From Candidatus Falkowbacteria bacterium (GTDB lineage: Bacteria; Patescibacteriota; Patescibacteriia; JAACEG01): a stretch of 64,000 nt of DNA. Shown piece by piece: positions 1 to 64,000 of the stretch. The DNA lies in NCBI GenBank assembly GCA_018651725.1, contig JABIDK010000005.1:64064-128063 (forward strand), written 5' to 3'. A program made the translations under genes and the position numbers. Numbering within the stretch: the first letter of the stretch is position 1; the number at the start of each line of letters is the position of its first letter. The notes beneath the pieces are model-generated. The model ran no database searches. It was not told the origin of the DNA and worked only from the letters and a program-made list of their open reading frames with translations.

Positions 1-1190
1 TTGTCCTAGAAGGATACTACGCAAAAGATAAAAACAAAGTTTATCTGGCTAAACCAGTTTTGACCGGCAATATGTCTGCTAATCTTACTCCTGGGATTAT
101 AGAGGCCGCCGATCCGAATACTTTTAAAGTTCTGCCCTTTGATTATTCAAAAGACAAAAACAATGTTTATGTATTTGATCAAATAGTGGAGGGGGCTGAT
201 GTGGAGACTTTTGTTTCGTACAGCGGTGTAGCTAGAAAAGATCCAAAAATTAATGAAGGCGAAGGTAGATACAATGCAGAAGATAAAAATTATAAGTATT
301 TTCATGGCAATCGTGTCGGTGTAGCAAAATCCAACAACACTGAATTTATAAACGACTATTTTTCCAAAGACAACGATTACGCTTACTATAATTTAGAAAA
401 AATTGAAGGAAGCGACAGTTCTTTTTTTGAGGTAATTGAGGGTGGCAAATGGGTAAACGTATACGACAAAGGAAAATATGCCAAAGATAATATTAATTAT
501 TACTTTGAGAACAAAATCGTAAATGAAATTGATGGCAACACCTTCGAAATCTTAAGTACTAATTACGCAAAAGATGAATACAATGTGTATTTTAGTGAAA
601 AAATTCTAAAAAACGCAAACCCGCAAACATTCAGTGTTAAGTGCTTGATTCCAAGCACCACTAGAATAGATGGATGTGAATATGCGCACGATGATAACAA
701 TCTTTACTACAATGGTGAAGTGATTATTGGTTCAAACCCAAAATCTTTCGAAATAAAAAGAGAAAGTGTTAATGGAATAAATATTGATTCGAGAGATTTT
801 ATTAATCTTTATAATCAAGGAAAAGTTGTCGAAAAGAGAAATCTTGAAGATATTAACGGATTTATAAATGTTTCCATCACATTAAAGGATAGAGCGATTA
901 CACAATCTACTAAATATGTTTACGAATATGATGAATATGAAAATTATAAAAAAGAAATTGAAAATATAGGTGGTATTGGTACCCAATCTGCAATAACCAA
1001 AGGGATAAACGGAAATATTTATGGTGCAAATATTTATTCAAATATTCCGATTGACTATCTAATAAATTTCATAAAAAAAGATTGGATAAAATCAATTCGC
1101 AATACTTCAGATTTTGATATGAGCAACAAACTTAGACAACACAAGAACGCTATAGAAGAATCTAGAAAAATAATTAAAGAAATAAGCTAA
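1..1190 (+). CDS. DKNYY-repeat family protein, 5'-truncated by window edge
   Basis: The reading frame is open from nt 3 (VLEGYYAKDKNKVYLAKPV...) upstream of the tracked Met at 60. It carries repeated D-K-N-x-Y-Y/YxF motifs (DKNNVYVFDQ, KDNDYAYYNL, KDNINYYFEN, KDEYNVYFSE, DDNNLYYNGE) spaced about 30-40 aa apart, typical of the DKNYY repeat family. The stop codon is at 1188-1190. Confidence 0.6.
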   Translation, partial: VLEGYYAKDKNKVYLAKPVLTGNMSANLTPGIIEAADPNTFKVLPFDYSKDKNNVYVFDQIVEGADVETFVSYSGVARKDPKINEGEGRYNAEDKNYKYFHGNRVGVAKSNNTEFINDYFSKDNDYAYYNLEKIEGSDSSFFEVIEGGKWVNVYDKGKYAKDNINYYFENKIVNEIDGNTFEILSTNYAKDEYNVYFSEKILKNANPQTFSVKCLIPSTTRIDGCEYAHDDNNLYYNGEVIIGSNPKSFEIKRESVNGINIDSRDFINLYNQGKVVEKRNLEDINGFINVSITLKDRAITQSTKYVYEYDEYENYKKEIENIGGIGTQSAITKGINGNIYGANIYSNIPIDYLINFIKKDWIKSIRNTSDFDMSNKLRQHKNAIEESRKIIKEIS

Positions 1191-1620
1191 AAGGAGTTTT
1201 GGGGTAAAGGGAATTCACCCCTTTAATTCCCCTCTTCCCTTTACCCAAAACGAAAAACAAAATTAAATTCTTTTTAAAAGTGATTTGCATTCGCAAATCA
1301 AAGAAAAACATATACATCAGCTAACAACACGATATCCGGTTACGGCTCTTCCGAGAGCCTCCACCCAAATTTTCTTTCGCTCCGCTCCAGAAAACTTCGG
1401 ATATCGGTAACAGTTATACGAAATAAATTTTTTATCTATACTAGTATTTAAAATTCAATGCGTTGAACACAGCGAAAATTTGATTTTTATTTAATTAATA
1501 AGGGGTAATAAGGAATATTTTTTGTCTTTAAAAAATTCTGGTAACAGAAAAATAATATTTTAATAAGTATTAACTTTTTTTGAAATTAGCTTTAGCTATA
1601 TAAGAAAAAATAATAAAAAA
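1191..1620 (+). repeat. Intergenic repeat module M1: H1 hairpin plus conserved blocks
   Basis: It shares blocks with modules at 2752-3153, 3981-4575, 9964-10221 and 14979-15405. These are TACATCAGCTAACA..CGGTTACGGCT..GCCTCCaCCCAAATTTT (near-identical to M5), CTCCGCTCC, AAAACTTCgGATAtcGGTAACAGTTATACGAAATAAATTTTTT, and ATTAATTAATAAGGGGTAATAAGG. Confidence 0.7.
1196..1251 (+). repeat. Structured hairpin element H1, copy A. Stem GTTTTGGGGTAAAGGGAA / TTCCCTTTACCCAAAAC, 21-nt loop TTCACCCCTTTAATTCCCCTC.
   Basis: It starts 6 nt after the stop of the upstream CDS and is preceded by AAGGAG. The 5' arm is 18 nt and the 3' arm 17 nt, leaving one unpaired G in the 5' arm. The loop is identical in copies A, B and D; copy C differs at two positions. 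Confidence 0.8.
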
Positions 1621-2751
1621 ATGGAATCACTAGATAATTTCAAACAATACTCAAAAAAGGAGGCGCAAGAAAAAGGAAAAGAAATGCAGGAAAAAATTAA
1701 ATCTGGAGAAGCGAAAGACTTTAGAGAAGCAGAGCAATCTGTTGAAAAAGAGCAAAAATTTGATTTAACCATAGATCAGATCACATCTATGCAGAGCATA
1801 GAAGATCTTTTTTCTAAAAGTAAGGATGTGCATACTGAACAAAATACAAATTTTATAAAATCTCTGAAAGAGTATATTGATGACTCTTCATTGCCGCAAG
1901 ATTTAATTATTTTAATTATAGAAAAAAATATTTTAAATAATTCTAATATTACAACAGACTTTGAGTACTCTTCACCAGAATGGCTAAGTGCTATAGTTTC
2001 AAGATTAAATCCTGAGCAAAAGAAAGAGTTTATCAAAAAAAGAGTTAAACTTTCTTTGAGTGTTCCTGAGATGATTCCAAGAATGATTGAACTATATTCT
2101 GTAACAGTTGATGATTATCGAAATGAATTTTTAAATAATCTTTCATCACAAAAGTATGATGGTTTAATCAATTATAGTAAAGGATTGTCAAAAAGATATA
2201 AAGAAGTTGGAATATCCTGCTTTGATGACGCAAAAGACAGAGAAGCACGCTTACCATTTCCTTGTGATGAAAATATTTTACTAAGATTGTTCCCAGACTT
2301 TTTTAATAGTCAAGTTTCGAATTCGTTAAAAAAAATTAAAATAAAAAAAACTGCAGAAAAAAATAAAGACCTCATGGATTTTTATTTCGTAACTATGGGT
2401 GGGGGCGGAGCAAATATTTTATCTAGTAAAAAAGAGATGAATATTAAAAAGATTGATAAAACAATTGAGAGCTCTTTAAAAGAAATTAATAATATACTTA
2501 CATCAACTGGTGATATCACCAAACAAAGCGTTATAGATCAATTAACAAATCAAGCTTTTGATACTATGTTTAATAGTATGCTTGAGGGAAGAACGCTTAC
2601 TATAAATTATACTGATTCCCAGGTTAAAGCAATGAAGAATGTTATTTCTAACTTAAATACTATCCGCAATAAGTATGAACTATCAGAAATTAGACCTGAA
2701 GACATAAACAAATTAGTTGAATATTTAAAGATAAAAACTGATACCCCCTAA
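1621..2751 (+). CDS. Hypothetical Lys/Glu-rich protein (376 aa), no recognisable domain
   Basis: Long ORF between two repeat modules. It has no signal peptide or TM segment and I recognise no motifs. Confidence 0.5.
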   Translation: MESLDNFKQYSKKEAQEKGKEMQEKIKSGEAKDFREAEQSVEKEQKFDLTIDQITSMQSIEDLFSKSKDVHTEQNTNFIKSLKEYIDDSSLPQDLIILIIEKNILNNSNITTDFEYSSPEWLSAIVSRLNPEQKKEFIKKRVKLSLSVPEMIPRMIELYSVTVDDYRNEFLNNLSSQKYDGLINYSKGLSKRYKEVGISCFDDAKDREARLPFPCDENILLRLFPDFFNSQVSNSLKKIKIKKTAEKNKDLMDFYFVTMGGGGANILSSKKEMNIKKIDKTIESSLKEINNILTSTGDITKQSVIDQLTNQAFDTMFNSMLEGRTLTINYTDSQVKAMKNVISNLNTIRNKYELSEIRPEDINKLVEYLKIKTDTP

Positions 2752-3153
2752 AAATATAAGGAGTTTTGAAAAAATGGAATTCACCCCTTTAATTCCCCTC
2801 TTCCATTTTTTCAAAACAAAAAATCAAATTTTCTTTTCTAGTAGAAAAGAGTAATCGCAATTAAAACGAGATAAAAAATTTACATCGCACAACAAAGAAT
2901 ATCTGGTTCAAAATATTTAATTTTAAATTATAATAAGGATTTAAATATTACTCACCCAAATTTTATTTCGTTTCACTTAATAAAACTTCAGATATTCTTA
3001 AACGTTGTACGAAATAAATTTTTTCATTCTATTTTCTTAACAAGTATTTCCTTATAACCACGGCGAAAGTTTATTTTTTTATTAATTAAAAGGGGAAATA
3101 GGTTATTTTCTCCGCTTCGCTACGAAAATAAATTTATTAAATTAACAAAAACT
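2752..3153 (+). repeat. Intergenic repeat module M2
   Basis: Its blocks are H1, the small hairpin CTTTTCTAGTAGAAAAG, CACCCAAATTTT, AAAACTTCAGATATTCTTAAACGTTGTACGAAATAAATTTTTT, and TTATTAATTAAAAGGGGAAATAGGTTATTTTCTCCGCTTCGCTACGAAAATAAATTTATT. The last block is nearly identical to 10128-10195. Confidence 0.7.
2773..2827 (+). repeat. Structured hairpin element H1, copy B. Stem GTTTTGAAAAAATGGAA / TTCCATTTTTTCAAAAC, same 21-nt loop.
   Basis: The 17-bp stem is perfect and completely different in sequence from copy A, but fully compensatory. The loop TTCACCCCTTTAATTCCCCTC is identical. Confidence 0.8.
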
Positions 3154-3624
3154 ATGTCACAAATTGAAATTATTGAACACAAAAATCACAAATTCATGTT
3201 CTTGGATGATTATCTTTGGATGTGGGACACACCACAAGAAAAAGAGTTACAAGAAGATTTAGCCAAACAAGCATATGGGGATGTGTTAATCGCAGGATAC
3301 GGATTTGGTATTTTATCAAAATACGCCCTAGATAACAAAAATATAAAAACAGTCAACACTGTTGAAAAATATCAAATTGTTATTGATAAAATGAAAGAGT
3401 TTGGTCACATATATGGAGATATAACTATTAACGATTACTATGATTTGCCAGAAGAAAAAAAATATGATTGTATTATTGGCGATATATGGCCAGACATTGA
3501 CGCAAAATTTTTAGATGATTATATCAAATTTAAAAATAAATCTAATCAAATATTAAAAAAAGGCGGAAAATTATTGGCTTGGGGAGGTGATTACTACGAA
3601 TATTTGATTAATTCAAAAAAATAA
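3154..3624 (+). CDS. Short spermidine-synthase-like class I MTase-fold protein (156 aa)
   Basis: VLIAGYGFGILSKYAL..VNTVEKYQIVID resembles the aminopropyltransferase motif I (VL.IGGGDGG..E..VE.D..Vi). DCIIGD resembles the D-V-I-I-V-D segment. It sits immediately upstream of speH with a 2-nt gap. It is too short for a canonical SpeE. Confidence 0.45.
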   Translation: MSQIEIIEHKNHKFMFLDDYLWMWDTPQEKELQEDLAKQAYGDVLIAGYGFGILSKYALDNKNIKTVNTVEKYQIVIDKMKEFGHIYGDITINDYYDLPEEKKYDCIIGDIWPDIDAKFLDDYIKFKNKSNQILKKGGKLLAWGGDYYEYLINSKK

Positions 3625-3626
3625 TT

Positions 3627-3980
3627 ATGAAAAACGGAACACATTTATTAGTTGATATAAAAAATTGCAAAAAAATAAAAGAGTTGTCTGATACTAAAGT
3701 TATCACCTCTTTCCTTGTTAAACTAATCAAATTAGCAAAAATGAAAGCCATAACAGAGCCAAAGGTAATGTATTATGAACACGAAGATAAAATTGAAAGT
3801 GGTATTACCGGTTTTGTAATCATCGCGGATAGTCATGTGAGCATTCACACATATCCTTTAAAAAAATCATTTTACCTCGACCTATTCTCTTGTAAAAAAT
3901 TTAATGAAAAAGAAATAATTAAATACACAAATGAATTTTTTGGAGGCAAAAAAATAAAAAGCCAACTTATCAAAAGATAG
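3627..3980 (+). CDS. speH: S-adenosylmethionine decarboxylase proenzyme, pyruvoyl-dependent class 1b (SpeH/SpeD-like)
   Basis: G-HLLVD..C ... GITGFVIIADSHVSIHTYP ... YLDLFSCKKF matches the small AdoMetDC signature (G.TG.v.l.ESHisIHTwPE ... D.F.C), including the Ser of the self-cleavage site. Confidence 0.8.
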   Translation: MKNGTHLLVDIKNCKKIKELSDTKVITSFLVKLIKLAKMKAITEPKVMYYEHEDKIESGITGFVIIADSHVSIHTYPLKKSFYLDLFSCKKFNEKEIIKYTNEFFGGKKIKSQLIKR

Positions 3981-4038
3981 TATTAATTATACTTATAAAG
4001 TAGTTACTTTTTAAAATAACAAAAACTAAAAATAAGGA

Positions 4039-4093
4039 GTTTTGGGCAAAGAGCATTCACCCCTTCATTTCCCCTCTGCTCTTTGCCCAAAAC
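4039..4093 (+). repeat. Structured hairpin element H1, copy C. Stem GTTTTGGGCAAAGAGCA / TGCTCTTTGCCCAAAAC, loop TTCACCCCTTCATTTCCCCTC.
   Basis: The 17-bp stem is perfect with compensatory changes. The loop differs from the other copies at two positions. Confidence 0.8.
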
Positions 4094-4498
4094 AAAAAAA
4101 TTAAACTTTCTTTTCTTTCAGAAAAGATTTAAACTGTTAACAAAAAAATTTACTACGTACAACACGGTGTATCTGGTTACAGAAAATTTCAATATAAAAA
4201 CATCCTGTTACGCTATCGCTTCACAGGATTAATAATAAGGAATAAAATTTTCTTCCACGCAAATCCAAATCTCTTTTATATTAATTTAAAAATGTATCGA
4301 TTTGGACTTCAGATGACACCGAAACGTTATCTGAAATTTTTACACTGCCTTGATGAGTGCCTCTCAAGTAAACCTCTACTTTTTAACGGTGCCTCTTTCG
4401 TTTAGACGAGAAAAGAAAAAGAATTCAATTGCTTCACAACAAAATATAACATTGTCTAAACGGTTCACTTCGTTCTCCCAAATTTTTCTCTTACTTGG

Positions 4499-4511
4499 GG
4501 GGGTCGCCATT
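4499..4511. repeat. GC-rich 13-bp inverted repeat GGGGGTCGCCATT, left copy. Its partner is at 9089-9101.
   Basis: Perfect reverse complements bracket the ABC transporter operon. The right copy begins inside the ATPase stop codon. Confidence 0.7.
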
Positions 4512-4575
4512 TGAAAACATTTAAAAACAATTATATACTACTTAATATAATAATAACTAAAAGAGGTATAATACT

Positions 4576-5562
4576 ATGAAAAACACAATTTTTGCTCTAA
4601 CAATCATCGCAGTTTTGCTATTAGTTGGATGTACGCAAGTACAACAAGATAAAGAATTAAAAGATTTTAAATTAAGTGTAAACACTTGGGTTGGTTTTGG
4701 TCCTTTTTATTTAGCCGATGAACTTGGATATTTTGAAGATGAGGGATTAGATGTAGATATTATTGTCATGGAGGGAACAGCTGAAAGAAAATCCACCATG
4801 ATAACTAATAAGATTGATGCTTTAGGGGACACAGTTGATTTATTGGTTTTAGCAAGAGATGAGGATGTGCCTGAAGTTGCAGTTTTAGAAGTTGATCTTT
4901 CTGATGGTGCTGACGGTTTAATTGCTACAGAAGATATCCAATCATTAGCAGATCTTAAAGATAGAAAAGTTGCTGCTCAAAAGAATTTTGTTGGGGAATC
5001 ATTTTTGCTCTATCTACTAAAAAAGAATGGAATGTCAGTAGATGATGTAACAATTATTGACACAGAATCAGGAGCAGCAGGAGCGGCTTTTGTTGCTGGA
5101 CATGTTGATGCTGCTGTCACATGGGAACCTTGGTTAAGTAAAGCAAAAGAACGAGAGGGTGGCCATATAGTTATAGATAGCGCAGATGAGCCAGGAGTAA
5201 TTGTTGATATTCTAACGGTCAATGAAAATGTTCTTAAGAACAGACCTGACGAAGTAAAAGCTTTAATGAGAGCATGGTTTAAAGCCATTGATTACTGGGA
5301 AAAGAATCCTGATGAAGCAAATGTAATCATGACAAAACACTATGATATGCCAGTAGAAGAATTTGCAGATATAATTTCTGGTGTAAAATGGCCAAGTTAT
5401 CAAGAGAATCTAGCTTACTTTGGAACATCAAATAATCCTGGAATGATTTACGATGTTGCCGATACTTTTGGAGAGGTCTTTTTAGAAACAGGCTCTATCA
5501 GTGTAAAACCGGACTTAAATAAAGCGATTGACGAATCATTGCTTGTTAATCTCTATAAATAA
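4576..5562 (+). CDS. ABC transporter substrate-binding lipoprotein, NMT1/SsuA (NitT/TauT) family
   Basis: Signal peptide with lipobox LLVGC. The VTWEPW motif and overall periplasmic-binding-protein character match sulfonate/nitrate/thiamine-precursor SBPs. Confidence 0.7.
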   Translation: MKNTIFALTIIAVLLLVGCTQVQQDKELKDFKLSVNTWVGFGPFYLADELGYFEDEGLDVDIIVMEGTAERKSTMITNKIDALGDTVDLLVLARDEDVPEVAVLEVDLSDGADGLIATEDIQSLADLKDRKVAAQKNFVGESFLLYLLKKNGMSVDDVTIIDTESGAAGAAFVAGHVDAAVTWEPWLSKAKEREGGHIVIDSADEPGVIVDILTVNENVLKNRPDEVKALMRAWFKAIDYWEKNPDEANVIMTKHYDMPVEEFADIISGVKWPSYQENLAYFGTSNNPGMIYDVADTFGEVFLETGSISVKPDLNKAIDESLLVNLYK

Positions 5563-5574
5563 AAGAGGTAAACT

Positions 5575-6639
5575 ATGAACTTAATAGTAAAAGACATTGA
5601 TAGAGTAAAAAATACTTTAGAGAAGCTTCACAAAAGTAAGAAGCTTTTCTTTGCTTTATTTTTTGATGAAAGACCAGTACACAAAAAATATTTCTCTGAT
5701 GACCAAATCAGTATTCTAAAAGCGACTAATCTAATCTCAATAAAACAAAACTATATTTCTGCAAATTACAGAGTGATAAAGTTACAAAATAACAACAATT
5801 CAGCATTTATTGTAACTGATAAAGTTTCTTACAAAAAATTAGATCAAGTAATGCCCCTTCATCCTGAGAACCAATTTATAGTTGATGATATGAAAATTAA
5901 AGCTGACGATGAAGTTTTAGAAATTGGTGTTGGCAGTGGAGTTAATGTAATTTTTTCAATTATGTCCGGAGCTAAAAAAGTTACTGCTTTAGACATTAAC
6001 AAAAGAACTTTTGAATTTACAAAATTTAATGCTGCATTAAATCTCTCAAAACAAGACCAAAATAAAATTAATTTAATCCTTAATAAAAAATCCAGTTTAG
6101 AAAATATCTTTGATTCTGTGAAAAACAAGAAGTTTGATTATATCGTAACTAACCCTCCTTTTGAACCAACACCACCAAAATCAAAATATTTATTGAATTC
6201 TGCAAGTGGTATTTACGGTTTAGATGTAATAGAAGCTATCCTAAAAAAGACCAAACAGCATTTAAAAAACGCAGGATATTTACAGATGGTAACTTTTTCT
6301 CCTGGAAATCAAAAAGAACCTTTTATGCTTAAAGAAATGCTAAATAAATATTTAGGGGCAGGTATTATACATCTTAATAAAATAGGGATGAAATATGTTG
6401 ATTTTACTAAAAGATTTATTGATTTAGGTTATGATAAAGAAAAAGTAGACCTAATGAACTTACAGGCAAAAAAAGATAAAGTAACACATTTATATCTAAG
6501 CATGGTTCAGTATAATAATCAAATGGAAGATGTTAAAATTAAAACTTCAACTAAAATTTACAAGAATTGGGACATTCCTATTTATTCTGATGTGCCAATG
6601 GGGTTTAAACCTAAAAAATCAAAACTAAAGTTAGATTAA
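5575..6639 (+). CDS. Class I SAM-dependent methyltransferase with NPPF motif (HemK/PrmC-like small MTase domain)
   Basis: Motif I is EIGVGSGVNV. Motif IV is YIVTNPPFEP, the N6-adenine/N5-glutamine type. It lies inside the ABC transporter operon, 12 nt after the SBP and 1 nt before the permease. Confidence 0.55.
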   Translation: MNLIVKDIDRVKNTLEKLHKSKKLFFALFFDERPVHKKYFSDDQISILKATNLISIKQNYISANYRVIKLQNNNNSAFIVTDKVSYKKLDQVMPLHPENQFIVDDMKIKADDEVLEIGVGSGVNVIFSIMSGAKKVTALDINKRTFEFTKFNAALNLSKQDQNKINLILNKKSSLENIFDSVKNKKFDYIVTNPPFEPTPPKSKYLLNSASGIYGLDVIEAILKKTKQHLKNAGYLQMVTFSPGNQKEPFMLKEMLNKYLGAGIIHLNKIGMKYVDFTKRFIDLGYDKEKVDLMNLQAKKDKVTHLYLSMVQYNNQMEDVKIKTSTKIYKNWDIPIYSDVPMGFKPKKSKLKLD

Positions 6640-6640
6640 C

Positions 6641-7408
6641 ATGAAAAATAGATTAAAAACATTATTATGGGGATTATCTTCGTTTATTGTAATTATAATT
6701 ATCTGGGGTCTCTTTACTTATACAAGAATAATCAAACCTTTTTTTCTGCCAACGCCGACTGAAGTTTTAATTGCATTATTTGATTTATTTACCAAGTATA
6801 ATTTTATTGAAGATGTTTCTATTAGTGTTTTCAGGATTTTAACAGGCTTCATTATTGCCGTTATTATGGCAATCCCTGTTGGTGTCTCCATAGGGTTAAG
6901 CAAAAAATTTCAATCATTTATAGAACCAATCATTGATTTTATTCGTTATACTCCAATTCCTGCATTTATTCCTCTTCTAATCCTTTGGTTTGGTATTGGA
7001 GAATTAGAAAAAATCATCGTCATCGTATTAGCAGTATTTTTCCAATTAGTATTAATGGTGTCTAATTCAATTTCTCATGTGCCAAAAGACATTATAGAAT
7101 TCGCTAAAACCTTAGGAGTAAATAAAAAAGAACTTATTACTAAAGTTATTTATCAACATGCTAAACCTAGAATTTTTGATGATCTAAGAGTTTCAATGGG
7201 TTGGGCATGGGCTGGTTTAATGATTGCAGAAATTGTCGGAGCAACTTCGGGTATTGGTTTTGTTATTATTCAATCTCAAAGATTATTAAGAACAGAAAAT
7301 GTTATTTCCGCAATTATAATTGTCGGCCTGTTAGGGTTAATAACTGATTTTGTATTTAAAATTGCCTATAAGAAACTTTATCCTTGGGCAGAAAAAGAAA
7401 CACAATGA
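6641..7408 (+). CDS. ABC transporter permease (SsuC/TauC-type inner membrane component)
   Basis: About six TM helices. The binding-protein-dependent transport permease signature region is present. Confidence 0.75.
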   Translation: MKNRLKTLLWGLSSFIVIIIIWGLFTYTRIIKPFFLPTPTEVLIALFDLFTKYNFIEDVSISVFRILTGFIIAVIMAIPVGVSIGLSKKFQSFIEPIIDFIRYTPIPAFIPLLILWFGIGELEKIIVIVLAVFFQLVLMVSNSISHVPKDIIEFAKTLGVNKKELITKVIYQHAKPRIFDDLRVSMGWAWAGLMIAEIVGATSGIGFVIIQSQRLLRTENVISAIIIVGLLGLITDFVFKIAYKKLYPWAEKETQ

Positions 7409-9090
7409 AACCAAAACTTAAAATCAATAAAGTATCTAAGATTTTTGTAGATGATTCTGGAAAGAAAATAGAAGCTATCAAAGATATTTCAGTTGATGTT
7501 GCAGATAAAGAATTTGTTGCTATTGTTGGCCCATCTGGTTGTGGAAAAACAACTCTATTAAAAACTGTAGCAGGACTTCTTGAACCAACAAATGGTGAAA
7601 TCTACTTAAATAATAAAATAATCAATCAACCACAAAAAGAAATGGGCCTAGTTTTTCAAAACCCAGCTTCTTTTTCTTGGCTAACTGTTTTAGAAAATGT
7701 TGAATTCGGATTAAAATTACAGAATATCCCTGAAAGAAAAAGAAGAGAGATTGCAGGCCATTTTATAGACTTAGTTGGTTTATCTAGTTTTGAAAAATCA
7801 TATATTAAAAATCTTTCAGGAGGAATGAAGCAACGAGTTGCCATAGCAACAGTTTTAGCTAACAACCCAGATATTCTATTAATGGATGAGCCTTTTTCTG
7901 CTTTAGATGCCCAAACAAGAGCTTTAATGCAGGAATTAATTCTTACAATTTGGGAAGAAACAAAAAAGACAGTCCTTTTTGTCACTCATGATATTGAAGA
8001 AGCAATTTTTTTAGCAGATAGGGTCTATGTGATGAGTGCAAAGCCAGGAGAGATTAAAGATGTTATTAATATTAATCTACCAAGAGATAGAACTCCTGAA
8101 ATTAAATTATCTGATGATTTTCTTAGAATAAAAAAACATATCTCATATATCATCAGGGGAGAAGCAATTAAAGCAGCCCATGTAAATGTAGAATCACTTA
8201 GACCAAAAGCATTAAGAGTTGGAACTCATACTTGGCCAGGTAACAGCCCTTTCTATTTAGCAAGAGAAGTAGGTATATACAAAAAGAAAAAATTAGATGT
8301 AGAATTGTTAAGCCTTGAAAAAGAAGAAGACAGGATTAAAGCTCTACAAAATGGAGAAGTAGATATTCTTAATTTAACAGCTGATGGCGTAGTCTTAGCA
8401 AAAGAGAGAGGTTTAGATTTACAGATAATTGCTTGCCTTAACAAATCAATTGGTGGAGATGCAATTTTAACCAAGAAAGAGATCAAGAAAGTTGAAGAGT
8501 TAAGAGATAAAACTATTGCCATTGAAAGAGGATGGATTAGTCATTTCTTTTTATTGTATGTACTAAAAAAACATGGAATGGATGAAAAAAATGTTAAAAT
8601 AGTCCACATGAGGGGAAGTGATATAGGCGCAGCTTTAATTGCAAATAAAGTTGATGCTGCTGTTCTTTGGGAACCCTGGCTATCTCAAGCGCAGAAACTT
8701 TCAAGTACAAAAACTCTTATCTCCACTAAAGAAGAACCCGTAATAATTGATGTTTTAGCAACTACTAAAGATATTGCCAAGAAGAAAAATATTGAAATTA
8801 AGAAATTTGTCAATTCATGGTTTGAATCATTGAATTATGCTGATAGAAATAAAGAAAGAGCACACACTCTAATGGCCATCCCTCTCGGAATCTCTACAAA
8901 AGAACTCAGAGAATTATTAAAGCAACTTCAGTTTATTGACATAAACTATAATAAAAAACTATTAGGGACCAAAACCAACCCTGGAACTCTGATAAATTTA
9001 ATAGATAAAATATCTGATGTTTGGTTATACAACAAACAAATTAAAAATAAAGTGAATAGTAAAAACTTAATTAATTCTGATTTTATTTAA
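7405..9090 (+). CDS. ABC transporter ATP-binding protein fused to a C-terminal NMT1/SsuA-like substrate-binding domain
   Basis: Walker A GPSGCGKTT, ABC signature LSGGMKQRVAIA, Walker B LLMDEPFSALD and H-loop FVTHD are present. The C-terminal half carries WEPW and aligns with the SBP at 4576. The start is placed at the ATG overlapping the permease TGA (ATGA coupling); the track start at 7384 is also possible. Confidence 0.75.
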   Translation: MKPKLKINKVSKIFVDDSGKKIEAIKDISVDVADKEFVAIVGPSGCGKTTLLKTVAGLLEPTNGEIYLNNKIINQPQKEMGLVFQNPASFSWLTVLENVEFGLKLQNIPERKRREIAGHFIDLVGLSSFEKSYIKNLSGGMKQRVAIATVLANNPDILLMDEPFSALDAQTRALMQELILTIWEETKKTVLFVTHDIEEAIFLADRVYVMSAKPGEIKDVININLPRDRTPEIKLSDDFLRIKKHISYIIRGEAIKAAHVNVESLRPKALRVGTHTWPGNSPFYLAREVGIYKKKKLDVELLSLEKEEDRIKALQNGEVDILNLTADGVVLAKERGLDLQIIACLNKSIGGDAILTKKEIKKVEELRDKTIAIERGWISHFFLLYVLKKHGMDEKNVKIVHMRGSDIGAALIANKVDAAVLWEPWLSQAQKLSSTKTLISTKEEPVIIDVLATTKDIAKKKNIEIKKFVNSWFESLNYADRNKERAHTLMAIPLGISTKELRELLKQLQFIDINYNKKLLGTKTNPGTLINLIDKISDVWLYNKQIKNKVNSKNLINSDFI

Positions 9091-9101
9091 TGGCGACCCC
9101 C
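9089..9101. repeat. GC-rich 13-bp inverted repeat AATGGCGACCCCC, right copy
   Basis: Reverse complement of 4499-4511. Confidence 0.7.
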
Positions 9102-9414
9102 TATTCTAGTCTGCTACGCAGAATTTATATTAAGAAAAGTAAGAGAAAAACTACAGAGGCACCTAAAGTAGAGGCAGTGTAAAAACTCTCTTCGTTCCCT
9201 TCGGTCACTACGAGCCACGCTACGCTCTCACTTCGTTCGGGTCAGATAACAGGGCTTATGCGGAAAATGGCTCGGCTCGCCATTTTCCCAAATTGCTCCG
9301 CTTCGCTACGCAACTTCGCATAAGCCCGATGTTATATAAAATGGCCTAAATCGGCCTCATCATATAACAAGTTGTATCTAGCTACGCCAGTAAAATAAAA
9401 ATTAACTCTTTAAT
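9091..9414 (+). repeat. Intergenic repeat module M4a (variant without H1)
   Basis: It contains the nested inverted repeats GGGCTTATGCG...CGCATAAGCCC (11 bp) and AAAATGGC...GCCATTTT. It also has CTCCGCTTCGCTACG, CCCAAATT and CACTTCGTTC blocks shared with the other modules. Confidence 0.6.
9386..9414. repeat. 29-bp perfect inverted repeat, left copy (GCCAGTAAAATAAAAATTAACTCTTTAAT), ending at the ATG of the enclosed ORF
   Basis: Exact reverse complement of 9959-9987. Confidence 0.9.
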
Positions 9415-9963
9415 ATGTTTTTAAAAATTTATCTTTACATTTTATTATCTTTGTTAATACTTTTTGTTTTACATTTTTTCTTTAAATGGCAAATTCGTAA
9501 AATTATGATGCGCTCAGTTGCCAATAAGCTTGGATTGAAATATATCCCCAAAACAACCAAACCTGCTAGCAAGGAAGAGCTGCAAGAGGTGCCAGACATA
9601 CTCACAGATTCAAGTGAAAAAATTAGAAATCTAATTGAGGGTATGTACAATGGAAAAAGTATAATAATATATGAAAGACAAGTCGTCTCAGGCGCCGGTC
9701 CATACACACAACAAGCCACAACAAAAATGTTAAATATAATTATTGACGACAATAAAATTCTTGTTATTAATTGCAGCGAAATCTTGTTTCCTCTGCCTGG
9801 CAAAATAATTAAATTCATTAACGATTATATTGAAAATGGCCAGCTGCCAAAAACTAAAAAAATGAACAGCGCTTTACTGTTGGTTATTTTGATATTCACA
9901 ATCTTGCCCACAATTATAATACTTGGAATAATAGCTTTAAAATTGGATGAAGCGTTATATTAA
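9415..9963 (+). CDS. Small membrane protein (182 aa), N- and C-terminal TM helices, unknown function
   Basis: The ORF fills exactly the space between the two 29-bp inverted repeats. It has hydrophobic N- and C-termini. Confidence 0.5.
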   Translation: MFLKIYLYILLSLLILFVLHFFFKWQIRKIMMRSVANKLGLKYIPKTTKPASKEELQEVPDILTDSSEKIRNLIEGMYNGKSIIIYERQVVSGAGPYTQQATTKMLNIIIDDNKILVINCSEILFPLPGKIIKFINDYIENGQLPKTKKMNSALLLVILIFTILPTIIILGIIALKLDEALY

Positions 9964-9987
9964 AGAGTTAATTTTTATTTTACTGGC
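9959..9987. repeat. 29-bp perfect inverted repeat, right copy (ATTAAAGAGTTAATTTTTATTTTACTGGC), beginning inside the stop codon
   Basis: Exact reverse complement of 9386-9414. Confidence 0.9.
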
Positions 9988-10221
9988 TTCGCCCAAATTT
10001 TCAAAATGAATATTAATTACAATAAGAAATTTTGAAAACTTTAGATACAACTAAACGTTAGCTGAAATATTCCTTTTCTTTTTCGGGCTATCGCCCTAAT
10101 TGTTTTAAAAAATTTTCAAATTTCTTTTTTATTAATTAAAGAGGGGAAATAAGGTGTTTTCTCCGCTCCGCTCCGAAAACGATTTATTTATAGGGGAAAA
10201 CGAATACAATACAAAACATCA
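9964..10221 (+). repeat. Intergenic repeat module M4b
   Basis: Its blocks are CGCCCAAATTTTC, AAACTTTAGATAcaactaAACGTTAgctGAAATA, and TTATTAATTAAAGAGGGGAAATAAGGTGTTTTCTCCGCTCCGCTCCGAAAACGATTTATTTA. The last block is about 85 percent identical to the M2 3' block. Confidence 0.65.
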
Positions 10222-11307
10222 ATGTCAAAAATTATGGCAAAATCTTCAAATTCAAATTTTCATAGAGCGGCCAAAGCAAAAAATGATGAGTTTTATACTC
10301 AGCTTATTGATATCGAAAAAGAACTGAAACATTACAAAGACCAATTTCGTAACAAAGTAGTCCACTGTAATTGCGATGATCCATTTGAGAGCAACTTTTT
10401 TAAATATTTTGCCGCCAATTTCAAAACGCTCGAATTAAAAAGACTTATTGCAACTAGCTATAAGCCGTCTCCGATCGCAAATACACAACTTAGTTTATTC
10501 GGTGATGATAAAACACTCAAGCCCAAAAAGGGTCGCCCAAAAGTGAATGCAAACAAGTTTATCATCAACGATGTTGGCGATCTGGATGGCGACGGCGCTT
10601 TTGATTTGAAAGACGTCGCGGAACAGCTAAAGGTAAACAAAAACAACGAGTGGTTGCCGCTTGAAGGTGAAGGAGATTTTAGAAGTCCAGAAAGCATAGA
10701 GTTGCTTAAGCAGGCGGATATTGTGGTAACCAACCCGCCGTTTTCGCTCTTTCGGGAATATGTAAATCAGCTAGTTGAGTATAAGAAGCAGTTCTTGATT
10801 ATCGGCAATGACAATGCGAGAACATACGTGAATATTTTTGAACTGATACAAAAAAATAAAATTTGGGCAGGATATGGAAAGGTAAAGGAATTTATACAGC
10901 CCGACGGATCAATAAAAGGATTTGGTAATGTCGGATGGTATACGAATCTTGATGTAGCGAAGCGACATGAATCCTTAACGCTCTATAAAAAATATTCCCC
11001 AAAAGAATATCCTAAGTACGCAAATTATGATGCAATAGAAGTTAGCAAGGTTACTGATATACCTATTGATTATGACGGCGAGATGGGTGTACCGATTTCA
11101 TTTCTAGATAAATACAACCCGGAACAATTTAAAATTGTTGGGTCAAGTAGTAATCTATCAGAACCCATCAAAACAAAAGATGGTTTAGTCTACCGATATA
11201 AAGACCGTAACGGATATATGCGTCAAGCGGCAAATGAACGTTTTGCTCTTCCCGACGGTGACACTTGGCGACGCATTTATGACAGAATTGTAATTAGAAA
11301 AAAATAA
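10222..11307 (+). CDS. N6-adenine DNA methyltransferase, EcoRI-methylase-like family
   Basis: N-terminal AKAKNDEFYTQ (DEFYT signature). Catalytic motif DIVVTNPPFS (NPPF). Confidence 0.65.
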   Translation: MSKIMAKSSNSNFHRAAKAKNDEFYTQLIDIEKELKHYKDQFRNKVVHCNCDDPFESNFFKYFAANFKTLELKRLIATSYKPSPIANTQLSLFGDDKTLKPKKGRPKVNANKFIINDVGDLDGDGAFDLKDVAEQLKVNKNNEWLPLEGEGDFRSPESIELLKQADIVVTNPPFSLFREYVNQLVEYKKQFLIIGNDNARTYVNIFELIQKNKIWAGYGKVKEFIQPDGSIKGFGNVGWYTNLDVAKRHESLTLYKKYSPKEYPKYANYDAIEVSKVTDIPIDYDGEMGVPISFLDKYNPEQFKIVGSSSNLSEPIKTKDGLVYRYKDRNGYMRQAANERFALPDGDTWRRIYDRIVIRKK

Positions 11308-11308
11308 T

Positions 11309-12439
11309 ATGAAAATTGAACTAAACAACATCAAAGTACGTGAAGTATTCAACGGATACAAAGATAGTGACGAGGAAGGCGTTGTCGCATATGACGGTAA
11401 TCTTGATATTCGTCCAAAATACCAGCGCGAATTCGTGTATAAGCCAGAACAACGCAATCAAGTTATTAAAACTATTCTGCGTGGCTATCCAGACAGCGAC
11501 GCATATTTCCCACTTAATACAATGTACTGGCTTAAGACTGATGATAATCATTTTGAGATTATTGATGGTCAACAGCGTACGCTCTCAATCTGTCAATATA
11601 TAAATGGTGATTTCAGTATTGATGAGAAATACTTTCATAGCTTGAACAAAACGGAACAGGAGTATATTTTGGAATATCCCTTGCAAGTGTATATCTGCAC
11701 AGGAAGCGATAAAGAGCGGCTTGAATGGTTTGAAGTAATCAACACTGCTGGCGAAGTTTTAACACCTCAAGAACTACGCAACGCAAACTATACTGGCGAG
11801 TGGCTCACCGACGCAAAGCGATGGTTTTCTAAAAGTGGCGCACCTGCGTATCAAATTGGTCAAGATTATGTCAAAGGCTCACCTATCCGCCAAGAATTTT
11901 TGGAAAAGGTATTAAAATGGATATCTGCACGCGACTACGGTGAAGAAAATCCTGCTGAGTACATGTCTAAACATCAGCATGATAAAAATGCCAACGAATT
12001 GTGGGAGTACTTTCAGGGCGTAATTGAATGGGTGCAAGAAACATTCCCGAATTACCGCAAAGAAATGGCAAGTGTAAACTGGGGCGAGTTATACAATCAA
12101 TTCAAAGACAAAAAACTAAACGCAGAAAAACTTGAGGAAGAAATCTCAAAATTGATGCAAGACGAAGATGTCAGCAGCAAGCCTGGTATTTATCCTTATG
12201 CACTCACGAGACAAGAAAAATACCTATCTATCCGCGCATTTAATGACAAAATGAAGCGCGAGGCGTACGAGAAGCAAAAAGGAATTTGCCCGCTATGTAA
12301 AGCCAAAGATAAAAAACGCTTAGATATTTCTGACATGGAAGCCGACCATATCACCCCTTGGCATGAAGGAGGCAAAACTGTTTCAGAAAATTGCCAAATG
12401 CTGTGCAAACAATGCAATAGAACTAAATCTGGAAAATAA
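11309..12439 (+). CDS. DUF262 (ParB-like, DGQQR motif) domain fused to a C-terminal HNH endonuclease domain
   Basis: N-terminal FEIIDGQQRTLSI. C-terminal CPLC...EADHITPWHEGGKTVSENCQMLCKQCNRTKS, the canonical HNH zinc-finger nuclease motif. There is a 1-nt gap after the MTase gene. Confidence 0.7.
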   Translation: MKIELNNIKVREVFNGYKDSDEEGVVAYDGNLDIRPKYQREFVYKPEQRNQVIKTILRGYPDSDAYFPLNTMYWLKTDDNHFEIIDGQQRTLSICQYINGDFSIDEKYFHSLNKTEQEYILEYPLQVYICTGSDKERLEWFEVINTAGEVLTPQELRNANYTGEWLTDAKRWFSKSGAPAYQIGQDYVKGSPIRQEFLEKVLKWISARDYGEENPAEYMSKHQHDKNANELWEYFQGVIEWVQETFPNYRKEMASVNWGELYNQFKDKKLNAEKLEEEISKLMQDEDVSSKPGIYPYALTRQEKYLSIRAFNDKMKREAYEKQKGICPLCKAKDKKRLDISDMEADHITPWHEGGKTVSENCQMLCKQCNRTKSGK

Positions 12440-12605
12440 AAATTAAAGACAATTATGAATAGTTTGCTTGCAGAAATAAATAATGAAATCACGCCTGAAC
12501 AGAAAAAAATTTCTGAGGCTATTGATATTAAAAAATCAGAAGAAGAGATAATTTCCGATTTAATAGAAAATGATATTGTTTCTTTTGACCTTAAGGAAAA
12601 AACGG

Positions 12606-14978
12606 ATGATCAAAAAACTTAAAACAATCAATAATATTTTTTCCTATTCCTTTTTCGAGTGGGATACCATTAACCCTGTTAAGGGGGTTAACCCCAATGA
12701 TCCGATAGATATTTTTAAAAAGAATAATATTCTTTTTGCAGAAAATGGGAATGGAAAAACAAATCTGATTAATCTTCTCAAGGTGTTGAATGGTGTTGAT
12801 TCAATTAAACTTGAAAAACACTGGGATTACCCCACGGAAAATCAAAATGTTGTTTTGGAGCTTGATAATGAACTATCCTTTAATTCTGGAAATTGGAGCG
12901 AAATAAATGGATCGTTACAAGATAAGTTTGTTATCTTTGATAAGTATTTTACGGAAAAATATGTTCATTCCGTGGGATTAGATCATCACAATACAGCACA
13001 GAGAAAACAGGAAAGAGGCAAGCACATTATTTACCTGGGGAATTTTACTGAATATAATCAAGAAATAAATAAAATTAATAGACTTAAAAATGAAGTAAGC
13101 GAAAAAAACAGTGCATTTTGGACTGCTGAACAAGATAAAATAAGCAACATACTTCCTGAGTGGCTAGACATTACCAAGATTGATAGTGAGAAAAATATTA
13201 TAAAAAACATTGACCCCTTAAGTCTTTCTAGCAAGCAACAGACATTGGAAAATCAAAAAAAGAATCTTGAAAAAGTCATAAACGCCATTAAAAATCAATC
13301 CGAAATAGAGAAACTAAAAAACTTAGATGATATAAAAACGGTTTTTGATTTTAAAATTAAAGAATTTGATAAGAACGGTAAAAAAACGGTTTATCAACTT
13401 GACCCCGCCAAATTATTTAATTTTACCGTTTCCAAGGGCGTTAAGCAGACTTTATCGAAAATAAGCAATAAAAAGTCTTTTATCAAAACAGGATTGAACT
13501 TGGTTGACGATACTACGGAAGATTGCCCATTCTGCGAACAGAAAATTAAAAATGGCGAACTTATTCAAATTGTAAAAGATTACCAAAATATTTTTGATCA
13601 AACATTTTTAGATGAGGAAAGTAAAGTAAAAAACCGCTTACAGAAATATAAGACTGTTTTATCAAGTTTGAAAGATCTTCAGTCAATATCTTCTAATGTT
13701 ACAAGTTTACAGGAAGCTCAAAAATATGTAGGTGTTGATATTTCAATCCCAAATTGTTCTTTGGGCGAGGAAGACAAAAAAATAATTGAGTTAGAAATTC
13801 AACGCGTTATTGATAAAGAAAAAAATATTTTAAATCCGGTAACTGGTAGTACATTTGAACAAATCAAGAATATGGTTGATAGGGCAAATGCTTTAAAAAA
13901 GAGCTACAACAACGCTGTAGATAAAATAAACGAAAAAATAAATGAGCTTAAAAAGGTTGCAAGCGAAGGCAAGCTTGATGAAAGAAAAACAGAGATTGAA
14001 AATACAATCAGAGAGTTAGAAAAAAGCATCCTATATATTAATCATCAGAAAGATTTTTTGCGATATTTTAATGCCAAAAATCATAATAACCAAAATAAAA
14101 AAGTTATTGAGAATCTTGAAGCAATCTATCAAAAACTTAAAGAAAAAATAGTTGAAAAATTTAACAAGTTCGCAAATGAATATTTTGAGTTGATAAAGCA
14201 TTATGTAAAAATAATAAGCCCATCAATGGAAATATTTGATGTTTTAGGGAAAGGCACATACTCAAGAACCGGTCGTGAGCCTGCGCAATGCGGTTTTGAA
14301 GTTCAATACAACAAAAAGGATTGTACAAATGATCTTAGCGAAGGCGAAAGACAAGTTATCGCGCTTGCATTTTTCTTTGCTCAATTAAAAAAAGAGATAA
14401 GCAAAGATAAAATAATAATTTTAGATGACCCTATTACATCGTTTGACGCTGGAAAAAGAAAATCTACTGCAGAAGTAATTAAATCCGAGACGCAGAAATT
14501 CGATCAGTTATTCGTGTTTACTTGCGACCCTCTTTTTCGTGAGTTTTGCTTGAAAGAAATTCCAAATAGAAATTTTTACTATATTTTTATTACAAAAAAA
14601 TCTTCATCAATACATTATGTCCCCAAAAATCGAGAAACAATATATCAATCATTTGAGGAAGATTTTAAGAACATCGGAAATATCAATGGTTCAAATGAAA
14701 ATGTTGTTATTTACGGACAAAAGTTAAGGTTTTGTTTGGAAACGAAAATCAAGGAGGACTATTTTGGTTATTCACAAGATAATCTTTCAAATATGATTGA
14801 GCAGGTGGTAGAAAAAGGTAATCAAAAATTCAAAAACCTTATCGACAATAAGGAAACAATTTTGAATTTATATAATTATTGCAATACTGGCGGATTGGCA
14901 CATTACCCAAAAGACGGTTCAACAAGTTGGAACGAATTAAACAGCAAAGTACAAGAGTATTTAAATTTAAATTTATAA
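12606..14978 (+). CDS. PrrC/RloC-like ABC-type ATPase (AAA_13-like) with coiled-coil CxxC zinc-hook and an uncharacterised C-terminal domain
   Basis: Walker A LFAENGNGKTNLINLL. Long Lys/Glu-rich coiled coil containing EDCPFCEQ (CxxC). ABC signature LSEGERQVIALAFF, Walker B IIILDDPITSFD. The C-terminal about 180 aa contains LRFCLE (R-x3-E) followed by a distal His. The start is placed at the MIKKLKTINN Met with upstream AAGGAAAA; the track start at 12570 would add 12 aa. Confidence 0.6.
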   Translation: MIKKLKTINNIFSYSFFEWDTINPVKGVNPNDPIDIFKKNNILFAENGNGKTNLINLLKVLNGVDSIKLEKHWDYPTENQNVVLELDNELSFNSGNWSEINGSLQDKFVIFDKYFTEKYVHSVGLDHHNTAQRKQERGKHIIYLGNFTEYNQEINKINRLKNEVSEKNSAFWTAEQDKISNILPEWLDITKIDSEKNIIKNIDPLSLSSKQQTLENQKKNLEKVINAIKNQSEIEKLKNLDDIKTVFDFKIKEFDKNGKKTVYQLDPAKLFNFTVSKGVKQTLSKISNKKSFIKTGLNLVDDTTEDCPFCEQKIKNGELIQIVKDYQNIFDQTFLDEESKVKNRLQKYKTVLSSLKDLQSISSNVTSLQEAQKYVGVDISIPNCSLGEEDKKIIELEIQRVIDKEKNILNPVTGSTFEQIKNMVDRANALKKSYNNAVDKINEKINELKKVASEGKLDERKTEIENTIRELEKSILYINHQKDFLRYFNAKNHNNQNKKVIENLEAIYQKLKEKIVEKFNKFANEYFELIKHYVKIISPSMEIFDVLGKGTYSRTGREPAQCGFEVQYNKKDCTNDLSEGERQVIALAFFFAQLKKEISKDKIIILDDPITSFDAGKRKSTAEVIKSETQKFDQLFVFTCDPLFREFCLKEIPNRNFYYIFITKKSSSIHYVPKNRETIYQSFEEDFKNIGNINGSNENVVIYGQKLRFCLETKIKEDYFGYSQDNLSNMIEQVVEKGNQKFKNLIDNKETILNLYNYCNTGGLAHYPKDGSTSWNELNSKVQEYLNLNL

Positions 14979-15405
14979 TAATGAGTTTAAGGGCAAGGGG
15001 AATTCACCCCTTTAATTCCCCTCTTCCCCTTGCCCTTAAACAGAAAAAGAAATTTGAAAATTTTTTAAAACAAGTTTTCTTTCAGAAAACAAAAGAAAAG
15101 GAATACATCAGCTAACAGCGTATAACAGGCTACGGCTTCCCTATCGGTAAGCCTCCGCCCAAATTTTAAATTATTTCTTTGTTGTTGCTCCGCAAAATTA
15201 TAACAAAGAAATAATTTAAAACTTCTGTTATACGCATATGTTGTCCAAAATGCCTTCGCTCCACTGCGTCATTTCGGACAACAGTGGTTATCTGAAATTT
15301 CCTTCCGCCAAAACCCCTTCGGGGATTGGCTTCAGAAAACTTCAGATAACCGCGAGGCGTTATACAAAATAATAAAATTAATCTTATTAACTTAACATAA
15401 AACAT
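14979..15405 (+). repeat. Intergenic repeat module M5
   Basis: Its blocks are H1, the small hairpin GTTTTCTTTCAGAAAAC (a compensatory C/G swap relative to M2 and M3), TACATCAGCTAACAGCG...GGCTACGGCTTCC...GCCTCCGCCCAAATTTT, the arms GGTTATCTGAAATTTCC ... GAAAACTTCAGATAACC around CCCCTTCGGGG (a UUCG loop), and CGCTCCACTGCG. Confidence 0.7.
14985..15041 (+). repeat. Structured hairpin element H1, copy D. Stem GTTTAAGGGCAAGGGGAA / TTCCCCTTGCCCTTAAAC, same 21-nt loop.
   Basis: The 18-bp stem is perfect and again different but compensatory. The loop is identical to copies A and B. Confidence 0.8.
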
Positions 15406-15939
15406 ATGAAAAAAACATTTTTTTTAACTATAGTTATAAGTTTATTGTTAAGCGGTTGTACGCTTTCTGTAGAACAAGAATCAGTTAATGTTGATAAAGA
15501 AAATATCATTAATAATGAACCGGTCCCTGGAAACGAACAGCCTTTGGAAAAGAAAACACAAACCAAAGATAGCTTAAATTTAAGCAATCAAAATTTGCAA
15601 AAAATCCCGGAGTATGTTTTTGGCAGAACAAATTTGGAAGAGCTTAATGTTTCCGGTAACAAACTTACAGGGGCGATTCAGGCTGAAATTAGACATTTGC
15701 AAAAACTTAAAATTCTTAATGCTAGTAATAATTTTATGACCGGTGTTCCAGCTGAAATTGGTCAGTTACAAAATTTGGAAATATTAAATTTATCAAACAA
15801 CCAACTCACCGGCTTACCGTACGAGCTTGGTAATTTAAAAAATTTAAAAATATTTAACATCTCCGGTAACAATTATTCTGAACTTGATTTAAGCATTATA
15901 CAGGAGAAACTTCCCAAAAACGTAAATATTATTAAATAA
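15406..15939 (+). CDS. Leucine-rich-repeat lipoprotein
   Basis: Signal peptide with lipobox LLSGC. It has at least four tandem LxxLxxLxLSxNxLTG units (LEELNVSGNKLTG, LKILNASNNFMTG, LEILNLSNNQLTG, LKIFNISGNNYS). Confidence 0.7.
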   Translation: MKKTFFLTIVISLLLSGCTLSVEQESVNVDKENIINNEPVPGNEQPLEKKTQTKDSLNLSNQNLQKIPEYVFGRTNLEELNVSGNKLTGAIQAEIRHLQKLKILNASNNFMTGVPAEIGQLQNLEILNLSNNQLTGLPYELGNLKNLKIFNISGNNYSELDLSIIQEKLPKNVNIIK

Positions 15940-16000
15940 TTTATAATTAAATCAATTGAAGTAATCAAATAAACAAGTAATGATGAAGTTAAAAACGAAA

Positions 16001-16034
16001 AAAGCCGATGGCTAATAAATCATCGGCTTTTGGT
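16001..16034. terminator. Bidirectional rho-independent terminator between convergent genes
   Basis: AAAGCCGATG-gctaataaat-CATCGGCTTT followed by TTGG. A run of As precedes it on the other strand. Confidence 0.6.
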
Positions 16035-16057
16035 TATTTTCTTTTCTTTGGGCCTTG

Positions 16058-16351
16058 TTATTTTTGTGAGTAAAAAACAAGAGCTGTTTCTACTATTGGT
16101 TTAACAGGATATTCTCTGTCAGATCTTTCTTTTGACCAGTCTTCCATAGTGCCCCAGGTTTGCTCACATATTCCGTCGCATGCAAAAGGAGTGTTTACTT
16201 CGGTTAAATACCCCTCCCCACCGTGAAAAGTTGCTACATAAGGAACGTGTATTCCCAGATTTACAAAACAAGCAATCATCTTGTAAGAACCTCTTCCTAC
16301 CTGGCTGGAGTCTTGTTTAAAAATAAACACTGGAATTTTATTAACACTCAT
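16058..16351 (-). CDS. Small conserved protein, possibly DsrE/DsrF-like (97 aa)
   Basis: Strong SD AGGAGGAAAAA before the ATG. KIPVFIFKQDS...KMIACFVNLGIHVPYVATFHGGEGY resembles the DsrE-family pattern (..A..f..aal..GheV.vFF..dGV). The family assignment is tentative. Confidence 0.4.
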   Translation of the reverse strand: MSVNKIPVFIFKQDSSQVGRGSYKMIACFVNLGIHVPYVATFHGGEGYLTEVNTPFACDGICEQTWGTMEDWSKERSDREYPVKPIVETALVFYSQK

Positions 16352-16465
16352 TTTTTCCTCCTTAATTTAAGGTGCTGTTATAGATAAAAGTTTATTAATA
16401 CATAACATAGTTTTAGATTATAGTCAAGTATGAATAATAATTCTTATCTAAAGATCACCCTAACT

Positions 16466-16497
16466 AAAACACGACCCTTAAGGGTCGTGTTTTTTTG
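16466..16497. terminator. Rho-independent terminator hairpin
   Basis: ACACGACCC-ttaa-GGGTCGTGT followed by TTTTTTT. Confidence 0.6.
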
Positions 16498-16517
16498 AAA
16501 AAATTTTTTCGAAAAAT

Positions 16518-17210
16518 TTATTTCTTTTTCCCATTACATTTGCATGGCATTTGATTCAAAATCTGTGCTGCCTTGTCTTTGCCTCCTAAACCAAAGGCAA
16601 GTCCTCCGGCAAGAGCGAGCATTCCGATAATACCGGAAAAAAGTATTGAGATCAAAGAAGTGGCTATACCAAGTTGAACCAGGGCGGCCATAACTCCGAA
16701 AATGATGATTGCCCATTTACTCATTGCTCCAAAAATATGACTATGAGCAACTTTAGTGGCGCGTCCTCCTTTGTGGACAATATGATTTACAAAGTTAGCA
16801 ACGATAACAGTAACCGCCAAGATAATCGCTGCTACAATAACATTTGGAACGTACAGTAAGATACTGTTTAAAAAATACGTTATCTGCGGTAAACCTAAAA
16901 TATCAGTAGCAGCCATTAAGGATGCAATAATTAAAAACCATTTTACAATTTCCCCAATAATCGTTGGAATACTTACTTTTATCTCACCTTGTTCCAGCAT
17001 ATGTGTCAGACCAATTTCGTCAGCAGCTTTGTCAACTTTTAATTTTTCCAGAAGTTTTGTAAATAAAACTCCTAAAGAAATAGCTATCATTAATCCAACC
17101 GCAAAGATAATAATTGCCCCAAATAAGTTCGGTAAAAAACCGATTGAGCGCATCCAAAGATCTTGCATAGATCCACTGATTGCCATTTCCCAAGATTGTG
17201 TGTTAGTCAT
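16518..17210 (-). CDS. Integral membrane protein (about 5-6 TM helices) with C-terminal CKCNGKKK. Possible mechanosensitive-channel-associated TM-helix repeat protein.
   Basis: SD AAGGAGGGGGG lies upstream. It is a hydrophobic multi-helix protein. Confidence 0.45.
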   Translation of the reverse strand: MTNTQSWEMAISGSMQDLWMRSIGFLPNLFGAIIIFAVGLMIAISLGVLFTKLLEKLKVDKAADEIGLTHMLEQGEIKVSIPTIIGEIVKWFLIIASLMAATDILGLPQITYFLNSILLYVPNVIVAAIILAVTVIVANFVNHIVHKGGRATKVAHSHIFGAMSKWAIIIFGVMAALVQLGIATSLISILFSGIIGMLALAGGLAFGLGGKDKAAQILNQMPCKCNGKKK

Positions 17211-17304
17211 TTATTTTCACCCCCCTCCTTATTTATTTAAGCATGTAAATATTATACCATAAAATCATATAAATAAAAAATCCCTAGCTAAGTTCAAGGG
17301 ATCT

Positions 17305-18720
17305 TTATCTTTCGTAGATGTCATCGTACCTTATAATGTCATCTTCTTCTAGATAATTTCCGGTTTGGACCTCTATTATCTCCAGGTTTATTTTGCCGGG
17401 ATTTTCCAGGCGATGCCTAGTTTTAGTCGGGATGAAGGTGCTTTCTCTTTCGTCTAGAATAATTTCTCTATCGTTATTTACAATTTTAGCTACTCCTTTT
17501 ATAACTATCCAATGCTCAGCTCGATGAAGATGTGATTGTAAACTTAATTTTTCCCCGGGATAAACAGTTATTTTTTTTACTTTATGATTAAGGTTTTCAA
17601 TTAGGATTTCGTACTTCCCCCAAGGGCGGTAGTTAATTAAAACATGATCAATTTCTTTAATATTTTGTTTTTGCATTTGTTCCACTATTTTTTTCACTTT
17701 TTCACTTCTGCCTTTTTTGTAAATTAAGATACTGTCATTATTTTCTACTATTCCTAAATCTTCTACGCCGATTGTTGTTACTAAACGATTATTAGTCGAT
17801 AGAACAGATATATTTTTAGAGTCAATATTTATTTGATTCGGCTTATAATTTTTATTTTTAGACAAAATTTCCATTAAACTGTCAAAAGATCCAATATCGT
17901 TCCAACCAAAGTCCCCTTCAAAAACTATTATTTTATTTGATTTTTCCGAGATAGCATGATCAAAAGATATACTTGGCAAGTTTTTGAACTCATTTAAAAA
18001 AGTTTCAAAATTCTTGGAGAGTAAAGAGTATAACTCCGGAGCGTGTTTATTAAGTTCGTTGACAAAAGTTTTTATTTTAAACAAATATATTCCAGAGTTC
18101 CAAAGATATTCCCTTGACTCTAAATATTTTTTAGCTGTTAGCTTGTCGGGTTTTTCTTTAAATTCTGAGACATTGTAAAAAATATTTTGATTTTCTCCTT
18201 TTTTAATATAACCAAAACCGGTATGCGGTTTAAGAACGGTAATTCCAACTGTCCCAATATTGTCTCCTATATTTTTTTCTGCTTCAAGAAGCAGGTTCTT
18301 ATATTTTTCTTCATCTTCTATATAATGATCAGCCGGTAGAACGGTGACAATTTCTTCGGGGTCAACTTTTATTGTTTCAACCAAATATTTCACAGCCAAT
18401 GTAACGGCCGGAGCAGTATTTAGATTTGTAGACTCAATTATTATTTGTTTTTTGTCAAAGTCTTTGTCTAACTCTTGCAGTTGATTGTAAACATTAAAAA
18501 AATTATCTTTATTGGTTATGAAAAAGATTTTTTCAGTGGGGGTTGTTTTTTGAGCGCGGAGGAATGTTCCCTGAAGCAGAGAATGATTGTTGAAAAGATT
18601 TAAGAATTGTTTAGGAAAATTTTTCCGAGAAAGAGGCCAGAGCCGAGTCCCGGAGCCCCCGCATAAAATTAGGCTATACATAGAATAAAAAAAACAAGAA
18701 AACAAAAAAACAATTGACAA
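17305..18720 (-). CDS. manC: Mannose-1-phosphate guanylyltransferase / mannose-6-phosphate isomerase (ManC/CpsB type)
   Basis: N-terminal LCGGSGTRLWPLSR nucleotidyltransferase motif. C-terminal cupin segment with HRAEHWIVIKG. The true start is probably the internal Met (MYSLILCGG) at 18681. Confidence 0.8.
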   Translation of the reverse strand: MSIVFLFSCFFYSMYSLILCGGSGTRLWPLSRKNFPKQFLNLFNNHSLLQGTFLRAQKTTPTEKIFFITNKDNFFNVYNQLQELDKDFDKKQIIIESTNLNTAPAVTLAVKYLVETIKVDPEEIVTVLPADHYIEDEEKYKNLLLEAEKNIGDNIGTVGITVLKPHTGFGYIKKGENQNIFYNVSEFKEKPDKLTAKKYLESREYLWNSGIYLFKIKTFVNELNKHAPELYSLLSKNFETFLNEFKNLPSISFDHAISEKSNKIIVFEGDFGWNDIGSFDSLMEILSKNKNYKPNQINIDSKNISVLSTNNRLVTTIGVEDLGIVENNDSILIYKKGRSEKVKKIVEQMQKQNIKEIDHVLINYRPWGKYEILIENLNHKVKKITVYPGEKLSLQSHLHRAEHWIVIKGVAKIVNNDREIILDERESTFIPTKTRHRLENPGKINLEIIEVQTGNYLEEDDIIRYDDIYER

Positions 18721-18860
18721 TAAAATCCATTTAGGATTTTAAAGTTATTATAATATCATAGCAATTATCTTTGTTTAGTCAATGGAAAAAAGGAAGCCCT
18801 TGATTTTTTGGGTTTTAGAGGGTATTATAGTTACATAATTTATTTATTAATTTTATTTTT

Positions 18861-19940
18861 ATGAAAGAACAAATTTTTGGTTTAATTCCGGGTGGAGACA
18901 GCGCTTTGATGCAGTCTGAGTTTTTTAATAATACTTTGGCTGATTATCTTGGGGCGATTATTGCTTTTGTCTTGTTTTTAGTTGTTTTTAAGATTTTTCA
19001 AAGCATTATTTTGTACAAGTTAAATAAGTTTGCCGAGAAAACAAAGACAGACATTGACGATGCTTTTATTAAAATTATTAAAAGCTTAAAACCGCCTTTT
19101 TATTCTTTTTTAGCTTTTTATTTAGCTTTGAAATTTTTGATTGTTCAGGATTTAGCTGAGAAAATATTTGGAATCATGCTTATTGCCTGGGCAATTTATC
19201 AGGCAATAATTGCAGTCCAGATTTTGATTGACTATGTTTTGCAAAAAACCTTAAAAGACAAGGAAGACGCTCACTCTCAGTCAGCCATTCGACTAATGGG
19301 AAATATTACTAAAGCGATTTTATGGCTGATTGGAATTTTATTGTTTTTATCTAACCTTGGAATAAACGTGACATCGCTTATCGCCGGACTTGGTGTCGGT
19401 GGTATTGCCATTGCCCTTGCTCTTCAAAATGTTCTGGGAGATTTGTTCAGTTCTTTCGCGATTTATATTGACAGGCCTTTTGCTGTTGGAGATTTTATTA
19501 CTATCGGGCAAGACTCAGGTACAGTTTTAAAAGTGGGGATTAAAACTACCAGGATTAAAACTTTACGCGGAGAAGAGTTAGTGGTTTCCAATCAAGAGCT
19601 AACTTCAACCAGAGTACAAAACTTCAAAGAAATGAAAGACAGAAGAGTTGTTTTCCCTTTGGGAGTTACCTATAATACTTCAACAGAAAAAGTAAAAAAG
19701 ATTCCAAGCATGGTTCAAAAAATAATTGAAACTGAAAAACTAGCTAGATTTGATCGTGGATTTTTCAAAGAATTTGCAGACTCTGCCTTAATATTTGAGT
19801 TTGTTTATTATGTTGACTCCGGCGAGTACCTAGATTACGCCAATGTCAACCAAGAAATATTTTTCAAAATAAAAGAAGCCTTTGAAAAAGAAAAAATAGA
19901 GTTCGCCTATCCAACTCAAACAGTTTATTTGGAGAAATAA
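18861..19940 (+). CDS. mscS: Small-conductance mechanosensitive channel (MscS family)
   Basis: TM helices followed by the conserved MscS core NVLGDLFSSFAIYIDRPFAVGDFITIG..GTVLKVGIKTTRIKTLRGEELVVSN. Confidence 0.8.
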   Translation: MKEQIFGLIPGGDSALMQSEFFNNTLADYLGAIIAFVLFLVVFKIFQSIILYKLNKFAEKTKTDIDDAFIKIIKSLKPPFYSFLAFYLALKFLIVQDLAEKIFGIMLIAWAIYQAIIAVQILIDYVLQKTLKDKEDAHSQSAIRLMGNITKAILWLIGILLFLSNLGINVTSLIAGLGVGGIAIALALQNVLGDLFSSFAIYIDRPFAVGDFITIGQDSGTVLKVGIKTTRIKTLRGEELVVSNQELTSTRVQNFKEMKDRRVVFPLGVTYNTSTEKVKKIPSMVQKIIETEKLARFDRGFFKEFADSALIFEFVYYVDSGEYLDYANVNQEIFFKIKEAFEKEKIEFAYPTQTVYLEK

Positions 19941-19958
19941 GCAATAATTAAAAATAAC

Positions 19959-19992
19959 ACCGCTTAATATATTTTTAAGCGGTTTTATTTTT
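19959..19992 (+). terminator. Rho-independent terminator after mscS
   Basis: ACCGCTTAA-tatattt-TTAAGCGGT followed by TTTTATTTTT. Confidence 0.6.
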
Positions 19993-20050
19993 GCCAAATT
20001 TGTTTGGCGTGTTATACTTCAGTCATATAAATGTATAAGTATTTTTAAAT

Positions 20051-23000
20051 ATGAAATTTACTCACTTACATACTCATAGCCACTACAGTCTTTTGGATGG
20101 GCTTGTTAAGATCGATGATTTGATTGAGAAGACTAAGGAATATAATATGGACTCGGTTGCTTTGACCGATCATGGGGTTATGTATGGGGCGATTGAGTTT
20201 TATCAGAAGGCCTTAAAAGCTGGAGTAAAACCGATTGTTGGGGTGGAGGCGTATTTGGCAGCTGGTTCAAGATTTGAAAAAACAAGACAAGGGCGTTATC
20301 ATTTGGTTTTATTGGCAAAAAATAAAACAGGTTATGGTAACTTACTTAAGCTTACAAGCTTGGCTCATTTGGAGGGATATTATTATAAGCCTCGGATTGA
20401 TTGGGAGATTTTAGAAAAATACAGTGAGGGATTAGTGGCTTTGTCAGCTTGTATTCAGGGTGAAGTTCCACGAGCTTTTTTAACAAGCGGGCACGATAAA
20501 GCCAAAGAAATAACTAAAAAATATTTAAAGTTGTTTGGCCATGATTTTTATTTAGAGGTGCAAAAACATAATAATGTTGAGGGTCAGGACAAAGCCAATC
20601 AAGGATTAATTCAAATCGGAAAAGAACTTGGAATTCCGATTGTGGCAACCAACGATGCTCATTATCTTGATGTGGAAGATGAGGAGGCTCAAGATGTGCT
20701 TTTATGCTTGCAAACTAAAAAGAAACAAAAAGACACTGATCGAATGAATATGATTGGGATGGACAACTCTTTTAAAAGCACTGAGAAAATGAAAGAGTCT
20801 TTTTATGACTTTAAAGAAGCTGTGAGTAATACCGAAGAAGTAGTCAAAAAATGTAATTTGGAGATAGAACTAGGAAAAATTACATTGCCTAAATTTGAAG
20901 TACCCAAAGAAAAAACAGACAGTGAATATTTAAGAGATCTTTGTAACGAGGGTGCAAAAAAAAGATACCCGGAATATTTTAAGGAAGATGGAGAAAAATT
21001 TGACGATCCCGATAACTTTAAAAAACAAGTTTTAGATAGACTTGATTTTGAGTTTAATGTAATCGATAAAATGGGCTTTGCTTCATATTTTTTGATTGTA
21101 GGTGATTTTGTTAATTGGGCTAAGGAGCAAAAAATTGTAGTTGGGCCGGGAAGAGGATCTGCTGCTGGGAGTTTAGTCGCTTATCTTTTGAGTATTACTA
21201 ACGTTGATCCGTTAAAATACGATTTGATGTTTGAACGATTTTTAAATCCGGATAGAATTTCCATGCCTGATATTGATTTGGACTTTGCCGATACTAGGCG
21301 CGATGAAGTGATTCGTTATGTAGAGAAAAAGTATGGTCGAGACAAAGTAGCGCAAATTATTACTTTCGGAACAATGGCGGCACGGGCAGCAATCCGCGAT
21401 GCTGGTCGGGTGTTGGACTTTGAATATGATTACTGCGACAAGCTCGCCAAGATGATTCCAATGTTCACACCACTTCAAAAAGCTATCGATGAAGTAGGTG
21501 AGTTAAATGCGATTTATAACAATGAAGTCCAGGCTAAGAAAATTTTAGACACAGCTTTAAAGTTGGAGGGAGTAGCCCGCCATGCTTCAACTCATGCCTG
21601 TGCTGTTTTGATCACTAAAGACCCGCTAGACAAAAGTGTCCCGCTTCAATACGCCTCTTCCGGGGACAAAACAATTGTTTCTCAATTTTCAATGAAGCCG
21701 GTTGAAGAGTTGGGACTCCTTAAAATGGATTTTTTAGGACTTCGTAATTTAACGATTATTGAAAACGCTCTTCGGATTATTAAAGGTCTTCGTGACATTG
21801 AAATTAATATCGATAACATTCCGCTTGACGATCAAAAAACTTACGAATTATTTTCCAAGGGCGATACAACAGGTGTATTTCAATTTGAAAGTTCGGGTAT
21901 GAGACGTTATTTGAAACTTTTGCAACCTAGTGTTTTTGAGGACATTATTGCGATGGTGGCGCTTTATCGACCAGGGCCTTTGAACTCCGGGATGATTGAT
22001 GAGTTTATTGACAGAAAACATGGACGCAAGCAGATTGTTTTTAAGCATCAAATTATGGAGAATGCTCTTAAAAATTCTTATGGAGTGATTGTCTATCAAG
22101 AGCAGGTGATGCAACTTTCCAAAGATATGGCTGGCTTTACGGGTGGGCAAGCTGACACGCTTCGAAAAGCAATGGGTAAAAAAATTGCGGCTTTAATGGC
22201 GAAAATGAAAAGTGAATTTATAGAAGGATGTGTAAAAAAAGGTTTGGAAGAAAATTTGGCAAGAGATACATTTCGTGATATGGAAAAATTTGCTGAGTAC
22301 GGATTTAACAGAAGTCATGCTGCTTGCTATGGGTTGATCGGTTATCAAACAGCTTATCTAAAAGCAAATTACCCGGTAGAGTTTATGGCGGCGCTTTTAA
22401 CTGCCAACGAGGGCGATGTTGATAAAGTGGCGATTGATGTGGCTGAATGCCAAAAAATTGGGATAGAAGTTTTACCTCCGGATATTAATGAAAGCTTCGA
22501 ACATTTTACAGTTGTACCGTTAAAAGAAGGGGATGATAAAAAGTTTGGGCAAATTCGCTTTGGACTTTTAACAGTTAAAAATGTTGGAGAAAATATTGTT
22601 ACAGAGATAATTAAAGAAAGAAAAAAGAATGGTAAGTTTTTGAATCTAGGGGATTTTATTTCCAGGATAAAAAGTAAGGATTTTAATAAAAAATCTTTGG
22701 AAAGTTTAATGAAGTGCGGAGCCTTGGATAATATCGGAGACAGAAGTAAACTACTTTTTAACTTGGAAAAGATTTTGGTATTTATCCGTTCCCTCAGAGA
22801 CCAAGAAAAAAGTAAACAAGGTAATTTACTGGGAATGTTATCTGATGATTATAAGCCAACTTTGGAATTAGATGAAATTGAAGAAGGAAAAGAAATTAGC
22901 AAAAAAGAAAAACTAAGCTGGGAAAAAGAATTACTTGGTCTTTATGTTAGTGATCATCCTTTTACAAAATTTCAAGCTGATCTCGCGGATAAAACCGTAT

Positions 23001-23605
23001 CTCTTTTAGAGGCAAACAAGGAAACAGAAAATTTTAAGGAAAAGCAAATTATTATCGCCGGCATTATCTCTAAGATTAAAAAAATAACCACTAAAAAAGG
23101 AGACGCCATGATGTTTGTAACTATTGAAGACACCGCCAGTAATTTAGAGATTTTGGTTTTTCCTAGATTACTTGAAGAAACTAAAGATTTGTGGGAAGAA
23201 GAAAAAATGCTTATCGTAAAAGGAAAATTATCAGACAAGGACGGGGTGCCAAAGTTACTGGCCGAGTCTGTTAAAGAATTAGTTCCAAGTAGAATAGATG
23301 AAACTATATCTGTTTTAAATCAAGCAAGGGATAATAAATCTTATTATAAGAAAAAACAAGAGAATAATAATAATTTTCAAACAAACAATAACAGTAGATT
23401 TATAGATATAAAAATGCCAAAAATAATCAGTAAAGAAAAGCTTGTAAAGTTAAAAGAATTTTTTAGTAAATATTCAGGAGAAACAAAAGTAAGATTTATA
23501 ATTGAAAACGGAGTTGGAGCAAAGATAATTAACACTTCTTTTAATGTTCCGAGTAGTAATCTTGAGGAGATAAAAAGTAAAGTGGATTCTATTATTTTAA
23601 ATTAA
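20051..23605 (+). CDS. dnaE: DNA polymerase III alpha subunit (DnaE)
   Basis: PHP domain start HLHTHSHYSLLDG. Polymerase core motifs (GPGRGSAAGSLVAYLL, DIDLDF) and a C-terminal OB-fold region. 1184 aa. Confidence 0.9.
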   Translation: MKFTHLHTHSHYSLLDGLVKIDDLIEKTKEYNMDSVALTDHGVMYGAIEFYQKALKAGVKPIVGVEAYLAAGSRFEKTRQGRYHLVLLAKNKTGYGNLLKLTSLAHLEGYYYKPRIDWEILEKYSEGLVALSACIQGEVPRAFLTSGHDKAKEITKKYLKLFGHDFYLEVQKHNNVEGQDKANQGLIQIGKELGIPIVATNDAHYLDVEDEEAQDVLLCLQTKKKQKDTDRMNMIGMDNSFKSTEKMKESFYDFKEAVSNTEEVVKKCNLEIELGKITLPKFEVPKEKTDSEYLRDLCNEGAKKRYPEYFKEDGEKFDDPDNFKKQVLDRLDFEFNVIDKMGFASYFLIVGDFVNWAKEQKIVVGPGRGSAAGSLVAYLLSITNVDPLKYDLMFERFLNPDRISMPDIDLDFADTRRDEVIRYVEKKYGRDKVAQIITFGTMAARAAIRDAGRVLDFEYDYCDKLAKMIPMFTPLQKAIDEVGELNAIYNNEVQAKKILDTALKLEGVARHASTHACAVLITKDPLDKSVPLQYASSGDKTIVSQFSMKPVEELGLLKMDFLGLRNLTIIENALRIIKGLRDIEINIDNIPLDDQKTYELFSKGDTTGVFQFESSGMRRYLKLLQPSVFEDIIAMVALYRPGPLNSGMIDEFIDRKHGRKQIVFKHQIMENALKNSYGVIVYQEQVMQLSKDMAGFTGGQADTLRKAMGKKIAALMAKMKSEFIEGCVKKGLEENLARDTFRDMEKFAEYGFNRSHAACYGLIGYQTAYLKANYPVEFMAALLTANEGDVDKVAIDVAECQKIGIEVLPPDINESFEHFTVVPLKEGDDKKFGQIRFGLLTVKNVGENIVTEIIKERKKNGKFLNLGDFISRIKSKDFNKKSLESLMKCGALDNIGDRSKLLFNLEKILVFIRSLRDQEKSKQGNLLGMLSDDYKPTLELDEIEEGKEISKKEKLSWEKELLGLYVSDHPFTKFQADLADKTVSLLEANKETENFKEKQIIIAGIISKIKKITTKKGDAMMFVTIEDTASNLEILVFPRLLEETKDLWEEEKMLIVKGKLSDKDGVPKLLAESVKELVPSRIDETISVLNQARDNKSYYKKKQENNNNFQTNNNSRFIDIKMPKIISKEKLVKLKEFFSKYSGETKVRFIIENGVGAKIINTSFNVPSSNLEEIKSKVDSIILN

Positions 23606-23620
23606 AATTTAGTAAATAAA

Positions 23621-23654
23621 AAAGAAACCTCTTTAGATGGTTTCTTTTTTATTT
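23621..23654. terminator. Bidirectional rho-independent terminator
   Basis: AAAGAAACC-tctttagat-GGTTTCTTT followed by TTTTATTT. Confidence 0.6.
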
Positions 23655-23659
23655 ACGTT

Positions 23660-24034
23660 CTACACTTGCCAAAGTCCGTGAATATTACAATAACTTCGTA
23701 CCTGAATATTTTTTCCTTTAACTTTAAATTCGGCTTTTGGATTATCGTTGGATTTTAGATATTGACGGTGAATTTTCCCGTCTTCAATTACTTCTATCCA
23801 TTCAATATAGTGAGTTTCTTCCATTGGATGAGAAACTTCACCAACTTTTATAAGCACTTTGTTTTCAATTTTTTCAATTACTGGCAAATGTTTTTCTTGG
23901 CCCTCGTCACTTTCTTTCTCTTCTTGAAGTTTCATTGGTTGGCCGCAGCAAACCAGTTCTCCGGCGCCGGTATGTAAAACTTCCACAATATTTCCGCAAA
24001 TTTCACATTTATAAACTTGATTTAGTTTAGTCAT
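23660..24034 (-). CDS. dfx: Desulfoferrodoxin (2Fe superoxide reductase)
   Basis: N-terminal desulforedoxin-like CEICGN...CCGQPM. SOR domain with EKHLPVIE and [14 protein letters not shown]. Confidence 0.8.
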
Positions 24035-24036
24035 AG

Positions 24037-24624
24037 TTAAAAAGTTTCACATTTAATTTGGAAGTAGGCTTGAGGATGGTTACAGGCCGGACATTTTTCC
24101 GGAGCGTTTGATCCTGAGTGTTCGTACCCGCATTTTCTGCAGACCCATTTTACTTCATCTTCTTTTTTAAAGATAGAGTTATTTTCCAGTTCTTGTAAAA
24201 GTTTTTTATATCTTTCTTCGTGATGAGCCTCAGCTTTGGCAATTGCCATTAACCTACCAGCGATTTCAGGCAGATCTTCTTCTCTAGCGGTTTCGGCAAA
24301 TTCCGGATACATTGTAGTGAATTCATAGTTCTCTCCTCCGATCGATGCTTTTAAATTTTCAGCTGTTGTTCCAAGTGCTGTTGGTGCTCCGGCATCTATT
24401 TTAATTTCATCGTATTTGCCTTCTTCACTTTTTTTCTTTAAATCTTGAATCATCATAAAGAGCCATTTAGCATGCTCTCTTTCTTGATCGGCTGTTTTAG
24501 TGAAGATTTCTGAGATTTGTTCGTAGCCTTCTTTTTTAGCTACTTTGGCATACATTGTATACCGGTTCCTAGCTTGAGATTCGCCAACAAAGGCTTTACT
24601 CAAATTTTCAATAGTTTTTTCCAT
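24037..24624 (-). CDS. rbr: Rubrerythrin
   Basis: Ferritin-like diiron domain ([18 protein letters not shown] ... EREHAKW ... EAHHEERY) plus C-terminal rubredoxin-like CRKCGY...CPACNHP. The track ORF extends to 24672 with a hydrophobic N-extension. The internal Met (MEKTIENL) fits rubrerythrin N-termini better. Confidence 0.8.
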
Positions 24625-24804
24625 AAAATGTGTAATTATTAAAATAGCAAAAATAACTAAATTATTAATCACTATTTAATTAATTACAGGGTTATTTATT
24701 TTTTCTTAGTTTTACAACCACCACATTTTTTCTTTTTTGGAGTTGTGGTTTTTGGGGCTGTTTTTTTCTTACAAGCCATAGAGTTAACTTTATAGAGTTA
24801 GTTA

Positions 24805-24880
24805 TGGAGCGGGTAGGGGGAATCGAACCCCCATCTTCGGCTTGGAAGGCCGACATAATAAGCCGTTATACTATACCCGC
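24805..24880 (-). tRNA. tRNA-Gly (anticodon UCC), CCA encoded
   Basis: The reverse complement reads GCGGGTATAGTATAACGGCTTATTATGTCGGCCTTCCAAGCCGAAGATGGGGGTTCGATTCCCCCTACCCGCTCCA. The acceptor stem is 7 bp, the anticodon stem TCGGC/GCCGA with loop CTTCCAA, and the T-arm GGGGG-TTCGATT-CCCCC. It is very similar to E. coli glyT. Confidence 0.85.
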
Positions 24881-24969
24881 GGAATCATTTTTTAATTTTT
24901 AAACTGTAATTTATTTTACTACATTTTTTATAAATGTCAAACCCTTAAATTTCTAATCCAAATTTTTAT

Positions 24970-24997
24970 TTGACAAGTTTTTTTTATTTACTATAAT
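24970..24997 (+). promoter_or_regulatory. Sigma70-type promoter TTGACA-N16-TATAAT
   Basis: TTGACA at 24970-24975 and TATAAT at 24992-24997. The leader ORF ATG lies about 10 nt downstream, so the transcript is near-leaderless. Confidence 0.55.
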
Positions 24998-25006
24998 AAA
25001 ATTATT

Positions 25007-25081
25007 ATGATAAAAAATATTACAAAAGGATTTTACTTTTTTTGGTTTTATTTCTTCTCTAAGGAGACGAATCTTTTGTAA
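25007..25081 (+). CDS. Aromatic-amino-acid-rich leader peptide MIKNITKGFYFFWFYFFSKETNLL (24 aa), a putative attenuation leader for the pheA-tyrA-aminotransferase cluster
   Basis: Nine of ten consecutive codons encode Phe, Tyr or Trp. The last codons (AAG GAG ACG, 25061-25069) contain the 5' segment AAGGAGAC (25061-25068) of the antiterminator. Confidence 0.55.
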   Translation: MIKNITKGFYFFWFYFFSKETNLL

Positions 25082-25115
25082 TGTTAAAATAATTTTTCAA
25101 AAACAAAAAGATGAA

Positions 25116-25146
25116 GTCTCCTTACAACAAGGAGATTTTTTTATTT
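25116..25146 (+). terminator. Attenuator terminator hairpin GTCTCCTT-acaac-AAGGAGA plus T7. The alternative antiterminator is AAGGAGAC (25061-25068) pairing with GTCTCCTT (25116-25123).
   Basis: The two structures share the GTCTCCTT segment and are mutually exclusive. The U-tract is TTTTTTTATTT. Confidence 0.55.
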
Positions 25147-25189
25147 CGAACCTTTTATTAACAAACAACCCAACAAACAGGAGGGAAAA

Positions 25190-25363
25190 ATGGCAGAGAT
25201 TACAGTTATAGACTGGTGCAGAAAAAGAGCAGAAGACAACAGAAAAATGTGCAATAAGCAAGTAGTAATTAAGGGCAGTAATCAGAAGAAACAAAAAGAA
25301 GAAGTCGATGAGACTATCATTGACGAAGGAATGTTACCACCGCCACGACCGATTGGTTGGTAA
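25190..25363 (+). CDS. Small protein (57 aa), MAEITVIDWCRKRAEDNRKMC...MLPPPRPIGW, absent from the ORF track
   Basis: Strong SD AGGAGGG 7 nt upstream. It is followed by a terminator. It overlaps the antisense track ORF 25097-25294, which has no RBS. Confidence 0.4.
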   Translation: MAEITVIDWCRKRAEDNRKMCNKQVVIKGSNQKKQKEEVDETIIDEGMLPPPRPIGW

Positions 25364-25378
25364 TCAGTCGGTAGCATT

Positions 25379-25421
25379 GGGAAGGGTGAATTTATTTTTT
25401 TCACCCTTCCTACTTATTTTT
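25379..25421 (+). terminator. Rho-independent terminator-like hairpin
   Basis: GGGAAGGGTGAA-tttattttt-TTCACCCTTCC followed by TACTTATTTTTC, an interrupted U-tract. Confidence 0.5.
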
Positions 25422-25448
25422 CTAAAAAAATTATTTTAAATAAAAATT

Positions 25449-26018
25449 ATGAATCAAAAACAAAAAATTGGAATATCCGGTAATGTTGGTAGCTTTTCAG
25501 AAGAAGCTGCTAATTATTATTGTCACAAAAATAAAATTAAAGATTATGAACTTATTTATCTGGTAACAGTAGAAGATACACTTTCTTCTGTAGTTGCTAA
25601 TAAAGTTGACAAAGGAATTTTTCCTATTGAAAATTCAAATGGTGGTATAGTATATGAATCAGTTTACGCTATGGCGAAATATACTTTTAATATTGAAAAA
25701 ATGTTTGAAATAGATGTTCGTCATTGTCTTTTAACTTTACCAAATAAAAAGGTTGGTGATATTAAAAAAATTGCTTCACATGCTCAAGCCTTAAAGCAAT
25801 GCAAAATGTATTTAAAAAGAAAATGGCCTAACACAGAGTTAATTGAATGGTCAGATACAGCTCAAGCAGCCAATGATTTAAATAAAGGAAAATTGGACGA
25901 AAGCACAGCCGTAATTGCGCCTGTCGGCTGTGCTAAATTATATAATTTAGATATTTTAGAAGAAGGAATACAAGACTTAAAATTTAACTTTACAAGTTTT
26001 ATAACCGCAGTTGAATAA
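25449..26018 (+). CDS. pheA: Prephenate dehydratase (PDT domain only, no ACT domain)
   Basis: IGISGNVGSFSEEAA...FPIENSNGGIVYES...ASHAQALKQCKMYL...TAQAANDL..AVIAPVGCAKLYNLDILEEGIQD matches the PDT catalytic domain pattern. Confidence 0.75.
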   Translation: MNQKQKIGISGNVGSFSEEAANYYCHKNKIKDYELIYLVTVEDTLSSVVANKVDKGIFPIENSNGGIVYESVYAMAKYTFNIEKMFEIDVRHCLLTLPNKKVGDIKKIASHAQALKQCKMYLKRKWPNTELIEWSDTAQAANDLNKGKLDESTAVIAPVGCAKLYNLDILEEGIQDLKFNFTSFITAVE

Positions 26019-26020
26019 CT

Positions 26021-26743
26021 ATGTTAAAACAAAAAATAGCTATAATTGGATTTGGGAGATTCGGCAGTTTACTTGCTGGAATTTTATCGCCGTACGGAGA
26101 TATTTTTATTATTAGCAAAAGAAAAATTAACGATACCAGATTTAAACAAATTGAATATAAAGATTTAAAAGAAATTGATTTAATAATTTTAGCTGTGCCT
26201 ATTTCATCTCTTAAAAAGGTGCTGAAAAAAATAAGTCCTTATTTAAAACAGGGGTCTGTTGTGATGGATGTCTGTTCGGTCAAAGTTTATCCGTGTCAGT
26301 GGCTTAAAAAATATTTGCCAAAAACAGTTCATATCTTAGGTTCTCACCCTATGTTTGGGCCGGACAGTGTAAAGAAAAATTTAGAAGAACTACAAATTGT
26401 ATTTTGTCCTTTGCGAATTAATAAAGAAAAATTTGATAGCATAAAAAATATTTTTAAAACAATAAAACTTAAAATCATTGAAATTACTCCGGAAGATCAC
26501 GACAAGCAAAACGCAGTTAGTTTAGCTTTAGTGCATTTTATCGGGCGAGGCTTAAGTAAGATAGACGTTGATCATCAGGAAATTACAACTGTTGGGTTTA
26601 AAAGGTTGTTACAGCTTCGCGATAATGTTACCAATGATACTGAGGAGTTATTTAAAGATATGCACAACTTTAATCCTTACGCAAAAAAGATCAGAGAAAA
26701 ATATATAGACTCTTTACAAAAAATAGATTTAATGCTAGATTAA
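26021..26743 (+). CDS. tyrA: Prephenate/arogenate dehydrogenase (TyrA family)
   Basis: N-terminal Rossmann IAIIGFGRFGSLLA. SHPMFGP motif. 2-nt gap after pheA. Confidence 0.7.
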   Translation: MLKQKIAIIGFGRFGSLLAGILSPYGDIFIISKRKINDTRFKQIEYKDLKEIDLIILAVPISSLKKVLKKISPYLKQGSVVMDVCSVKVYPCQWLKKYLPKTVHILGSHPMFGPDSVKKNLEELQIVFCPLRINKEKFDSIKNIFKTIKLKIIEITPEDHDKQNAVSLALVHFIGRGLSKIDVDHQEITTVGFKRLLQLRDNVTNDTEELFKDMHNFNPYAKKIREKYIDSLQKIDLMLD

Positions 26744-26757
26744 AATGAACAAAAAAA

Positions 26758-26830
26758 TAGACTTGTTACATAATAAGCTATGTACCAAAATATGGGGATT
26801 GCAGTAATAGCTTATTATGTAACAAGTCTA
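26758..26830. repeat. Palindromic element, copy 1. 24-bp perfect inverted repeat TAGACTTGTTACATAATAAGCTAT with a 25-nt loop.
   Basis: Left arm 26758-26781, right arm 26807-26830. Loop GTACCAAAATATGGGGATTGCAGTA. A related copy lies at 54037-54195. Confidence 0.85.
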
Positions 26831-26870
26831 ATGAACCTTACATTTCAAACTAAACATAGAGGAGAGTAGC

Positions 26871-28055
26871 ATGAGACAATTATCGTCAAGATTTCAAATG
26901 TTAAGAAAAACTTTTCTAGGCTCTTTTTTATCTCGCAAACAACAGGAAGACGTAATTTCTTTGTGCATTGGAGAGCCTTTTTTTGACACCCCTCAACACA
27001 TAAAGGAGCGAGGAATTCAAGCTATAAACAAAAACAAAACAAAGTATACTTCTGCCAATGGGTCACTTGCCACCAGACAAGCAATCCAATCGTTTTTAAG
27101 TCAAGAATATCATGCTTTTTATGACTTGGATTCAATAATGGTTTCTCCTGGAGCTAAGCCGCTTATTACAGCTGCTCTTGCCGTGCTTACTGGGGACTGG
27201 AGATATGTTTTTATCCCGGCTCCATATTATCCGCCTTTTTATAATATTTCAGTATTACAAAGTAAGTCATTATTATCGTGTCCAATGTTAGTAGATACTA
27301 GGGAGGATGATTTCCAGATAACTGGCGAGGCTATAAAAAGGGTAATCGGGAATTTGTACGACGAAGAAAGCGTGGATTCTAGCGTCTTAATTCTTAATTC
27401 TCCTAATAACCCAACCGGCGTTGTCTATACCAGAAAAAATTTGGAATCTGTGGCCAAGGTAGTTAAAGAGTATGACATGTGGGTTATCTTGGACGAAAGT
27501 TATCTTGATTTTACTTACAATAATGATTATTGTTTTTTTGCAGATTTGTCCGATATGGCGGAAAGAACTGTGGTTATCAGAAGTTTTAGTAAAACTTACG
27601 CTATGACCGGCTGGAGAATGGGGTATGTTCTTGGGCCGCCAAAGGTGGTTAATAATATTAATGCATACATGAATAATTGCATAGGGTGTGCTTCTAGTAT
27701 TTCCCAGGAGGCGGCAATTGCTGCCCTGCAAAGTTCAGTAATGGCTGATGACGTGCGAGAATCGTTTCTAATAAATAGAAATATTTTGTTGGAGTGGTTG
27801 ACAGACAATAGTATTCCTTTCGTTGAACCACAAGGAGCCTTTTACGTGTTTCCGGATTTATCAGAATATTGTTTTTCTGGTGGATTCAAGGACGCTACCG
27901 AAATAGTAGGGTATTGCCTGGAAAAGGCCAGGGTAGCCATAACTCCCGGACTTGATTTTGGAGACATGTACAAGAATTTTGTTCGTATTTCGTATTCTGT
28001 TTCTACGGACAAATTAAAACAGGCCTTAGTAAGGCTTGAAGAATTAATAAATTAA
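26871..28055 (+). CDS. Class I/II pyridoxal-phosphate aminotransferase (aromatic/aspartate aminotransferase-like)
   Basis: PLP-lysine motif SFSKTYAMTGWRMGY. SD GAGGAGAG upstream. It is the third gene after pheA and tyrA. Confidence 0.8.
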   Translation: MRQLSSRFQMLRKTFLGSFLSRKQQEDVISLCIGEPFFDTPQHIKERGIQAINKNKTKYTSANGSLATRQAIQSFLSQEYHAFYDLDSIMVSPGAKPLITAALAVLTGDWRYVFIPAPYYPPFYNISVLQSKSLLSCPMLVDTREDDFQITGEAIKRVIGNLYDEESVDSSVLILNSPNNPTGVVYTRKNLESVAKVVKEYDMWVILDESYLDFTYNNDYCFFADLSDMAERTVVIRSFSKTYAMTGWRMGYVLGPPKVVNNINAYMNNCIGCASSISQEAAIAALQSSVMADDVRESFLINRNILLEWLTDNSIPFVEPQGAFYVFPDLSEYCFSGGFKDATEIVGYCLEKARVAITPGLDFGDMYKNFVRISYSVSTDKLKQALVRLEELIN

Positions 28056-28094
28056 GAGGAGGATCCGCTAACCAACGGATAAAATAATAATACA

Positions 28095-28125
28095 AGGATA
28101 AGCTTTCGAGCTTATCCTTTTTCTT
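28095..28125 (+). terminator. Rho-independent terminator (overlaps the 3' end of the convergent gene)
   Basis: AGGATAAGCT-ttcg-AGCTTATCCT followed by TTTTCTTT. Confidence 0.55.
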
Positions 28126-29347
28126 TGCAAATATTTTCTTCACAGCTCATCGGCACATAGCAATAAGGTAAATAGCCATTTTTTTTACAACATGGTCCAC
28201 CTAAATATCCGCAATCAACTTTTTTAATGAAAACTTGAGTAATAAAAAAGTAATTATTAATTTCTGCTATGCCGATTCCGGCTTCATTATAGTCAGCGGT
28301 TAATATATTTTTTCGATGGCCGGGGCTGTTCATCCAACCAACCACAGCATCGTCAATAACTTCATTGTCTGTATTAAAAATTGTTTCTATTATTTCAACT
28401 TCCGGATTTTGGGATAGTAAATTTTGCCTTAACTCTATTTCCTCTTGAATGATATTTTCTTTTCCTTCTTCCGGAGAGTTGTTTAGTTTTGACTTGAAAG
28501 TACTCTCTAAATTTTTATTACTACATTCATAAACAGCTTCGCTTTGGTAGCTTATTTTTTTTATCCTTGGAATTAAAGCAATGTTTTCTCCGCTTGACCC
28601 AAAATAATAAACATCTCTGTTATTAAGGCGTTCGCTTTGGTAAAGTCCAAACTCATAGCCTTCGTGATGAATCATTGGATAGTTACAGATTACGCCAAGC
28701 TCTGTTAAGATTTTATTTTCTTCGGCTAAATTTGCGCTATGTTCTCTAGCAACTTTTGCCACCTCGCTATTCCACAAAAGCGATTCTAGCCCTTCTTTTG
28801 TTCTCTCGATATTTATTAAATCATGAATATCGCTTTCCATTTCAGAAAATAAAAATTCACTATTAGAAAGAGCAGATTGAATCCTATTTAAATCATTGTT
28901 AGTAATTCCAAGTCCCAGTTCACGCATCAAATTAAAAGCATCAAGCGGTCGACCTAAAAAATATCTTTGGCTATTGTCAGGATTTATATACCAAGCTTCT
29001 CCGTTTTGTTCAACTTGTAAAAATATTTTACCTTTATGTTTTTCAGCAAAATTTAAGTCAACTTTTTCTTCTTCGGAGTTATCATTAATAACCGGAATTT
29101 TACTAAGGTCGTTATCTGTAATGCCAATTCCAAGTTCACGCATTAAATTAAAGGCATCAAGTGGCCGACCCATATAATAACGTTTTTTATCAACCGGATT
29201 TACATACCAGGACTCCCCATGAGACTCAACTTGCAGAAGGATTTTTCCTGATAAACGACTAGACAAGGTTTCAGCAGAGACCTGACTCGCAGATATCAAA
29301 GAGAATAAAAAAAACAAGATGAAAATTTTTAAAATATTTTTTTTCAT
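28112..29347 (-). CDS. Secreted protein with two about 90-aa N-terminal repeats and a C-terminal CAP/SCP (YkwD-like) domain
   Basis: Signal peptide. Duplicated unit (K)ILLQVE..GE.WY(V/I)NP...RY(Y/F)(M/L)GRPLDAFNLMRELG(I/L)GITNNDL. C-terminal GWMNSPGHRKNIL..YNEAGIGIA, as in CAP-domain proteins. Confidence 0.6.
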   Translation of the reverse strand: MKKNILKIFILFFLFSLISASQVSAETLSSRLSGKILLQVESHGESWYVNPVDKKRYYMGRPLDAFNLMRELGIGITDNDLSKIPVINDNSEEEKVDLNFAEKHKGKIFLQVEQNGEAWYINPDNSQRYFLGRPLDAFNLMRELGLGITNNDLNRIQSALSNSEFLFSEMESDIHDLINIERTKEGLESLLWNSEVAKVAREHSANLAEENKILTELGVICNYPMIHHEGYEFGLYQSERLNNRDVYYFGSSGENIALIPRIKKISYQSEAVYECSNKNLESTFKSKLNNSPEEGKENIIQEEIELRQNLLSQNPEVEIIETIFNTDNEVIDDAVVGWMNSPGHRKNILTADYNEAGIGIAEINNYFFITQVFIKKVDCGYLGGPCCKKNGYLPYCYVPMSCEENICKEKG

Positions 29348-29446
29348 ATTTCAAGATTTGTTGTTTAATAAGTTTATTATACTATAGTAGATCGATTAAG
29401 CAAAATAAAAAACAGTCCCATCATATCGAGAAACTGTTTTTAAAAG

Positions 29447-29623
29447 TTATTTTGCGTTTTTGGCGATTGTTTTAAGGCAACTGGTACAAGCTTTTGTTTT
29501 TTTGCCTTCTATTTTTTTAGTTTGCAAATTAAGGTATTGCTTTCTCTTGGTAGCCACCATAGAATGACTGCGGCTGTTCCCACTTAAAGCTTTTCGCCCG
29601 CAAACTTCGCATCTTCTGGACAT
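29447..29623 (-). CDS. rpmB: 50S ribosomal protein L28
   Basis: [34 protein letters not shown] matches the L28 N-terminal consensus (M.r.C...GK....Gn..SHs...tkR...pNLq). The track start at 29638 adds 5 aa. Confidence 0.75.
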
Positions 29624-29694
29624 AGATTTATTTTTCAATTTATTTTATTATTTATAATAAAAAGGTTAGCATGTTTTTTTGTTTTTGGCAAGGG

Positions 29695-29722
29695 TTGACA
29701 TATTTTTCTATTTTTTTATAAT
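29695..29722 (+). promoter_or_regulatory. Sigma70-type promoter TTGACA-N16-TATAAT for groES-groEL
   Basis: TTGACA at 29695-29700 and TATAAT at 29717-29722. Confidence 0.55.
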
Positions 29723-29732
29723 TAAAGAATAA

Positions 29733-29759
29733 TTAGCACTTTCATATTATGAGTGCTAA
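29733..29759 (+). promoter_or_regulatory. CIRCE element (HrcA operator) TTAGCACTT-N9-GAGTGCTAA
   Basis: One mismatch to the consensus TTAGCACTC-N9-GAGTGCTAA. It sits between the promoter and the groES start. Confidence 0.8.
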
Positions 29760-29836
29760 TTTTTTAATAAATCTGATAATTAATTTTGAGATTAAGCAAT
29801 AAATTTTGTTGCTTAAACTCAGATAAACTTAATTTT

Positions 29837-30127
29837 ATGAACATAAAACCACTTGGTGATAATGTTATTGTAAAACCAATCACTAAAGATGAAGTAACTA
29901 AATCCGGTATTGTTTTGCCGGATACTGTTGACAAAGAACGCCCGGAAAAAGGTGAAGTTGTTGCAGTTGGACCAGGGAAAATGACCGCGGAGGGAAAAAG
30001 AATTGAAATGAGCGTTAGAGAAGGAGACAAAATTTTATTTAAAAAATACAGTCCGGACGAAATTAAGATTGAAGGTCAAGAAGTCTTAGTAATTTCAGAA
30101 GGAGATATAATCGCAATATTAAATTAA
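29837..30127 (+). CDS. groES: Co-chaperonin GroES
   Basis: MNIKPLGDNVIVKPI..KSGIVLPDT..EKGEVVAVGPG matches Cpn10. The track ORF starts at an upstream TTG (29786); the ATG at 29837 gives the canonical N-terminus. Confidence 0.9.
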   Translation: MNIKPLGDNVIVKPITKDEVTKSGIVLPDTVDKERPEKGEVVAVGPGKMTAEGKRIEMSVREGDKILFKKYSPDEIKIEGQEVLVISEGDIIAILN

Positions 30128-30182
30128 GTTATTTAACTATTTAAAATAGATTGTTTAAATGTTTATATGCTTAAATGTTTAA

Positions 30183-31865
<1,683 letters not shown>

Positions 31866-31906
31866 AAAGTTAGTAATCAGTAACTAGTAATTAGGAATAT
31901 TTAAAA

Positions 31907-31941
31907 ATCCGGAGAGAACACTCTCCGGATTTTATTTATTT
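31907..31941. terminator. Bidirectional rho-independent terminator
   Basis: ATCCGGAGAG-aaca-CTCTCCGGAT followed by TTTATTTATTT. Confidence 0.7.
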
Positions 31942-31946
31942 AGCAT

Positions 31947-33005
31947 TTATTTTCCGATTTCTTTTTTGAAAAAATCTACAAACGGAACAGGCGAGGGATT
32001 TATTTTATTCAACATTGCTAAATAAAAACTAGCGTAGCTTCCGAAAACAAGAGCTTCAAAAACTTGATCAAGTTTGGTTTTTGAGCTTAAAGAATATTCA
32101 GTAAAATTGATTTTGTTTTTTTTAATAACTTTTTTTGTTATCTCATATCGCTTTTGGTTTCGTTTATGATAAAGGTGTGAATTTAAAAATATAAAACAAA
32201 GATTTTTTTGATTTGATTTTGGTTCTCTCAACCCTTCCAACAGATGGTGATTTATATTCGGCAGCTCCATTCGAGTTGAAAAGTTTTTAGCGTTTTCATT
32301 TATTTGATTATTAAAGGCGTGAATGTTTCCCAAAAGAATTTCCGAGCCAATAACAATCGGTATTTTATTATGAATTTTTTTAGCAACTTCAAGGGAGTAG
32401 TTATTTTTTTTGTTTTCAATGTTAAATTTGTTATTAAACTTTTTAATTGTTTTAATAACACTCTTGAATTCTTTGTTGGTTATTTTTAACAATCCAAGTT
32501 TATTAAAAATAATAATTTGTCCAAAGATAGAATAACCCAGCCCCATTCTTGGTTCGTTGCAGGGGTTGTTTTTGGGTTCAAAAATATAGCTTGGAATTTT
32601 ATATTTTAAAGCAAATTTTTTTAATTTTCCTCCGGTAGTTATGATGAATATTTTCGCTCCTTTTTTACGTGCTTCTTTTAAAGTTGATAAAGTCTCCTCG
32701 GTTGTTCCGGAGTAGCTCGATATAATACAAAGTGTTTTTTTATTTACATAATTTGGTAAATTATAGTCTTTCACGATTTCTATCGGCACTTTTAATTCTT
32801 GTTTATATAAATTTTTTATAATATAACCGCCCAAATTAGAGGCCCCCATCCCACTGACAATAATATTATCTATGTTTTTATAGTTGCTAGGGATTTTAAT
32901 ACTATTTTGTTCCTCCAAAACTTGTTTACATTGTGAAGACAAACTTGCAATAGAAGAATACATATTTTTTTTATCCAGTTTTTGAATTGTTTTTTGATTG
33001 ATCAT
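31947..33005 (-). CDS. SIS-domain sugar-phosphate isomerase (bifunctional phosphoglucose/phosphomannose isomerase-like)
   Basis: SIS motifs IVSGMGASNLGG and CIISSYSGTTEETLSTLKEARKKGAKIFIITTGG. Confidence 0.55.
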   Translation of the reverse strand: MINQKTIQKLDKKNMYSSIASLSSQCKQVLEEQNSIKIPSNYKNIDNIIVSGMGASNLGGYIIKNLYKQELKVPIEIVKDYNLPNYVNKKTLCIISSYSGTTEETLSTLKEARKKGAKIFIITTGGKLKKFALKYKIPSYIFEPKNNPCNEPRMGLGYSIFGQIIIFNKLGLLKITNKEFKSVIKTIKKFNNKFNIENKKNNYSLEVAKKIHNKIPIVIGSEILLGNIHAFNNQINENAKNFSTRMELPNINHHLLEGLREPKSNQKNLCFIFLNSHLYHKRNQKRYEITKKVIKKNKINFTEYSLSSKTKLDQVFEALVFGSYASFYLAMLNKINPSPVPFVDFFKKEIGK

Positions 33006-33419
33006 AAATTATAGTTTTTTATTTTTATTTATGTTATTATGTTATAATAATCTCATATTAACATTTAAACATTTAAACAGCAAGACGCATCTAGTTTGTC
33101 ATCCTGAGCAACCCGCTAGAACGGGGAATCGAAGGATCTCGTCGTTTAATGCTTAGACTATCCTCTAAAAAATCAACATTATTTCACATTATTTTTTTAA
33201 TGACCATTTTTTGCATCGCCATATTTAACCACATTGAAACAAGCTGTGACGACACGGCGGTATTGGTTTATTTTAAAAAGTTTGATATAATAGAAATAGA
33301 ATATAGAATAACAAATTAACAGTTTATCTCGCCTCAGCGGGACCCCGCCTTCTTTAAGGTAAAATTATAGGTGGCGGGATAATTCATAATTCATAATTCA
33401 TAATTTACAATTAGCTTTT

Positions 33420-34190
33420 ATGTTTGACAAAAATCTCAGAGCTCCAAGCTCTCCAAATCAAAATCCAAATCAAAGTCCGCAACCTCAAGTACCGAATGTT
33501 TCAACAGGAGAACCTAAAAAACCGGTTGAGGATATGTTTTCTCCAACTGATTCTGTGCCTCAAAAGAATATTAATGAGGCGCAAAAACAGGAAAATATTT
33601 CCAATATTTTAAAGCCCGAAACAAGTAATGCTAATGTAAGTCCTGCTAATGCAAGTCAAATTCCACCGAACTTGCCAGCCGCCAAAGTGGGATTGACTCC
33701 AGAAAAGCATAACCCTAAAAACAAAGGAGTATTTTTTGTTTTAGTTATTATTATTTTTTTACTGATTGCTCTTGGCGCTGGTGCTTGGTATTATTTTAAT
33801 TATTTGGCTGTGCCGGATGTTATTGAGGATCAAATTATAGATGAAAAAGAGAACGAGCAAGCAGCACAAGAAAACATTAACATTAATACACCTGTTGTAA
33901 ATGAGAATGTTAATATAAATAAAAATATTAGTCCGACCACGATAATATTTGACTCTGACCTTGATTCCGATGGATTAACAGATGACGAAGAAAAAAAACT
34001 TGGAACAAATATTAATTTAGCTGATAGCGATAACGATGGTCTTTTGGACAGAGAAGAGATAAGAATATATAAAACAAATCCGTTAAATCCGGACACCGAT
34101 GGAGACGGACATAAAGATGGAGATGAAATAAAAGGTGGCTATAACCCGAATGGCCCGGGGAAGTTAGATGTTAAGTCTATGTTTAATTAA
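33420..34190 (+). CDS. Membrane-anchored surface protein with thrombospondin type-3-like Ca-binding repeats
   Basis: Pro/Gln/Asn-rich N-terminus, one TM helix, then DSDLDSDGLTDDEE, DSDNDGLLDREE and DTDGDGHKDGDE repeats. Confidence 0.5.
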   Translation: MFDKNLRAPSSPNQNPNQSPQPQVPNVSTGEPKKPVEDMFSPTDSVPQKNINEAQKQENISNILKPETSNANVSPANASQIPPNLPAAKVGLTPEKHNPKNKGVFFVLVIIIFLLIALGAGAWYYFNYLAVPDVIEDQIIDEKENEQAAQENININTPVVNENVNINKNISPTTIIFDSDLDSDGLTDDEEKKLGTNINLADSDNDGLLDREEIRIYKTNPLNPDTDGDGHKDGDEIKGGYNPNGPGKLDVKSMFN

Positions 34191-34207
34191 TATATTTGTC
34201 ATAATTT

Positions 34208-35245
34208 ATGTTTTTCCATAAAAAAAATAAAAATCAAAAACAGGAAGAAAAAAATCCTAACAAAGGCATAGATATTCATGTAATGCCAAAAAAGTTTTTA
34301 AGAAAAGCTGACGTTAATGACAAAGGCTCAAATGCCGCAGTGTTTGTTTTGATATTTTTAATAGTGCTTGGCGTAGCAGCTTATTTTTTAAGTAACTATA
34401 TTTTTCCAAATGGAGTTTCTTTTTTAAAAAATAATTCTAATAAAGTTGCTGTAAACGATAGTGCAAATAAAAACAGCAATATGCTTGAAAATGAAAATAC
34501 AAATATAAATGAAAACATAAACGATTCAATCTTAAACAGAAATTATAATACAAACACTAACACTAACGCTAATACAAACACTAACACTAATACAAACACT
34601 AACACTAACACTAACGCTAATACAAACACTAACACTAACACTAACGCTAATACAAACACAAGTGTTATTCCTGTTATCCCAATTTCTTCAGACAAAGACT
34701 ATGATACTTTGACTGACATTGAAGAGGCTATTTACAAAACCAATCCAAGTATTTCCGATACAGACAAGGACGGATTTTTGGACGGGCAAGAGCTTGCTAA
34801 TTTATATGATCCGTTGATAGGAGGATCAGTAAGAATAGAAGATTCCAGTCTGATCGATAAATATATTAATCCAACTTATGGTTACTCTATTTTATATCCA
34901 AAAAGTTGGCAGGTAGCTCCTCTTGGCGGTGGAGATCAGGAGATAACTTTTGTTTCTTCTAACAAAGAATTTATTGAGGTGACGGTTATGGATAATTCTG
35001 AGGGACTAACAGCGGTCGGGTGGTATTTAAATCAAATTCCAAAGAGTTCGGGATATAAAGCTGAAAGAGTTTGGGCAAATAATTTTATGGGTATAAAAAG
35101 TCTAGACGGAATGCATGTTTATTTAACTCCAATCTCTGGAAAAAGGAATTTTATTTACACAATTTCTTATATGGTTGGAAGTCACGCCTATATCAGTTAT
35201 CCAGCAACTTTCCAAATGATGATAAGAAGTTTCGATGCCATATGA
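34208..35245 (+). CDS. Membrane-anchored protein with an (Asn-Thr)n low-complexity tract, a TSP3-like repeat and a C-terminal globular domain
   Basis: TM helix. NTNTNTNANTNT... encoded by a hexanucleotide tandem repeat. DKDYDTLTDIEE and DTDKDGFLDGQE motifs. Confidence 0.5.
   Translation: MFFHKKNKNQKQEEKNPNKGIDIHVMPKKFLRKADVNDKGSNAAVFVLIFLIVLGVAAYFLSNYIFPNGVSFLKNNSNKVAVNDSANKNSNMLENENTNINENINDSILNRNYNTNTNTNANTNTNTNTNTNTNTNANTNTNTNTNANTNTSVIPVIPISSDKDYDTLTDIEEAIYKTNPSISDTDKDGFLDGQELANLYDPLIGGSVRIEDSSLIDKYINPTYGYSILYPKSWQVAPLGGGDQEITFVSSNKEFIEVTVMDNSEGLTAVGWYLNQIPKSSGYKAERVWANNFMGIKSLDGMHVYLTPISGKRNFIYTISYMVGSHAYISYPATFQMMIRSFDAI
34548..34670 (+). repeat. In-frame hexanucleotide tandem repeat (AACACT/AATACA/AACGCT units) encoding the (NT)n tract
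   Basis: About 20 consecutive 6-nt units with minor variation, inside CDS 34208-35245. Confidence 0.8.
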
Positions 35246-35649
35246 TAACTTGGGAAGTAAATCAAAAAGCAGGCAGAAAAATTCCCAAAGATTTTTTTAA
35301 TAATATAATAAAAACATCTTTTAAAATATTAAAAATAAAAAAAGCAAATGTTTCTATAGCAATAGTTAAAGAGGAAGATATTAAAAAAGCCAATAAAATA
35401 TATCGTCATAAAGATAAAGTAACAGATGTTTTAAGTTTTATTTACGAAAAAAATCCATTAGAAGGAGAGATCTTACTTTGTTATAAAAAAGTTTCAGAAC
35501 AAGCCAAGGAGAAAGGTCATAGTTTAAACCAAGAAACAAAAATATTATTAATTCATGGGCTGGTTCATCTGGTAGGATATGATCATAAGAAAAAAAGGCA
35601 AGCAAATGAGATGAAGCAAATCGAAGCTATGATATTGAAAAAGATATAA
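35242..35649 (+). CDS. ybeY: rRNA maturation endoribonuclease YbeY
   Basis: Zinc-binding motif HGLVHLVGYDH (consensus H-G-x-L-H-L-x-G-Y-D-H). Confidence 0.85.
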   Translation: MITWEVNQKAGRKIPKDFFNNIIKTSFKILKIKKANVSIAIVKEEDIKKANKIYRHKDKVTDVLSFIYEKNPLEGEILLCYKKVSEQAKEKGHSLNQETKILLIHGLVHLVGYDHKKKRQANEMKQIEAMILKKI

Positions 35650-35660
35650 TATATAAAAAC

Positions 35661-36026
35661 ATGTTTTTTAATTTTAAAAGAGCTACAAAAAGTTTTGTTT
35701 ACGCCTTTCGTGGCCTTAGATCTGTTTGGAAAAAAGAACAAAATTTTCGATTTCACAGTGTTGCGGCTATTTTAATTTTGATTTTAGCTGTTTTTTTAAA
35801 ACTTGAAAAAACAGACTTTGCAATTATTCTCTTACTAATTGGTGTAGTTTTAATTTTAGAGCTTGTTAACACCGTCTTTGAAAGATTAATCGATATTTTA
35901 AAGCCCCGCATCCACGAATACTCTAAAGAAATAAAAAACATTTCCTCAGCCATAGTCTTAACCGCAGCCATCTTTAGCGTTATAATAGGAACAATCATTT
36001 TCCTACCATATATATGCCACCTTTAA
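35661..36026 (+). CDS. dgkA: Diacylglycerol kinase / undecaprenol kinase (DgkA family)
   Basis: Three TM helices and LILELVNTVFERLIDIL (DgkA signature E-L-x-N-T/S-A/V-I/F-E). Confidence 0.7.
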   Translation: MFFNFKRATKSFVYAFRGLRSVWKKEQNFRFHSVAAILILILAVFLKLEKTDFAIILLLIGVVLILELVNTVFERLIDILKPRIHEYSKEIKNISSAIVLTAAIFSVIIGTIIFLPYICHL

Positions 36027-36451
36027 ACAATCAAAAAAGAATCACCTTCATCTTAATAATACTAATTCTCCTAGTTATAATCAGCGTTACCACGCTTATT
36101 TTTTTTAACCAAAAAGACATTAAAAAAGAAAAAAGTCTTATCTCTGATATTAAAACAGCAGAAACCCCTTTATCTTTTTTAAACAACGAAGAATCAGAGC
36201 CAGACTCTGACCAAGATGGTCTGACCGATAAAGATGAAAAAGAAATCTACAAAACCGATCCCAACAAAAAAGATACCGACAACGATGGTTTATCTGATTC
36301 ACAGGAGATCGTTACCTATCAGACAAACCCTTTAAATAAAGATACCGACAACGATGGTTTTAGAGACAAAGAAGAAATTGAAAGAAACCTTAACCCCAAT
36401 GGAGAAGGTGACAGCAAGAAAGGATATATTCTTCCCTTTGGAAATAAATAG
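36014..36451 (+). CDS. Membrane-anchored TSP3-like repeat protein
   Basis: TM helix, then DSDQDGLTDKDE, DTDNDGLSDSQE and DTDNDGFRDKEE repeats. Confidence 0.5.
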   Translation: MPPLNNQKRITFILIILILLVIISVTTLIFFNQKDIKKEKSLISDIKTAETPLSFLNNEESEPDSDQDGLTDKDEKEIYKTDPNKKDTDNDGLSDSQEIVTYQTNPLNKDTDNDGFRDKEEIERNLNPNGEGDSKKGYILPFGNK

Positions 36452-36464
36452 TAATATCAATATT

Positions 36465-39400
36465 ATGCGTAAACTCTATTTAATCTTAATTGCCTTACTT
36501 TTTTTGCCTTTTATTGCATCTGCCGATACTCCGGTAGTTAATAATTTTGAATTACTGGATAATACCAGCGGTGCAAGCGTCTCTAGTCCAATCCGAGGCA
36601 ATGTTGTCAGATTACACGTTACAGCAACCGATCCGGATGGCATTAAATATGTTCGAGCAATTGTTCTAGATCCCGGAGGAACTCAAAAATCCCTGATCAT
36701 TTTACACAACGACGGCGATAGCGCTCACGGGGATTTTAGTGCTAGCGATGATATATATTCCTCTCTCTGGCTGACCTCCTATTCTCTGTCCTCAGGAGTT
36801 AACTATACTATAGTTATTAAAATAATGGATAACTTAGGTAATATCTACAGCTCTAGCGATGGATCTTTTGATATCACAGAAAGCTGCGATTTTGGCTCAA
36901 CCTGCAATAATATTAATGAATTAAGATGTAATAACGGCATAATCGAAAGATGCACAGCTCAAGCTACCTGCAATTATTGGGCGCTTGATGAAAATTGTCC
37001 GGGAGTAAATGTTTGTTGCGGAAGCGGGGTTAGCTCTACCTGCTGCGGTCTGGGACAGATTTGCTCCAGTAACGATAACTGTCTTACCTGCGGTATTACC
37101 TGCGATAACGTCTGTCTTGATTCCAAGTGCGTTAACGATCCGGACTGTCAGCCCGGAGGCTGTTGCGGAGATAACACCTGCGATATTGATATTAACGAGT
37201 GCTCAAACTGTAGTAATGACTGTAATCTAACCGATTGTTGTGGAAATCAAGTTTGCAATAGCGCAGTTGGAGAGGACTTTAATACTTGCCCCGGAGACTG
37301 TCCATGTATCGACAGCGATGGAGACGGACAAATCTCAACTGTTTGCGGAGGCGATGATTGTGACGATAGTAATGACGATAGATTTTTAGGAAATCAAGAG
37401 GTCTGCGATGGAGTAGATAACGATTGTAATGCTTCAACAACCGATGAAGATCTTTGCGATAGCGACCACGACAACTATTGCAACTGTGATGAACCTTTTA
37501 AAATAGGCTCTAATTTAAACGCTATTTGCAACACAAACACAACTAACGGTTTTCATTGGAGTCAAACTTGCGATTGTGATGATAATAATTCAAACATCAA
37601 CCCCGGAGTAACGGAAAACTGCACCAGCCCGGAAGACGATGACTGCGATGGACAGGTAAACGATCTTGATATAGACTGCGGCGGAACAGGCACCCCAGCC
37701 AGCCCAATCTTAACTGTTTCTCCTTCACCGGCCGTTGATGGTGATTTTGTAACCTACACAATGTCTGCCACTGGCTTAATTACTCATTATGAATTTTATT
37801 CTTGCGAAGGAGCAAGTTGCGTTCCAATAGATAGCACTACTTTAGAGACAAGCAGTAACTCTTATTCGCAAAGCGGAACAATAGCAGGCCCAGCAGTTTG
37901 GAACTTCCAACTTCAAGCCTGCAACGATAACGGATGCTCAAACGCAACCAATGTTCAAACATTCATAATTAATCCTCAAACCGTTCCAAACAATGTTTCT
38001 CTGACCGTTACGCCCGATACTGTTAACATTAATGAAAGCGTTACTTACTCCTGGTCCGCCGATGGAAACATCGATAACTACGGACTGCAGTTTAAATACA
38101 ACGACCAACCCTGGTCCAGTTTTATTAACTATGGATTAACCACCTCTATAACCGAAGTTTCCGATATGGCCGGAGATTTTCAAATAAGAGCCAGAGCCTG
38201 TAATGGTCATGGTTGTGGCTATAGTACCGTCAGAACTTTAACGGTAAATGCCGAAGGCGAAGAATTACCCTCTAATGTAAACTTTAATATCTCCCCAAAT
38301 ACCGTAGTTACCGGAGACAACGTTACTTATTCTTGGTCGGCCATTGATGCAGAGAGCTTTGAATATGTCTCCAGATTTAACTCCGGCACTTGGGGAACTT
38401 GGTCTACTCTAAGTAACATTGGCGATCCCGGATCTTTAACAAATCCAGCCGGAACTCCCGGAATTTACGAATACATATTAAGAGCCTGTAATAGCTTTGG
38501 TTGCAGTGAAGATAACATTCAAACCTTAACAGTAAACAACGCCAGTGTAGTTGCTCCAACTAATCCAGCTATCACAATTAACCCAGCTATAACAGAGGTA
38601 ATGGAGAACATCTCCTTTACCTTAGGGGCTAACGGAACAGTTGATTATTATGAATTTTATTCTTGTGAGGGAGCAGGCTGCACACCAGTAGATATGGTTA
38701 ACTTTAATGTTGCTCAAAACCCATATTCATTTAATGCCACTCAAGTAAACCCCGGGACATTTCGCTATATGGTTAATGCCTGCAACATAATCGGATGCTC
38801 AGGCAATAGTAATATTGAAGATTTAGTTATTTACCCAAGCGGAACCTGCGATACCGATAACGACACTTATCTTGAAGATATCTGTGGTGGTAACGATTGT
38901 GATGATGACGACGATGAAATGTTTCCAGGCAATCCAGAGATCTGTGATGGGAAGGATAACGATTGCAACGATCAAACTAACGATGGCTGTAACTGTGTTA
39001 ACGGAACAACTCAACCCTGCGGAACAGATGTTGGATTATGCGAAGCAGGAGAACAAACTTGTATCGTAGGAGAATGGGGAACATGTCTTAACCAAGTAGG
39101 ACCAACCGCAGAAATCTGTGACAACGAAGACAACAACTGTAACACCCAAACCGACGAAGGCTTAACTGTAATTTGTAATAACAATAGTAACTGTAACGAC
39201 AGCAATGACTGCACAGTAGATACCTGTAATAACCCGGGAAGTTGTTTCTCAAGTTGCTCTAATGACCAAGTTACAAGTTGCCAAGATAGCGATGGTTGTT
39301 GTCCAAATGGTTGTAACTTTAGTAACGATAACGACTGTGCTCCAGGTTGTACCCCGGACGGCTGTAACAACAACTGCCCAGTAAACTGTAGCGGTGCAGA

Positions 39401-41780
39401 CGACCCGGATTGTTCAGGAACTTGTCTTGATTGCTCTTGTTCAACCGATACTGATTGTGGAAGTACCTGCGCACAAGGCGATGGATGTTGCGTAAGCTGT
39501 AGTAGCCCAATAGATTTGGACTGTGATATGCAGGATCCAAACGTCAACACCTTCAACGCCGTTGAAAACAACGATAACGCCGATATCTCCTGGACAGTAA
39601 CCGATCAAGGTGGCTCTCAACTAGACTACATTGCAATCTGGCGCGCTCCATACAATGCCTCTAACTGTCACGAAACAAACAAGAGTGGTTGTGTGTGGAG
39701 TCAAATTCAAACGATAAATATCTCCGGAGACAGCCAGACCGGTTCCCATACCGATAGCCCTGGCAACGGATCTTGGTGGTACGGTATGCATGTTTACGAC
39801 AATGCTGGTAACTGGAGCCAGGAACCAACTCCACCGGGAGTATTAAATGTAGAGATAGCTCCAGCGTGCACACCTAGCCTTGACTGTAGCGACTATCCAG
39901 GAAACTGTAATGTTAATCTTTTTGATGGCTGTGATAATATTCTAAATTGTTCTAATAACTGTTCGGGTGGAGAGAGTTGTTGCTCTGGCAGCTGTCAAGC
40001 TCCTACCTGCTCTAACAATAGCGACTGCGACGATAGCAATAACTGTACAACAGATACTTGCAATAACCCGGGAGGTTGTTCAGCTAGTTGTTCTAATAGT
40101 CCGTCTTCTAAAGCGAATGGTGAGGCTTGTAGTGTTGATTGTGAGTGTGCGAGTGGAGTGTGTACTAATAATATTTGTGTTAATGGAGTTAATAAAACTA
40201 TCGTTTACAGAGCCCTATCTTCTCATAATGGTAACTTCGGAGGTAGATCCGGTCTTGACTCTTATTGCGCTAACAACAAACCGGCTAATTTACCTGGGAA
40301 TGTCTCAAATATTCACGCTTTTATTTCTGTTTCTGATACCGACGAGCTTAGAGATATGCCTAATAATTACGGCTATGATTCTAACGTTAGTCTTTATTGG
40401 TTTAAAAGTAGTAACACGACTTTTAATAAATTTGCAGATAATTGGGCGGATATGTTAGATGGTAGCATTCAATTAAGTAGAAGTGACGGAGGAGATAGTG
40501 GTAGCGCTTGGTCGGGAAGTAAGCCCGACGGATCAGTAGAACAATATAACGGTGTAACAGTAAATTGTGATCAGTGGATTTCTGATGCTTATGATGGCAA
40601 TTGTAATCAGGATAAAGATCATTCGTCTGTGTTTGGATCTAATTATACAACTAGCTATGTAGCTGATGGAAGTTATTGGCAAGGATGGATTTATGGATCT
40701 GTTTATATTAGTTATCCTTCAGGATGTATGAGATGCTCTAATTCTGCTTATTTGTTGTGTGCAGGAGAGATGAATGCGTCGTGTACACCTAGCCTTAATT
40801 GTAGCGACTATCCTGGAAACTGCGGTATTAATCTTTTTGATGGCTGTGATAATATTCTAAATTGTTCTAATAACTGTTCGGGCGGAGAAGTTTGTTGCTC
40901 CGACAGCTGTCAAGCTCCTGCCTGCTCTAACAATAGCGAATGCAACGACAGTGATAACTGTACAACAGATACCTGCAATAACCCGGGAAGTTGTTCAGCA
41001 AGTTGTTCTAATACTCAAGCAAGTTGCCAAGATGGTGATGGTTGTTGTCCAAGTGGTTGTGATTCTGGCAACGATAATGATTGCCTTTTTATTCCTGATA
41101 CCTTTACTTGGCGAGACTATAATGGCAGTGATTGGATGAGTCCAATGAGATATCAAGCTATGTGTGGATCTTGTTGGGCGTTTGCTACAATGGGGGTTGC
41201 CGAAGGAAAATACAATATACAAGAAAACAACCCAGCCTTAGACGTTGACCTTTCTGAACAATATGTAACCTCTGATTGTTGTAGTGCCGGAACCTGTAAT
41301 GGTGGCGGCCATTCATTTAATTGCGATACAACAGATGAGTCTTGTTATCCTTATATACCGGGACAAGATCTTGATAGTCTTAGTAGTTGTAGTGGAAGAT
41401 GTGCTGATTGGAGTACCAGAGTATGGGATATGTCTGATTACTCAGTTGCTCCAAATGCCTATACTGCAATTTCAGATCCAGATGCCATAAAAACGTTACT
41501 TATGAACGAAGGACCGGTTTGGGCTGCAATGGGTGATGCTAGCTCTAGTAGTTTTGTTTATAGTCCTGCTGATCAAGCTTGGATATGTACAAACGATGAT
41601 TCACGCGCTCAAGATTTAAATCACGCAATTGTTTTAGTTGGTTGGGATGATAATATTGGTTGCTGGTGGTTTAAAAATAGCTGGGGAATGGGTTGGGGAG
41701 ACGGAGGTTATGGTTGTATAAAATATGGAGAGTGTCTTTTAGAAGCTGATTATTATTTAAATAGTGTTATTTCACCTTAA
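36465..41780 (+). CDS. Giant secreted Cys-rich multi-domain protein (about 1771 aa) with MopE-like metal-binding repeats, four Ig/FN3-like repeats, triplicated Cys-rich modules and a C-terminal papain-like (C1) cysteine peptidase domain
   Basis: Signal peptide MRKLYLILIALLFLPFIASA (the track start at 36354 is an upstream in-frame extension). MopE-like CGGDDCDDSNDDRFLGNQEVCDGVDNDCN occurs twice. Four about 95-aa repeats end in C-N-x-x-G-C. C-terminal C1 peptidase motifs are QAMCGSCWAFAT (Cys), NHAIVLVGWDD (His) and WWFKNSWGMGWGDGGY (Asn). Confidence 0.8.
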   Translation: MRKLYLILIALLFLPFIASADTPVVNNFELLDNTSGASVSSPIRGNVVRLHVTATDPDGIKYVRAIVLDPGGTQKSLIILHNDGDSAHGDFSASDDIYSSLWLTSYSLSSGVNYTIVIKIMDNLGNIYSSSDGSFDITESCDFGSTCNNINELRCNNGIIERCTAQATCNYWALDENCPGVNVCCGSGVSSTCCGLGQICSSNDNCLTCGITCDNVCLDSKCVNDPDCQPGGCCGDNTCDIDINECSNCSNDCNLTDCCGNQVCNSAVGEDFNTCPGDCPCIDSDGDGQISTVCGGDDCDDSNDDRFLGNQEVCDGVDNDCNASTTDEDLCDSDHDNYCNCDEPFKIGSNLNAICNTNTTNGFHWSQTCDCDDNNSNINPGVTENCTSPEDDDCDGQVNDLDIDCGGTGTPASPILTVSPSPAVDGDFVTYTMSATGLITHYEFYSCEGASCVPIDSTTLETSSNSYSQSGTIAGPAVWNFQLQACNDNGCSNATNVQTFIINPQTVPNNVSLTVTPDTVNINESVTYSWSADGNIDNYGLQFKYNDQPWSSFINYGLTTSITEVSDMAGDFQIRARACNGHGCGYSTVRTLTVNAEGEELPSNVNFNISPNTVVTGDNVTYSWSAIDAESFEYVSRFNSGTWGTWSTLSNIGDPGSLTNPAGTPGIYEYILRACNSFGCSEDNIQTLTVNNASVVAPTNPAITINPAITEVMENISFTLGANGTVDYYEFYSCEGAGCTPVDMVNFNVAQNPYSFNATQVNPGTFRYMVNACNIIGCSGNSNIEDLVIYPSGTCDTDNDTYLEDICGGNDCDDDDDEMFPGNPEICDGKDNDCNDQTNDGCNCVNGTTQPCGTDVGLCEAGEQTCIVGEWGTCLNQVGPTAEICDNEDNNCNTQTDEGLTVICNNNSNCNDSNDCTVDTCNNPGSCFSSCSNDQVTSCQDSDGCCPNGCNFSNDNDCAPGCTPDGCNNNCPVNCSGADDPDCSGTCLDCSCSTDTDCGSTCAQGDGCCVSCSSPIDLDCDMQDPNVNTFNAVENNDNADISWTVTDQGGSQLDYIAIWRAPYNASNCHETNKSGCVWSQIQTINISGDSQTGSHTDSPGNGSWWYGMHVYDNAGNWSQEPTPPGVLNVEIAPACTPSLDCSDYPGNCNVNLFDGCDNILNCSNNCSGGESCCSGSCQAPTCSNNSDCDDSNNCTTDTCNNPGGCSASCSNSPSSKANGEACSVDCECASGVCTNNICVNGVNKTIVYRALSSHNGNFGGRSGLDSYCANNKPANLPGNVSNIHAFISVSDTDELRDMPNNYGYDSNVSLYWFKSSNTTFNKFADNWADMLDGSIQLSRSDGGDSGSAWSGSKPDGSVEQYNGVTVNCDQWISDAYDGNCNQDKDHSSVFGSNYTTSYVADGSYWQGWIYGSVYISYPSGCMRCSNSAYLLCAGEMNASCTPSLNCSDYPGNCGINLFDGCDNILNCSNNCSGGEVCCSDSCQAPACSNNSECNDSDNCTTDTCNNPGSCSASCSNTQASCQDGDGCCPSGCDSGNDNDCLFIPDTFTWRDYNGSDWMSPMRYQAMCGSCWAFATMGVAEGKYNIQENNPALDVDLSEQYVTSDCCSAGTCNGGGHSFNCDTTDESCYPYIPGQDLDSLSSCSGRCADWSTRVWDMSDYSVAPNAYTAISDPDAIKTLLMNEGPVWAAMGDASSSSFVYSPADQAWICTNDDSRAQDLNHAIVLVGWDDNIGCWWFKNSWGMGWGDGGYGCIKYGECLLEADYYLNSVISP
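39843..40098 (+). repeat. Intragenic direct repeat unit 1 (about 90 percent identical to 40781-41010), encoding the Cys-rich module CTPSLDCSDYPGNCNVNLFDGCDNILNCSNNCSGGE.CCS.SCQAP.CSNNS.C.DS.NCTTDTCNNPG.CSASCSN
   Basis: DNA-level repeat inside the giant gene. A third, more diverged copy lies at about 39170-39340. Confidence 0.8.
40781..41010 (+). repeat. Intragenic direct repeat unit 2
   Basis: Matches 39843-40098 over about 230 bp with few substitutions. Confidence 0.8.
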
Positions 41781-41801
41781 TTTTTTAACTATAAAGTATT
41801 T

Positions 41802-42404
41802 ATGAAAAAAGCCATTTTATTTTTTATTTTTATGTTATCACCATTGAGTATTTTTGCTCAAGAATCCATGGTGCATATAATCCCGCCACCAAATCCATCG
41901 GCAGCTTATTGTGAAGAATTGGGTTATAAAATTACTATTAAAAAAACTCCGGAAGGAGAGCTTGGTATTTGTAATTTTTCAGATACAGAGCAAGCTCCAG
42001 CTTGGAGTTTTTTACGAGGCGAAGAGGCTCAAGAGCATAGTTATTGTGCTAAAGTTGGCTATGAAATGAAATTAATAGATGATCCTGCAAAATGTGGAGC
42101 TACTTATAAACCTGGTCATGGATGTTTAGCTTGCATACTTGAGGACGGTAGCGAAGTAGAGGCTGGAAATCTTTTAAAGATAGAAAAAGCCAGAAGATTA
42201 ACTAATCCTTGTAACAATGACGGAAAATGTCTTACCCCTGAAACTCCTCAAAACTGTCCTCAAGATTGCACAGTCGCTAAACAAGAAATCCCTAAAGATA
42301 ATGCCAAAAATATAGTCCTCGCTATCATGGCTATTAGTGGTATAATTGTTATAATATTAACCTCATATTATTTTTTAAGAAAAAAGGAAAATAACGATAT
42401 TTAG
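41802..42404 (+). CDS. Secreted protein with two tandem DUF333-like (putative haemolysin/YoaF-like) Cys domains and a C-terminal TM anchor
   Basis: Signal peptide. NPSAAYCEELGY...GICNF...WSFLRGE and AQEHSYCAKVGY...GHGCLACILEDGSEVEAG resemble the DUF333 pattern NPAS.YC...GG...G.C...dG.e.W. Confidence 0.5.
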   Translation: MKKAILFFIFMLSPLSIFAQESMVHIIPPPNPSAAYCEELGYKITIKKTPEGELGICNFSDTEQAPAWSFLRGEEAQEHSYCAKVGYEMKLIDDPAKCGATYKPGHGCLACILEDGSEVEAGNLLKIEKARRLTNPCNNDGKCLTPETPQNCPQDCTVAKQEIPKDNAKNIVLAIMAISGIIVIILTSYYFLRKKENNDI

Positions 42405-42506
42405 AAATTGATTTTTGCTTTTTTCTTTTTTGTGTTATAATAGAAAAACACATAACTGGTATTCGAATGTGTCGTATTTGTAGTGCGATTAATGAAAATA
42501 TAACAT

Positions 42507-43772
42507 ATGAAACACGATAGACTTATTGCCGGGCTTGATGTTGGGTCAAGTAAAACTCGTCTAGCAGTGGCTAGGATTGAGGAAAAAGAGAACGGCCAAA
42601 GAAAAATAAATATTATTGGTTTGTCTGAGGTTCCTACTGAAGGGTTTACTAAGGGCAATGTTTCTAATTTGGAAGATTTGGTTTCCACTATTTCTTTAGT
42701 TGTGGAAAAATCAGAAATAGTTATCGGTCTTCCTATTGAAGAAATTTGTCTGGGTATCTCCGGAGATCATATTACTTCAAGTATAAGTAAAGGAGTAGTT
42801 GCAATTTCTAAAGCTAACAATGAAATAGAGGAGGAAGACGTTGAGCGGGCAATAGAAAGCGTTAAGTCTATGGCTATACCGCCGAACTATGAAAATCTTC
42901 ATATTATTCCAACTTCTTTTAATATTGATTCACAAACCAACATTAAAGATCCAATCGGAATGACCGGCATAAAGCTTGAAGCCGAAGTCCAGGTCATTAG
43001 TGGGTTAAATACTAGAATTAATAACTTTACTAAATCCGTTGACAGAACAAGTTTGGAAATAGATTCACTGGTCTTTTCTGTTTTAGCAACAGCTGAGGCG
43101 ATTCTCGATAAAAAGCAAAAAGAGCTCGGTGTTTTGGTTCTGGACATTGGGCACACTTTGACTAAGGGGGCTATTTTTGAAGAAGGTGAAGTTATCCATG
43201 CTTTTAATATTCCAATTGGGTCGTCGCATATTACGGCTGATCTTGCCATTGGGCTTAGATCATCCATTGAGGTTGCGGAAAAAGTAAAGAGAAAACAAGG
43301 GACGCTTGATTTAAGTTCTCTTAGAAGAACCGAGCAAGTTGACTTAAATAAATACGAAGACAATAAAGATAACTCTTTAAGAAAAAATTCTTTCAGCAAA
43401 AGATATATTAATGAAATAATAGAAGCCAGGGTCGATGAAATTTTTTCTTTTGTAGCAACAGAGCTTAAGAAGGCAAAAAGATTTGGAAAATTGCCTGCTG
43501 GAGTTGTTTTAACCGGAGGAGGGGCAAAGTTGCCTTATTTAACAGATTATGTTAAAAATAAATTATCTCTACCATCATCACTTGGAAACTTAAAAGGACT
43601 TTCAAGCAGCATCGATAACGTAGATGACTCAAGTTACTCTACTGTTTGCGGGCTTGTTTTGTGGAATGCTTTGGATCAAGAAAAACGCAAAAAAAGAACA
43701 TTTAACATTAATTTGAATTTTTTAAAAAACTTTGATAAACTAAAAAAGTTACTTAAAAAATTAACACCATAA
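42507..43772 (+). CDS. ftsA: Cell division protein FtsA
   Basis: Actin-fold motifs [24 protein letters not shown] and [13 protein letters not shown]. Confidence 0.85.
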
Positions 43773-43776
43773 AAGT

Positions 43777-45000
43777 ATGAGTCAAATAAAACCTGATATT
43801 GAAACATTTGCAAAAATTAAAGTTATTGGAGTTGGCGGTAGCGGCAACAGTGTTGTTAATCGGATGATTAGCGCTAAAATTAGAGGCGTTGATTTTTTAG
43901 CGATAAACACCGACGTCCAGGCTCTTCATGCTTCAAAAGCAAAAAATAAATTACATATTGGAAAAACACTTACTCGCGGGTTAGGAGCCGGAATGAACCC
44001 GGAGGTTGGTAAAAAAGCAGCCGAAGAAAACCAAAACGATATTCGAGATATGCTAAAAGGGGCTGATATGGTCTTCATTACTTGCGGATTAGGCGGAGGC
44101 ACAGGATCCGGGGCCGCACCGATTGTGGCTGAAATTTCCAAAGACTTAGGAGCTCTTACAATCGCAGTTGTTACCAAACCTTTTTCTTTTGAAGGAGTAA
44201 AAAGATCTGAGATTGCCGAAGAAGCTTTGCAGGAATTATCCGATAAAGTTGACTCTATTATTGTAGTTCCTAACGATAAGTTATTAGAAATTATCGATAA
44301 GGAGACATCTTTACTTGATGCTTTTAATGTTTCAGATAATGTTTTAAAGCAAGGAGTTCAAGGGATCTCTGAACTTATTACTGTCCCGGGACTTATTAAT
44401 GTTGATTTTGCTGATGTAAAAGCAATTATGTCGGAAGCCGGATCATCGTTGATGGGAATAGGAGAGAGTAAAGGAGAAGACAGGGCGAAAAAGGCCGCTA
44501 AGGCCGCTATTGAAAACTCTTTACTTGATATGTCGATCGACGGAGCCGAAGGAGTCTTGTTCTCTGTTACTGGTTCGCCGGATTTAACAATGCACGAAGT
44601 TAATGAAGCCGCTAAAGTTATCACCGAGCTGGTTGACTCTGAGGCTAAAATTATTTTTGGCGCAATTATAGACGAAGATCTTAAAGATACCGTTAGAATC
44701 ACAGTTGTAGCCACTGGGTTTAATGATTCTTTTAATAGAGGTTTTGACAGAGACAGATTTCAAAAATCAAAAGAAACTCTCGAAGTCCAGAAAGAAAACA
44801 TAGATTTACCAGCTAATAAAGAAAATAAAAAAGAAGATGTTGACGAAGATAAGGAAGAAGATTTTTTATCTAAAGAAAAAAAAACCAGTCTTTTCACAGA
44901 AGATAAACCAGTAGAAGAAGAGCTAGAAGAGGAAAAAACAGAAGAAAAAAACGAACTGGATATCCCGGCGTTCTTAAGAAGAAAAATGAAAAAGAAATAA
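43777..45000 (+). CDS. ftsZ: Cell division protein FtsZ
   Basis: [14 protein letters not shown] and the tubulin signature [15 protein letters not shown]. Acidic Lys/Glu-rich C-terminal tail. Confidence 0.95.
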
Positions 45001-45087
45001 TCTTTGAATCTTTTAATTTCATTAGACTTATCCACAATAGCCAGATGGCTTTTTTATTTTTAGCTTATTTAAGCCAAATTTTAGATC

Positions 45088-45116
45088 TTGACAAGCACAA
45101 TATATAGTATTATAAT
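45088..45116 (+). promoter_or_regulatory. Consensus sigma70 promoter TTGACA-N17-TATAAT upstream of nrdR
   Basis: TTGACA at 45088-45093 and TATAAT at 45111-45116. Confidence 0.6.
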
Positions 45117-45127
45117 TTATTTAGACA

Positions 45128-45143
45128 CACTAGATATAGTGTA
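45128..45143 (+). promoter_or_regulatory. NrdR box ACACTAGATATAGTGT. A weaker partner, GCACAATATATAGTAT at 45095-45110, overlaps the promoter spacer.
   Basis: One mismatch to the NrdR-box consensus acaCwAtATaTwGtgt. The box starts are 33 bp apart. Confidence 0.55.
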
Positions 45144-45218
45144 GTTAGATAAAAGCCCTTTCTTAATAAGAAGATGAATTACAATTTTATTTTCTCCAAA
45201 GAAAGGTTTTTTAAACCC

Positions 45219-45698
45219 ATGAAATGTTTAAACTGTCATCATAACGAGACAAAAGTAATAGATTCGCGTCTTTGTTCGGATGGTTTTGCAATTCGTAGGC
45301 GTCGAGAGTGCCTTAAGTGCGCTTTTCGTTTTTCTACTTTAGAGGAAGTGGAAATATTAGATCTAACGATTCTTAAACAAAACGGAAAACGAGAATCTTA
45401 CGATAGAAGTAAAATAGAGTCAGGTCTTAAGAAATCATTGGAAAAAAGACCTATCACCGTTGAAAAATTTAAAAAACTGATTAATCAAATAGAAATTGAT
45501 CTTCAAAAGTTAAAAACTAGGGAAATTGAAAGTAGCAAAGTTGGCGATGTAATAATGAAACGCCTTAAAAGAACAGATAAAGTTGCTTACATTCGTTTCG
45601 CCTCGGTTTATAAGTCATTTGAAGACGCAGAAACTTTTCGAAAAGAAATAAATGATATCTTAAAAAGAAAAGTTAAAAAAATAAAAAAGAAAAAATAA
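45219..45698 (+). CDS. nrdR: Transcriptional repressor NrdR
   Basis: MKCLNCHHNETKVIDSR...AIRRRRECLKC zinc ribbon followed by an ATP-cone. The track start at 45174 adds 15 aa that NrdR proteins do not have. Confidence 0.85.
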   Translation: MKCLNCHHNETKVIDSRLCSDGFAIRRRRECLKCAFRFSTLEEVEILDLTILKQNGKRESYDRSKIESGLKKSLEKRPITVEKFKKLINQIEIDLQKLKTREIESSKVGDVIMKRLKRTDKVAYIRFASVYKSFEDAETFRKEINDILKRKVKKIKKKK

Positions 45699-45730
45699 AT
45701 CAATATTTAACTACTCATTAATTTAAATTT

Positions 45731-47902
45731 ATGGTTATCAAAACTCAAACTAAAGAAAAAATTACTCAAATTCTAAAAAGAGACGGAGTTATCGCTGACT
45801 TTAACACAGCCAAAATCACTAGCGCTATTTTAAAGTCCTTGGAAGAAACTAAAGAAGTGGAAAATTCAAATGAAGTTGCCGAAGAGCTTGCAAAAGAAGC
45901 TATTAATATTTTACACTCCAAGTTTCATGTTCGTTCTATTCCGGCGGTGGAAGAAGTTCAAGATATTGTTGAAGAAGCTTTAATTAAATCAAGACTCATT
46001 AGAACAGCTAAAGCTTATATTTTATACCGTGACCAAAGAGCAAAGTTGCGAGACGTAGAAGACCTTATTGATTCCGGTGAACTTATGGAGAAATATTTAG
46101 AGCAATTGGACTGGCGAGTAAAGGAAAACAGTAATATGAGTTATTCGCTGCAAGGGCTTAACAATCATGTAGCTTCAACTATTTCAGCAAAATATTGGTT
46201 AAACAAAGTTTACCCTCAGCAAATCGGAAATGCTCATGTTGAGGGTGATATTCACATTCATGATCTTCAGCTTTTGGCTCCCTACTGTGCCGGCTGGGAT
46301 TTAAAGGATCTTTTAATGAGAGGTTTCGGCGGAGTTAACGGTAAAGTTGAAGCCAAACCACCAAAGCATTTTCGAACCGCTCTTGGACAAATGGTTAATT
46401 TCTTTTACACTCTTCAGGGTGAGGTTGCAGGAGCTGAAGCATTTTCTAACTTTGATACTTATTTAGCGCCTTTTGTCAGGTACGATAAATTAAACTATAA
46501 AGAAACAAAGCAGGCCTTACAGGAGTTTTTATTTAATGTTAATGTTCCGACTCGAGTTGGTTTTCAAACACCATTTACAAATATCACAATGGATATGTTT
46601 GTTCCAAACATGATTAAAGATGAAAGTGTTATTATCGGTGGTAAACCACAGAACGAAAAATACGGTGAGTTCCAAGAAGAAATGGATATGATCAATAAAG
46701 CTTTTGCCGAGCTAATGATGGAAGGAGACGCGACTGGAAGAGTGTTTACTTTTCCGATTCCAACTTATAATATTACTAAGGATTTTGATTGGGACAGTGA
46801 AGTAATGGAAAAAGTTTTTGAAATGACCGCTAAATACGGAATTCCTTATTTTTCTAACTTTATTAATTCAGATATGAGCCCGGAAGATGCTCGGTCTATG
46901 TGTTGCAGATTACGTTTGGACAATAGAGAGCTGCGAAAAAGAGGCGGAGGACTTTTTGGAGCCAACCCTTTAACCGGATCGATCGGAGTGGTAACTATTA
47001 ATTTACCGAGAATAGGATATCTGGCTAAGAAAAAATATCCTGAGGATATTGAAAAAGCAAAAGAATATTTCTATAAACGTTTAGGCAAGTTTATGGACTT
47101 GTCCAAAGAAAGCTTGGAGATTAAAAGGGAAATTATTGAAAAATTAACTGACGGCGGTCTTTATCCTTACGCTAGACACTATCTGGACGGCATTAAGAAA
47201 AAATTTGATAAATACTGGCAAAATCACTTTGCAACTATTGGTATAAACGGAATGAACGAAGCTATGGTAAATATTCTAGGCAAGAATATCGCTTCAAAAC
47301 AAGGGCAAAAATTAGCGATCGAGGTAATGGATTTTATGAGAGATAAAATGGGAAAATACCAAGATGAAACTAACAATCTTTATAACTTGGAGGCCACTCC
47401 GGCTGAGGGAGTTACCAGAAGATTTGCCAACGTTGATAAAAAGAAATTTAAAGACATAATTGTAGCTAATGAAAAAGAGGTTAATGAAAAAGGCGCTTCT
47501 CCTTACTATACCAACTCTTCTCATTTACCGGTAGATTATTCAGATGATATCTTTGAAGTTTTGGATCTGCAAGACGAGCTGCAAACCAAATACACCGGCG
47601 GAACAGTTGTTCATGGATTTATCGGTGAAAGAATGCCATCGGTTGAGGCCACAAAAAATATGGTTAGAAAAATTGCCGAAAATTATAAACTGCCATATTA
47701 CACAATTACTCCAACTTTTAGTGTTTGTCCAACTCACGGTTACATCACAGGCGAAAAGCCAAAGTGTCCTGATTGTGATGCGGAAACAGAAGTTTACTCC
47801 AGAGTAGTTGGATACCTACGCCCAGTAAAACAATGGAACGACGCTAAACAATCCGAGTTTGAAAAACGCTTGGAATATGCAGCCGACGGCTGCGGATGCT
47901 AA
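45731..47902 (+). CDS. nrdD: Anaerobic ribonucleoside-triphosphate reductase (class III, NrdD)
   Basis: N-terminal ATP-cone. C-terminal Zn-ribbon CPTHGY...CPDC and glycyl-radical motif RVVGYLRPV. Confidence 0.9.
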   Translation: MVIKTQTKEKITQILKRDGVIADFNTAKITSAILKSLEETKEVENSNEVAEELAKEAINILHSKFHVRSIPAVEEVQDIVEEALIKSRLIRTAKAYILYRDQRAKLRDVEDLIDSGELMEKYLEQLDWRVKENSNMSYSLQGLNNHVASTISAKYWLNKVYPQQIGNAHVEGDIHIHDLQLLAPYCAGWDLKDLLMRGFGGVNGKVEAKPPKHFRTALGQMVNFFYTLQGEVAGAEAFSNFDTYLAPFVRYDKLNYKETKQALQEFLFNVNVPTRVGFQTPFTNITMDMFVPNMIKDESVIIGGKPQNEKYGEFQEEMDMINKAFAELMMEGDATGRVFTFPIPTYNITKDFDWDSEVMEKVFEMTAKYGIPYFSNFINSDMSPEDARSMCCRLRLDNRELRKRGGGLFGANPLTGSIGVVTINLPRIGYLAKKKYPEDIEKAKEYFYKRLGKFMDLSKESLEIKREIIEKLTDGGLYPYARHYLDGIKKKFDKYWQNHFATIGINGMNEAMVNILGKNIASKQGQKLAIEVMDFMRDKMGKYQDETNNLYNLEATPAEGVTRRFANVDKKKFKDIIVANEKEVNEKGASPYYTNSSHLPVDYSDDIFEVLDLQDELQTKYTGGTVVHGFIGERMPSVEATKNMVRKIAENYKLPYYTITPTFSVCPTHGYITGEKPKCPDCDAETEVYSRVVGYLRPVKQWNDAKQSEFEKRLEYAADGCGC

Positions 47903-47966
47903 AGTTAGGGGATATTAAAATTAAGTAAACAAGGGCGGGCAGAGTCCCGCCCTTTAATATTATTTT

Positions 47967-48692
47967 ATGCAAATTGCTGGATTACAAAAATTATCATTAA
48001 TAGATTATCCAAATAAAATGGTGGCGGTTGTTTTTACCTTGGGTTGTAACTTTAATTGTTTTTATTGCCATAATCGGGAGTTGATTTTTCCAAATAAATT
48101 TCCCAAAGAAAATTTAATTCAAGAAAAAGAAATATTTGAATTTTTAGGGAAAAGAAAGGGAAAGCTGGACGGAATTTCAATTACCGGCGGAGAGCCAACA
48201 ATGCAAAAAGATTTAAAAGAATTTATTATCAAAGTTAAAGAAATGGGATTTTTAGTAAAGCTGGACAGCAACGGCACCAATCCGGAGATGTTACAAGATT
48301 TAATAAACGAAAAACTGGTTGATTATGTGGCTATGGATATTAAATCCCCGCTTAACTTTGAGGATTACAAAAGAATAACAAAAATAACAAATGAAAAATT
48401 ATTTTCTAAAATTTTGGAAAGTGTAAAGATATTAAGACAAGAAAAAGTTGATTTTGAATTTAGAACTTCTTTGACTAGAGGGCTTTTTAGTAAAGACGAT
48501 ATTAAAAGAATAATTCAAGATATAAAGAATAATAAAATATATTATCTGCAAAACTTTATTAACCCAACAGAAAAATTAGACGAAAACGATAAAAAGATAT
48601 ATAATAAATTACAGCCCTTGAAAAAAGAAGAAATAGAAGAATTTAGATTAGTCGCCGAAGAGTTGGGGCAGAAATGTATTGTTAGGGGATAA
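47967..48692 (+). CDS. nrdG: Anaerobic ribonucleotide reductase activating protein (radical SAM, NrdG)
   Basis: CNFNCFYCHN radical-SAM cluster motif. Immediately downstream of nrdD. Confidence 0.8.
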   Translation: MQIAGLQKLSLIDYPNKMVAVVFTLGCNFNCFYCHNRELIFPNKFPKENLIQEKEIFEFLGKRKGKLDGISITGGEPTMQKDLKEFIIKVKEMGFLVKLDSNGTNPEMLQDLINEKLVDYVAMDIKSPLNFEDYKRITKITNEKLFSKILESVKILRQEKVDFEFRTSLTRGLFSKDDIKRIIQDIKNNKIYYLQNFINPTEKLDENDKKIYNKLQPLKKEEIEEFRLVAEELGQKCIVRG

Positions 48693-48713
48693 TTTTAAAT
48701 AATTTATATTTTT

Positions 48714-49073
48714 ATGCTTAAAAAACAAACAGAAAGTAAAGAAGAAAAAAATATTGCTATGGAAACTCATGACGAAAAGATTGTTCGTCTTCTAGAGGAA
48801 AATTTGGATGTTTCCAAACAGATTTTAACTCATAGCAAAAAAACTCGCCGTTGGATTTTAATTCAAAAAATTAAAGGCTGGTTTTACATTATGTTAATTA
48901 TAGTCCCCTTGATTTTAGCTGTTTTTTACCTTCCGCCAATTTTAGAGAAAACTTTTGAGCAATATCAAACGCTTTGGGGAATGATAACCGGAGCAAACCA
49001 GCAAGATGGTTCAATGGAGCTAGACCAAAAACAACTGGAACAATTAAAATTTTTTTGTAATCAACAAAAATAA
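48714..49073 (+). CDS. Hypothetical protein with one TM helix
   Basis: ORF with a central hydrophobic helix. No motif recognised. Confidence 0.4.
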   Translation: MLKKQTESKEEKNIAMETHDEKIVRLLEENLDVSKQILTHSKKTRRWILIQKIKGWFYIMLIIVPLILAVFYLPPILEKTFEQYQTLWGMITGANQQDGSMELDQKQLEQLKFFCNQQK

Positions 49074-49097
49074 AATTAAAAGATAGTAAAAAATATA

Positions 49098-49126
49098 AAA
49101 TCCCATTAAAATGGGATTTTATTTTC
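49098..49126 (+). terminator. Rho-independent terminator
   Basis: AAATCCCAT-taaa-ATGGGATTT followed by TATTTTCTT. Confidence 0.6.
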
Positions 49127-49161
49127 TTGCTAAAAAACATTTTGTATATTAGACTTATTGT

Positions 49162-50250
49162 ATGTCCATACAAGATTTAAGCCAACAATTTAAAGAATTG
49201 AAAAATAAGATAGCAGAAACTATGAAGCTTCTTAAAATTGATGATAAGAAAACAGAGTTGAAAGTTTTAGATATGGAGATGTCGGAGCAGGGCTTTTGGG
49301 ACAATCAAGATGAGGCGCGGGAAGTTAGTCAAAGGGCAAGTGATTTGCGTGAAGAAATTGAACGCTGGAGTAAGATTAAAAAAGAAACAGAGGAGCTATT
49401 GGGACTAGCTGAGTCAGGAGATGAAGAGTTAAGCGAGCAACTAAAAAAAGAACTTAAAGATAAAGAAAAGGAGTTTGAAAAGTTGGAGTTTTTTGTTTTG
49501 TTTTCCGGCAAGTACGATAAAAATAACGCGATAATGTCAATTCACGCCGGAGCCGGCGGAGTAGATGCTCAGGACTGGTCGGAAATGTTGTTGAGAATGT
49601 ATTTGCGGTTTTGTGAAAAAAAGAATTGGAAAGTGGACATTGTAGATGAATCAAAAGGACAAGAGGCTGGAATAAAAAGTATTACTTTGCACATTAAAGG
49701 ACAAAACGTGTTTGGATTTTTAAAGAGTGAAAACGGCGTTCATCGCTTGGTTAGAATTTCACCATTTGATGCCGAAGCAATGCGACATACTTCTTTTTCT
49801 TTAGTTGATATTTTACCGGAGTTGGGAGACACACAAGAAATTGAAATTAAAGACGATGATTTACGAGTGGAAACTTTTAAAGCCTCCGGTCACGGCGGGC
49901 AAGGAGTTAATACTACGGATTCAGCTGTAAGAATTGTGCATATTCCAACCGATATAAAAGTGGTTTGCAGAAATGAAAGATCACAGTTGCAAAACAAAGA
50001 AACTGCTATGAAGATTTTACGCGCCAAGCTTTTAGAGTACGAGGAAGAAAAAAAAGATAAAGAAAAAAAAGAACTCCGCGGCGAAGTTCAAAAAGCCGAA
50101 TGGGGTAGTCAAATCAGAAGTTATGTCCTACATCCCTACAAAATGGTAAAAGACCACCGCACAAATTTTGAAACTCAAGAAACAGAAAAAGTCCTAGACG
50201 GAGAAGTCGATGAATTTATTGAGGAGTATTTAAAAAGTTTAAAAAAATAA
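49162..50250 (+). CDS. prfB: Peptide chain release factor 2, single uninterrupted frame with no programmed +1 frameshift
   Basis: SPF tripeptide (VRISPFDA) specifies RF2. The GGQ motif is GHGGQGVNTTDS. Confidence 0.85.
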   Translation: MSIQDLSQQFKELKNKIAETMKLLKIDDKKTELKVLDMEMSEQGFWDNQDEAREVSQRASDLREEIERWSKIKKETEELLGLAESGDEELSEQLKKELKDKEKEFEKLEFFVLFSGKYDKNNAIMSIHAGAGGVDAQDWSEMLLRMYLRFCEKKNWKVDIVDESKGQEAGIKSITLHIKGQNVFGFLKSENGVHRLVRISPFDAEAMRHTSFSLVDILPELGDTQEIEIKDDDLRVETFKASGHGGQGVNTTDSAVRIVHIPTDIKVVCRNERSQLQNKETAMKILRAKLLEYEEEKKDKEKKELRGEVQKAEWGSQIRSYVLHPYKMVKDHRTNFETQETEKVLDGEVDEFIEEYLKSLKK

Positions 50251-50260
50251 AGATATTCAT

Positions 50261-51184
50261 ATGAAAATTTTAATTACTGGCGGTGCCGGATTTATTGGGT
50301 CTAGTTTAGCGGATGCCTTAATTGAAAAAGGTGATGATGTTGTGATTGTTGATAATTTGGTTACTGGGAAAAAAGAGTACATAAATTCGCAGGCTAAATT
50401 TTATGAAGTGGATATTTGCTCAACTGAAATTGAAGATATTTTTGCAAAAGAAAAGCCTGATTATGTTTTTCATTTTGCAGCGCAAATCGATGTGAGGAAA
50501 TCAGTTGATGATCCTGTTTTTGATAATAAAGTTAATGCTTTGGGAAGTTTGAATATTTTTCAAACAAGTGCAAAAAATAAAGTTAAGAAAGTTATTTTTG
50601 CCTCAACCGGCGGAGCCTTGTATGGCGATGTAGAGAGTCCGGCAAAAGAAGAAGATTTAATTGAACCCCTTAGCCCGTATGCAATTCATAAATATACCGC
50701 GGAAAGATATTTGGAGTTTTTAAAAGAAGTTCATGGACTTAATTATGCTGTTTTAAGGTTGGCTAATGTTTATGGCATCAGGCAATATAAAGGAGGAGAG
50801 TGTGGAGTGATTGGAATTTTTACTAGCAATGCAGTTGAGAAAAAACAAAGTATAATTTATGGCGATGGCAGTAAAACCAGAGATTATGTTTATATCTCCG
50901 ATGTAGTGAATGCTTTTATTTTAGCAATGAAAAAAGATTGTTCAGGGGTTTTTAACATCGGGACAGAAAAAGAAACAAGCGTTCTAGATATTGTAAAAGC
51001 AATCGAGAATACCACCAAAGAAAAGTTTGACTATAAATGTGAAAACGACAGACCAGGAGAAGTTAAAAGAAGCGTTCTATGTTGTCAAAATGCTCATGAT
51101 CTGTTAGGCTGGAAAGCAGAAGTTGATTTAAAAGAAGGGGCGCAAAAAACTTTAAAGTGGATAGAATCTATAAAAAATATATGA
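50261..51184 (+). CDS. NAD-dependent epimerase/dehydratase (UDP-glucose 4-epimerase-like)
   Basis: [12 protein letters not shown] Rossmann motif and YAIHKYTAE (YxxxK). Confidence 0.75.
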   Translation: MKILITGGAGFIGSSLADALIEKGDDVVIVDNLVTGKKEYINSQAKFYEVDICSTEIEDIFAKEKPDYVFHFAAQIDVRKSVDDPVFDNKVNALGSLNIFQTSAKNKVKKVIFASTGGALYGDVESPAKEEDLIEPLSPYAIHKYTAERYLEFLKEVHGLNYAVLRLANVYGIRQYKGGECGVIGIFTSNAVEKKQSIIYGDGSKTRDYVYISDVVNAFILAMKKDCSGVFNIGTEKETSVLDIVKAIENTTKEKFDYKCENDRPGEVKRSVLCCQNAHDLLGWKAEVDLKEGAQKTLKWIESIKNI

Positions 51185-52131
51185 AAATTTTAATTACCGG
51201 AGGAGCCGGATTTATTGGCTCTAATTTAGCGAAAAAATTAATAGACAGAGGTGATGAAGTTGTGATGGTCGATAATTTTAATGATTATTATGACCCGCAG
51301 TTAAAAGAAGATAGGATTAAAAAGTTTTTAAAAGGTTATGACTTCAAATTGTATCGAGGAGATATTCGCGACTATGATTTACTTAAAGAAATATTCAAAA
51401 AAGAAAAATTAGACAAAGTAATGCATTTTGCGGCTATGGCCGGGGTGCGAAACTCTTTGGAAGACCCATTTTTATATGAAGAGGTTAACATTCGCGGAAC
51501 TTTAAATTTACTAGATTTAGCAGCAAAGCATAAAATTAAAAATTTTGTTTTTGCTTCATCTTCTTCTATTTATGCTCAAAATAAAAAGGTCCCTTTTTCT
51601 GAAGAAGATAGGGTTGATCATCCAATCTCACCTTATGCGGCAACTAAAAAATCAAAAGAATTAATGGCCCATGTTTATAGTCATTTGTACGGTTTAAATG
51701 TGACCGGACTTAGATATTTTACTGTTTATGGACCATGGGGTAGGCCGGATATGTCATATTTTAAATTTGCCGATAAAATGAGAAAAGAGCAACCAATTGA
51801 TGTTTACAATAGAGGTAAAATGAGTAGAAATTTTACTTACATAGATGATATAGTTAGTGGAACCATTAAGGCACTTGATAATCCGGCTAGATATTCAATA
51901 ATGAATATCGGCGGAGACAGAGAGGAGACTTTAATGAGGTTTATTGATGTTCTTGAAGAAAGTCTAGGGACTAAGGCAAAAAAGAACATGTTGCCAATGC
52001 AACCGGGCGATGTCAAATCCACGGTAGCTGATATTTCCAAGTTAAGAGCACTCGGCTGGGCGCCAACTACAAGAATTGAAGAAGGGCTTAAAAATTTTGC
52101 AGATTGGTATAAGGAATATTATAAAGATTAA
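51181..52131 (+). CDS. NAD-dependent epimerase (UDP-glucuronate 4-epimerase-like)
   Basis: [16 protein letters not shown] and YAATKKSKE (YxxxK). YFTVYGPWGRPDM is typical of UDP-GlcA/GlcNAc epimerases. The start is placed at the ATG overlapping the upstream TGA. Confidence 0.7.
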   Translation: MKILITGGAGFIGSNLAKKLIDRGDEVVMVDNFNDYYDPQLKEDRIKKFLKGYDFKLYRGDIRDYDLLKEIFKKEKLDKVMHFAAMAGVRNSLEDPFLYEEVNIRGTLNLLDLAAKHKIKNFVFASSSSIYAQNKKVPFSEEDRVDHPISPYAATKKSKELMAHVYSHLYGLNVTGLRYFTVYGPWGRPDMSYFKFADKMRKEQPIDVYNRGKMSRNFTYIDDIVSGTIKALDNPARYSIMNIGGDREETLMRFIDVLEESLGTKAKKNMLPMQPGDVKSTVADISKLRALGWAPTTRIEEGLKNFADWYKEYYKD

Positions 52132-52142
52132 ATATAATATTT

Positions 52143-53435
52143 ATGAAAATTGCAGTTATTGGGACAGGTTATGTTGGGTTGGTCCAAGGAGTTGGACTAG
52201 CTGAAAAGGGCCACGAAGTGGTCTGTGTTGATATTGATAAGGAGAAAATAGAAAAATTAAAACAAGGCATTAGCCCTATTTATGAGCCTGGCCTGGATGA
52301 ACTGATTGAGAAAAATATAAAAGCCAAGCAATTGTCTTTTAGCACGGATTTAGCATCTTCTATAAATGGAGCCAAGGCTATTTTTATTGGCGTTGGTACT
52401 CCTCAGGGCGAAGGCGGTGCGGCTGATTTAAGTTATGTTTACACGGTTGCTCGTGAGATAGGAGAAAGTATGAAAGAATATTCCGTGATTATAAATAAAA
52501 GCACAGTGCCGGTTGGCTCGGCCAAGAAGGTTGCAGACATTATTAAAGAAAACTATGACAATGAGTTCGATGTTGTTTCTAACCCGGAGTTTTTACGTGA
52601 AGGAATGGCTGTTAGCGATGTAATGAATCCGGATAGAGTTGTAATTGGTACAAACAGCAAAACAGCAAAAAAAATAATGGAGGAAATTTATAAAGATTTT
52701 GACTGTCCAAAAGTTTTCGTAACTCCTGAGAGCGCAGAGTTAATTAAATATGCCTCCAATGCTTTTTTAGCCACAAAAATATCTTTTATCAATGAAATCG
52801 CCGGTATCTGCGAGCGAGTTGGTGCTGATGTTAAAGAGGTAAGTGAAGGAATGGGGCTGGACAAAAGAATAGGAGATAAATTTTTGGAAGCCGGACTTGG
52901 TTACGGCGGATCATGTTTCCCAAAAGACACCAGGGCTTTGCATCAGATTGCCAATTTAAATAACTATGAATTCAAAATTTTAAAGTCAGTAATCGAAGTT
53001 AACAATAATCAGAAAAGATTAATCAGAGAAAAGATTAAAAAGACATTTCCTGATATGCGTGGCAAAATATTTGCTGTTTGGGGTCTTGCCTTTAAACCGG
53101 ACACAGATGATGTTAGAGAGTCCCCGGCAATCAATCTAATCCGTTGGCTTATTGGTCGCGGAGTTAAGGTAAGAGCCTGTGATCCAATCGCTATTGAAAA
53201 TGCAAAAAGTCATTTGCCTCATGAAGTTGAATATTTTGATTCACCATATGATGCAGCTAGTGGAGCTGATGCTGTTGTAGTAATAACTGATTGGAATCAT
53301 TTTAAAGAAATCGATAAAAATTTATTAAAAGAAGTTTTAGGCGAACATAATATTTTTGACGGTCGAAATATTTTTGATCCTAGGGAAATGAAAGAACTTG
53401 GTTTTAATTATCACGGAATTGGAAGAAGGGTTTAG
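52143..53435 (+). CDS. ugd: UDP-glucose 6-dehydrogenase
   Basis: MKIAVIGTGYVGLV NAD-binding motif and catalytic GGSCFPKD. Confidence 0.9.
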   Translation: MKIAVIGTGYVGLVQGVGLAEKGHEVVCVDIDKEKIEKLKQGISPIYEPGLDELIEKNIKAKQLSFSTDLASSINGAKAIFIGVGTPQGEGGAADLSYVYTVAREIGESMKEYSVIINKSTVPVGSAKKVADIIKENYDNEFDVVSNPEFLREGMAVSDVMNPDRVVIGTNSKTAKKIMEEIYKDFDCPKVFVTPESAELIKYASNAFLATKISFINEIAGICERVGADVKEVSEGMGLDKRIGDKFLEAGLGYGGSCFPKDTRALHQIANLNNYEFKILKSVIEVNNNQKRLIREKIKKTFPDMRGKIFAVWGLAFKPDTDDVRESPAINLIRWLIGRGVKVRACDPIAIENAKSHLPHEVEYFDSPYDAASGADAVVVITDWNHFKEIDKNLLKEVLGEHNIFDGRNIFDPREMKELGFNYHGIGRRV

Positions 53436-53464
53436 TAACGATATTGTCACGAAATTTAAAAAAT

Positions 53465-53499
53465 AAAACTCTGCTCTATTGAGCAGAGTTTTATTTTTT
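53465..53499. terminator. Bidirectional rho-independent terminator
   Basis: AACTCTGCTC-tatt-GAGCAGAGTT followed by TTATTTTTT. Confidence 0.7.
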
Positions 53500-53506
53500 A
53501 AAAGGG

Positions 53507-54019
53507 CTATCTGGTTATTAAGAATTTTCTTTTATTTTGACTCATATTAATAAAGCTGTCAGCGGTTGTTATTAGTTTGGCGCTTGATGATTCTTGGAAG
53601 GCGATTATTTCTACTCGACAACCGGTAGTATTTTGGATGTACTCTACCATAGGAATATAATCACCATCACCGGAGGCAAGAACAATAACGTCCAGACTTT
53701 TAGACATTTTAATAGCATCAACAGCGATGCCAACATCCCAGTCTCCTTTTTTTGCTCCGCCTGGAAAAATTTGCAGATCCTTTGTTTTCACTTCAAATCC
53801 TTGATTTTCAAGAGCTTCAAAAAATTTTTCCTCCAAACCCTCCGCTGTTCTTATTCCGTAAGCAATAGCTCTGATAAATTTTCTTCCGGAAACAGACTCT
53901 TCCAGAACTTTGTTAAAATTTACTTTTTTTCCATGGAGAACTTTTCCGCTGTAATAAAGGTTTTGGATGTCAACTAATACTCCGACTCTTTGTTCTTTAA
54001 ATTTAGATATTTTAGGCAT
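53507..54019 (-). CDS. NYN-domain (LabA/DUF88-like) protein
   Basis: VGVLVDIQNLYY...DVIVLASGDGDYIPMVE matches the NYN/LabA nuclease-fold pattern. Confidence 0.65.
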   Translation of the reverse strand: MPKISKFKEQRVGVLVDIQNLYYSGKVLHGKKVNFNKVLEESVSGRKFIRAIAYGIRTAEGLEEKFFEALENQGFEVKTKDLQIFPGGAKKGDWDVGIAVDAIKMSKSLDVIVLASGDGDYIPMVEYIQNTTGCRVEIIAFQESSSAKLITTADSFINMSQNKRKFLITR

Positions 54020-54036
54020 AGTATTTTAGTTTCAAT

Positions 54037-54195
54037 AGACCTATTACATAATAAACTATTACTGCAATCCCCATATTTTGGTAAATTTCTTTGTAAAATT
54101 TTTGACCTATGCTAAGGCATAAGCAAAAAATTTTACAAAGAAATTTCCTCAAAATCTAGGAATTTCGTTACATAGCTTATTATGCAACAGGTCTA
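54037..54195. repeat. Palindromic element, copy 2 (composite). 24-bp arms TAGACCTATTACATAATAAACTAT / ATAGCTTATTATGCAACAGGTCTA, the copy-1 loop in inverted orientation, plus an about 85-bp inner insertion that is itself a 22-bp inverted repeat.
   Basis: 54061-54084 is the reverse complement of the copy-1 loop (24 of 25 nt). The inner AAATTTCTTTGTAAAATTTTTG...CAAAAAATTTTACAAAGAAATTT is palindromic. The element overlaps the last codons of the GT4 gene at 54180-55328. Confidence 0.8.
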
Positions 54196-55328
54196 TTATA
54201 AACTTCCTCGGTTTTTTGGATCATTTGTTCCAAGGTAAATTTATTAATTAGTTTTTTATAGGCATTAGTTGTGAAAATTTCTGCAATTTCTGGTTGCTTT
54301 AAATAGTAAATCGTTTTCTCAGCTATTTTTTTTATTGTTTTAGTTTCCACTTTTCCTTGAACTGACTCAACTAAAAATCCGTTTTCACCATCAGTGATTA
54401 TTTCCGGTACCCCGCCGACTTTGGTGGCAACGATTGGCACTTCAGCAGCCATGGCCTCTAAAATTGCATATGGGAAACCTTCTTTCACCGACGGCAGCAC
54501 GAAAACATCCAGGGCTTTTAAATATCGTGCAGCATTTTTTATTGGCCCGAAAAGAAAATTATTTGTAAGTCTCATTTTTTTAATCTGCTCCTCCAAGGAT
54601 TTTCTTTGCGGTCCATCACCAATTAAAATAAATTTAGCATTATTAAAATCTTGGATAATAATTCCAGCTGCCTCAATCAGCCGATGTAAAGCTTTGGTAG
54701 GGTAGTAATTAGCAATAACCCCGATTACTTTATGATTTTGAGAAAGATTTAATTCACGTCTTGATTCTTCTTTTGATAAAAAATTAATATCATTTAAGTT
54801 AAGGCCATTTTGAATGGTTACAAATTTTTCTTTTGGCGCTATTTTATTTTTAATTCCTATTTGTTTATCTTTTTCACTAATCGCAATAATTTTATTTTTG
54901 TAAATCGCAGAAAATTTTTCCGCGTATAAATATATTTTTTTCTTAATTATATTCATTGGTTCATTAAAAACAAATCCATGAGCAGTGTAAATTACTTTAG
55001 TTTTTAAACCAACGCTACCTAAGCTGCCAATTACCCCGGCTTTAGAGCTGTTAAGATGAATAATGTCTGGTTTAAACATTTTAATAAGTTTACGCATCTC
55101 AAAAACAGCCAAAATATCGTGTAAAGGATCAATTTCTCTTTTTAAATGTTTTAACGGATAATACTCTATTTTTTCTTGCTCTAGTTTTTGAAAAAGAGGA
55201 CTACCAAGTTTCCCGCCCGAGGCCACCATTACTTCATACTTGTCTTTTAAATTACAAGCCAAATCAAGCACATATTTCTGTGCCCCGCCAATTTCCGGCA
55301 AGGTGATAACATAAAGTATTTTTTTCAT
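54180..55328 (-). CDS. Glycosyltransferase family 4
   Basis: EGFPYAILEAMAAEVPIVATKVGGVPEII (GT4 E-x7-E region). Confidence 0.8.
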   Translation of the reverse strand: MKKILYVITLPEIGGAQKYVLDLACNLKDKYEVMVASGGKLGSPLFQKLEQEKIEYYPLKHLKREIDPLHDILAVFEMRKLIKMFKPDIIHLNSSKAGVIGSLGSVGLKTKVIYTAHGFVFNEPMNIIKKKIYLYAEKFSAIYKNKIIAISEKDKQIGIKNKIAPKEKFVTIQNGLNLNDINFLSKEESRRELNLSQNHKVIGVIANYYPTKALHRLIEAAGIIIQDFNNAKFILIGDGPQRKSLEEQIKKMRLTNNFLFGPIKNAARYLKALDVFVLPSVKEGFPYAILEAMAAEVPIVATKVGGVPEIITDGENGFLVESVQGKVETKTIKKIAEKTIYYLKQPEIAEIFTTNAYKKLINKFTLEQMIQKTEEVYNRPVA

Positions 55329-55393
55329 ATTAAAAATTGACTAATTATCTTATTTAAAGGTATAATACAATAAATAATATAAAAATTCAAACT

Positions 55394-56257
55394 ATGAAGA
55401 AAACAATTCTCGTTACCGGAGGAGCTGGGTTTATTGGTTCGTATTTATGCGAGCGTCTTTTGCGTGATGGACATAAAGTTATATCATTAGATAATTATTT
55501 TACCGGCAGCGAAAAAAACCATATTAAAGGAGTGGAATATATTAAAGGTGAAACAAAAGATATAGAAAATTTAATAACTGAAATTCCGGATGTTATTTAT
55601 CATCTTGGCGAATATTCTCGAGTGATGACAAGCTTTGATGATATTGATTTAATTTGGCGACTTAATAAATTTGGAACTTTTAAGGTTCTTGAATTTTGTC
55701 GAAAAAATAATATTAGGCTGATATACGCCGGCTCCAGTACAAAATTTGGCGAATTTAGTGATAATGGCAATGGAAAAGATCAAGCGCCCTATGTCTATTT
55801 TAAATCAACTAATACTGATTTAGTGAATAACTATGGAAAATGGTTTGGGTTAGATTATGCTATTACTTATTTTTATAACGTCTACGGGAACAGAGAAATA
55901 AGTAATGGTAAATATGCCACAGTTATAGGAATTTTTATTAGAAAATATAAAAACAAAGAGTCTTTGACCGTGGTTTCTCCAGGGACACAAAAAAGAGCCT
56001 TTACTCACGTTGACGATACAATAGATGGACTTGTTTTGGTTGGTGAAAAAGGCAACGGTGATGGATATTGCATCGGATCAAATAAAGAATATTCTATTTT
56101 GGATATCGCTAAAATTTTTAATGGAAAAATAGAAATGATTCCGGAAAAAAGAGGCGACAGAAAATTTTCTAAAATAGATTTTACAAAAATGAAAGAACTG
56201 GGTTGGTCTTCCCAAAAAAATGTAGAAGATTATATTAAAGATAAAATAAATGTCTAA
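55394..56257 (+). CDS. NAD-dependent epimerase/dehydratase (UDP-glucuronate decarboxylase-like)
   Basis: [14 protein letters not shown]...[10 protein letters not shown], with YVYFK (YxxxK). Confidence 0.65.
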
Positions 56258-57452
56258 AAAAGTTTTAATTTTTTCTTTGGCTTATCCGCCGTTTGTAGGG
56301 GGAGCAGAGTTGGCTATTAAGGAGGAAACAGATCGGATTAAAGACATTGAATTTGATATGGTAACGCTTCGTTTTGATCGTGATTTGCCGAAGTTTGAAC
56401 GGGTTGGTAATGTTAATGTTTATCGGATTGGTTTTACTAAACCGGGGGCGAAGATGGAAGATTTAGTGAAGTATCCGTTGAAGTTAAATAAGTTAATTTT
56501 TCCGTTTATTGCTTGTTTTAAAGCTTCAAAGCTACATAAGAAAAATAAATATGATGCGATCTGGGCGATGATGGCGGCTTACGCCGGCTTTGCAGCTATG
56601 TTTTTTAAGACTAGGCACCCAAAAGTTCCGTATTTATTAACCTTACAAGAAGGCGATCCGATCGATTATATTTTGAAAAAAGTTAGATTTGTTAAACCTT
56701 TATTTAAGAGGATTTTCACTAAAGCCGATTATCTGCAAGCGATCTCTAATTATTTGGCAAGCTGGGGCAAGGGTATGGGATTTAAGGGAGAGTTAAAACT
56801 TGTTCCTAACGCAGTTAATACCGCTCATTTTTCTCAAGAGTATAACGAAGAGGAATTAAATGAACTCAAAAAAGAACTAGGCAAAAAAGATAACGATAAA
56901 TATGTTATTACCACCTCAAGATTGGTTTTAAAAAACGCTGTTGATGATGTTATAAAATCATTACAGTATTTGCCGGATAATATTAAATTTTTGGTTTTAG
57001 GTGATGGGCCGGATAAAGAAAAATTAGATAAATTAGTTGAAAAATTAAAAGTGAAAGATAGAGTTAAATTTTTAGGTCTGGTTGATCATAAAGTAATGCC
57101 TAAATATTTAAAGGCCTCTGATATTTTTATTCGTGCATCACTATCTGAGGGCTTTGGTAATTCTTTTATCGAGGCCATGGCCGCTGAAATTCCTGTAATA
57201 GCCACCCAAGAGGGTGGAATAGCTGATTTTTTATTTGACAGCGAAAAAAATCCAAACAAAAAATCAACCGGCTGGGCAGTGAATAAGCGTGATCCAAAAG
57301 GCATTGCTCAAGCTATTAAGAAAATTTTAGATAATCAAGAACAAACGAAAAAGACAGTTGAAAATGCTAAGAAAATGGCCTTTGAAAAATACGATTGGAA
57401 TATAATCGCCAAGGACATGGAAGGGATTTTTAAAAAGATAACAAAAAAATAA
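56250..57452 (+). CDS. Glycosyltransferase family 4
   Basis: EGFGNSFIEAMAAEIPVIATQEGGIADFL. Confidence 0.8.
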   Translation: MSKKVLIFSLAYPPFVGGAELAIKEETDRIKDIEFDMVTLRFDRDLPKFERVGNVNVYRIGFTKPGAKMEDLVKYPLKLNKLIFPFIACFKASKLHKKNKYDAIWAMMAAYAGFAAMFFKTRHPKVPYLLTLQEGDPIDYILKKVRFVKPLFKRIFTKADYLQAISNYLASWGKGMGFKGELKLVPNAVNTAHFSQEYNEEELNELKKELGKKDNDKYVITTSRLVLKNAVDDVIKSLQYLPDNIKFLVLGDGPDKEKLDKLVEKLKVKDRVKFLGLVDHKVMPKYLKASDIFIRASLSEGFGNSFIEAMAAEIPVIATQEGGIADFLFDSEKNPNKKSTGWAVNKRDPKGIAQAIKKILDNQEQTKKTVENAKKMAFEKYDWNIIAKDMEGIFKKITKK

Positions 57453-57871
57453 TGGAAGCTATTAAAAATTTAATTTATAAGTACAAACTTTTTATAAAAT
57501 ATTGCATAGTTGGCGGAACCGCTGCAGTGGTTGATTTTGGGATTCTTTTTATTTTAACTGATTTTTTTAGCGTTTATTATTTAACCTCTGCTACAGCTTC
57601 TTTTATTGTTTCGGCTCTAGTAAATTATTCTTTAAACAGATCTTGGACATTTCAGTCAAATGGAAAAAAGAGAAAGCAGTTACCGATTTTTTTTACTATC
57701 GCCACTTTAGGACTGATTATTAATAACGGTATAATGTATACAGGAGTAGAGTTTTTTGGGCTGTGGTATATTTTAGCAAAAGTAATCGCAACCGGAGTAG
57801 TCTTAATCTGGAATTTTTTAGGCAATAAATATTTTACATTTAAAGTATATGAAAATAATATTAGCGGCTGA
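57452..57871 (+). CDS. GtrA-family polysaccharide biosynthesis membrane protein
   Basis: YCIVGGTAAVVDFGILFIL and four TM helices, about 140 aa. Confidence 0.7.
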   Translation: MEAIKNLIYKYKLFIKYCIVGGTAAVVDFGILFILTDFFSVYYLTSATASFIVSALVNYSLNRSWTFQSNGKKRKQLPIFFTIATLGLIINNGIMYTGVEFFGLWYILAKVIATGVVLIWNFLGNKYFTFKVYENNISG

Positions 57872-59003
57872 TATTTTTCCGCCTGATATTGGTGGGCCGG
57901 CTACATATAGTAAAAATTTAGCTAAGGAGTTAATAAACGCCGGACACAAGGTTGAGGTTATTTGTTATGCAGACGAAAAAGGAGAAGAAAAAGTAGACGG
58001 TTATCAAGTAACTAAAATAGATAGAAGCAAACCAATTTTTTTTCGTTATTTGGATTATTTTTTACAACTTTTAAAGATTGGAAAATCAGTTGATTTGATT
58101 TATGCTATGGGGCCGGTTTCAGCTGGTCTCCCCGTGATGCTTGCTTGTAAATTTTTAAAGAAAAAATATTTAGTTAAGGTGGTAGGGGATTACGCTTGGG
58201 AACAGGGTCGGAATCGGTTTGGAGTAATCGACGGAATCGATGAATTTCAAGATAAAAAATACTCACTAAAGGTAGAGATTTTTAGATTTATCCAAAGGAG
58301 AGTTGTTAGAAACGCTGAAAAAGTAATTACCCCAAGTTATTATTTACAAGACTTGGTAGAGGGCTGGGGAGTAAATAAAAAAAACATAAAGGTAATCTAT
58401 AATGCTGTTAATTTGAGCGATGTTTCTATAATAGATAAATTAACTGCTCAAGATAATATAAGGATTCATGGGAAAATAGTTTTTTCCATTGCCAGGCTGG
58501 TTCCGTGGAAAGGTTTTGAAATGCTAATTAATATCTGGTCAAAAATTTTAAAGCAAGATAAAAATTTAAAGTTGGTCATAGCCGGCGATGGTCCGGAAAA
58601 AGAAAAATTGGAAAATTTAATAAGAGAAAAGCACTTAGAGAAAAAAGTTTTTTTAGTGGGCCGAATAGAGCACAAAAAATTATTTTCCTATTTTAGCGCT
58701 TCAGATATTTTTATTTTAAACTCCGGCTACGAAGGTTTGTCGCATGTCTTAATCGAAGCCTTTGCCTATCACAAACCGGTTATTGCTTCAAATAAAGGAG
58801 GAAATAAAGAAGTAATAAAAAGTAATTATAACGGATTTTTAATTGAGTATAACAATGAAGAAAAATGGCAAGAAGCGATTTTAAATTTAACAAACAACGA
58901 AAATTTAAAAAGAAAATTCGCCATAAACTCTTCTAACGATCTGGAAAAATTTAGATACAAAACAATGATTGATAAAACTTTAGAAACATTAAAAGATATA
59001 TGA
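57849..59003 (+). CDS. Glycosyltransferase family 4
   Basis: EGLSHVLIEAFAYHKPVIASNKGGNKEVI. Confidence 0.8.
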   Translation: MKIILAADIFPPDIGGPATYSKNLAKELINAGHKVEVICYADEKGEEKVDGYQVTKIDRSKPIFFRYLDYFLQLLKIGKSVDLIYAMGPVSAGLPVMLACKFLKKKYLVKVVGDYAWEQGRNRFGVIDGIDEFQDKKYSLKVEIFRFIQRRVVRNAEKVITPSYYLQDLVEGWGVNKKNIKVIYNAVNLSDVSIIDKLTAQDNIRIHGKIVFSIARLVPWKGFEMLINIWSKILKQDKNLKLVIAGDGPEKEKLENLIREKHLEKKVFLVGRIEHKKLFSYFSASDIFILNSGYEGLSHVLIEAFAYHKPVIASNKGGNKEVIKSNYNGFLIEYNNEEKWQEAILNLTNNENLKRKFAINSSNDLEKFRYKTMIDKTLETLKDI

Positions 59004-60151
59004 AAATTTTAATGATTAGTTTGGATAAAAATTTATTGGGAATTGAAGGGGCTTTTGGTGATGCAACTGAAAGGCATAAGTTGTATGGAAAGCATGTGGA
59101 AAATTTAGATATTATTGTTATGAATAAAGGAAAAGAAAGTGAGCTTGAAATAAGTCATAATGTAAGAGCGTATCCGACTAGCTCTTGGTCGCGATTTTGT
59201 TATTTTTTAGATGCCTATAAAATAGGTAAAAAGATTTTTCAGAAAAGAAAATTTGATTTAATTGTTTGCCAGGATCCTTTTTTAACCGGTTTGGCTGGTT
59301 ATCTTTTAAAAAGAAAAACAAAAACCAAACTTGTAGTTCACTCGCATGGTGATTTTTTTGGAAATAAATATTGGCTAAAAGAAAATTGGTTTAATTTGCC
59401 TTTACTTTGTATTGGAAAATTTGTTATTAAAAAAGCCGACGCTATTAGAGTTGTAAGTGGGGTTATAAAAGAAAAGTTAGTAAAAATGAATATCTTGGAA
59501 AATAAAATTTATAAAATTTCTACCCCTGTTCAGTTGGAAAAATTTTCACAATTTAACAATGAACGAGTGGAAGAAATTAAAAATAAATATAACAACCGGA
59601 AAATAATTTTACTTGTTGGACGACTGGTTAAGGCTAAGAATATTTTTTTACTTATCGATGCTTTTAAAAAAGTTTTGAATGGATATAACGATACGGTTTT
59701 GCTTGTGGCCGGATCCGGTGAATTAAAAGAAGATTTGGAAAAACAAATAGAAAAACATAATCTTCAAGAAAAAGTTTTTTTGCTGGGTGCTGTTAATCAC
59801 GACGATCTGCCTAATTTTTACAAGGCCTGCGAATTTTTTGTTCTGCCGTCTACAAATGAAAGTTTCGGTAAAGTGTTACTCGAAGCAGCGGCTGCTAAAA
59901 AACCTAGTATTGCTTCAAGCACCATTGGCGCTCAAGAAATAATTCAAGAAGGAAAAACCGGTTTTATAGTTCCGATTAATGATAAAGACAAGCTAACAGG
60001 GAAAATTTTGTTTTTATTAAAAAATAAAGAAAAAACTACAGAGATGGGCGAAGAAGCAAGGAGCTATATTTTAAAAGAGTTTAGTCTGGAGAAAAGTATT
60101 GAGAAGATTATAAAAATGTGGAACGCAGTCTATAAAGCCAAAAGTCTATAA
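59000..60151 (+). CDS. Glycosyltransferase family 4
   Basis: ESFGKVLLEAAAAKKPSIASSTIGAQEII. Confidence 0.8.
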   Translation: MKILMISLDKNLLGIEGAFGDATERHKLYGKHVENLDIIVMNKGKESELEISHNVRAYPTSSWSRFCYFLDAYKIGKKIFQKRKFDLIVCQDPFLTGLAGYLLKRKTKTKLVVHSHGDFFGNKYWLKENWFNLPLLCIGKFVIKKADAIRVVSGVIKEKLVKMNILENKIYKISTPVQLEKFSQFNNERVEEIKNKYNNRKIILLVGRLVKAKNIFLLIDAFKKVLNGYNDTVLLVAGSGELKEDLEKQIEKHNLQEKVFLLGAVNHDDLPNFYKACEFFVLPSTNESFGKVLLEAAAAKKPSIASSTIGAQEIIQEGKTGFIVPINDKDKLTGKILFLLKNKEKTTEMGEEARSYILKEFSLEKSIEKIIKMWNAVYKAKSL

Positions 60152-60163
60152 AGCCAAAAGTCT
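60128..60163 (+). repeat. Tandem 16-bp repeat GTCTATAAAGCCAAAA x2 plus a partial unit, spanning the GT4 stop codon
   Basis: Flanked by the 10-bp direct repeat ATGTGGAACG (60115-60124 and 60164-60173). Confidence 0.8.
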
Positions 60164-60877
60164 ATGTGGAACGATAAAAAAATATTTATTTGTATTCCGA
60201 CTTATAATGAGGCGGAGAATATTGAAAATTTAATTAAAGAGATTTTTGGTTTGGGAATAGAAAATTTGAAAGTTATTGTTATTGACGACAACTCTCCGGA
60301 CAAGACAGGTGAGATTGCGGATAAATTGGCTGAGAACTACTCTATTAAAGTTATTCACAGAAAAGGAAAGCTTGGTTTGGGCAGCGCTTATATCGCTGGA
60401 TTTAAATACGCTCTTAAAAATCAAGCTGACTTGATTTTTGAAATGGACGCGGATTTTTCTCATAATCCAAAAGATATTCCAAGGTTTTTAGAGGAAATAA
60501 AAAATGGGAATGAAGTAGTTTTAGGTTCTCGAAAAATAGAGCAAGGTGAAATTAAAGACTGGAATCTTTGGCGACATTTTTGCTCAAACGGCGCAATGTT
60601 ATTTTCCAGAATTTTACTTAGGCTTAAGACTAAAGATGTAACAACCGGATTCAGGTGTTATAAACGAGAAGCTTTGGAGAGTTTAAATTTAGACAATATC
60701 AAAAGCAATGGCTATGCTTTTCAGGAAGAGATGATATATTTATGCGAAAAAAAAGATTTTAAAATTAAAGAAATCCCAATAACTTTTATAGACAGAAAAT
60801 ACGGTAAATCAAAGTTAGCTTTTAAAGATATTATTGAGTTTTTTATTAAGATTGTGAGGTTAAAGATAAGCCGTTAA
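60164..60877 (+). CDS. GT2 polyprenol-phosphate glycosyltransferase (Dpm1-like)
   Basis: ICIPTYNEAENI...VIVIDDNSPDKTGEIA...FEMDADFSHNP...GFRCYKRE. Confidence 0.8.
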   Translation: MWNDKKIFICIPTYNEAENIENLIKEIFGLGIENLKVIVIDDNSPDKTGEIADKLAENYSIKVIHRKGKLGLGSAYIAGFKYALKNQADLIFEMDADFSHNPKDIPRFLEEIKNGNEVVLGSRKIEQGEIKDWNLWRHFCSNGAMLFSRILLRLKTKDVTTGFRCYKREALESLNLDNIKSNGYAFQEEMIYLCEKKDFKIKEIPITFIDRKYGKSKLAFKDIIEFFIKIVRLKISR

Positions 60878-60887
60878 TTTTTTTTAG

Positions 60888-61706
60888 ATGCTTTTGCAAG
60901 AAACAAAAAATTTACTAAAGAAATATAATTTTCAACCAATTCATGGCAGAGGGCAAAATTTTTTGATTGATGAAAAAGTTTTGGAAGAGATAGTTGATTC
61001 AGCTAATTTAAAATCAAGTGATGTGGTGCTGGAAGTGGGGCCGGGAATGGGAGTTTTAACCAAAGAGTTGGCGAAAAGAGTAAAAAAAGTAATCGCCGTA
61101 GAGTTGGATAAAAATTTAGTAAAAGTTTTAAAGCAAGAGTTAAAAGACTATAAAAATATAGAGATTATAAGCGATAATATACTTAAAATTGACTCTACCA
61201 GCTACCAGCTACCAATTAGCAGCTATAAAATTGTTGCCAATCTTCCATATAATATAACATCTAAATTTATTAGAACTTTTTTGGAAATAGAAAATCAACC
61301 AATTGAGATGATTTTAATGGTCCAAAAAGAAGTAGCCGAAAGAATTACAGCTAAGCCCGGACAGATGAGTATTTTAGGCGTTGCTTGCCAATTTTATGCT
61401 GATTGCAAGATTGAATTTTTAGTTAAAAAAACAAGTTTTTTGCCAATTCCAAAAGTGGATAGCGCTACGATTAGTCTTAAAGTCAAAAGTCAAAAGTCAA
61501 AAGTCAACGATAACGAATTGTTTTTTAAAGTTGTCAAAACTGGATTTTCAAGTAAAAGAAAAAAATTAAAAAGCAATTTATCTAAAGGACTGGATATTAA
61601 AAAAGAAAAAATACAAGAGATTTTTGATAAATTAGAGTTAAAAGAAAATACAAGAGCCCAGGAGTTGTTGGTTGAAGAGTGGGTGAAGTTAGTTAATTTG
61701 TTATGA
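60888..61706 (+). CDS. ksgA: 16S rRNA (adenine1518/1519-N6)-dimethyltransferase KsgA/RsmA
   Basis: GQNFLIDEKVLEEIV and VLEVGPGMGVLTKEL, with NLPYNITS. Confidence 0.85.
   Translation: MLLQETKNLLKKYNFQPIHGRGQNFLIDEKVLEEIVDSANLKSSDVVLEVGPGMGVLTKELAKRVKKVIAVELDKNLVKVLKQELKDYKNIEIISDNILKIDSTSYQLPISSYKIVANLPYNITSKFIRTFLEIENQPIEMILMVQKEVAERITAKPGQMSILGVACQFYADCKIEFLVKKTSFLPIPKVDSATISLKVKSQKSKVNDNELFFKVVKTGFSSKRKKLKSNLSKGLDIKKEKIQEIFDKLELKENTRAQELLVEEWVKLVNLL
61477..61508 (+). repeat. Heptanucleotide tandem repeat (AAAGTCA)x4 inside ksgA
   Basis: TAAAGTCAAAAGTCAAAAGTCAAAAGTCAACG encodes KVKSQKSKVN. Confidence 0.8.
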
Positions 61707-61793
61707 TTTGGTGCTTTTTTATTTTTTTGATATAATAAACTTAGTCAAAAGTCTGTAAAGTCCATAAAGTCGAAAGTTAATAAGATATTTTTT

Positions 61794-62423
61794 ATGAACG
61801 AGCAATTGCCTAAAAAAACAAAAACCATTGAAATATTTTTGATAGTCTTGGGTATTGGGGCTTTGATTTTGGGTTTTTTGCGTTTGAATAATACAATAGT
61901 CGGGACCGTTAAAAATAATCAAAGTAATTCCACTGATACTTTAAATGAACAAGAACAGGATTTAAAAAAATTGATTGAACTTCAAAATAAAGACACGGAT
62001 CAAGACGGTCTTAGTGACTACGACGAATTAAATGTTTATCATACCAGCGTTTATATTGCTGACTCTGACTCAGATGGATTTTCCGACAAGGAAGAAATTG
62101 ACGCCGGAGAAAATCCGCATTGTCCGCGCGGACAGGACTGCTCTTTACCGGATGAGCCTGAAATAGAAGATGAAAAACCCTCAACTGCTTTTGATGATAT
62201 GGAAGTTATTGATGAGCAATTTAAAAATATCGGTTTAGATCCTAAAACAGGACAACCAATAAATCAACAAACAGACAAGCAGCAAAGATTAATGTCCGGC
62301 AACGCCACACTTAGCGAGGTTAAAGAGATGCTTTTAGAGTCCGGAATGACTCAACAAGATTTGGAGAAAATACCGGATAGTGATATAATGAAAATGTATG
62401 TAGAAATGGTAAATGGAAGTTGA
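61794..62423 (+). CDS. Membrane-anchored TSP3-like repeat protein
   Basis: TM helix, then DTDQDGLSDYDE and DSDSDGFSDKEE repeats. Acidic C-terminal region. Confidence 0.5.
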   Translation: MNEQLPKKTKTIEIFLIVLGIGALILGFLRLNNTIVGTVKNNQSNSTDTLNEQEQDLKKLIELQNKDTDQDGLSDYDELNVYHTSVYIADSDSDGFSDKEEIDAGENPHCPRGQDCSLPDEPEIEDEKPSTAFDDMEVIDEQFKNIGLDPKTGQPINQQTDKQQRLMSGNATLSEVKEMLLESGMTQQDLEKIPDSDIMKMYVEMVNGS

Positions 62424-62447
62424 AAGTTAAAAGTTAAAAGCACTACT

Positions 62448-62768
62448 ATGGTAACAAAAAAACAAAAAGACATAAATAAGATTACTGAAAAGATTGTTAA
62501 AAAGTATAAACCGGAAAAAATTATTCTTTTTGGTTCTTACGCTTGGGGAACACCGGGTCCTGACAGTGATGTTGATTTGTTTGTTGTTAAAAACACTAAA
62601 AATGCAAGAAAAACAGCGCGAAATATTGACGGTGATATTTTTCCGCGCCTTTTTCCAATTGATTTAATTGTTTCTACCCCTAAACAAATAGAAAGCGGAA
62701 TAGAAAAAGATAATTTTTTTATTAAAAAAGTTATGACAATGGGGAAGATTTTGTATGCTAAAAAATAA
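62448..62768 (+). CDS. Minimal nucleotidyltransferase (MNT) antitoxin-like protein
   Basis: GSYAWGTPGPDSDVDLFVV (GS-x9-DxD nucleotidyltransferase motif). Confidence 0.7.
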   Translation: MVTKKQKDINKITEKIVKKYKPEKIILFGSYAWGTPGPDSDVDLFVVKNTKNARKTARNIDGDIFPRLFPIDLIVSTPKQIESGIEKDNFFIKKVMTMGKILYAKK

Positions 62769-63156
62769 CAAAATCAATCAAAATGTTATTGAATGGCTCA
62801 ATAAAGCCCAGGAAGACGAATCTTCGGTAGAGGCAATTATCAAAGAAAAAGCAGCCCCCGGAGTCGCCTGTTTCTTGTCGCAACAAATGGCGGAAAAGTT
62901 TTTAAAGGCATTGTTGGTTTTTTATAAAATAGATATCCCAAAAATTCATGATCTGATAAGGCTGGAAAGTATATTGTTTGATGTTGTTCCTGATATTAAG
63001 AAAATGCACAATAATATAAAAATTCTTAATCGTTATTATATTGAAACTCGCTATCCGGGAGATTGGCCGGAAGGATTTTCCTGGGACGACGCAAAAGAGG
63101 CATTAGAATCAGCTGTACAAATCAAAGAATTTGTTTTTGACGAAGTAGGAATATAA
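62755..63156 (+). CDS. HEPN-domain protein (toxin partner of the MNT)
   Basis: Overlaps the MNT gene by 14 nt. All-alpha protein with R-x4-6-H-like KIHDLIRLE. Confidence 0.65.
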   Translation: MLKNNKINQNVIEWLNKAQEDESSVEAIIKEKAAPGVACFLSQQMAEKFLKALLVFYKIDIPKIHDLIRLESILFDVVPDIKKMHNNIKILNRYYIETRYPGDWPEGFSWDDAKEALESAVQIKEFVFDEVGI

Positions 63157-63170
63157 TAAAGTTTTAAATT

Positions 63171-64000
63171 ATGTTCAATTTAAACAACAAAAAACGTTTT
63201 ATAAGCGGAATTGTTTTATTTTTGCTGATTTTTAATTTGGTCGGGGTTGGTTTTCCGAAAAAAGCAGAGGCAGGCCTTGCTAGTGAGGCAACACAAGTTA
63301 TGCAGGCCAGGATAGATGCTGTTAGGGGGGTTTTCGATAAAGTTTGGCAAGCATGGGAAAAAGCTGAAGCTAAATTGATAAAAAATCAAAAGCATTGGGC
63401 GGCTGTAGCGTTTAAAGCCACTTTGCATCAGTTTTTAAAGTCTTTGGCGGTTGATACAGCCACTTGGGTTGCAACCGGAGACAAAGGGCAAAAACCAATG
63501 TTTATTACTCAAGGCTGGGGAGCTTATTTAGAGGACGCAGCTGATCAAGCCGCTGGAACTTTTATAATGACCGCGGCTGATAGCTGGGATAGTCAGGATC
63601 ATTATGATCAAGATCTTTATAGTGAATGTTTAGATGGAATAGACCACGAATCGTTAAAAGATAGGTGTCTTGGAGGAGAAGGAGTGATGGAAGAATGTTA
63701 TGATCAGCTTGTGCAAGAAGAAATTGATAATTGTCAAGAAGGCTTAGATTTAAGCAGTAATCCTACTGTCGGAAATGCCGGACGAAATTACAGTAAAGGT
63801 ACTGTGGGTAGTATAGTTAATTTTTTATGCGAACCCGACGTAAGAGTTAAGTTAAGAATTGCCGGTGGACTGGCCAGTATAGAGCGTCCTAGAACACCAA
63901 AATGTACAATGAGTGAGGCGCGTAAAAATTGGGATGAATTTGTAAATGACCCTAACTTTTTACAGAATTTTCAAACTTATTGGGATCCATGGGAGAATGA
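63171..64000 (+). CDS. Secreted/membrane-anchored protein, 3'-truncated by the window edge (more than 276 aa), absent from the ORF track
   Basis: ATG at 63171 followed by a signal/TM segment (FISGIVLFLLIFNLVGVGF) and an open frame to nt 64000 with no stop. A Cys-containing acidic region follows. Confidence 0.5.
   Translation, partial: MFNLNNKKRFISGIVLFLLIFNLVGVGFPKKAEAGLASEATQVMQARIDAVRGVFDKVWQAWEKAEAKLIKNQKHWAAVAFKATLHQFLKSLAVDTATWVATGDKGQKPMFITQGWGAYLEDAADQAAGTFIMTAADSWDSQDHYDQDLYSECLDGIDHESLKDRCLGGEGVMEECYDQLVQEEIDNCQEGLDLSSNPTVGNAGRNYSKGTVGSIVNFLCEPDVRVKLRIAGGLASIERPRTPKCTMSEARKNWDEFVNDPNFLQNFQTYWDPWEN

Follow-up and report, generated by a model that had tools for sequence, protein, structure and literature searches.

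The genes at positions 10222-14978 of the window (the whole 64-kb stretch of DNA that was analysed) probably form a two-tier defence operon composed of two separable modules, and not one new three-gene system. The unit that is conserved over 17 distinct loci consists of a small acidic ORF and an RloC-like ATPase, while the restriction-modification (R-M) genes upstream of it vary. The main interest of the locus is thus the small partner protein rather than the combination of a methyltransferase (MTase), a nuclease and an ATPase that an earlier note on this DNA had singled out. The ORFs and motifs listed in that note were all recovered by translation, and the HMM and PADLOC searches that it had named as a check bore out its domain calls (EcoRI_methylase, GmrSD_N, HNH and AAA_13), together with matches to MTase_II, REase_II and PDC-S06. 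The four genes follow each other on the plus strand, as do all motifs described below, with spacings from 5' to 3' of 1 nt and 15 nt and then an overlap of 17 nt.

The ATPase and the small acidic protein

The ATPase ORF (12570/12606-14978) encodes 802 or 790 aa, depending on the start that is chosen. The conserved MIKK at 12606 is taken as the true start, and therefore the 790-aa size stands and the 802-aa size, which had also been given, is dropped; residue numbers follow the 790-aa form. The protein matches Pfam AAA_13 (7e-34, covering 13-668 of 713 model positions) and the PADLOC candidate system PDC-S06 (best model PDLC04895, 4.6e-29, residues 13-748), for which the papers mentioning it report no experiment, and an identical protein in IMG/JGI is already named 'wobble nucleotide-excising tRNase'. 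Walker A (AENGNGKT, 12738..12761) and the ABC signature LSEGERQ with the Walker B/D-loop IIILDDPITSFD (14334..14432) were located by alignment and translation, which also recovered IIILDDP, and all of them are kept within the family alignment. Between them, the CPFC zinc-hook motif (13524..13535, aa 307-310) marks the apex of a coiled-coil insert; it is invariant across the family and is also found in distant RloC-like proteins.

The predicted fold agrees with the Rad50-like head, coiled coil and zinc hook for which the earlier note had proposed a test by structure prediction. The AF2 model (pLDDT 76.6) matches Rad50/SMC/LmuB, its top Foldseek matches are Rad50/SMC heads with coiled coil, and CPFC sits in a loop joining long helices; a PDB sequence search with the ATPase returned Rad50 heads alone and turned up no solved RloC or PrrC structure. 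The C-terminal domain (14628..14975) has an all-alpha four-helix core with HEPN structural matches, in line with the fold of the HEPN superfamily, whose description also includes an Rx4-6H catalytic motif (PMC3710099). It carries R708-x3-E712 (RFCLE, aa 708-712, 14727-14741) and H766 (LAH, 14901-14903). The arrangement R708-x3-E712-x53-H766 is invariant in the family, with an E-H spacing of 53 here and of 49-53 in most members, so that the triad with differing spacing that had been noticed earlier is a feature of the whole family. It should be noted that six positions before the invariant H766 there is no Arg but an Asn (N760), which is also invariant, and that the invariant R708 lies on another helix.

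When the family was compared by hhalign with six canonical RloC-like proteins, which are genome-derived proteins fitting the published motif definition and not the Geobacillus/Acinetobacter prototypes, a match with a probability of 99.85% was obtained (E 1.4e-30, 416 columns), in which the R-x3-E motifs of the two sets align on each other. We consider it unlikely that the protein is no anticodon nuclease at all, but a DNA sensor of the Rad50/Lamassu kind whose C-terminal domain acts on mRNA, on rRNA, on nothing or, together with the HNH nuclease, on DNA. The motifs and fold point to an ABC ATPase of the RloC family (which we take to be COG4694) and a predicted anticodon nuclease. By analogy, we infer both that it would cleave tRNA and what would trigger this cleavage.

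RloC has been defined by ABC motifs and a linchpin His/switch region in common with PrrC, by a coiled coil that is inserted into the ATPase, splits it and has a CxxC zinc hook at its centre, by a length of 658-897 aa, and by a C-terminal Arg-x3-Glu-x36-52-His, often with Ser before the His (PMC2610378). The window protein has the same overall design as the wobble-nucleotide-excising anticodon nucleases of Geobacillus kaustophilus and Acinetobacter baylyi, that is, about 790 aa, an ABC head interrupted by a coiled coil that bears a CPxC hook, and R-x3-E...H at the C-terminus. However, its clade differs in five respects. The switch region reads FTCDP (14517..14531), with Cys640 in place of the ABC linchpin His; T-C-D is found in 14/14 intact ATPases from the loci, and all members of alignment A1 but one, which has Ser, keep C640, whereas T/S-H stands here in more distant relatives. 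The E-H spacing of 49-53 in most members compares with 37-38 in the canonical proteins examined, and the residue before H766 is Ala (LAH versus LSH). A coupled ORF of 48-59 aa is always present in the clade and is absent from 6/6 canonical loci examined, and the clade is appended to R-M genes in 12/17 loci, although RloC is reported to be rarely R-M-linked (PMC2610378, PMC3458546). A scan of viral contigs for the ATPase family yielded no members.

The coupled ORF of the window (12455-12622) encodes an acidic protein of 55 aa (pI 4.25) and fills what had been described as a gap of about 130 nt before the ATPase; a possible acidic ORF overlapping the ATPase start had already been noted at this position. 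The ribosome-binding site and the ATG of the ATPase fall within its 3' end. Each of the 17 distinct loci has a homologous ORF immediately before the ATPase start, two of them (L019 and L012) with an uncertain start of the small ORF, and this ORF overlaps the ATPase start wherever gene calls exist. The pI is about 4-4.8 in 13 of 16 members. Scans of all 16 members against Pfam and PHROGs gave no shared family, and no earlier description of such a partner protein was found.

The small ORF might also be a leader devoid of protein function that sets a low, coupled translation of a toxic ATPase. Its overlap with the start signals of the ATPase would suit this role, as would its evolution, which is several-fold faster than that of the ATPase, the alignment of all 16 members, which contains no invariant column, and the low-expression signals noted upstream of rloC genes (PMC2610378). 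Nevertheless, the dN/dS ratio is 0.2-0.4 in five independent pairs, the length of 48-59 aa, the acidity and a hydrophobic heptad-like pattern persist even where the ATPases are only 35-42% identical, and in a search of 5.8 billion proteins the family profile recovers its members with E values of 1e-6 to 1e-14. The leader explanation is thus left with little probability, and these conserved features argue that the ORF is a real gene and a translationally coupled partner of the ATPase. Its product may be a regulatory subunit, either a silencer or a head-binding partner.

Modularity of the locus and the Type II pair

The small ORF and the ATPase occur together in 17/17 loci, and in 12 of these they stand at the 3' end of R-M operons, 2-65 nt behind the last R-M gene or in short overlap with it. 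These operons are unrelated: their genes are of Type I, AlwI or PLD-SNF2/Eco57I type, among others, and the window-type Type II pair is found twice, independently. The boundaries of the cassette are also visible at the DNA level, at which an 86%-identical homology to the nearest relatives, the loci L007 and L020, starts at window positions 12451-12497, just before the small ORF in L020 and inside it in L007, and stops at 14977, at the ATPase stop.

The alternative, that MTase, DUF262-HNH nuclease and RloC-like ATPase are the interdependent parts of one obligate, undescribed three-gene system, could draw on the tight same-strand packing, on the single inverted repeat of 73 nt that encloses all four genes, and on the recurrence of the gene order in a Saccharibacteria MAG (L021). 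However, this recurrence is the only one for all genes together, and the ATPases of the window and of L021 share just 49% identity, against 74-87% between each of them and an AlwI-linked ATPase, which indicates that shuffling of modules produced the combination at least twice. In addition, ATPase relatives with 52-87% identity are located behind at least five R-M kinds other than the Type II pair of the window, and the MTase-nuclease (M-R) pair was found without an AAA_13 gene in 5/5 homologous loci inspected (L040, L041, JGI nFzXjhIE, L126 and L127). Several more plasmid records have a match that covers both annotated M and R genes, and no plasmid record had a close relative of the ATPase. 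The three-gene explanation is largely refuted by these neighbourhoods and is now very improbable, leaving the two-module operon as the preferred explanation.

The first module appears to be an autonomous and widespread Type II R-M unit, of which the window copy looks like an ordinary member. The MTase (10222-11307, 361 aa) matches Pfam EcoRI_methylase (9e-125) and PADLOC MTase_II (PDLC03297, E 6e-107) and contains DEFYT (aa 22-26) and NPPF (aa 171-174); as the earlier note had it, these matches identify an EcoRI-methylase-family enzyme that methylates DNA at N6-adenine, and place it as the modification subunit of the pair. The nuclease (11309-12439, 376 aa) matches GmrSD_N (9e-19) and HNH (PF01844, 2e-12) in Pfam and contains, by translation, DGQQR (aa 86-90, 11564-11578) and a zinc-finger HNH (CPLC...DHITPWH...CKQCN, 12287-12418); DUF1524 had no match in its C-terminal domain. 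The combination of DUF262 and HNH that had been reported was thus correct, whereas the likeness drawn to modification sensors of the GmrSD/SspE type was not upheld: the protein matches PADLOC REase_II (PDLC03418) end to end at E 1e-127 and is better read as a Type II REase, the restriction partner of the MTase. At least 8000 relatives were found at E<=1e-5, with 64-89% identity among the matches listed, and the nuclease is 49-89% identical to relatives from Patescibacteria, Omnitrophota and plasmids (Aeromonas, Macrococcoides, Variovorax, Gordonia).

The order M-then-R with a 1-nt gap or overlap was found in all six homologous loci inspected (L021 and the five named above), which represent distant phyla and plasmids; this constant position of the MTase directly upstream of the nuclease suggests a cognate pair. 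In comparison with the PADLOC MTase_II/REase_II Type II pair, the two genes and their order are the same and there is no notable difference. The GmrSD/SspE/BrxU Type IV nucleases, in contrast, combine DUF262 with a DUF1524 His-Me C-terminal domain, act on modified DNA and have no cognate MTase, so that only DUF262 is common to them and the MTase-paired window nuclease with its classical HNH domain. That the protein is nevertheless a Type IV modification-dependent nuclease (GmrSD/BrxU-like) beside an MTase that is an orphan or otherwise used is scarcely credible, since against its GmrSD_N/DUF262 domain and weak matches to mREase_IV and BREX/HEC-type DUF262 models stand the Type II model (1e-127 versus 3e-4 for the Type IV model), the zinc-finger HNH in place of DUF1524, and the adjacent EcoRI-family MTase in 6/6 loci. 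No named Type II enzyme with a DUF262-HNH architecture was found in the literature, in a PDB sequence search the nuclease had weak HNH/DUF262 matches and the MTase had none, and palindrome avoidance in the 64-kb window was not significant for GAATTC, AATT or other palindromes.

A proposed mechanism and its relation to known systems

In the two-module operon, the MTase of module 1 (10222-12439) would shield the host DNA, and the DUF262-HNH nuclease would cut unmethylated incoming DNA, possibly with NTP stimulation via its ParB-like domain. Module 2 (12455-14978) would be a portable 'guard' cassette in which the small acidic protein is coupled to a divergent RloC-type protein; in the latter, the ABC head resembles Rad50, the coiled coil carries the CPFC zinc hook, and the C-terminal domain would be a ribonuclease of the HEPN type. 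As in characterised RloC proteins, head and hook might detect DNA ends or damage that arise alongside infection or restriction; this could turn on the HEPN domain, which would cut tRNA anticodon loops and halt translation as a back-up when restriction is insufficient. Precedents exist: in GkaRloC, the anticodon nuclease is switched on by mutations of the hook as well as by the protein's own ATPase, which depends on DNA ends (PMC3458546), and in Acinetobacter, inducers of double-strand breaks activate RloC (PMC3874168). With the small protein as a built-in regulator, the cassette could follow any R-M operon and be transcribed together with it.

A more specific version of this mechanism is offered tentatively and has a minority of our confidence: the small protein might constitute, together with the His-to-Cys variant of RloC, an unrecognised two-component 'restriction guard', with the 55-aa protein as silencer or sensor, for example as a helix hairpin that binds the head or the coiled coil, or as a DNA mimic. 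The replacement of the linchpin His by Cys would convert the ATPase from a hydrolysing motor to a nucleotide- or redox-gated switch. A silencer of its own would take the place of the R-M-specific silencing of PrrC, and the tRNA nuclease would thereby become portable behind any R-M type.

That HEPN ATPases of the PrrC/RloC type can be linked to R-M operons has been described before (PMC2610378, PMC3710099). PrrC-EcoprrI resembles the locus in that an R-M operon encodes a second line of defence, a latent tRNA nuclease of the HEPN type that also has an ABC ATPase domain. However, PrrC has 341-416 aa and neither coiled coil nor hook, and it is always linked to Type Ic enzymes and silenced by physical association with them; identity with PrrC was rejected because the window ATPase has 790 aa with both coiled coil and hook and the upstream R-M is of Type II. 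The variety of R-M partners speaks against an R-M subunit that silences the nuclease by a specific protein-protein contact. Lamassu (LmuB, LmuC and LmuA) and PARIS likewise place a nuclease effector under the control of a Rad50/SMC-like or ABC ATPase sensor, and in Lamassu a small accessory subunit also partners the ATPase. In PARIS (the ABC ATPase AriA and the tRNA nuclease AriB), an anti-restriction protein acts as the trigger, and the outcome is likewise cleavage of tRNA. In the window ATPase, in contrast, sensor and effector form one chain, and the accessory protein of about 55 aa is unrelated in sequence. Lamassu was rejected because LmuB HMM matches are weak (1e-10 and weaker) and no LmuA or LmuC homologue was found near the ATPase; neither was one of AriB.

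To our knowledge, the silencing of abortive-infection nucleases and their sensing of failed restriction are understood only for PrrC and one Type Ic enzyme; for RloC, silencing and trigger are debated. The clade, with its own small partner always present, its linchpin His lost and many unrelated R-M systems upstream, could serve as a compact two-gene model for deciding between a generic trigger (DNA ends, nucleotide pools, anti-restriction proteins) and one that is tied to a single R-M enzyme. For annotation, RloC/PDC-S06 calls of the T-C-D clade should take in the upstream small gene, and an R-M system beside such a gene should be scored as a separate system. Furthermore, the locus suggests that bacteria of the candidate phyla radiation (Patescibacteria) invest in layered defence despite their tiny genomes.

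Boundaries of the island

Housekeeping genes (ABC transporter, MscS, ManC, DnaE) flank the island for about 10 kb in both directions, and no integrase or recombinase was called in this range. The earlier placement of the genes in a cassette of an accessory array was therefore abandoned, and an integron or attC-type cassette array was rejected, the more so as the 73-nt repeat around the island has no further copy in the 64-kb window. An empty site in a sister genome was sought by a metagenome scan with the ABC-transporter neighbour as query, which yielded relatives of <=53% identity and no synteny, and Rfam and tRNA scans around the island gave nothing relevant.

The arms of the inverted repeat (73 nt each, 10057..10129 on the left and 15044..15116 on the right, unstranded) bracket the four genes, and comparable matches were obtained in 0 of 100 shuffles. 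Complementarity between the arms is 92% over the outer 26 nt and 100% over the inner 30 nt, the central 17 nt are unlike in the two, and, as read from the sequence, each arm folds a small hairpin of its own. A further hairpin with a perfect 18-bp stem (14985..15041, plus strand) follows directly 3' of the ATPase stop; the 150-nt region around it has a predicted fold of -38.9 kcal/mol (z = -5.0), and it is a probable terminator or RNA stabiliser.

Gene order and the restriction-modification pair

Two parts make up the locus: a Type II restriction-modification (R-M) pair of a known kind and, behind it, a predicted anticodon-nuclease cassette of the RloC family. Four reading frames lie on the same strand, encoding an EcoRI-family methyltransferase (MTase; 10222-11307, 361 aa), a DUF262-HNH nuclease (11309-12439, 376 aa), a small acidic protein (12455-12622, 55 aa) and an RloC-like ATPase (12570/12606-14978, 802/790 aa). 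In gene order, the first three genes are separated by 1 nt and 15 nt, and the last two overlap by 17 nt; the ribosome-binding site and ATG of the ATPase gene sit within the 3' end of the small ORF. An earlier note had proposed that MTase, nuclease and ATPase form a novel three-gene defence system; its reading frames and motifs were confirmed, but that interpretation was not. It had also given both 790 and 802 aa for the ATPase and a gap of about 130 nt before it; because the conserved start is MIKK at 12606, the protein has 790 aa, and the gap is filled by the 55-aa ORF.

Translation recovered all of the motifs quoted in the note: DEFYT and NPPF in the MTase, DGQQR and a zinc-finger HNH (CPLC...DH...CKQC) in the nuclease, and Walker A AENGNGKT, CPFC, LSEGERQ, IIILDDP, RFCLE and LAH in the ATPase. 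The Pfam searches that it had suggested matched EcoRI_methylase (9e-125), GmrSD_N (9e-19) plus HNH (2e-12), and AAA_13 (7e-34, ATPase residues 47-748), respectively.

MTase and nuclease form an autonomous Type II R-M pair of the ordinary kind. PADLOC, likewise suggested, assigned the MTase to MTase_II (6e-107) and the nuclease to REase_II PDLC03418 (1e-127), the latter end to end (residues 1-376 on model positions 1-372), while the top Type IV model reached only 3e-4. The nuclease comes from a very large, well-conserved family: 8000 of 8000 scored candidates were related at E<=1e-5, with 64-89% identity among the matches listed, and the named sources include Patescibacteria, Omnitrophota and Cyclobacteriaceae. 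Three homologue loci have an EcoRI-family MTase directly upstream of the nuclease with the same 1-nt gap, and in none of these three does an AAA_13 gene follow the pair. Nucleases 49-60% identical are found on plasmids of Aeromonas, Macrococcoides, Chryseobacterium, Variovorax, Sulfitobacter, Gordonia and others, where PGAP labels a 'DUF262 domain-containing protein' beside an 'adenine-specific methyltransferase EcoRI family protein'; no ATPase occurs in the two inspected plasmid regions with the pair, and on plasmids the ATPase has relatives of only about 20-22% identity at best. The R-M model matches and the MTase-paired homologue loci without the ATPase thus favour reading the nuclease as the cognate restriction enzyme rather than as a modification sensor of the GmrSD/SspE type. 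A Pfam scan also found no DUF1524 domain, which enzymes of that type carry. Palindrome avoidance within the window was uninformative for the recognition site.

The ATPase as a member of the RloC family

RloC proteins are defined by ABC ATPase motifs, a CxxC-bearing coiled-coil insert, a length of 658-897 aa and an Arg-x3-Glu-x36-52-His array, with Ser often preceding His (PMC2610378). The ATPase belongs to this family. The identical 790-aa protein is listed as 'AAA family ATPase [Candidatus Falkowbacteria bacterium]' in NCBI and as 'wobble nucleotide-excising tRNase' in IMG, which places the host among the CPR bacteria. A C-terminus devoid of conserved nuclease-like residues would have spoken against the earlier note; instead, R708, E712 and H766 are, like CPFC, invariant across 23 aligned family members, and the entire C-terminal 120 residues are the best-conserved stretch of the protein. 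A genome scan uncovered distant relatives of 758-785 aa that closely fit the RloC definition (in Brucella/Ochrobactrum, Paracoccaceae, Flavobacteriales, Marinifilum and Dehalococcoidia), with the motifs ARNGTGKS, CPFC, FTHS/FTHN and NAIRxVLEA-x37/38-LSHG. Profile-profile comparison of the ATPase family with six of them gave 99.85% probability (E 1.4e-30, 416 columns), placing GQKLRFCLET on GNAIRxVLEA and FTCD on FTHS.

The AlphaFold model (pLDDT 76.6) contains a bipartite ABC head, a CPFC loop between long antiparallel helices and an all-alpha C-terminal domain. Its top PDB matches in Foldseek were Rad50, SMC/cohesin/condensin heads and Lamassu LmuB. The modelled C-terminal domain matched a first group of structures comprising 8xdj (7.3), 1wwp (7.2), 1jog (7.2), 5yep (6.9) and 7ae2 (6.8), a second comprising Csx1 (6.7), 2hsb (6.6) and LAS1L (6.6), and a third comprising LsoA (5.8), Csm6 (5.7) and sacsin (5.7). 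These matches agree with the placement of the PrrC/RloC nuclease domains in HEPN (PMC3710099).

All 14 intact locus-derived ATPases have T-C-D at the position of the linchpin (H-loop) His of ABC ATPases, and in the family alignment a single member departs from this Cys, C640, having Ser instead. A full HMMER scan of 1.84 billion representatives yielded 1351 relatives at E<=1e-10, among which only the tight top-scoring group (12 full-length representatives plus fragments) combined T-C-D with R[FY]C[LIV]E and LAH, the latter two mostly separated by 49-55 residues; the next groups carry T-H-H/T-H-D or S-H-D. The T-C-D clade amounts to about 20 clusters at 50% identity. Among the loci inspected, loss of the His thus goes together with the small ORF.

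The small ORF-ATPase unit and its proposed mode of action

Protein look-ups and a genome-collection scan gave 17 dereplicated neighbourhoods of ATPase relatives (paired handles denote one locus). In 12 of them an R-M operon carries the cassette of small ORF and ATPase at its 3' end, 2-65 nt away or slightly overlapping. The R-M type is not conserved across these 12: the same-strand upstream genes are the Type II pair (the window and L021, a Saccharibacteria MAG), RE_AlwI plus an N6_N4 MTase with or without RadC-Dam (L006/L007, L015/L043), Type I hsdM/S/R or an HsdR-like gene plus M-S fusion (the P0017 locus, L010/L016, L012, L024, L017), a PLD-SNF2 helicase plus Eco57I/TaqI_C MTase (L014, L042), or an HTH-N6_N4 MTase plus an unknown 375-aa protein (L018). 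Non-R-M genes or divergently transcribed phage-type MTases neighbour the other five (L008/L009, L019, L023, L025, L026). A homologue of the small ORF (48-59 aa) directly precedes the ATPase start in 17 of 17 loci, with an uncertain start in L019 and L012, even where the ATPases are only 35-42% identical, and overlaps that start wherever gene calls exist. At the DNA level, the window is homologous to its 86%-identical relatives from 12451 (L020) or 12497 (L007) to 14977, a stretch that is essentially small ORF plus ATPase. Thus, this pair is the conserved unit, and the three genes of the earlier note are not one system: the R-M pair occurs without the ATPase, and the ATPase behind varied R-M types. 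The three-gene combination does recur, in L021. The window ATPase shares 87% identity with the AlwI-linked L007 protein and that of L021 74% with the AlwI-linked L015 protein, whereas identity between the window and L021 ATPases is only 49%; therefore, the combination with the DUF262-HNH pair arose independently.

The small protein is acidic, with a pI of 4.05-4.8 in 13 of 16 members. Its conserved pattern, approximately MTLIELIKNgLkeEDKkI..lDf.KsddEII.d.I..g.LNF, leads into an acidic tail. Purifying selection acts on the protein, though less strongly than on the ATPase (dN/dS 0.2-0.4 in five pairs versus 0.10-0.15). It matched no Pfam or PHROG family and is only a hypothetical protein in NCBI. 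Searched against 5.8 billion clusters, the family profile found 19 proteins at E<=1e-3; both of the new members that were examined again lie upstream of an AAA_13 gene that follows an R-M operon. In contrast to the 17 loci of the window clade, six canonical RloC-like loci have no conserved small ORF upstream of the ATPase. SMC/Rad50-type ATPases usually work with small partners binding the head or coiled coil; because of this, and because it is always present, the small protein would be the natural candidate for a regulator encoded by the cassette itself. On a JGI contig (P0215, locus BTkBrkrF), a different 75-aa ORF with a GYF_2 domain (1115-1342) overlaps by 4 nt the start of a more distant RloC-like ATPase gene (1339-3750) of the intermediate T-H-H group, which keeps the linchpin His; this hints at a possibly wider occurrence of small coupled partner genes in RloC-like families.

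In GkaRloC, the anticodon nuclease is switched on by its own DNA-dependent ATPase, the activating DNA is linear and not circular, and mutations in the hook short-circuit this control (PMC3458546). In the window clade, where Cys replaces His, the step of ATP hydrolysis may differ from that of GkaRloC. Acinetobacter RloC is activated by a double-strand-break inducer independently of the host Type I R-M system (PMC3874168). That the clade is linked to R-M enzymes of unrelated structure speaks against silencing by a single specific restriction enzyme, as in PrrC, and favours a generic trigger, which could be DNA ends left by restriction or by an attacking phage, or else anti-restriction factors. 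The cassette seems to have been inserted promoterless at the 3' ends of R-M operons and would be co-transcribed with them. That R-M systems and anticodon nucleases can be associated has in principle been described before (PrrC, rlo genes, HEPN-R-M linkages); undescribed, as far as we found, are three features of this CPR-centred clade: the constant small acidic partner gene, the loss of the linchpin His and the habitual attachment to R-M operons of any type.

Boundaries and possible mobility of the islands

A 73-nt inverted repeat (10057-10129 and 15044-15116) brackets the four genes; its arms are 92% complementary over the outer 26 nt and 100% over the inner 30 nt, and the central 17 nt differ, each appearing to form a separate small hairpin. 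No further copies exist in the window, and no transposase lies inside the island. The repeat may bound a non-autonomous mobile cassette with terminal inverted repeats, or be an inverted duplication of an intergenic element. A hairpin with a perfect 18-bp stem directly follows the ATPase stop. The flanking genes are housekeeping genes, there is no transposase or integrase within about 10 kb, and a metagenome scan with the neighbouring ABC-transporter protein found no empty site. In 1-kb bins, GC is 0.36-0.39 for the R-M genes, 0.30 for most of the ATPase and 0.30-0.34 for most neighbouring bins.

A second inverted repeat (9381-9416 / 9957-9992; 36 nt, 94% complementary) frames a 182-aa ORF (9415-9963) with hydrophobic N- and C-terminal stretches; thus, each of two adjacent genes or gene sets has inverted repeats of its own around it. 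The intergenic stretches 9150-9380 and 15120-15400 are relatively GC-rich with hairpins (e.g. 15161-15224, 15286-15351), and have no Rfam match; common to both is an 18-nt direct repeat of the CTYCGCCCAAATTTT type (9987-10004 / 15153-15170, 89% identical). A minus-strand 79-aa ORF at 15166-15405 is probably spurious.

Among the homologue loci, the ATPase frame is split or truncated in L017 (4761-7200), L020 (390-2118) and L022 (1775-3825), possibly as pseudogenes or through sequencing frameshifts; this would be consistent with inactivation of a toxic gene. A second defence set downstream of the cassette in L043 (9918-13368; L015 7010-10460), framed in L015 by a 29-nt inverted repeat (6864-6892 / 10571-10599), comprises an R.EcoRI-family nuclease, an EcoRI-family MTase and an AAA_15/AAA_21 ATPase; thus, the EcoRI-family MTase pairs with two unrelated nuclease folds. 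In L007, a 333-nt, 100% complementary inverted repeat (1795-2127 / 10452-10784) adjoining large serine recombinase genes frames the whole island of R-M genes, small ORF and ATPase; this could be an invertible or mobile segment, or an assembly artefact. Such recombinase genes adjoin the R-M/cassette islands of L006/L007, L008, L010 and L042 and the R-M-only island L041, which suggests that whole defence islands are moved by the recombinase.

Follow-up and report, generated by a model that had tools for sequence, protein, structure and literature searches.

A putative leader-peptide attenuator with Phe, Tyr and Trp codons upstream of aromatic amino acid genes in Candidatus Falkowbacteria, and related elements in Patescibacteria

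Gene content of the locus

The DNA analysed (the window) is a stretch of 64,000 nucleotides from a Candidatus Falkowbacteria bacterium (contig JABIDK010000005.1). It includes genes for a prephenate dehydratase (PDT), a prephenate dehydrogenase and an aminotransferase, preceded by a short ORF with a run of aromatic codons, an attenuator-like terminator, a further small ORF and a second hairpin. The features of the locus, other than the pairings of the leader RNA, are as follows.

24805-24880, minus strand: tRNA-Gly gene, the upstream neighbour, with its own divergent promoter at 24940-24913
24970-24997, plus strand: predicted sigma-70 promoter, TTGACA-N16-TATAAT, matching the consensus at 12 of 12 positions
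25007-25081, plus strand: leader ORF of 24 codons, MIKNITKGFYFFWFYFFSKETNLL, with stop codon TAA at 25079-25081
25031-25057, plus strand: putative regulatory codon run, codons 9-17, nine consecutive F/Y/W codons (6 Phe, 2 Tyr, 1 Trp)
25179-25185, plus strand: strong Shine-Dalgarno sequence AGGAGGG, preceding the 57-aa ORF
25190-25363, plus strand: 57-aa ORF, first of the cistrons that follow the attenuator, recognised by gene callers in all metagenomic copies
25378-25412, plus strand: second hairpin, 13 bp, -21 kcal/mol, z-score -3.8, followed by an imperfect U-tract UACUUAUUUUU
25449-26018, plus strand: prephenate dehydratase, 189 aa, with the PDT domain only (Pfam), no ACT regulatory domain and no Shine-Dalgarno sequence
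26021-26743, plus strand: prephenate dehydrogenase (TyrA-like), 240 aa
26871-28055, plus strand: class I/II aminotransferase of 394 aa, with which the operon ends
28094-28119: bidirectional terminator after the aminotransferase gene

A preliminary description of this DNA, made from the sequence, had reported a consensus promoter about 10 nt before a 24-codon ORF rich in aromatic codons, and a near-leaderless transcript. Both the promoter and the run of nine aromatic codons were found as described. A consensus scan gave three perfect TTGACA-N16-TATAAT matches in the 64-kb window, as compared with 0.03 expected. The leader ATG at 25007 lies 9 nt past the end of the -10 box and has no Shine-Dalgarno sequence; as judged from the promoter-to-ATG spacing only, the transcript would be leaderless or near-leaderless, any 5' UTR being no longer than about 3 nt. 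Nine aromatic residues within ten are unique to the leader among ATG-initiated ORFs of 8-60 codons in the window, the next best having seven. A second small ORF that looked aromatic, at 29671-29721, was rejected, as it is merely the promoter region of groES, which has a CIRCE operator.

The same description had placed the leader upstream of pheA-tyrA-aminotransferase genes. These genes do follow, but the 57-aa ORF and the second hairpin intervene. The 57-aa ORF has no Pfam match, and a homologue search with its product returned only itself, labelled at NCBI as 'hypothetical protein [Candidatus Falkowbacteria bacterium]'. It is 28-33% identical to ORFs of 48-50 aa found at the same place in the two loci most closely related to the window, L088 and L089 (see below), with which it shares a C-terminus of the form ..IDxG....P.GW (..IDLGRRDPVAPGW in L088/L089 and ..IDEGMLPPPRPIGW in the window, each followed by the stop codon). 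The PDT protein lacks an ACT domain, and there is therefore no evident allosteric control by Phe.

The second hairpin begins 14 nt past the stop codon of the 57-aa ORF, and a 13-bp hairpin of unrelated sequence occupies the same position in L088 and L089. It may be either a partial terminator or an RNA stabiliser. The proximal U-tract is poor, especially in L088 and L089 (AAUAAUUU...), and terminators close to a translated stop codon are reported to be inefficient (PMC4824070). Read-through is thus favoured, because the U-tract is poor and the hairpin lies 9-14 nt from a translated stop codon. No promoter-like site was detected by consensus scan and reading in the 36 nt between 25412 and 25449, a search that weak promoters could escape. 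Were the hairpin an efficient terminator, expression of pheA would require a further promoter. Control of the pheA-tyrA-aminotransferase genes by the attenuator would depend on read-through of the second hairpin.

Alternative pairings of the leader RNA and the position of the ribosome

Three mutually overlapping structures were predicted for the RNA between the promoter and the 57-aa ORF.

25016-25085, plus strand: pairing of segments 1 and 2 (anti-antiterminator), predicted by folding for the untranslated RNA, -16.5 kcal/mol
25059-25125, plus strand: antiterminator hairpin, predicted by folding, -19.0 kcal/mol, with the leader stop codon just inside
25113-25142, plus strand: intrinsic terminator with an 11-bp stem GAAGTCTCCTT/AAGGAGATTTT, a 5-nt loop and T7, -11.5 kcal/mol

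The core of the 1:2 pairing is a mini-hairpin, TCTC (25056-59)/GAGA (25064-67), which relatives retain as CTCC..GGAG. It lies directly past the aromatic codons and provides segment 1. The antiterminator consists of an outer pairing of TAAGGAGAC (25060-68) with GTCTCCTTA (25116-24) and an inner extension of TCTTTT (25072-77) with AAAAGA (25106-11). The preliminary description had paired AAGGAGAC (25061-68) with GTCTCCTT (25116-23); the sites and their complementarity are correct, but the antiterminator so defined is too short, as the full element spans 25059-25125 and includes the inner extension. The terminator proposed there, AAGGAGA followed by a T-run, was confirmed, with AAGGAGA at 25129-25135 and T7 at 25136-25142; a consensus scan places the terminator at 25113-25139. 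All coordinates in the earlier inventory of elements were right, and what it had omitted were the 1:2 pairing at 25016-25085, the inner extension, the 57-aa ORF and the second hairpin.

The duplex between the 3' end of the ORF and the 5' arm of the terminator has an energy of -18.8 kcal/mol, as compared with -5.4±2.2 kcal/mol in 100 shuffled sequences, none of which reached the real value. Membership of the attenuator terminator or the second hairpin in a repeat family was ruled out, each being present in a single copy within the window.

The effect of a translating ribosome was modelled by computing partition functions of the window sequence with the ribosome footprint kept single-stranded. 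In the naked RNA, the 1:2 pairing forms and the probability of the terminator is 0.81. With the A-site at F9 to F14, the terminator probability drops to 0.03-0.04 and that of the antiterminator is 0.83-0.86. With the A-site at Y15 and at any position up to the stop codon, the terminator is favoured (0.81-0.95), with 0.95 for a ribosome at the stop codon. The length of the downstream footprint (+8 to +13 nt) did not affect this outcome.

These values bear on several points of the preliminary description, which had suggested folding with constraints. A ribosome at the stop codon was said to permit termination, and the model agrees, with a terminator probability of 0.95 as compared with 0.03 for a stall at codons 9-14. 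Stalling at any of the F/Y/W codons of 25031-25057 was said to free the antiterminator; this holds for codons 9-14 but not for Y15-F17. The last three aromatic codons are too near segment 2 and therefore cannot act, since a ribosome stalled there already masks segment 2. In the model, the effective sensing codons would be FYFFWF (codons 9-14). All three aromatic residues are among them, in keeping with the earlier claim that all three amino acids are sensed.

When the same calculation was applied to 35 leaders of related loci (see below), 18 showed the same switch at equilibrium. The other 17 did not, and these mostly have very strong terminators or long C-terminal extensions; a kinetic argument is therefore needed for them.

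Aromatic leaders in related loci

A comparative set was assembled by way of the PDT protein. It comprises 78 loci of species-representative genomes, nearly all from MAGs of Patescibacteria, and 80 metagenomic loci, giving 158 in total. Conservation in relatives was a check that the preliminary description had proposed. An ORF scan detected leaders with an aromatic run in 62 of the 158 loci (56 distinct peptides). Hence, the expectation expressed at the outset that such an element would be unusual in a CPR genome was not borne out, as it is common there. Examples of the peptides are MIKTFVKNYYFFFSFYFFSKEKSFLRCSS (L035), MIKHLQKNYYFFSFWFFFKKTSFLQCSS (L088), MNKTLQKTYFFYGFWFTSLRRLVFCDVLTTL (L038) and MNYTKNNQFFFFSFFSRHKR (several loci). 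The leaders contain 5-9 aromatic codons, and the pooled composition is 295 F, 97 Y and 39 W; Tyr is present in 50 and Trp in 38 of the 56 peptides.

The leaders, found on either strand, usually read towards genes of the aromatic pathway. Pfam assignments downstream include DAHP_synth_1 (two types), a DeoC-type aldolase with DHQS II, a DHquinase_I-SDH-SKI fusion (aroD-E-K; dehydroquinase-shikimate dehydrogenase-shikimate kinase), CM_2, PDT, PDT with ACT, and Aminotran_1_2. A leader lies 60-100 nt directly before the PDT gene in L011, L022, L073, L075, L092, L093, L147 and L155, and a DAHP synthase gene is preceded by one in L071, L072, L094 and L097. Tandem pairs occur in L051, L071 and L072, and L022 has one leader on either side of the PDT gene. 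Small variable ORFs with strong Shine-Dalgarno sequences stand directly behind the attenuator in many of the related loci. Depletion of aromatic residues in these small ORFs was considered and was not supported (7.6% as compared with 8.2-9.0%).

The closest relatives of the window are L088 and L089, in which the PDT protein is 77-79% identical and the locus is fully syntenic, in the order tRNA-Gly, promoter, leader, terminator, 48-50-aa ORF, 13-bp hairpin and PDT. Comparison of the window leader with the homologous leaders of L035, L088 and L089 revealed a 3-nt indel that keeps the frame and exchanges of Ser, Tyr and Trp inside the run. Both match what selection on translation predicts. Among the 49 family members with a recognisable promoter, 22 have a distance of 6-9 nt from the end of the -10 box to the ATG, and the rest have 5' UTRs of 12-35 nt that lack a Shine-Dalgarno sequence.

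The attenuator is not universal among related loci. L010, with a PDT protein 70% identical to that of the window and the same tRNA-Gly neighbour, has a plain consensus promoter before the PDT gene and no leader, and L009 is similar. L012 and L013 have copies of the scaffold without an evident ATG or aromatic run. These loci also contain related leaders with runs of Leu, Ile or Cys codons, and the scaffold of the aromatic leaders recurs in at least one of the Leu type (L105). The 129-142-aa ORFs behind Leu leaders were considered as LeuA regulatory domains, an assignment for which there was no Pfam support.

A hairpin followed by a T-run lies 20-70 nt past the stop codon of all 56 leaders except that of L071, for which the scan defined none. 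The 3' part of the ORF, often with the stop codon, is complementary to the 5' arm of the terminator, and the stop codon lies in or just before the antiterminator. This complementarity was assessed for 57 leader peptides, i.e. the 56 distinct ones and an alternative-start version of that in L020. The mean energy of the duplex formed with the leader's own terminator arm is -16.3 kcal/mol, as compared with -9.4±4.2 kcal/mol for arms of other loci, and among the 57 arms the leader's own has a median rank of 4. For 46 of the 57, no more than one of 100 shuffled sequences equalled the real duplex. Compensatory differences between loci are exemplified by the pairs GGTTTTTT/AAAAAACC in L038, AGTTGTT/AACAACC in L054 and TTTATTG/CAATAAA in L103.

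As plain MAFFT misaligns the 3' half of the attenuator, a covariance model was used instead. It was built for the antiterminator from 16 leaders, the window being in the seed, and 32 hits were aligned. In this alignment, which was fitted to the structure, the fraction of paired cells is 87.4%, as compared with 77.0±1.1% after shuffling (none of 500 as high) and 48-60% when the partners were slid. Double changes are seen in 13 of the 15 antiterminator pairs, again in an alignment fitted to the model. The near-identical loci L001-L008, from eight metagenomes, show no variation in 24881-25448 and thus carry no covariation information. Samples in which the locus is present include those of Saanich Inlet and other marine oxygen-minimum zones.

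Proposed mechanism, alternatives and implications

The element in the window is best explained as a transcription attenuator of the leader-peptide type, in which a translating ribosome gauges how much charged tRNA-Phe, tRNA-Tyr and tRNA-Trp is available, a reading to which we assign a probability of about 0.8. Taken together, the predicted sequence elements, their conservation, covariation and computed thermodynamic behaviour support it strongly. The pheL/trpL-like attenuation put forward in the preliminary description is upheld by conservation, covariation and ribosome-position folding. As in attenuators of the trpL/pheL type, there is a short 5' ORF with clustered cognate codons, an intrinsic terminator before the genes, an antiterminator sharing a strand with that terminator, and genes for aromatic synthesis downstream, in front of which the 57-aa ORF stands. 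We infer that the leader is translated and that this is coupled to transcription, that the switch responds to starvation, and that the polymerase passes the second hairpin.

Transcription would start 0-3 nt before the leader ATG, and a ribosome would load on the leaderless 5' end and trail RNA polymerase. When aromatic aminoacyl-tRNAs are ample, the ribosome would pass FYFFWFYFF to the stop codon at 25079 and cover segment 2 (25060-25077). Segment 3 (25106-25124) would then pair with segment 4, and the terminator at 25113-25142 would release a transcript of about 135 nt. When Phe, Tyr or Trp is short, a ribosome stalled with one of codons 9-14 in the A-site would occupy segment 1, and segments 2 and 3 would form the antiterminator (25059-25125). 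The polymerase would in that case enter the 57-aa ORF and, via the second hairpin, the genes for PDT, prephenate dehydrogenase and the aminotransferase. If the leader were left untranslated, segments 1 and 2 would pair and the terminator would form.

In the E. coli pheL-pheA system, as well as in pheM-pheST, a leader with Phe codons is combined with mutually exclusive 1:2, 2:3 and 3:4 hairpins, an intrinsic terminator and ribosome stalling. The window element resembles pheL-pheA in its short leader with Phe codons, exclusive hairpins, intrinsic terminator and downstream prephenate dehydratase gene. It differs in that the run of nine consecutive codons mixes F, Y and W, the start is predicted to be leaderless and has no Shine-Dalgarno sequence, and the host is a Patescibacterium. 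Furthermore, unlike in pheL-pheA, the PDT protein of the window lacks chorismate mutase and ACT domains and is encoded together with a prephenate dehydrogenase and an aminotransferase, and a small ORF and a hairpin are interposed. The window element scored 30.1 bits (E 0.0015-0.005) with the Rfam family Phe_leader (RF01859), whose gathering score is 55, and one helix was non-canonical. Membership was rejected, the match reflecting U-rich codons and the terminator and not homology, as the helices are mismatched. Neither Phe_leader nor any other leader family reached its gathering score for the attenuator, either in the window or among the 20 related loci searched.

In Firmicutes, genes for aromatic amino acids are usually controlled by T-box riboswitches, in which tRNA binds the RNA and decides between terminator and antiterminator. 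The window element would have the same role, responding to tRNA charging, but with codons read by a ribosome in place of tRNA-RNA binding. The T-box family (RF00230) gave no match at the gathering score in the window and 20 related loci and none at E≤10 in 24900-25460; other T-box, riboswitch or protein-binding leader families likewise gave none at E≤10 in the attenuator region.

The aroR leader of C. glutamicum (Phe-Tyr-Phe) precedes aroF and controls it by attenuation (Neshat et al. 2014, as summarised in PMC11802643). It shares with the present family the mixed aromatic codons and the association with a gene of the shikimate/aromatic pathway, DAHP synthase genes being among those preceded by family members. 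Unlike aroR as it appears in that summary, the leaders described here have 5-9 aromatic codons, often include Trp (38 of 56) and belong to another phylum, and the likeness is functional only. For Deinococcus deserti, leader peptides encoded by leaderless messages were proposed from dRNA-seq in one genus (PMC4007540). Their sequences are unrelated to those of the present leaders, for which a leaderless start is judged solely from the distance between promoter and ATG (6-9 nt in 22 of 49 cases). As of 2010, leader-peptide systems were considered to be known only from Proteobacteria, Actinobacteria and a first case in Firmicutes (PMC2965389). A full-text literature search found no paper linking leader-peptide attenuation with CPR/Patescibacteria.

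Of the alternatives to an attenuator acting on the whole operon, control of the 57-aa ORF only, with the transcript ending at the second hairpin and the pheA-tyrA-aminotransferase genes expressed independently, would account for a stable 13-bp hairpin and U-rich stretch 14 nt past the stop codon, conserved in position in L088 and L089, and for the variable small ORFs with strong Shine-Dalgarno sequences behind attenuators in many related loci. It is nevertheless unlikely, as consensus scan and reading gave no promoter-like site in 25412-25449 (36 nt), the proximal U-tract is poor, above all in L088 and L089, and eight or more loci have a leader of the same kind directly before the PDT gene. 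Poor termination would also be expected of a hairpin this near (9-14 nt) to a translated stop codon (PMC4824070). The ORF could alternatively be incidental, with the switch operated by uncharged tRNA (T-box-like), an RNA-binding protein (TRAP/PyrR-like) or a metabolite, given that Phe codons arise easily in T-rich DNA and that the hairpins alone could serve a factor-dependent switch. This is highly improbable: no T-box, riboswitch or protein-binding leader family was found at Rfam gathering thresholds in the window and 20 related loci, the aromatic run is always in frame with a promoter-adjacent ATG, the frame survives indels, and the stop codon is always in or just before the antiterminator. 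Moreover, related leaders in these loci have Leu, Ile or Cys codons in place of the aromatic run, which is explained by codon reading only.

The ORF might also be a gene in its own right, with no connection to the genes that follow, and encode a small hydrophobic or aromatic product, for example a membrane peptide or a type I toxin. This would fit the strong promoter and the terminator of its own, and FYFFWFYFF could form a membrane-inserting segment. We regard it as a shade less probable still, in view of the same-strand association with aromatic-pathway genes across dozens of divergent genomes, the poor conservation of the peptide outside the aromatic run and the lack of antisense RNA or antitoxin features at the locus; covariation of the terminator 5' arm with the 3' end of the ORF would be purposeless in a simple peptide gene. 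Chance occurrence of an ORF and hairpins in AT-rich intergenic DNA could be argued from an A+T content of 74-77% and an MFE z-score of only -2.6 for 25000-25150. Against it stand the statistics of the ORF, duplex, covariation and promoter and the recurrence in 62 related loci, and the comparative data effectively refute it.

Gene regulation has hardly been studied in CPR/Patescibacteria, as the organisms are uncultivated and few of their transcription factors have been annotated. The window element is real, and the preliminary description read it essentially correctly. Its mechanism is classical, while the family is new and belongs to a phylum-level group that is new for this mechanism. The element constitutes a concrete cis-regulatory system that is common in CPR, and its value lies in phylogenetic reach and annotation, not in a new principle. 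The family marks the genes that these organisms handle as an aromatic amino acid regulon, including the archaeal-type DHQ synthase II route. It would imply that at least some CPR make their own Phe and Tyr and tune the synthesis to tRNA charging, and it may be an indirect pointer to leaderless translation and transcription-translation coupling in CPR. Dozens of unannotated small ORFs would, in addition, be flagged as co-regulated with amino acid starvation.

A wider interpretation, to which we give slightly less than an even chance, is that attenuators, usually lacking a Shine-Dalgarno sequence and often leaderless, serve Patescibacteria as a general amino-acid-sensing system, which would drive an aromatic shikimate/Phe/Tyr regulon and very often also small lineage-specific ORFs. 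If this holds, the small ORFs, such as the 57-aa ORF of the window, would be starvation-induced small proteins or further regulatory devices.

Leaders with codon runs other than aromatic

Leaders with runs of Leu codons, for example MHKTSQKTHLLELLLMPPTRSVLCGVLTY and MKQVNQKNLLGLLLLLLQRVACFSINKI, occur among the 158 related loci (L numbers) fetched with the prephenate dehydratase (PDT) protein.

L105:827-932, Leu-run leader
L038:172-258, Leu-run leader (covariance model match at 216-307)
L054:2765-2845, Leu-run leader
L071:1290-1376, Leu-run leader
L102:1053-1112, Leu-run leader
L157:693-776, Leu-run leader

All six Leu-run leaders have a promoter and a terminator, and each begins with a start of the leaderless type. 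The covariance model built on the antiterminator of aromatic leaders matches those of L105 (46 bits) and L038 (26 bits), so at least the L105 leader is the aromatic scaffold with another codon run. The Leu-run leaders are followed by unannotated ORFs of 58-142 aa rather than leu genes, and a Pfam search of these ORFs gave no match.

A Cys-run leader, MKQSQIKNRNCCCCFY.., lies upstream of a PALP/cysteine-synthase-like gene, and a second is MKTLKNQICCCCNFL. Ile-run leaders are MLQANQIIINIIIPDLR and MNFIQSITIIIGIIMIIIID...

L053:473-559, then 624-1532, Cys-/Ile-run leader set
L048, minus strand, Cys-/Ile-run leader set
L075, minus strand, Cys-/Ile-run leader set
L157:143-232, Cys-/Ile-run leader set

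L075 encodes two paralogue-like proteins (264-278 aa), one behind an Ile leader and the other behind the Trp/Phe leader MKYIITNWFFWTDHPVG; Pfam scored GCS2 (carboxylate-amine ligase) only for the latter.

Two further copies of the attenuator scaffold retain the promoter TATAATTATCCACA, ..AAGACATTACAAAAAAG.., the antiterminator and the terminator. An ATG and an aromatic run were not evident in either copy, which may have decayed or may use a non-canonical start.

L012:1233-1333, attenuator scaffold copy
L013:1022-1126, attenuator scaffold copy

Surroundings of the attenuator

The leader promoter stands back to back with that of a tRNA gene in the window.

24805-24880, minus strand, tRNA-Gly(UCC) gene
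24913-24940, minus strand, divergent tRNA-Gly(UCC) promoter, TTGACA-N16-TAAAAT

The closest relatives, L088 and L089, conserve the tRNA-Gly/leader/PDT synteny. L010 has the tRNA gene but no leader.

The first pathway gene is separated from the attenuator by 1-4 small ORFs (41-131 aa) with strong Shine-Dalgarno sequences (window 25190-25363; L016, L019, L020, L027, L035, L037, L038, L051, L054, L063, L074, L084 and L088-L090, among others). The PDT genes downstream of them have no Shine-Dalgarno sequence. These ORFs are unrelated from lineage to lineage and gave no match in a Pfam search; several contain paired, zinc-ribbon-like CxxC motifs. A stable 13-bp hairpin (25378-25412), with equivalents in L088 and L089, follows 9-14 nt 3' of the small-ORF stop. 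Its position is kept between the window and these relatives, whereas its sequence is wholly different, and the U-tract is imperfect.

Putative heat-shock region of the window

29695-29722, perfect sigma-70 promoter
about 29744-29770, CIRCE-like inverted repeat TTAGCACT-N11-AGTGCTAA, 3' of the promoter
29786-30127, 113-aa ORF downstream of the repeat, putative groES
30183-31865, groEL

The perfect promoter and CIRCE-like repeat upstream of the putative groES and of groEL suggest HrcA-type heat-shock control.

Prephenate dehydratases and pathway genes

The Patescibacteria-type PDT locus was found in many MAGs titled 'uncultured Gammaproteobacteria', 'Lysobacteraceae' or 'Planctomycetota' (genome loci L018, L020, L023, L026, L035, L047, L049 and others), and the taxonomy in these titles is probably wrong.

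In the window (25449-26018), as in each of the 158 related loci, the prephenate dehydratase is ~186-192 aa long and consists of the PDT domain only. Since these enzymes lack the Phe-binding ACT domain, allosteric feedback seems to be absent. In some genomes (L014) a 295-aa PDT+ACT paralogue is encoded as well, preceded by a separate leader.

A DeoC/LacD-family aldolase is encoded downstream of aromatic leaders in L067, L077, L090, L137 and L154, followed by 3-dehydroquinate synthase II in L067 and L077. This pair of enzymes is the archaeal-type entry to the shikimate pathway, here in Patescibacteria.

Follow-up and report, generated by a model that had tools for sequence, protein, structure and literature searches.

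The Locus and the Encoded Protein

The analysed window is a 64,000-nt stretch of DNA from Candidatus Falkowbacteria, a CPR bacterium with a tiny genome. At positions 36465–41780, an open reading frame encodes a protein of exactly 1771 aa, identical to the NCBI entry MBT4277456.1 and in agreement with the approximate length given in a preliminary description of this DNA. It is a genuine protein-coding gene. All features discussed below lie on the forward (+) strand, and coordinates refer to the window. The protein is extremely acidic, with 237 Asp and Glu residues vs. 42 Lys and Arg residues, and contains 153 Cys residues (8.6%), which are predicted to form disulfides after export. Residues 1–20 (36465..36524), MRKLYLILIALLFLPFIASA followed by D, read as a Sec signal peptide, as had been proposed earlier; the segment displays n-h-c organisation and an ASA/D site, begins at the start codon used by NCBI and is the sole hydrophobic segment of the protein. 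A scan of the whole protein for an anchor of its own detected neither a C-terminal transmembrane helix nor an LPXTG-like motif. Thus, the protein may simply be released, and the term “surface-displayed”, applied to it previously, goes too far.

Large Cys-rich extracellular proteins of CPR bacteria were described in Peregrinibacteria, and a role in attachment has been proposed for them (PMC4736985). According to the same source, members of this class carry a signal peptide, exceed 1,000 aa, contain 7–9% Cys and Myxococcus/MopE-type repeats, and are encoded in small, symbiont-like genomes; the present protein shares all of these properties, its length and Cys content lying beyond the limits used there (>1,000 aa, ~7% Cys). 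The described proteins mostly lack a functional prediction, and the passages on them mention no protease domain, whereas the 1771-aa protein ends in a recognised enzyme and is followed by a conserved gene for a candidate partner. Since multidomain bacterial C1 peptidases are also known, the protein adds one member to established groups. No NCBIfam model matches the full-length sequence or its Cys-rich segments.

The repetitive organisation of the gene had raised the concern of mis-assembly. However, four members of the protein's cluster, drawn from JGI, ENA and NCBI assemblies, are equal in length and differ by 0–1 aa. Mis-assembly is therefore unlikely.

The N-Terminal Head and Its Relatives

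The mature N-terminus begins with an Ig-like domain devoid of Cys (aa 21–140, 36525..36884), which contains DPDGIKYVRAIV and is collinear with the corresponding regions of the related proteins P0002–4 and P0016 at 39–47% identity. Pfam reported no match for it. This domain had been overlooked in the preliminary description. It is followed by a Cys-rich region (aa 141–289, 36885..37331) with 29 Cys residues, which includes CCGNxxCxxxxGExxxxCxxDC motifs and has a Cys pattern that is unchanged across four family members; neither Pfam nor NCBIfam returned a match. The third element is a first region of MopE-type putative metal-binding repeats (aa 290–409, 37332..37691), recognised by PF11617 in two stretches with an E-value of 5.4e-10 and 39.8 bits against a cut-off of 27. 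As a whole, the head is collinear among relatives, with 47–54% identity.

A profile search with the head retrieved ~15 proteins, in which it always occupies the N-terminus. The tails joined to it are C1 peptidases, the β-propellers Vgb_lyase/SGL and RCC1, or regions of unknown type, and the head is best read as a shared platform with differing tails. A scan of genome contigs with a 405-aa head alignment, keyed on the generic MopE motifs CGGDDCDD and CDGIDNDC, yielded 80 MopE proteins, of Myxococcota and further phyla, none of which belongs to the family. With a MopE-free version of the head, a scan of metagenome contigs returned nothing beyond the contig already carrying P0003. Together with the shuffled Cys-rich cassettes described below, this shared head with alternative tails illustrates how surface proteins diversify in small genomes.

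The Stalk

The head is succeeded by four Ig-like repeats (aa 410–505, 506–597, 598–697 and 698–793; 37692..38843). These match one another in Self-BLAST (E-values from 2e-24 to 1e-6), and each closes with the motif AC[NS]xxGC[SG] (at aa 485, 578, 674 and 772), in line with the four Ig-type repeats of ~95 aa reported earlier. When the segment was excised, Pfam assigned ChitinaseA_N (E 1.2e-8, 35.2 bits vs. a cut-off of 21.2) and PKD (E 2.3e-5, 24.7 bits vs. 23.5); on the whole protein, PKD scored 17 bits and thus fell under its threshold. A second MopE-type region (aa 794–902, 38844..39170) was not detected by Pfam and is recognised by its similarity to aa 283–400 (E 7e-20) and by the motif CDGKDNDC at aa 827, the counterpart of the CDGxDNDC motif at aa 314. 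Both MopE-like repeats of the preliminary description were thereby recovered, the first by Pfam and the second by internal similarity and motif.

The remainder of the stalk is punctuated by Cys-rich cassettes built from three modules: A (47 aa, two copies), the core B (30 aa, three copies) and C (20 aa, two copies). These modules occur in the order B+C, A+B and A+B+C. Copy 1 (39171..39344; B1, aa 904–933, and module C1, aa 938–957; repeat families D2 and D3) has 72.7% aa identity to aa 1487–1540 and precedes a Cys-rich linker (aa 961–1021, 39345..39527) with weak internal similarity to the other cassettes. Copy 2 (39864..40109; A2, aa 1134–1180, and B2, aa 1182–1211) constitutes repeat family D1, and copy 3 (A3+B3+C3, aa 1438–1541, 40776..41087), delimited by internal repeat comparison, adjoins the protease domain directly. 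Of the three ~75-aa copies that had been described, therefore, the tripled portion is the 30-aa core B, and the rest is a mosaic in which A and C occur twice each. The core (CxDxxNCTxDxC) may resemble the CTDC repeat of Dictyostelium, a family that Pfam did not report on segments of the protein.

Between copies 2 and 3, an 82-aa unit is duplicated (copy 2 vs. aa 1439–1520, 82.9% aa identity). At the DNA level, the repeat (39851–40101 vs. 40766–41016) is 88% identical, close to the ~90% first noticed for 39843–40098 and 40781–41010; in the codon-aligned comparison of 39864–40109 with 40779–41024, nucleotide identity is 87.4%, with dN 0.097, dS 0.329 and dN/dS 0.30. Values of this size argue that the duplication is not very recent and indicate an older event under purifying selection. 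In addition, the B+C cassette of copy 3 has 84.5% aa identity to aa 593–663 of P0010, a different giant Falkowbacteria protein, and is found in P0276 too; the cassette is a shared, shuffled module and does not reflect an intragenic event alone. The recent duplication or gene conversion postulated earlier was thus overstated.

Internal repeats with 78–91% nucleotide identity are also what might be expected if the gene were a collapsed-repeat artefact, an explanation that, together with its variant of a pseudo-protease serving as a mere scaffold, appears highly improbable. B1 has just 78–80% nucleotide identity to B2 and B3 (80% to B3), the C modules have 83%, and copies diverged by at least 12% can be assembled unambiguously; a dN/dS of 0.30 across the repeat and the agreement of the independent assemblies likewise count against an artefact.

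Two further domains are interspersed between the cassettes. An FN3-like module (aa 1022–1133, 39528..39863) has 36–44% identity to modules in P0002, P0016 and P0024 and to three copies in P0010; it has no Pfam match and is called FN3-like from a reading of its residues. It had gone unmentioned previously. The second domain (aa 1244–1437, 40194..40775), formerly left unassigned at ~200 aa, is a putative, sub-threshold DUF1554, an adhesion-type domain: PF07588 aligns over profile positions 3–128 of 136 with an E-value of 1.1e-5 and 25.7 bits, just below the cut-off of 27.5, and three of five aligned relatives match the same profile as well (E up to 0.1). The AlphaFold2 (AF2) model of this domain is half-confident, with a mean pLDDT of 57 and values <50 for residues 91–185. 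In a Foldseek search with this model, the top five PDB matches were all endostatin, which has a C-type-lectin-like fold (E 7e-3 to 0.2, TM ~0.4), followed by noise.

DUF1554 is the domain of the Len adhesins of Leptospira (PMC2387172), for which endostatin was likewise reported as the template. Len is a small lipoprotein, whereas the domain here forms part of a multidomain protein; it also includes a long insertion that is poorly modelled, and its score stays below the Pfam gathering threshold. The Ig/PKD repeats and this putative Len/endostatin-like domain give the scaffold modules of adhesion type, in keeping with the adhesin-like character previously ascribed to it.

Such adhesion-type modules are the main reason to consider a device for host attack and adhesion, in which the protein would be held at the surface, bind a host via its Ig and Len-like modules and use the protease to remodel or breach the host envelope. 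The attachment role proposed for large Cys-rich CPR exoproteins (PMC4736985) would fit such a device, as would a membrane-anchored partner able to tether the protease. However, the protein lacks its own anchor, the targets of Len are animal extracellular matrix and no bacterial surface, and host-directed and general proteolysis are indistinguishable from these data; hence, this explanation is possible but doubtful. The host-cell interaction envisaged in the preliminary description was drawn from lifestyle only.

The C-Terminal C1A Peptidase

The protein ends in a C1A papain-like peptidase (aa 1542–1771 plus the stop codon, 41088..41780). PF00112 covers aa 1543–1760 with an E-value of 1.4e-28 and 101 bits against a cut-off of 20.7, spanning profile positions 1–213 of 220. 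The catalytic residues Cys1570, His1720 and Asn1738 are intact, as are Gln1564 of the oxyanion hole and Trp1740, so the domain bears out the complete C1 domain reported earlier, including the hallmarks whose loss would have spoken against it. The same residues are kept in P0002–4, in four short homologues and in an alignment with cathepsin C. They correspond to Gln19, Cys25, His159, Asn175 and Trp177 (papain numbering) of papain, cathepsins L, K, S and C, and cruzain, which likewise have the two-lobed fold. Among PDB sequences, 138 match the domain, with all of the 60 listed being C1A enzymes, and the best match is cathepsin C (E 1.7e-21). AF2 modelled the catalytic domain with a pLDDT >90, and Foldseek placed the model with a probability of 1.00 and target-normalised TM scores of 0.75–0.79 against cathepsin K, cathepsin V and cruzain. 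The domain therefore has the papain fold, and the peptidase is complete and, judging from its residues, apparently active.

Several features set it apart from known C1A enzymes. In comparison with papain, the domain has 13 Cys instead of seven and lacks ~6 residues following the conserved L-domain GG. The exclusion domain of cathepsin C is absent. In contrast to typical C1A enzymes, it has no detectable I29 propeptide and terminates a scaffold of 1,540 aa. Neither PF08246 (I29) nor any other propeptide was matched in the whole protein at E-values up to 1, none was found in the 120 aa before the catalytic domain at E-values up to 10, and a search of the short C1 relatives for I29 was equally negative. 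These 120 aa are unrelated among family members. The AF2 model has a pLDDT <50 in the last Cys-rich cassette and is uninformative on its docking onto the protease, so this adjoining segment may conceivably have a prodomain-like role.

Dead C1 domains are known in some MopE proteins, such as P0082, in which the catalytic Cys is replaced. These precedents are what a pseudo-protease could appeal to, but the catalytic residues are kept in every member of the present family.

The nearest C1 domains, at up to 40% identity, belong to ordinary short secreted prokaryotic C1 peptidases. This relationship, combined with the intact active site and the lack of an anchor, is consistent with a nutritional exoprotease, released or loosely held, that would digest environmental or detrital protein into peptides and amino acids for import by an auxotrophic CPR cell, its repeats providing stability and substrate binding. 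CPR bacteria lack most amino-acid biosynthesis, and a dependence on proteases and on peptides from outside the cell has been inferred for them (PMC4736985, PMC6851277). Against this, a binding scaffold of 1,540 residues and a conserved, dedicated membrane partner represent a heavy investment for bulk digestion, and the family is rare. As with host attack, a purely nutritional role can be entertained only tentatively.

The Downstream DUF333 Gene

Directly downstream, at 41802..42404, lies a gene for a 200-aa type-I membrane protein, which the preliminary description had also passed over. PF03891 (DUF333) matches it in two stretches with an E-value of 6.6e-17, and the two DUF333 domains of the protein are accompanied by a signal peptide, a small Cys motif and, at the C-terminus, a transmembrane helix (aa 166–193). 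The two genes are co-oriented and separated by 21 nt, in which a terminator scan found no terminator-like site; promoter and terminator scans were otherwise at or near background. Co-transcription of the protease and DUF333 genes is probable.

The pairing is conserved. A DUF333 gene immediately follows the protease gene in six of six distinct loci that combine the head with a C1 tail, vs. neither of the two loci in which the same head carries another tail. Upstream, these loci show two contexts, ybeY-dagK and ftsA-T4SS_pilin. The CPR lineages that carry the six loci are related, and every locus is close to ftsA; some of the linkage could thus be due to gene order kept by descent. From its position, the DUF333 protein may be the protease's partner, acting as inhibitor or anchor. 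Because the protease has no anchor of its own, tethering, if any, must come from a partner such as this one. No better candidate is at hand for a cognate partner at the surface, one that would tether the protease, restrain it or do both.

A parallel is provided by short C1 peptidases, in which a small gene is also located directly downstream. For a related short C1 peptidase, the gene at this position encodes an inhibitor of the chagasin family I42 (ICP), and I42 is fused to other short C1 peptidases. In the present case, however, the downstream gene encodes a DUF333 membrane protein and the protease carries a giant N-terminal scaffold. The possibility that DUF333 is a divergent chagasin was ruled out, as hhalign gave a probability of 0.14% between the DUF333 partners and an I42 protein. 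Sequence and profile searches of the PDB for DUF333 returned no solved relative, and a literature search produced only false or uninformative matches, such as DUF3335 and DUF3338.

The occurrence of one head with different tails, the restriction of DUF333 to the C1 tail, the I42 precedent and the failure to detect a prodomain could be combined into a polymorphic exoenzyme or toxin-immunity system. There, the head would serve as a delivery or display platform, the tail as an exchangeable effector and DUF333 as a cognate inhibitor shielding the producer's surface, functionally replacing both chagasin/I42 and the missing prodomain. This explanation, including the replacement it supposes, is improbable: DUF333 has no detectable resemblance to known protease inhibitors, the loci are few and phylogenetically non-independent, and the β-propellers among the non-C1 tails would be atypical toxins. 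A related but still unlikely conjecture, to which slightly greater weight may be given, regards DUF333 as the outer part of a membrane-anchored protein dedicated to secreted C1 peptidases that lack a prodomain. It would represent their surface receptor or a new, chagasin-unrelated class of cysteine-protease inhibitor, and the head would be a CPR-specific display platform for anti-host effectors.

The gene neighbourhood also bears on a possible role in envelope biogenesis. Cwp84 of Clostridioides difficile is a surface C1A protease that is, like the present protein, fused to non-catalytic surface-association modules. By analogy, the peptidase might process surface or pilus proteins of its own cell into their mature form while the envelope grows or divides, given its conserved position beside ftsA/ftsZ and, in loci L087–L089, directly after a T4SS_pilin gene. 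Such a function is quite improbable, however. The neighbourhood is its whole basis, and a maturation protease needs no scaffold this large. In Cwp84, the protease is N-terminal and is combined with a propeptide, a lectin-like domain and cell-wall-binding repeats of the CWB2 type; Pfam found no propeptide, lectin-like domain, CWB2 or S-layer-binding repeats in the 1771-aa protein.

Proposed Function

Taken together, the protein is probably a modular exoprotein that joins the conserved head, a shuffled stalk and a competent C1A peptidase for extracellular proteolysis on or close to the cell, with the DUF333 protein as its candidate partner. Its first section would be the conserved head of Ig-like domain, Cys-rich region and MopE-type putative metal-binding repeats; the second, the stalk, whose shuffled modules are specific to the lineage (four Ig/PKD-like repeats, the second MopE-type region, the FN3-like module, the putative DUF1554 binding domain and the Cys-rich cassettes); and the third, the C1A endopeptidase, predicted to be catalytically competent without an I29-type prodomain. 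Proteolysis would most likely occur outside the cell, at or near its surface, with host or environmental proteins as targets. Binding could be supplied by the Ig and Len-like modules, while the DUF333 membrane protein would tether the protease, restrain it or both.

CPR bacteria (Patescibacteria) are thought to live attached to hosts, from which they would obtain their amino acids. Few of their surface effectors are known to have an activity that can be recognised; with its identifiable and apparently active protease on an adhesin-like scaffold, the present protein thus lends itself to biochemical work. Its strict pairing with the DUF333 membrane protein is the lead of greatest use. If DUF333 were to bind or inhibit the protease, a first function would be assigned to this widespread but uncharacterised domain, and the restraint of a papain-like enzyme that lacks a prodomain would be explained.

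Base Composition of the Gene

The GC content rises in the gene (0.42 vs. ~0.33). The excess resides at codon position 2 and therefore reflects the amino-acid composition of the protein. Horizontal acquisition of the gene was considered and largely rejected in view of this excess and of the native-like GC3 of the protease domain. Deviant GC3 is confined to the FN3-like module, which at 0.49 has the highest value in the gene.

The giant gene and its assembly

The giant protein is encoded by a single open reading frame on the + strand (36465-41780, 1771 aa), as the preliminary description had stated, and is identical to NCBI MBT4277456.1, titled "hypothetical protein [Candidatus Falkowbacteria bacterium]". 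Public databases already list it under an automatic C1A annotation, its JGI name being "C1A family cysteine protease". Longer ORF starts are available at two upstream ATGs (36354 or 36399) that overlap the preceding gene. Start-codon annotations differ across 36354-36464: JGI and ENA give 1793 aa from ATG 36399, overlapping the upstream gene, and NCBI starts at ATG 36465, so that its protein begins with the signal peptide. The FtsA, FtsZ and DUF333 proteins encoded beside the giant gene also bear the Candidatus Falkowbacteria name; thus, the window comes from a CPR/Patescibacteria genome, whose GC content is low. Mis-assembly had been named as a possible objection. However, four sequences from the 90% cluster of this protein (JGI, ENA and NCBI assemblies) are of equal length with 0-1 aa differences, and the internal repeat copies show 12% or more DNA divergence; therefore, collapse of the repeat region is unlikely.

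Domain architecture

The protein is rich in Cys (153 residues, 8.6%) and strongly acidic (237 D+E vs 42 K+R). Its sole hydrophobic segment, the N-terminal MRKLYLILIALLFLPFIASA|D, matches the signal peptide proposed earlier and is predicted to act as such; a scan for an anchor of its own found neither an LPXTG motif nor a TM segment at the C-terminus. The head comprises an Ig-like domain without Cys or Pfam match (aa 21-140) and a Cys-rich region (aa 141-289). MopE-type repeats (aa 290-409), four Ig-type repeats (aa 410-793) and a second MopE-type region (aa 794-902) follow. The four Ig-like repeats had been recognized previously; each ends in AC[NS]xxGC, with matches to ChitinaseA_N (E 1.2e-8) and PKD (E 2.3e-5). 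Of the two MopE-like regions, the first is matched by PF11617 (E 5.4e-10), whereas the second is identified by internal similarity only (E 7e-20). An FN3-like module (aa 1022-1133), overlooked in the preliminary description, a DUF1554-like domain (aa 1244-1437) and the C1 peptidase domain (aa 1542-1771) lie further downstream. The FN3-like module recurs in P0002, P0016 and P0024, and P0010 carries three copies of it. Its coding sequence (39528-39863) has a GC3 of 0.49, vs 0.24-0.40 elsewhere in this gene and 0.18-0.33 in the genes around it; the module may be a recently exchanged cassette.

The segment at aa 1244-1437 had been called unassigned. It matches DUF1554 (PF07588) at 25.7 bits, just under the threshold of 27.5 (E 1.1e-5), over profile positions 3-128 of 136, and three of five aligned relatives match DUF1554 as well. 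This domain is that of the "endostatin-like" Len lipoproteins of Leptospira, whose ligands are extracellular matrix and factor H and for which endostatin (1koe) served as the fold template (PMC2387172). For a half-confident AF2 model of the segment, the top five PDB matches were all endostatin (E 7e-3 to 0.2), 1koe among them, followed by noise. On account of the sub-threshold profile match, these endostatin matches and the Len study, the segment is read as a putative Len-like binding module.

Three copies of a Cys-rich module of about 75 aa had also been claimed, but the region is a mosaic of three units. Unit A (47 aa) occurs at aa 1134-1180 and 1439-1485 (89% nt identity); unit B (30 aa) at aa 904-933, 1182-1211 and 1487-1516 (B2/B3 91%, B1/B3 80%, B1/B2 78%); and unit C (20 aa) at aa 938-957 and 1520-1539 (83%), giving the N- to C-terminal order B+C / A+B / A+B+C. 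The A+B duplicate had been attributed to recent duplication or gene conversion. Over its 82 codons (39864-40109 vs 40779-41024), an identity of 87.4% at the nucleotide level, a dN of 0.097 and a dS of 0.329 (ratio 0.30) instead indicate an older duplication under purifying selection, neither very recent nor undergoing homogenisation. Since the B+C cassette recurs at 84.5% aa identity in P0010, which is a Falkowbacteria protein of 2471 aa carrying BD-FAE/α-β-hydrolase, Fib_succ_major and FG-GAP domains, and also in P0276, the cassettes are building blocks common to several exoproteins.

A shared head with differing tails

Both ends of the giant protein were found together only in P0002 (1854 aa), P0003 (1525 aa) and P0004 (1305 aa), whose heads are collinear with and 47-54% identical to its own, whose C-termini carry a C1 domain, and whose middles are dissimilar. 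A MopE-free head profile searched against 1.84 billion representatives gave 187 matches at E <=1e-3 and 13 at E <=1e-30, with the whole head at the N-terminus of about 15 proteins. In some the tail is a C1 peptidase, as it also is in two shorter proteins, P0276 (803 aa) and P0290 (630 aa); P0255 and P0016 have Vgb_lyase/SGL β-propellers and P0267 has RCC1 repeats, while others show nothing recognisable. Because the tails vary, the head is a common platform and the protease one of several tails.

The C1 peptidase domain

PF00112 matches aa 1543-1760 (Pfam, 101 bits, cut-off 20.7). Among solved structures, the best sequence match is cathepsin C (E 1.7e-21), followed by cathepsins K, S and L and parasite C1A enzymes. 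In an alignment including relatives, with papain as reference, papain Gln19/Cys25/His159/Asn175/Trp177 correspond to Gln1564/Cys1570/His1720/Asn1738/Trp1740, all of which are kept. The complete domain claimed earlier is thereby borne out, with its catalytic Cys, His and Asn intact and the oxyanion Gln and other hallmarks, singled out there for checking, in place. An AF2 model built on 83 sequences has pLDDT >90 across the catalytic domain and, by Foldseek, resembles cathepsins and cruzain (TM 0.75-0.79, normalised by target). By sequence and model, the catalytic domain is a bona fide family C1 member with an intact active site.

No I29-type propeptide was detected in profile searches of the giant protein and its relatives' upstream segments. 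The 120 residues preceding the catalytic domain differ among family members and are mutually unrelated. In the giant protein they are Cys-rich cassettes (pLDDT <50 for the one adjoining the protease), P0002-4 have Cys-rich sequence of another kind, and in P0276 and P0290 Ig-type sequence (PKD or Big_2) predominates. P0290 (L089 1164-3056) keeps the catalytic Cys but reads CGSCAAF (Trp26 to Ala). In P0082, an N-terminal C1-like domain with the catalytic Cys replaced (…CQADFAF…) precedes a long MopE array; this protein is probably a pseudo-protease.

Pairing with a DUF333 gene

The window gene order is ybeY-dagK-[protease]-DUF333-ftsA-ftsZ-nrdR-nrdD. Loci L001 and L004 share it, L005, on a shorter contig, keeps the protease-DUF333 pair, and L087-L089 read ftsA-T4SS_pilin-[protease]-DUF333. 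The DUF333 gene lies directly downstream at all six distinct head+C1 loci (gaps of 18-169 nt; 21 nt in the window, where a terminator scan found no terminator-like site). Downstream of the two head proteins with other tails stand a TSP3-repeat protein gene and ParB, respectively (6/6 vs 0/2; naive Fisher's exact test on loci that are not phylogenetically independent, p = 1/28). Besides a signal peptide, the DUF333 protein (41802-42404) contains two DUF333 domains (E 6.6e-17) and a small Cys motif, and its C-terminal TM segment bears a basic tail; its L088 counterpart ends in an LPXTG-type anchor.

A chagasin-family I42 inhibitor occupies the same downstream position beside the related short C1 peptidase P0138 (L092 5030-5449), and I42 is fused to the C1 peptidase in P0151, P0159, P0198, P0207 and P0235. 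An hhalign comparison revealed no similarity between DUF333 and I42 (probability 0.14%), PDB sequence and profile searches found no solved relative of DUF333, and a literature search on it returned nothing informative. From its position, the DUF333 protein may be a protease partner, either inhibitor or anchor.

Large Cys-rich secreted proteins have been described in CPR (PMC4736985), and many of the matches are multidomain C1 peptidases of prokaryotes that carry PKD or Big_2 modules. Neither the head-platform family nor its strict DUF333 pairing is described in the literature that could be searched. The pairing offers a modest lead, open to testing; that prodomain-less C1 peptidases on a CPR effector-display platform have in DUF333 a cognate inhibitor or receptor of a new class seems improbable.

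Proposed function and further observations

The protein would be exported via Sec with removal of its signal peptide, and its Cys-rich, metal-binding stalk would fold oxidatively outside the cell. The Ig and Len-like modules, judging from their families, may bind a target, and the C1A endopeptidase, given its intact active site and modelled papain fold, is predicted to cut extracellular proteins. The DUF333 membrane protein, conserved beside it, might tether or restrain the protease. Targets may be host surface proteins, attachment being supported for CPR in general (PMC4736985); bulk environmental protein as an amino-acid supply, scavenging being likewise supported for CPR in general (PMC4736985, PMC6851277); or the cell's own surface proteins.

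A C-x(2-3)-G-x-C-x(3-6)-GE-x(4)-CP-x-DC motif lies within the juxtamembrane linker in four of six DUF333 partners (42217-42279, aa ~139-159 in the window) and recurs in the giant protein's Cys-rich head (37230-37298, aa ~256-278). T4SS_pilin (TrbC/VirB2-like) genes lie directly upstream of the shorter head+C1 genes (L087 1881-2543, L088 1308-1970, L089 489-1139). Small membrane proteins with an N-terminal TM and bacterial TSP3 (Ca-binding) repeats adjoin head-family genes (window 36014-36451 and 33420-34190; L093 9093-9692); one such gene stops 14 nt before the giant gene starts, and another lies directly downstream of NHL/SGL-tailed P0016. Two genes upstream of P0016 is a 999-aa Peptidase_S8 (subtilisin) gene (L093 1063-4062), from the same sample (ERZ23499380) as P0002. 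In the P0003 loci (L001 12621-12989, L002 9073-9441), a 23S_rRNA_IVP-family gene separates ftsA from ftsZ; the window has none at this place. The window also encodes a 345-aa ORF with an N-terminal TM, a long Asn-Thr (NTNTNA...) low-complexity run and a weak, sub-threshold Pfam match (34208-35245), and an 802-aa AAA_13/SMC_N-type ATPase (12570-14978); its other large ORFs are housekeeping genes (DnaE 20051-23605, GroEL 30183-31865, NrdD 45731-47902).
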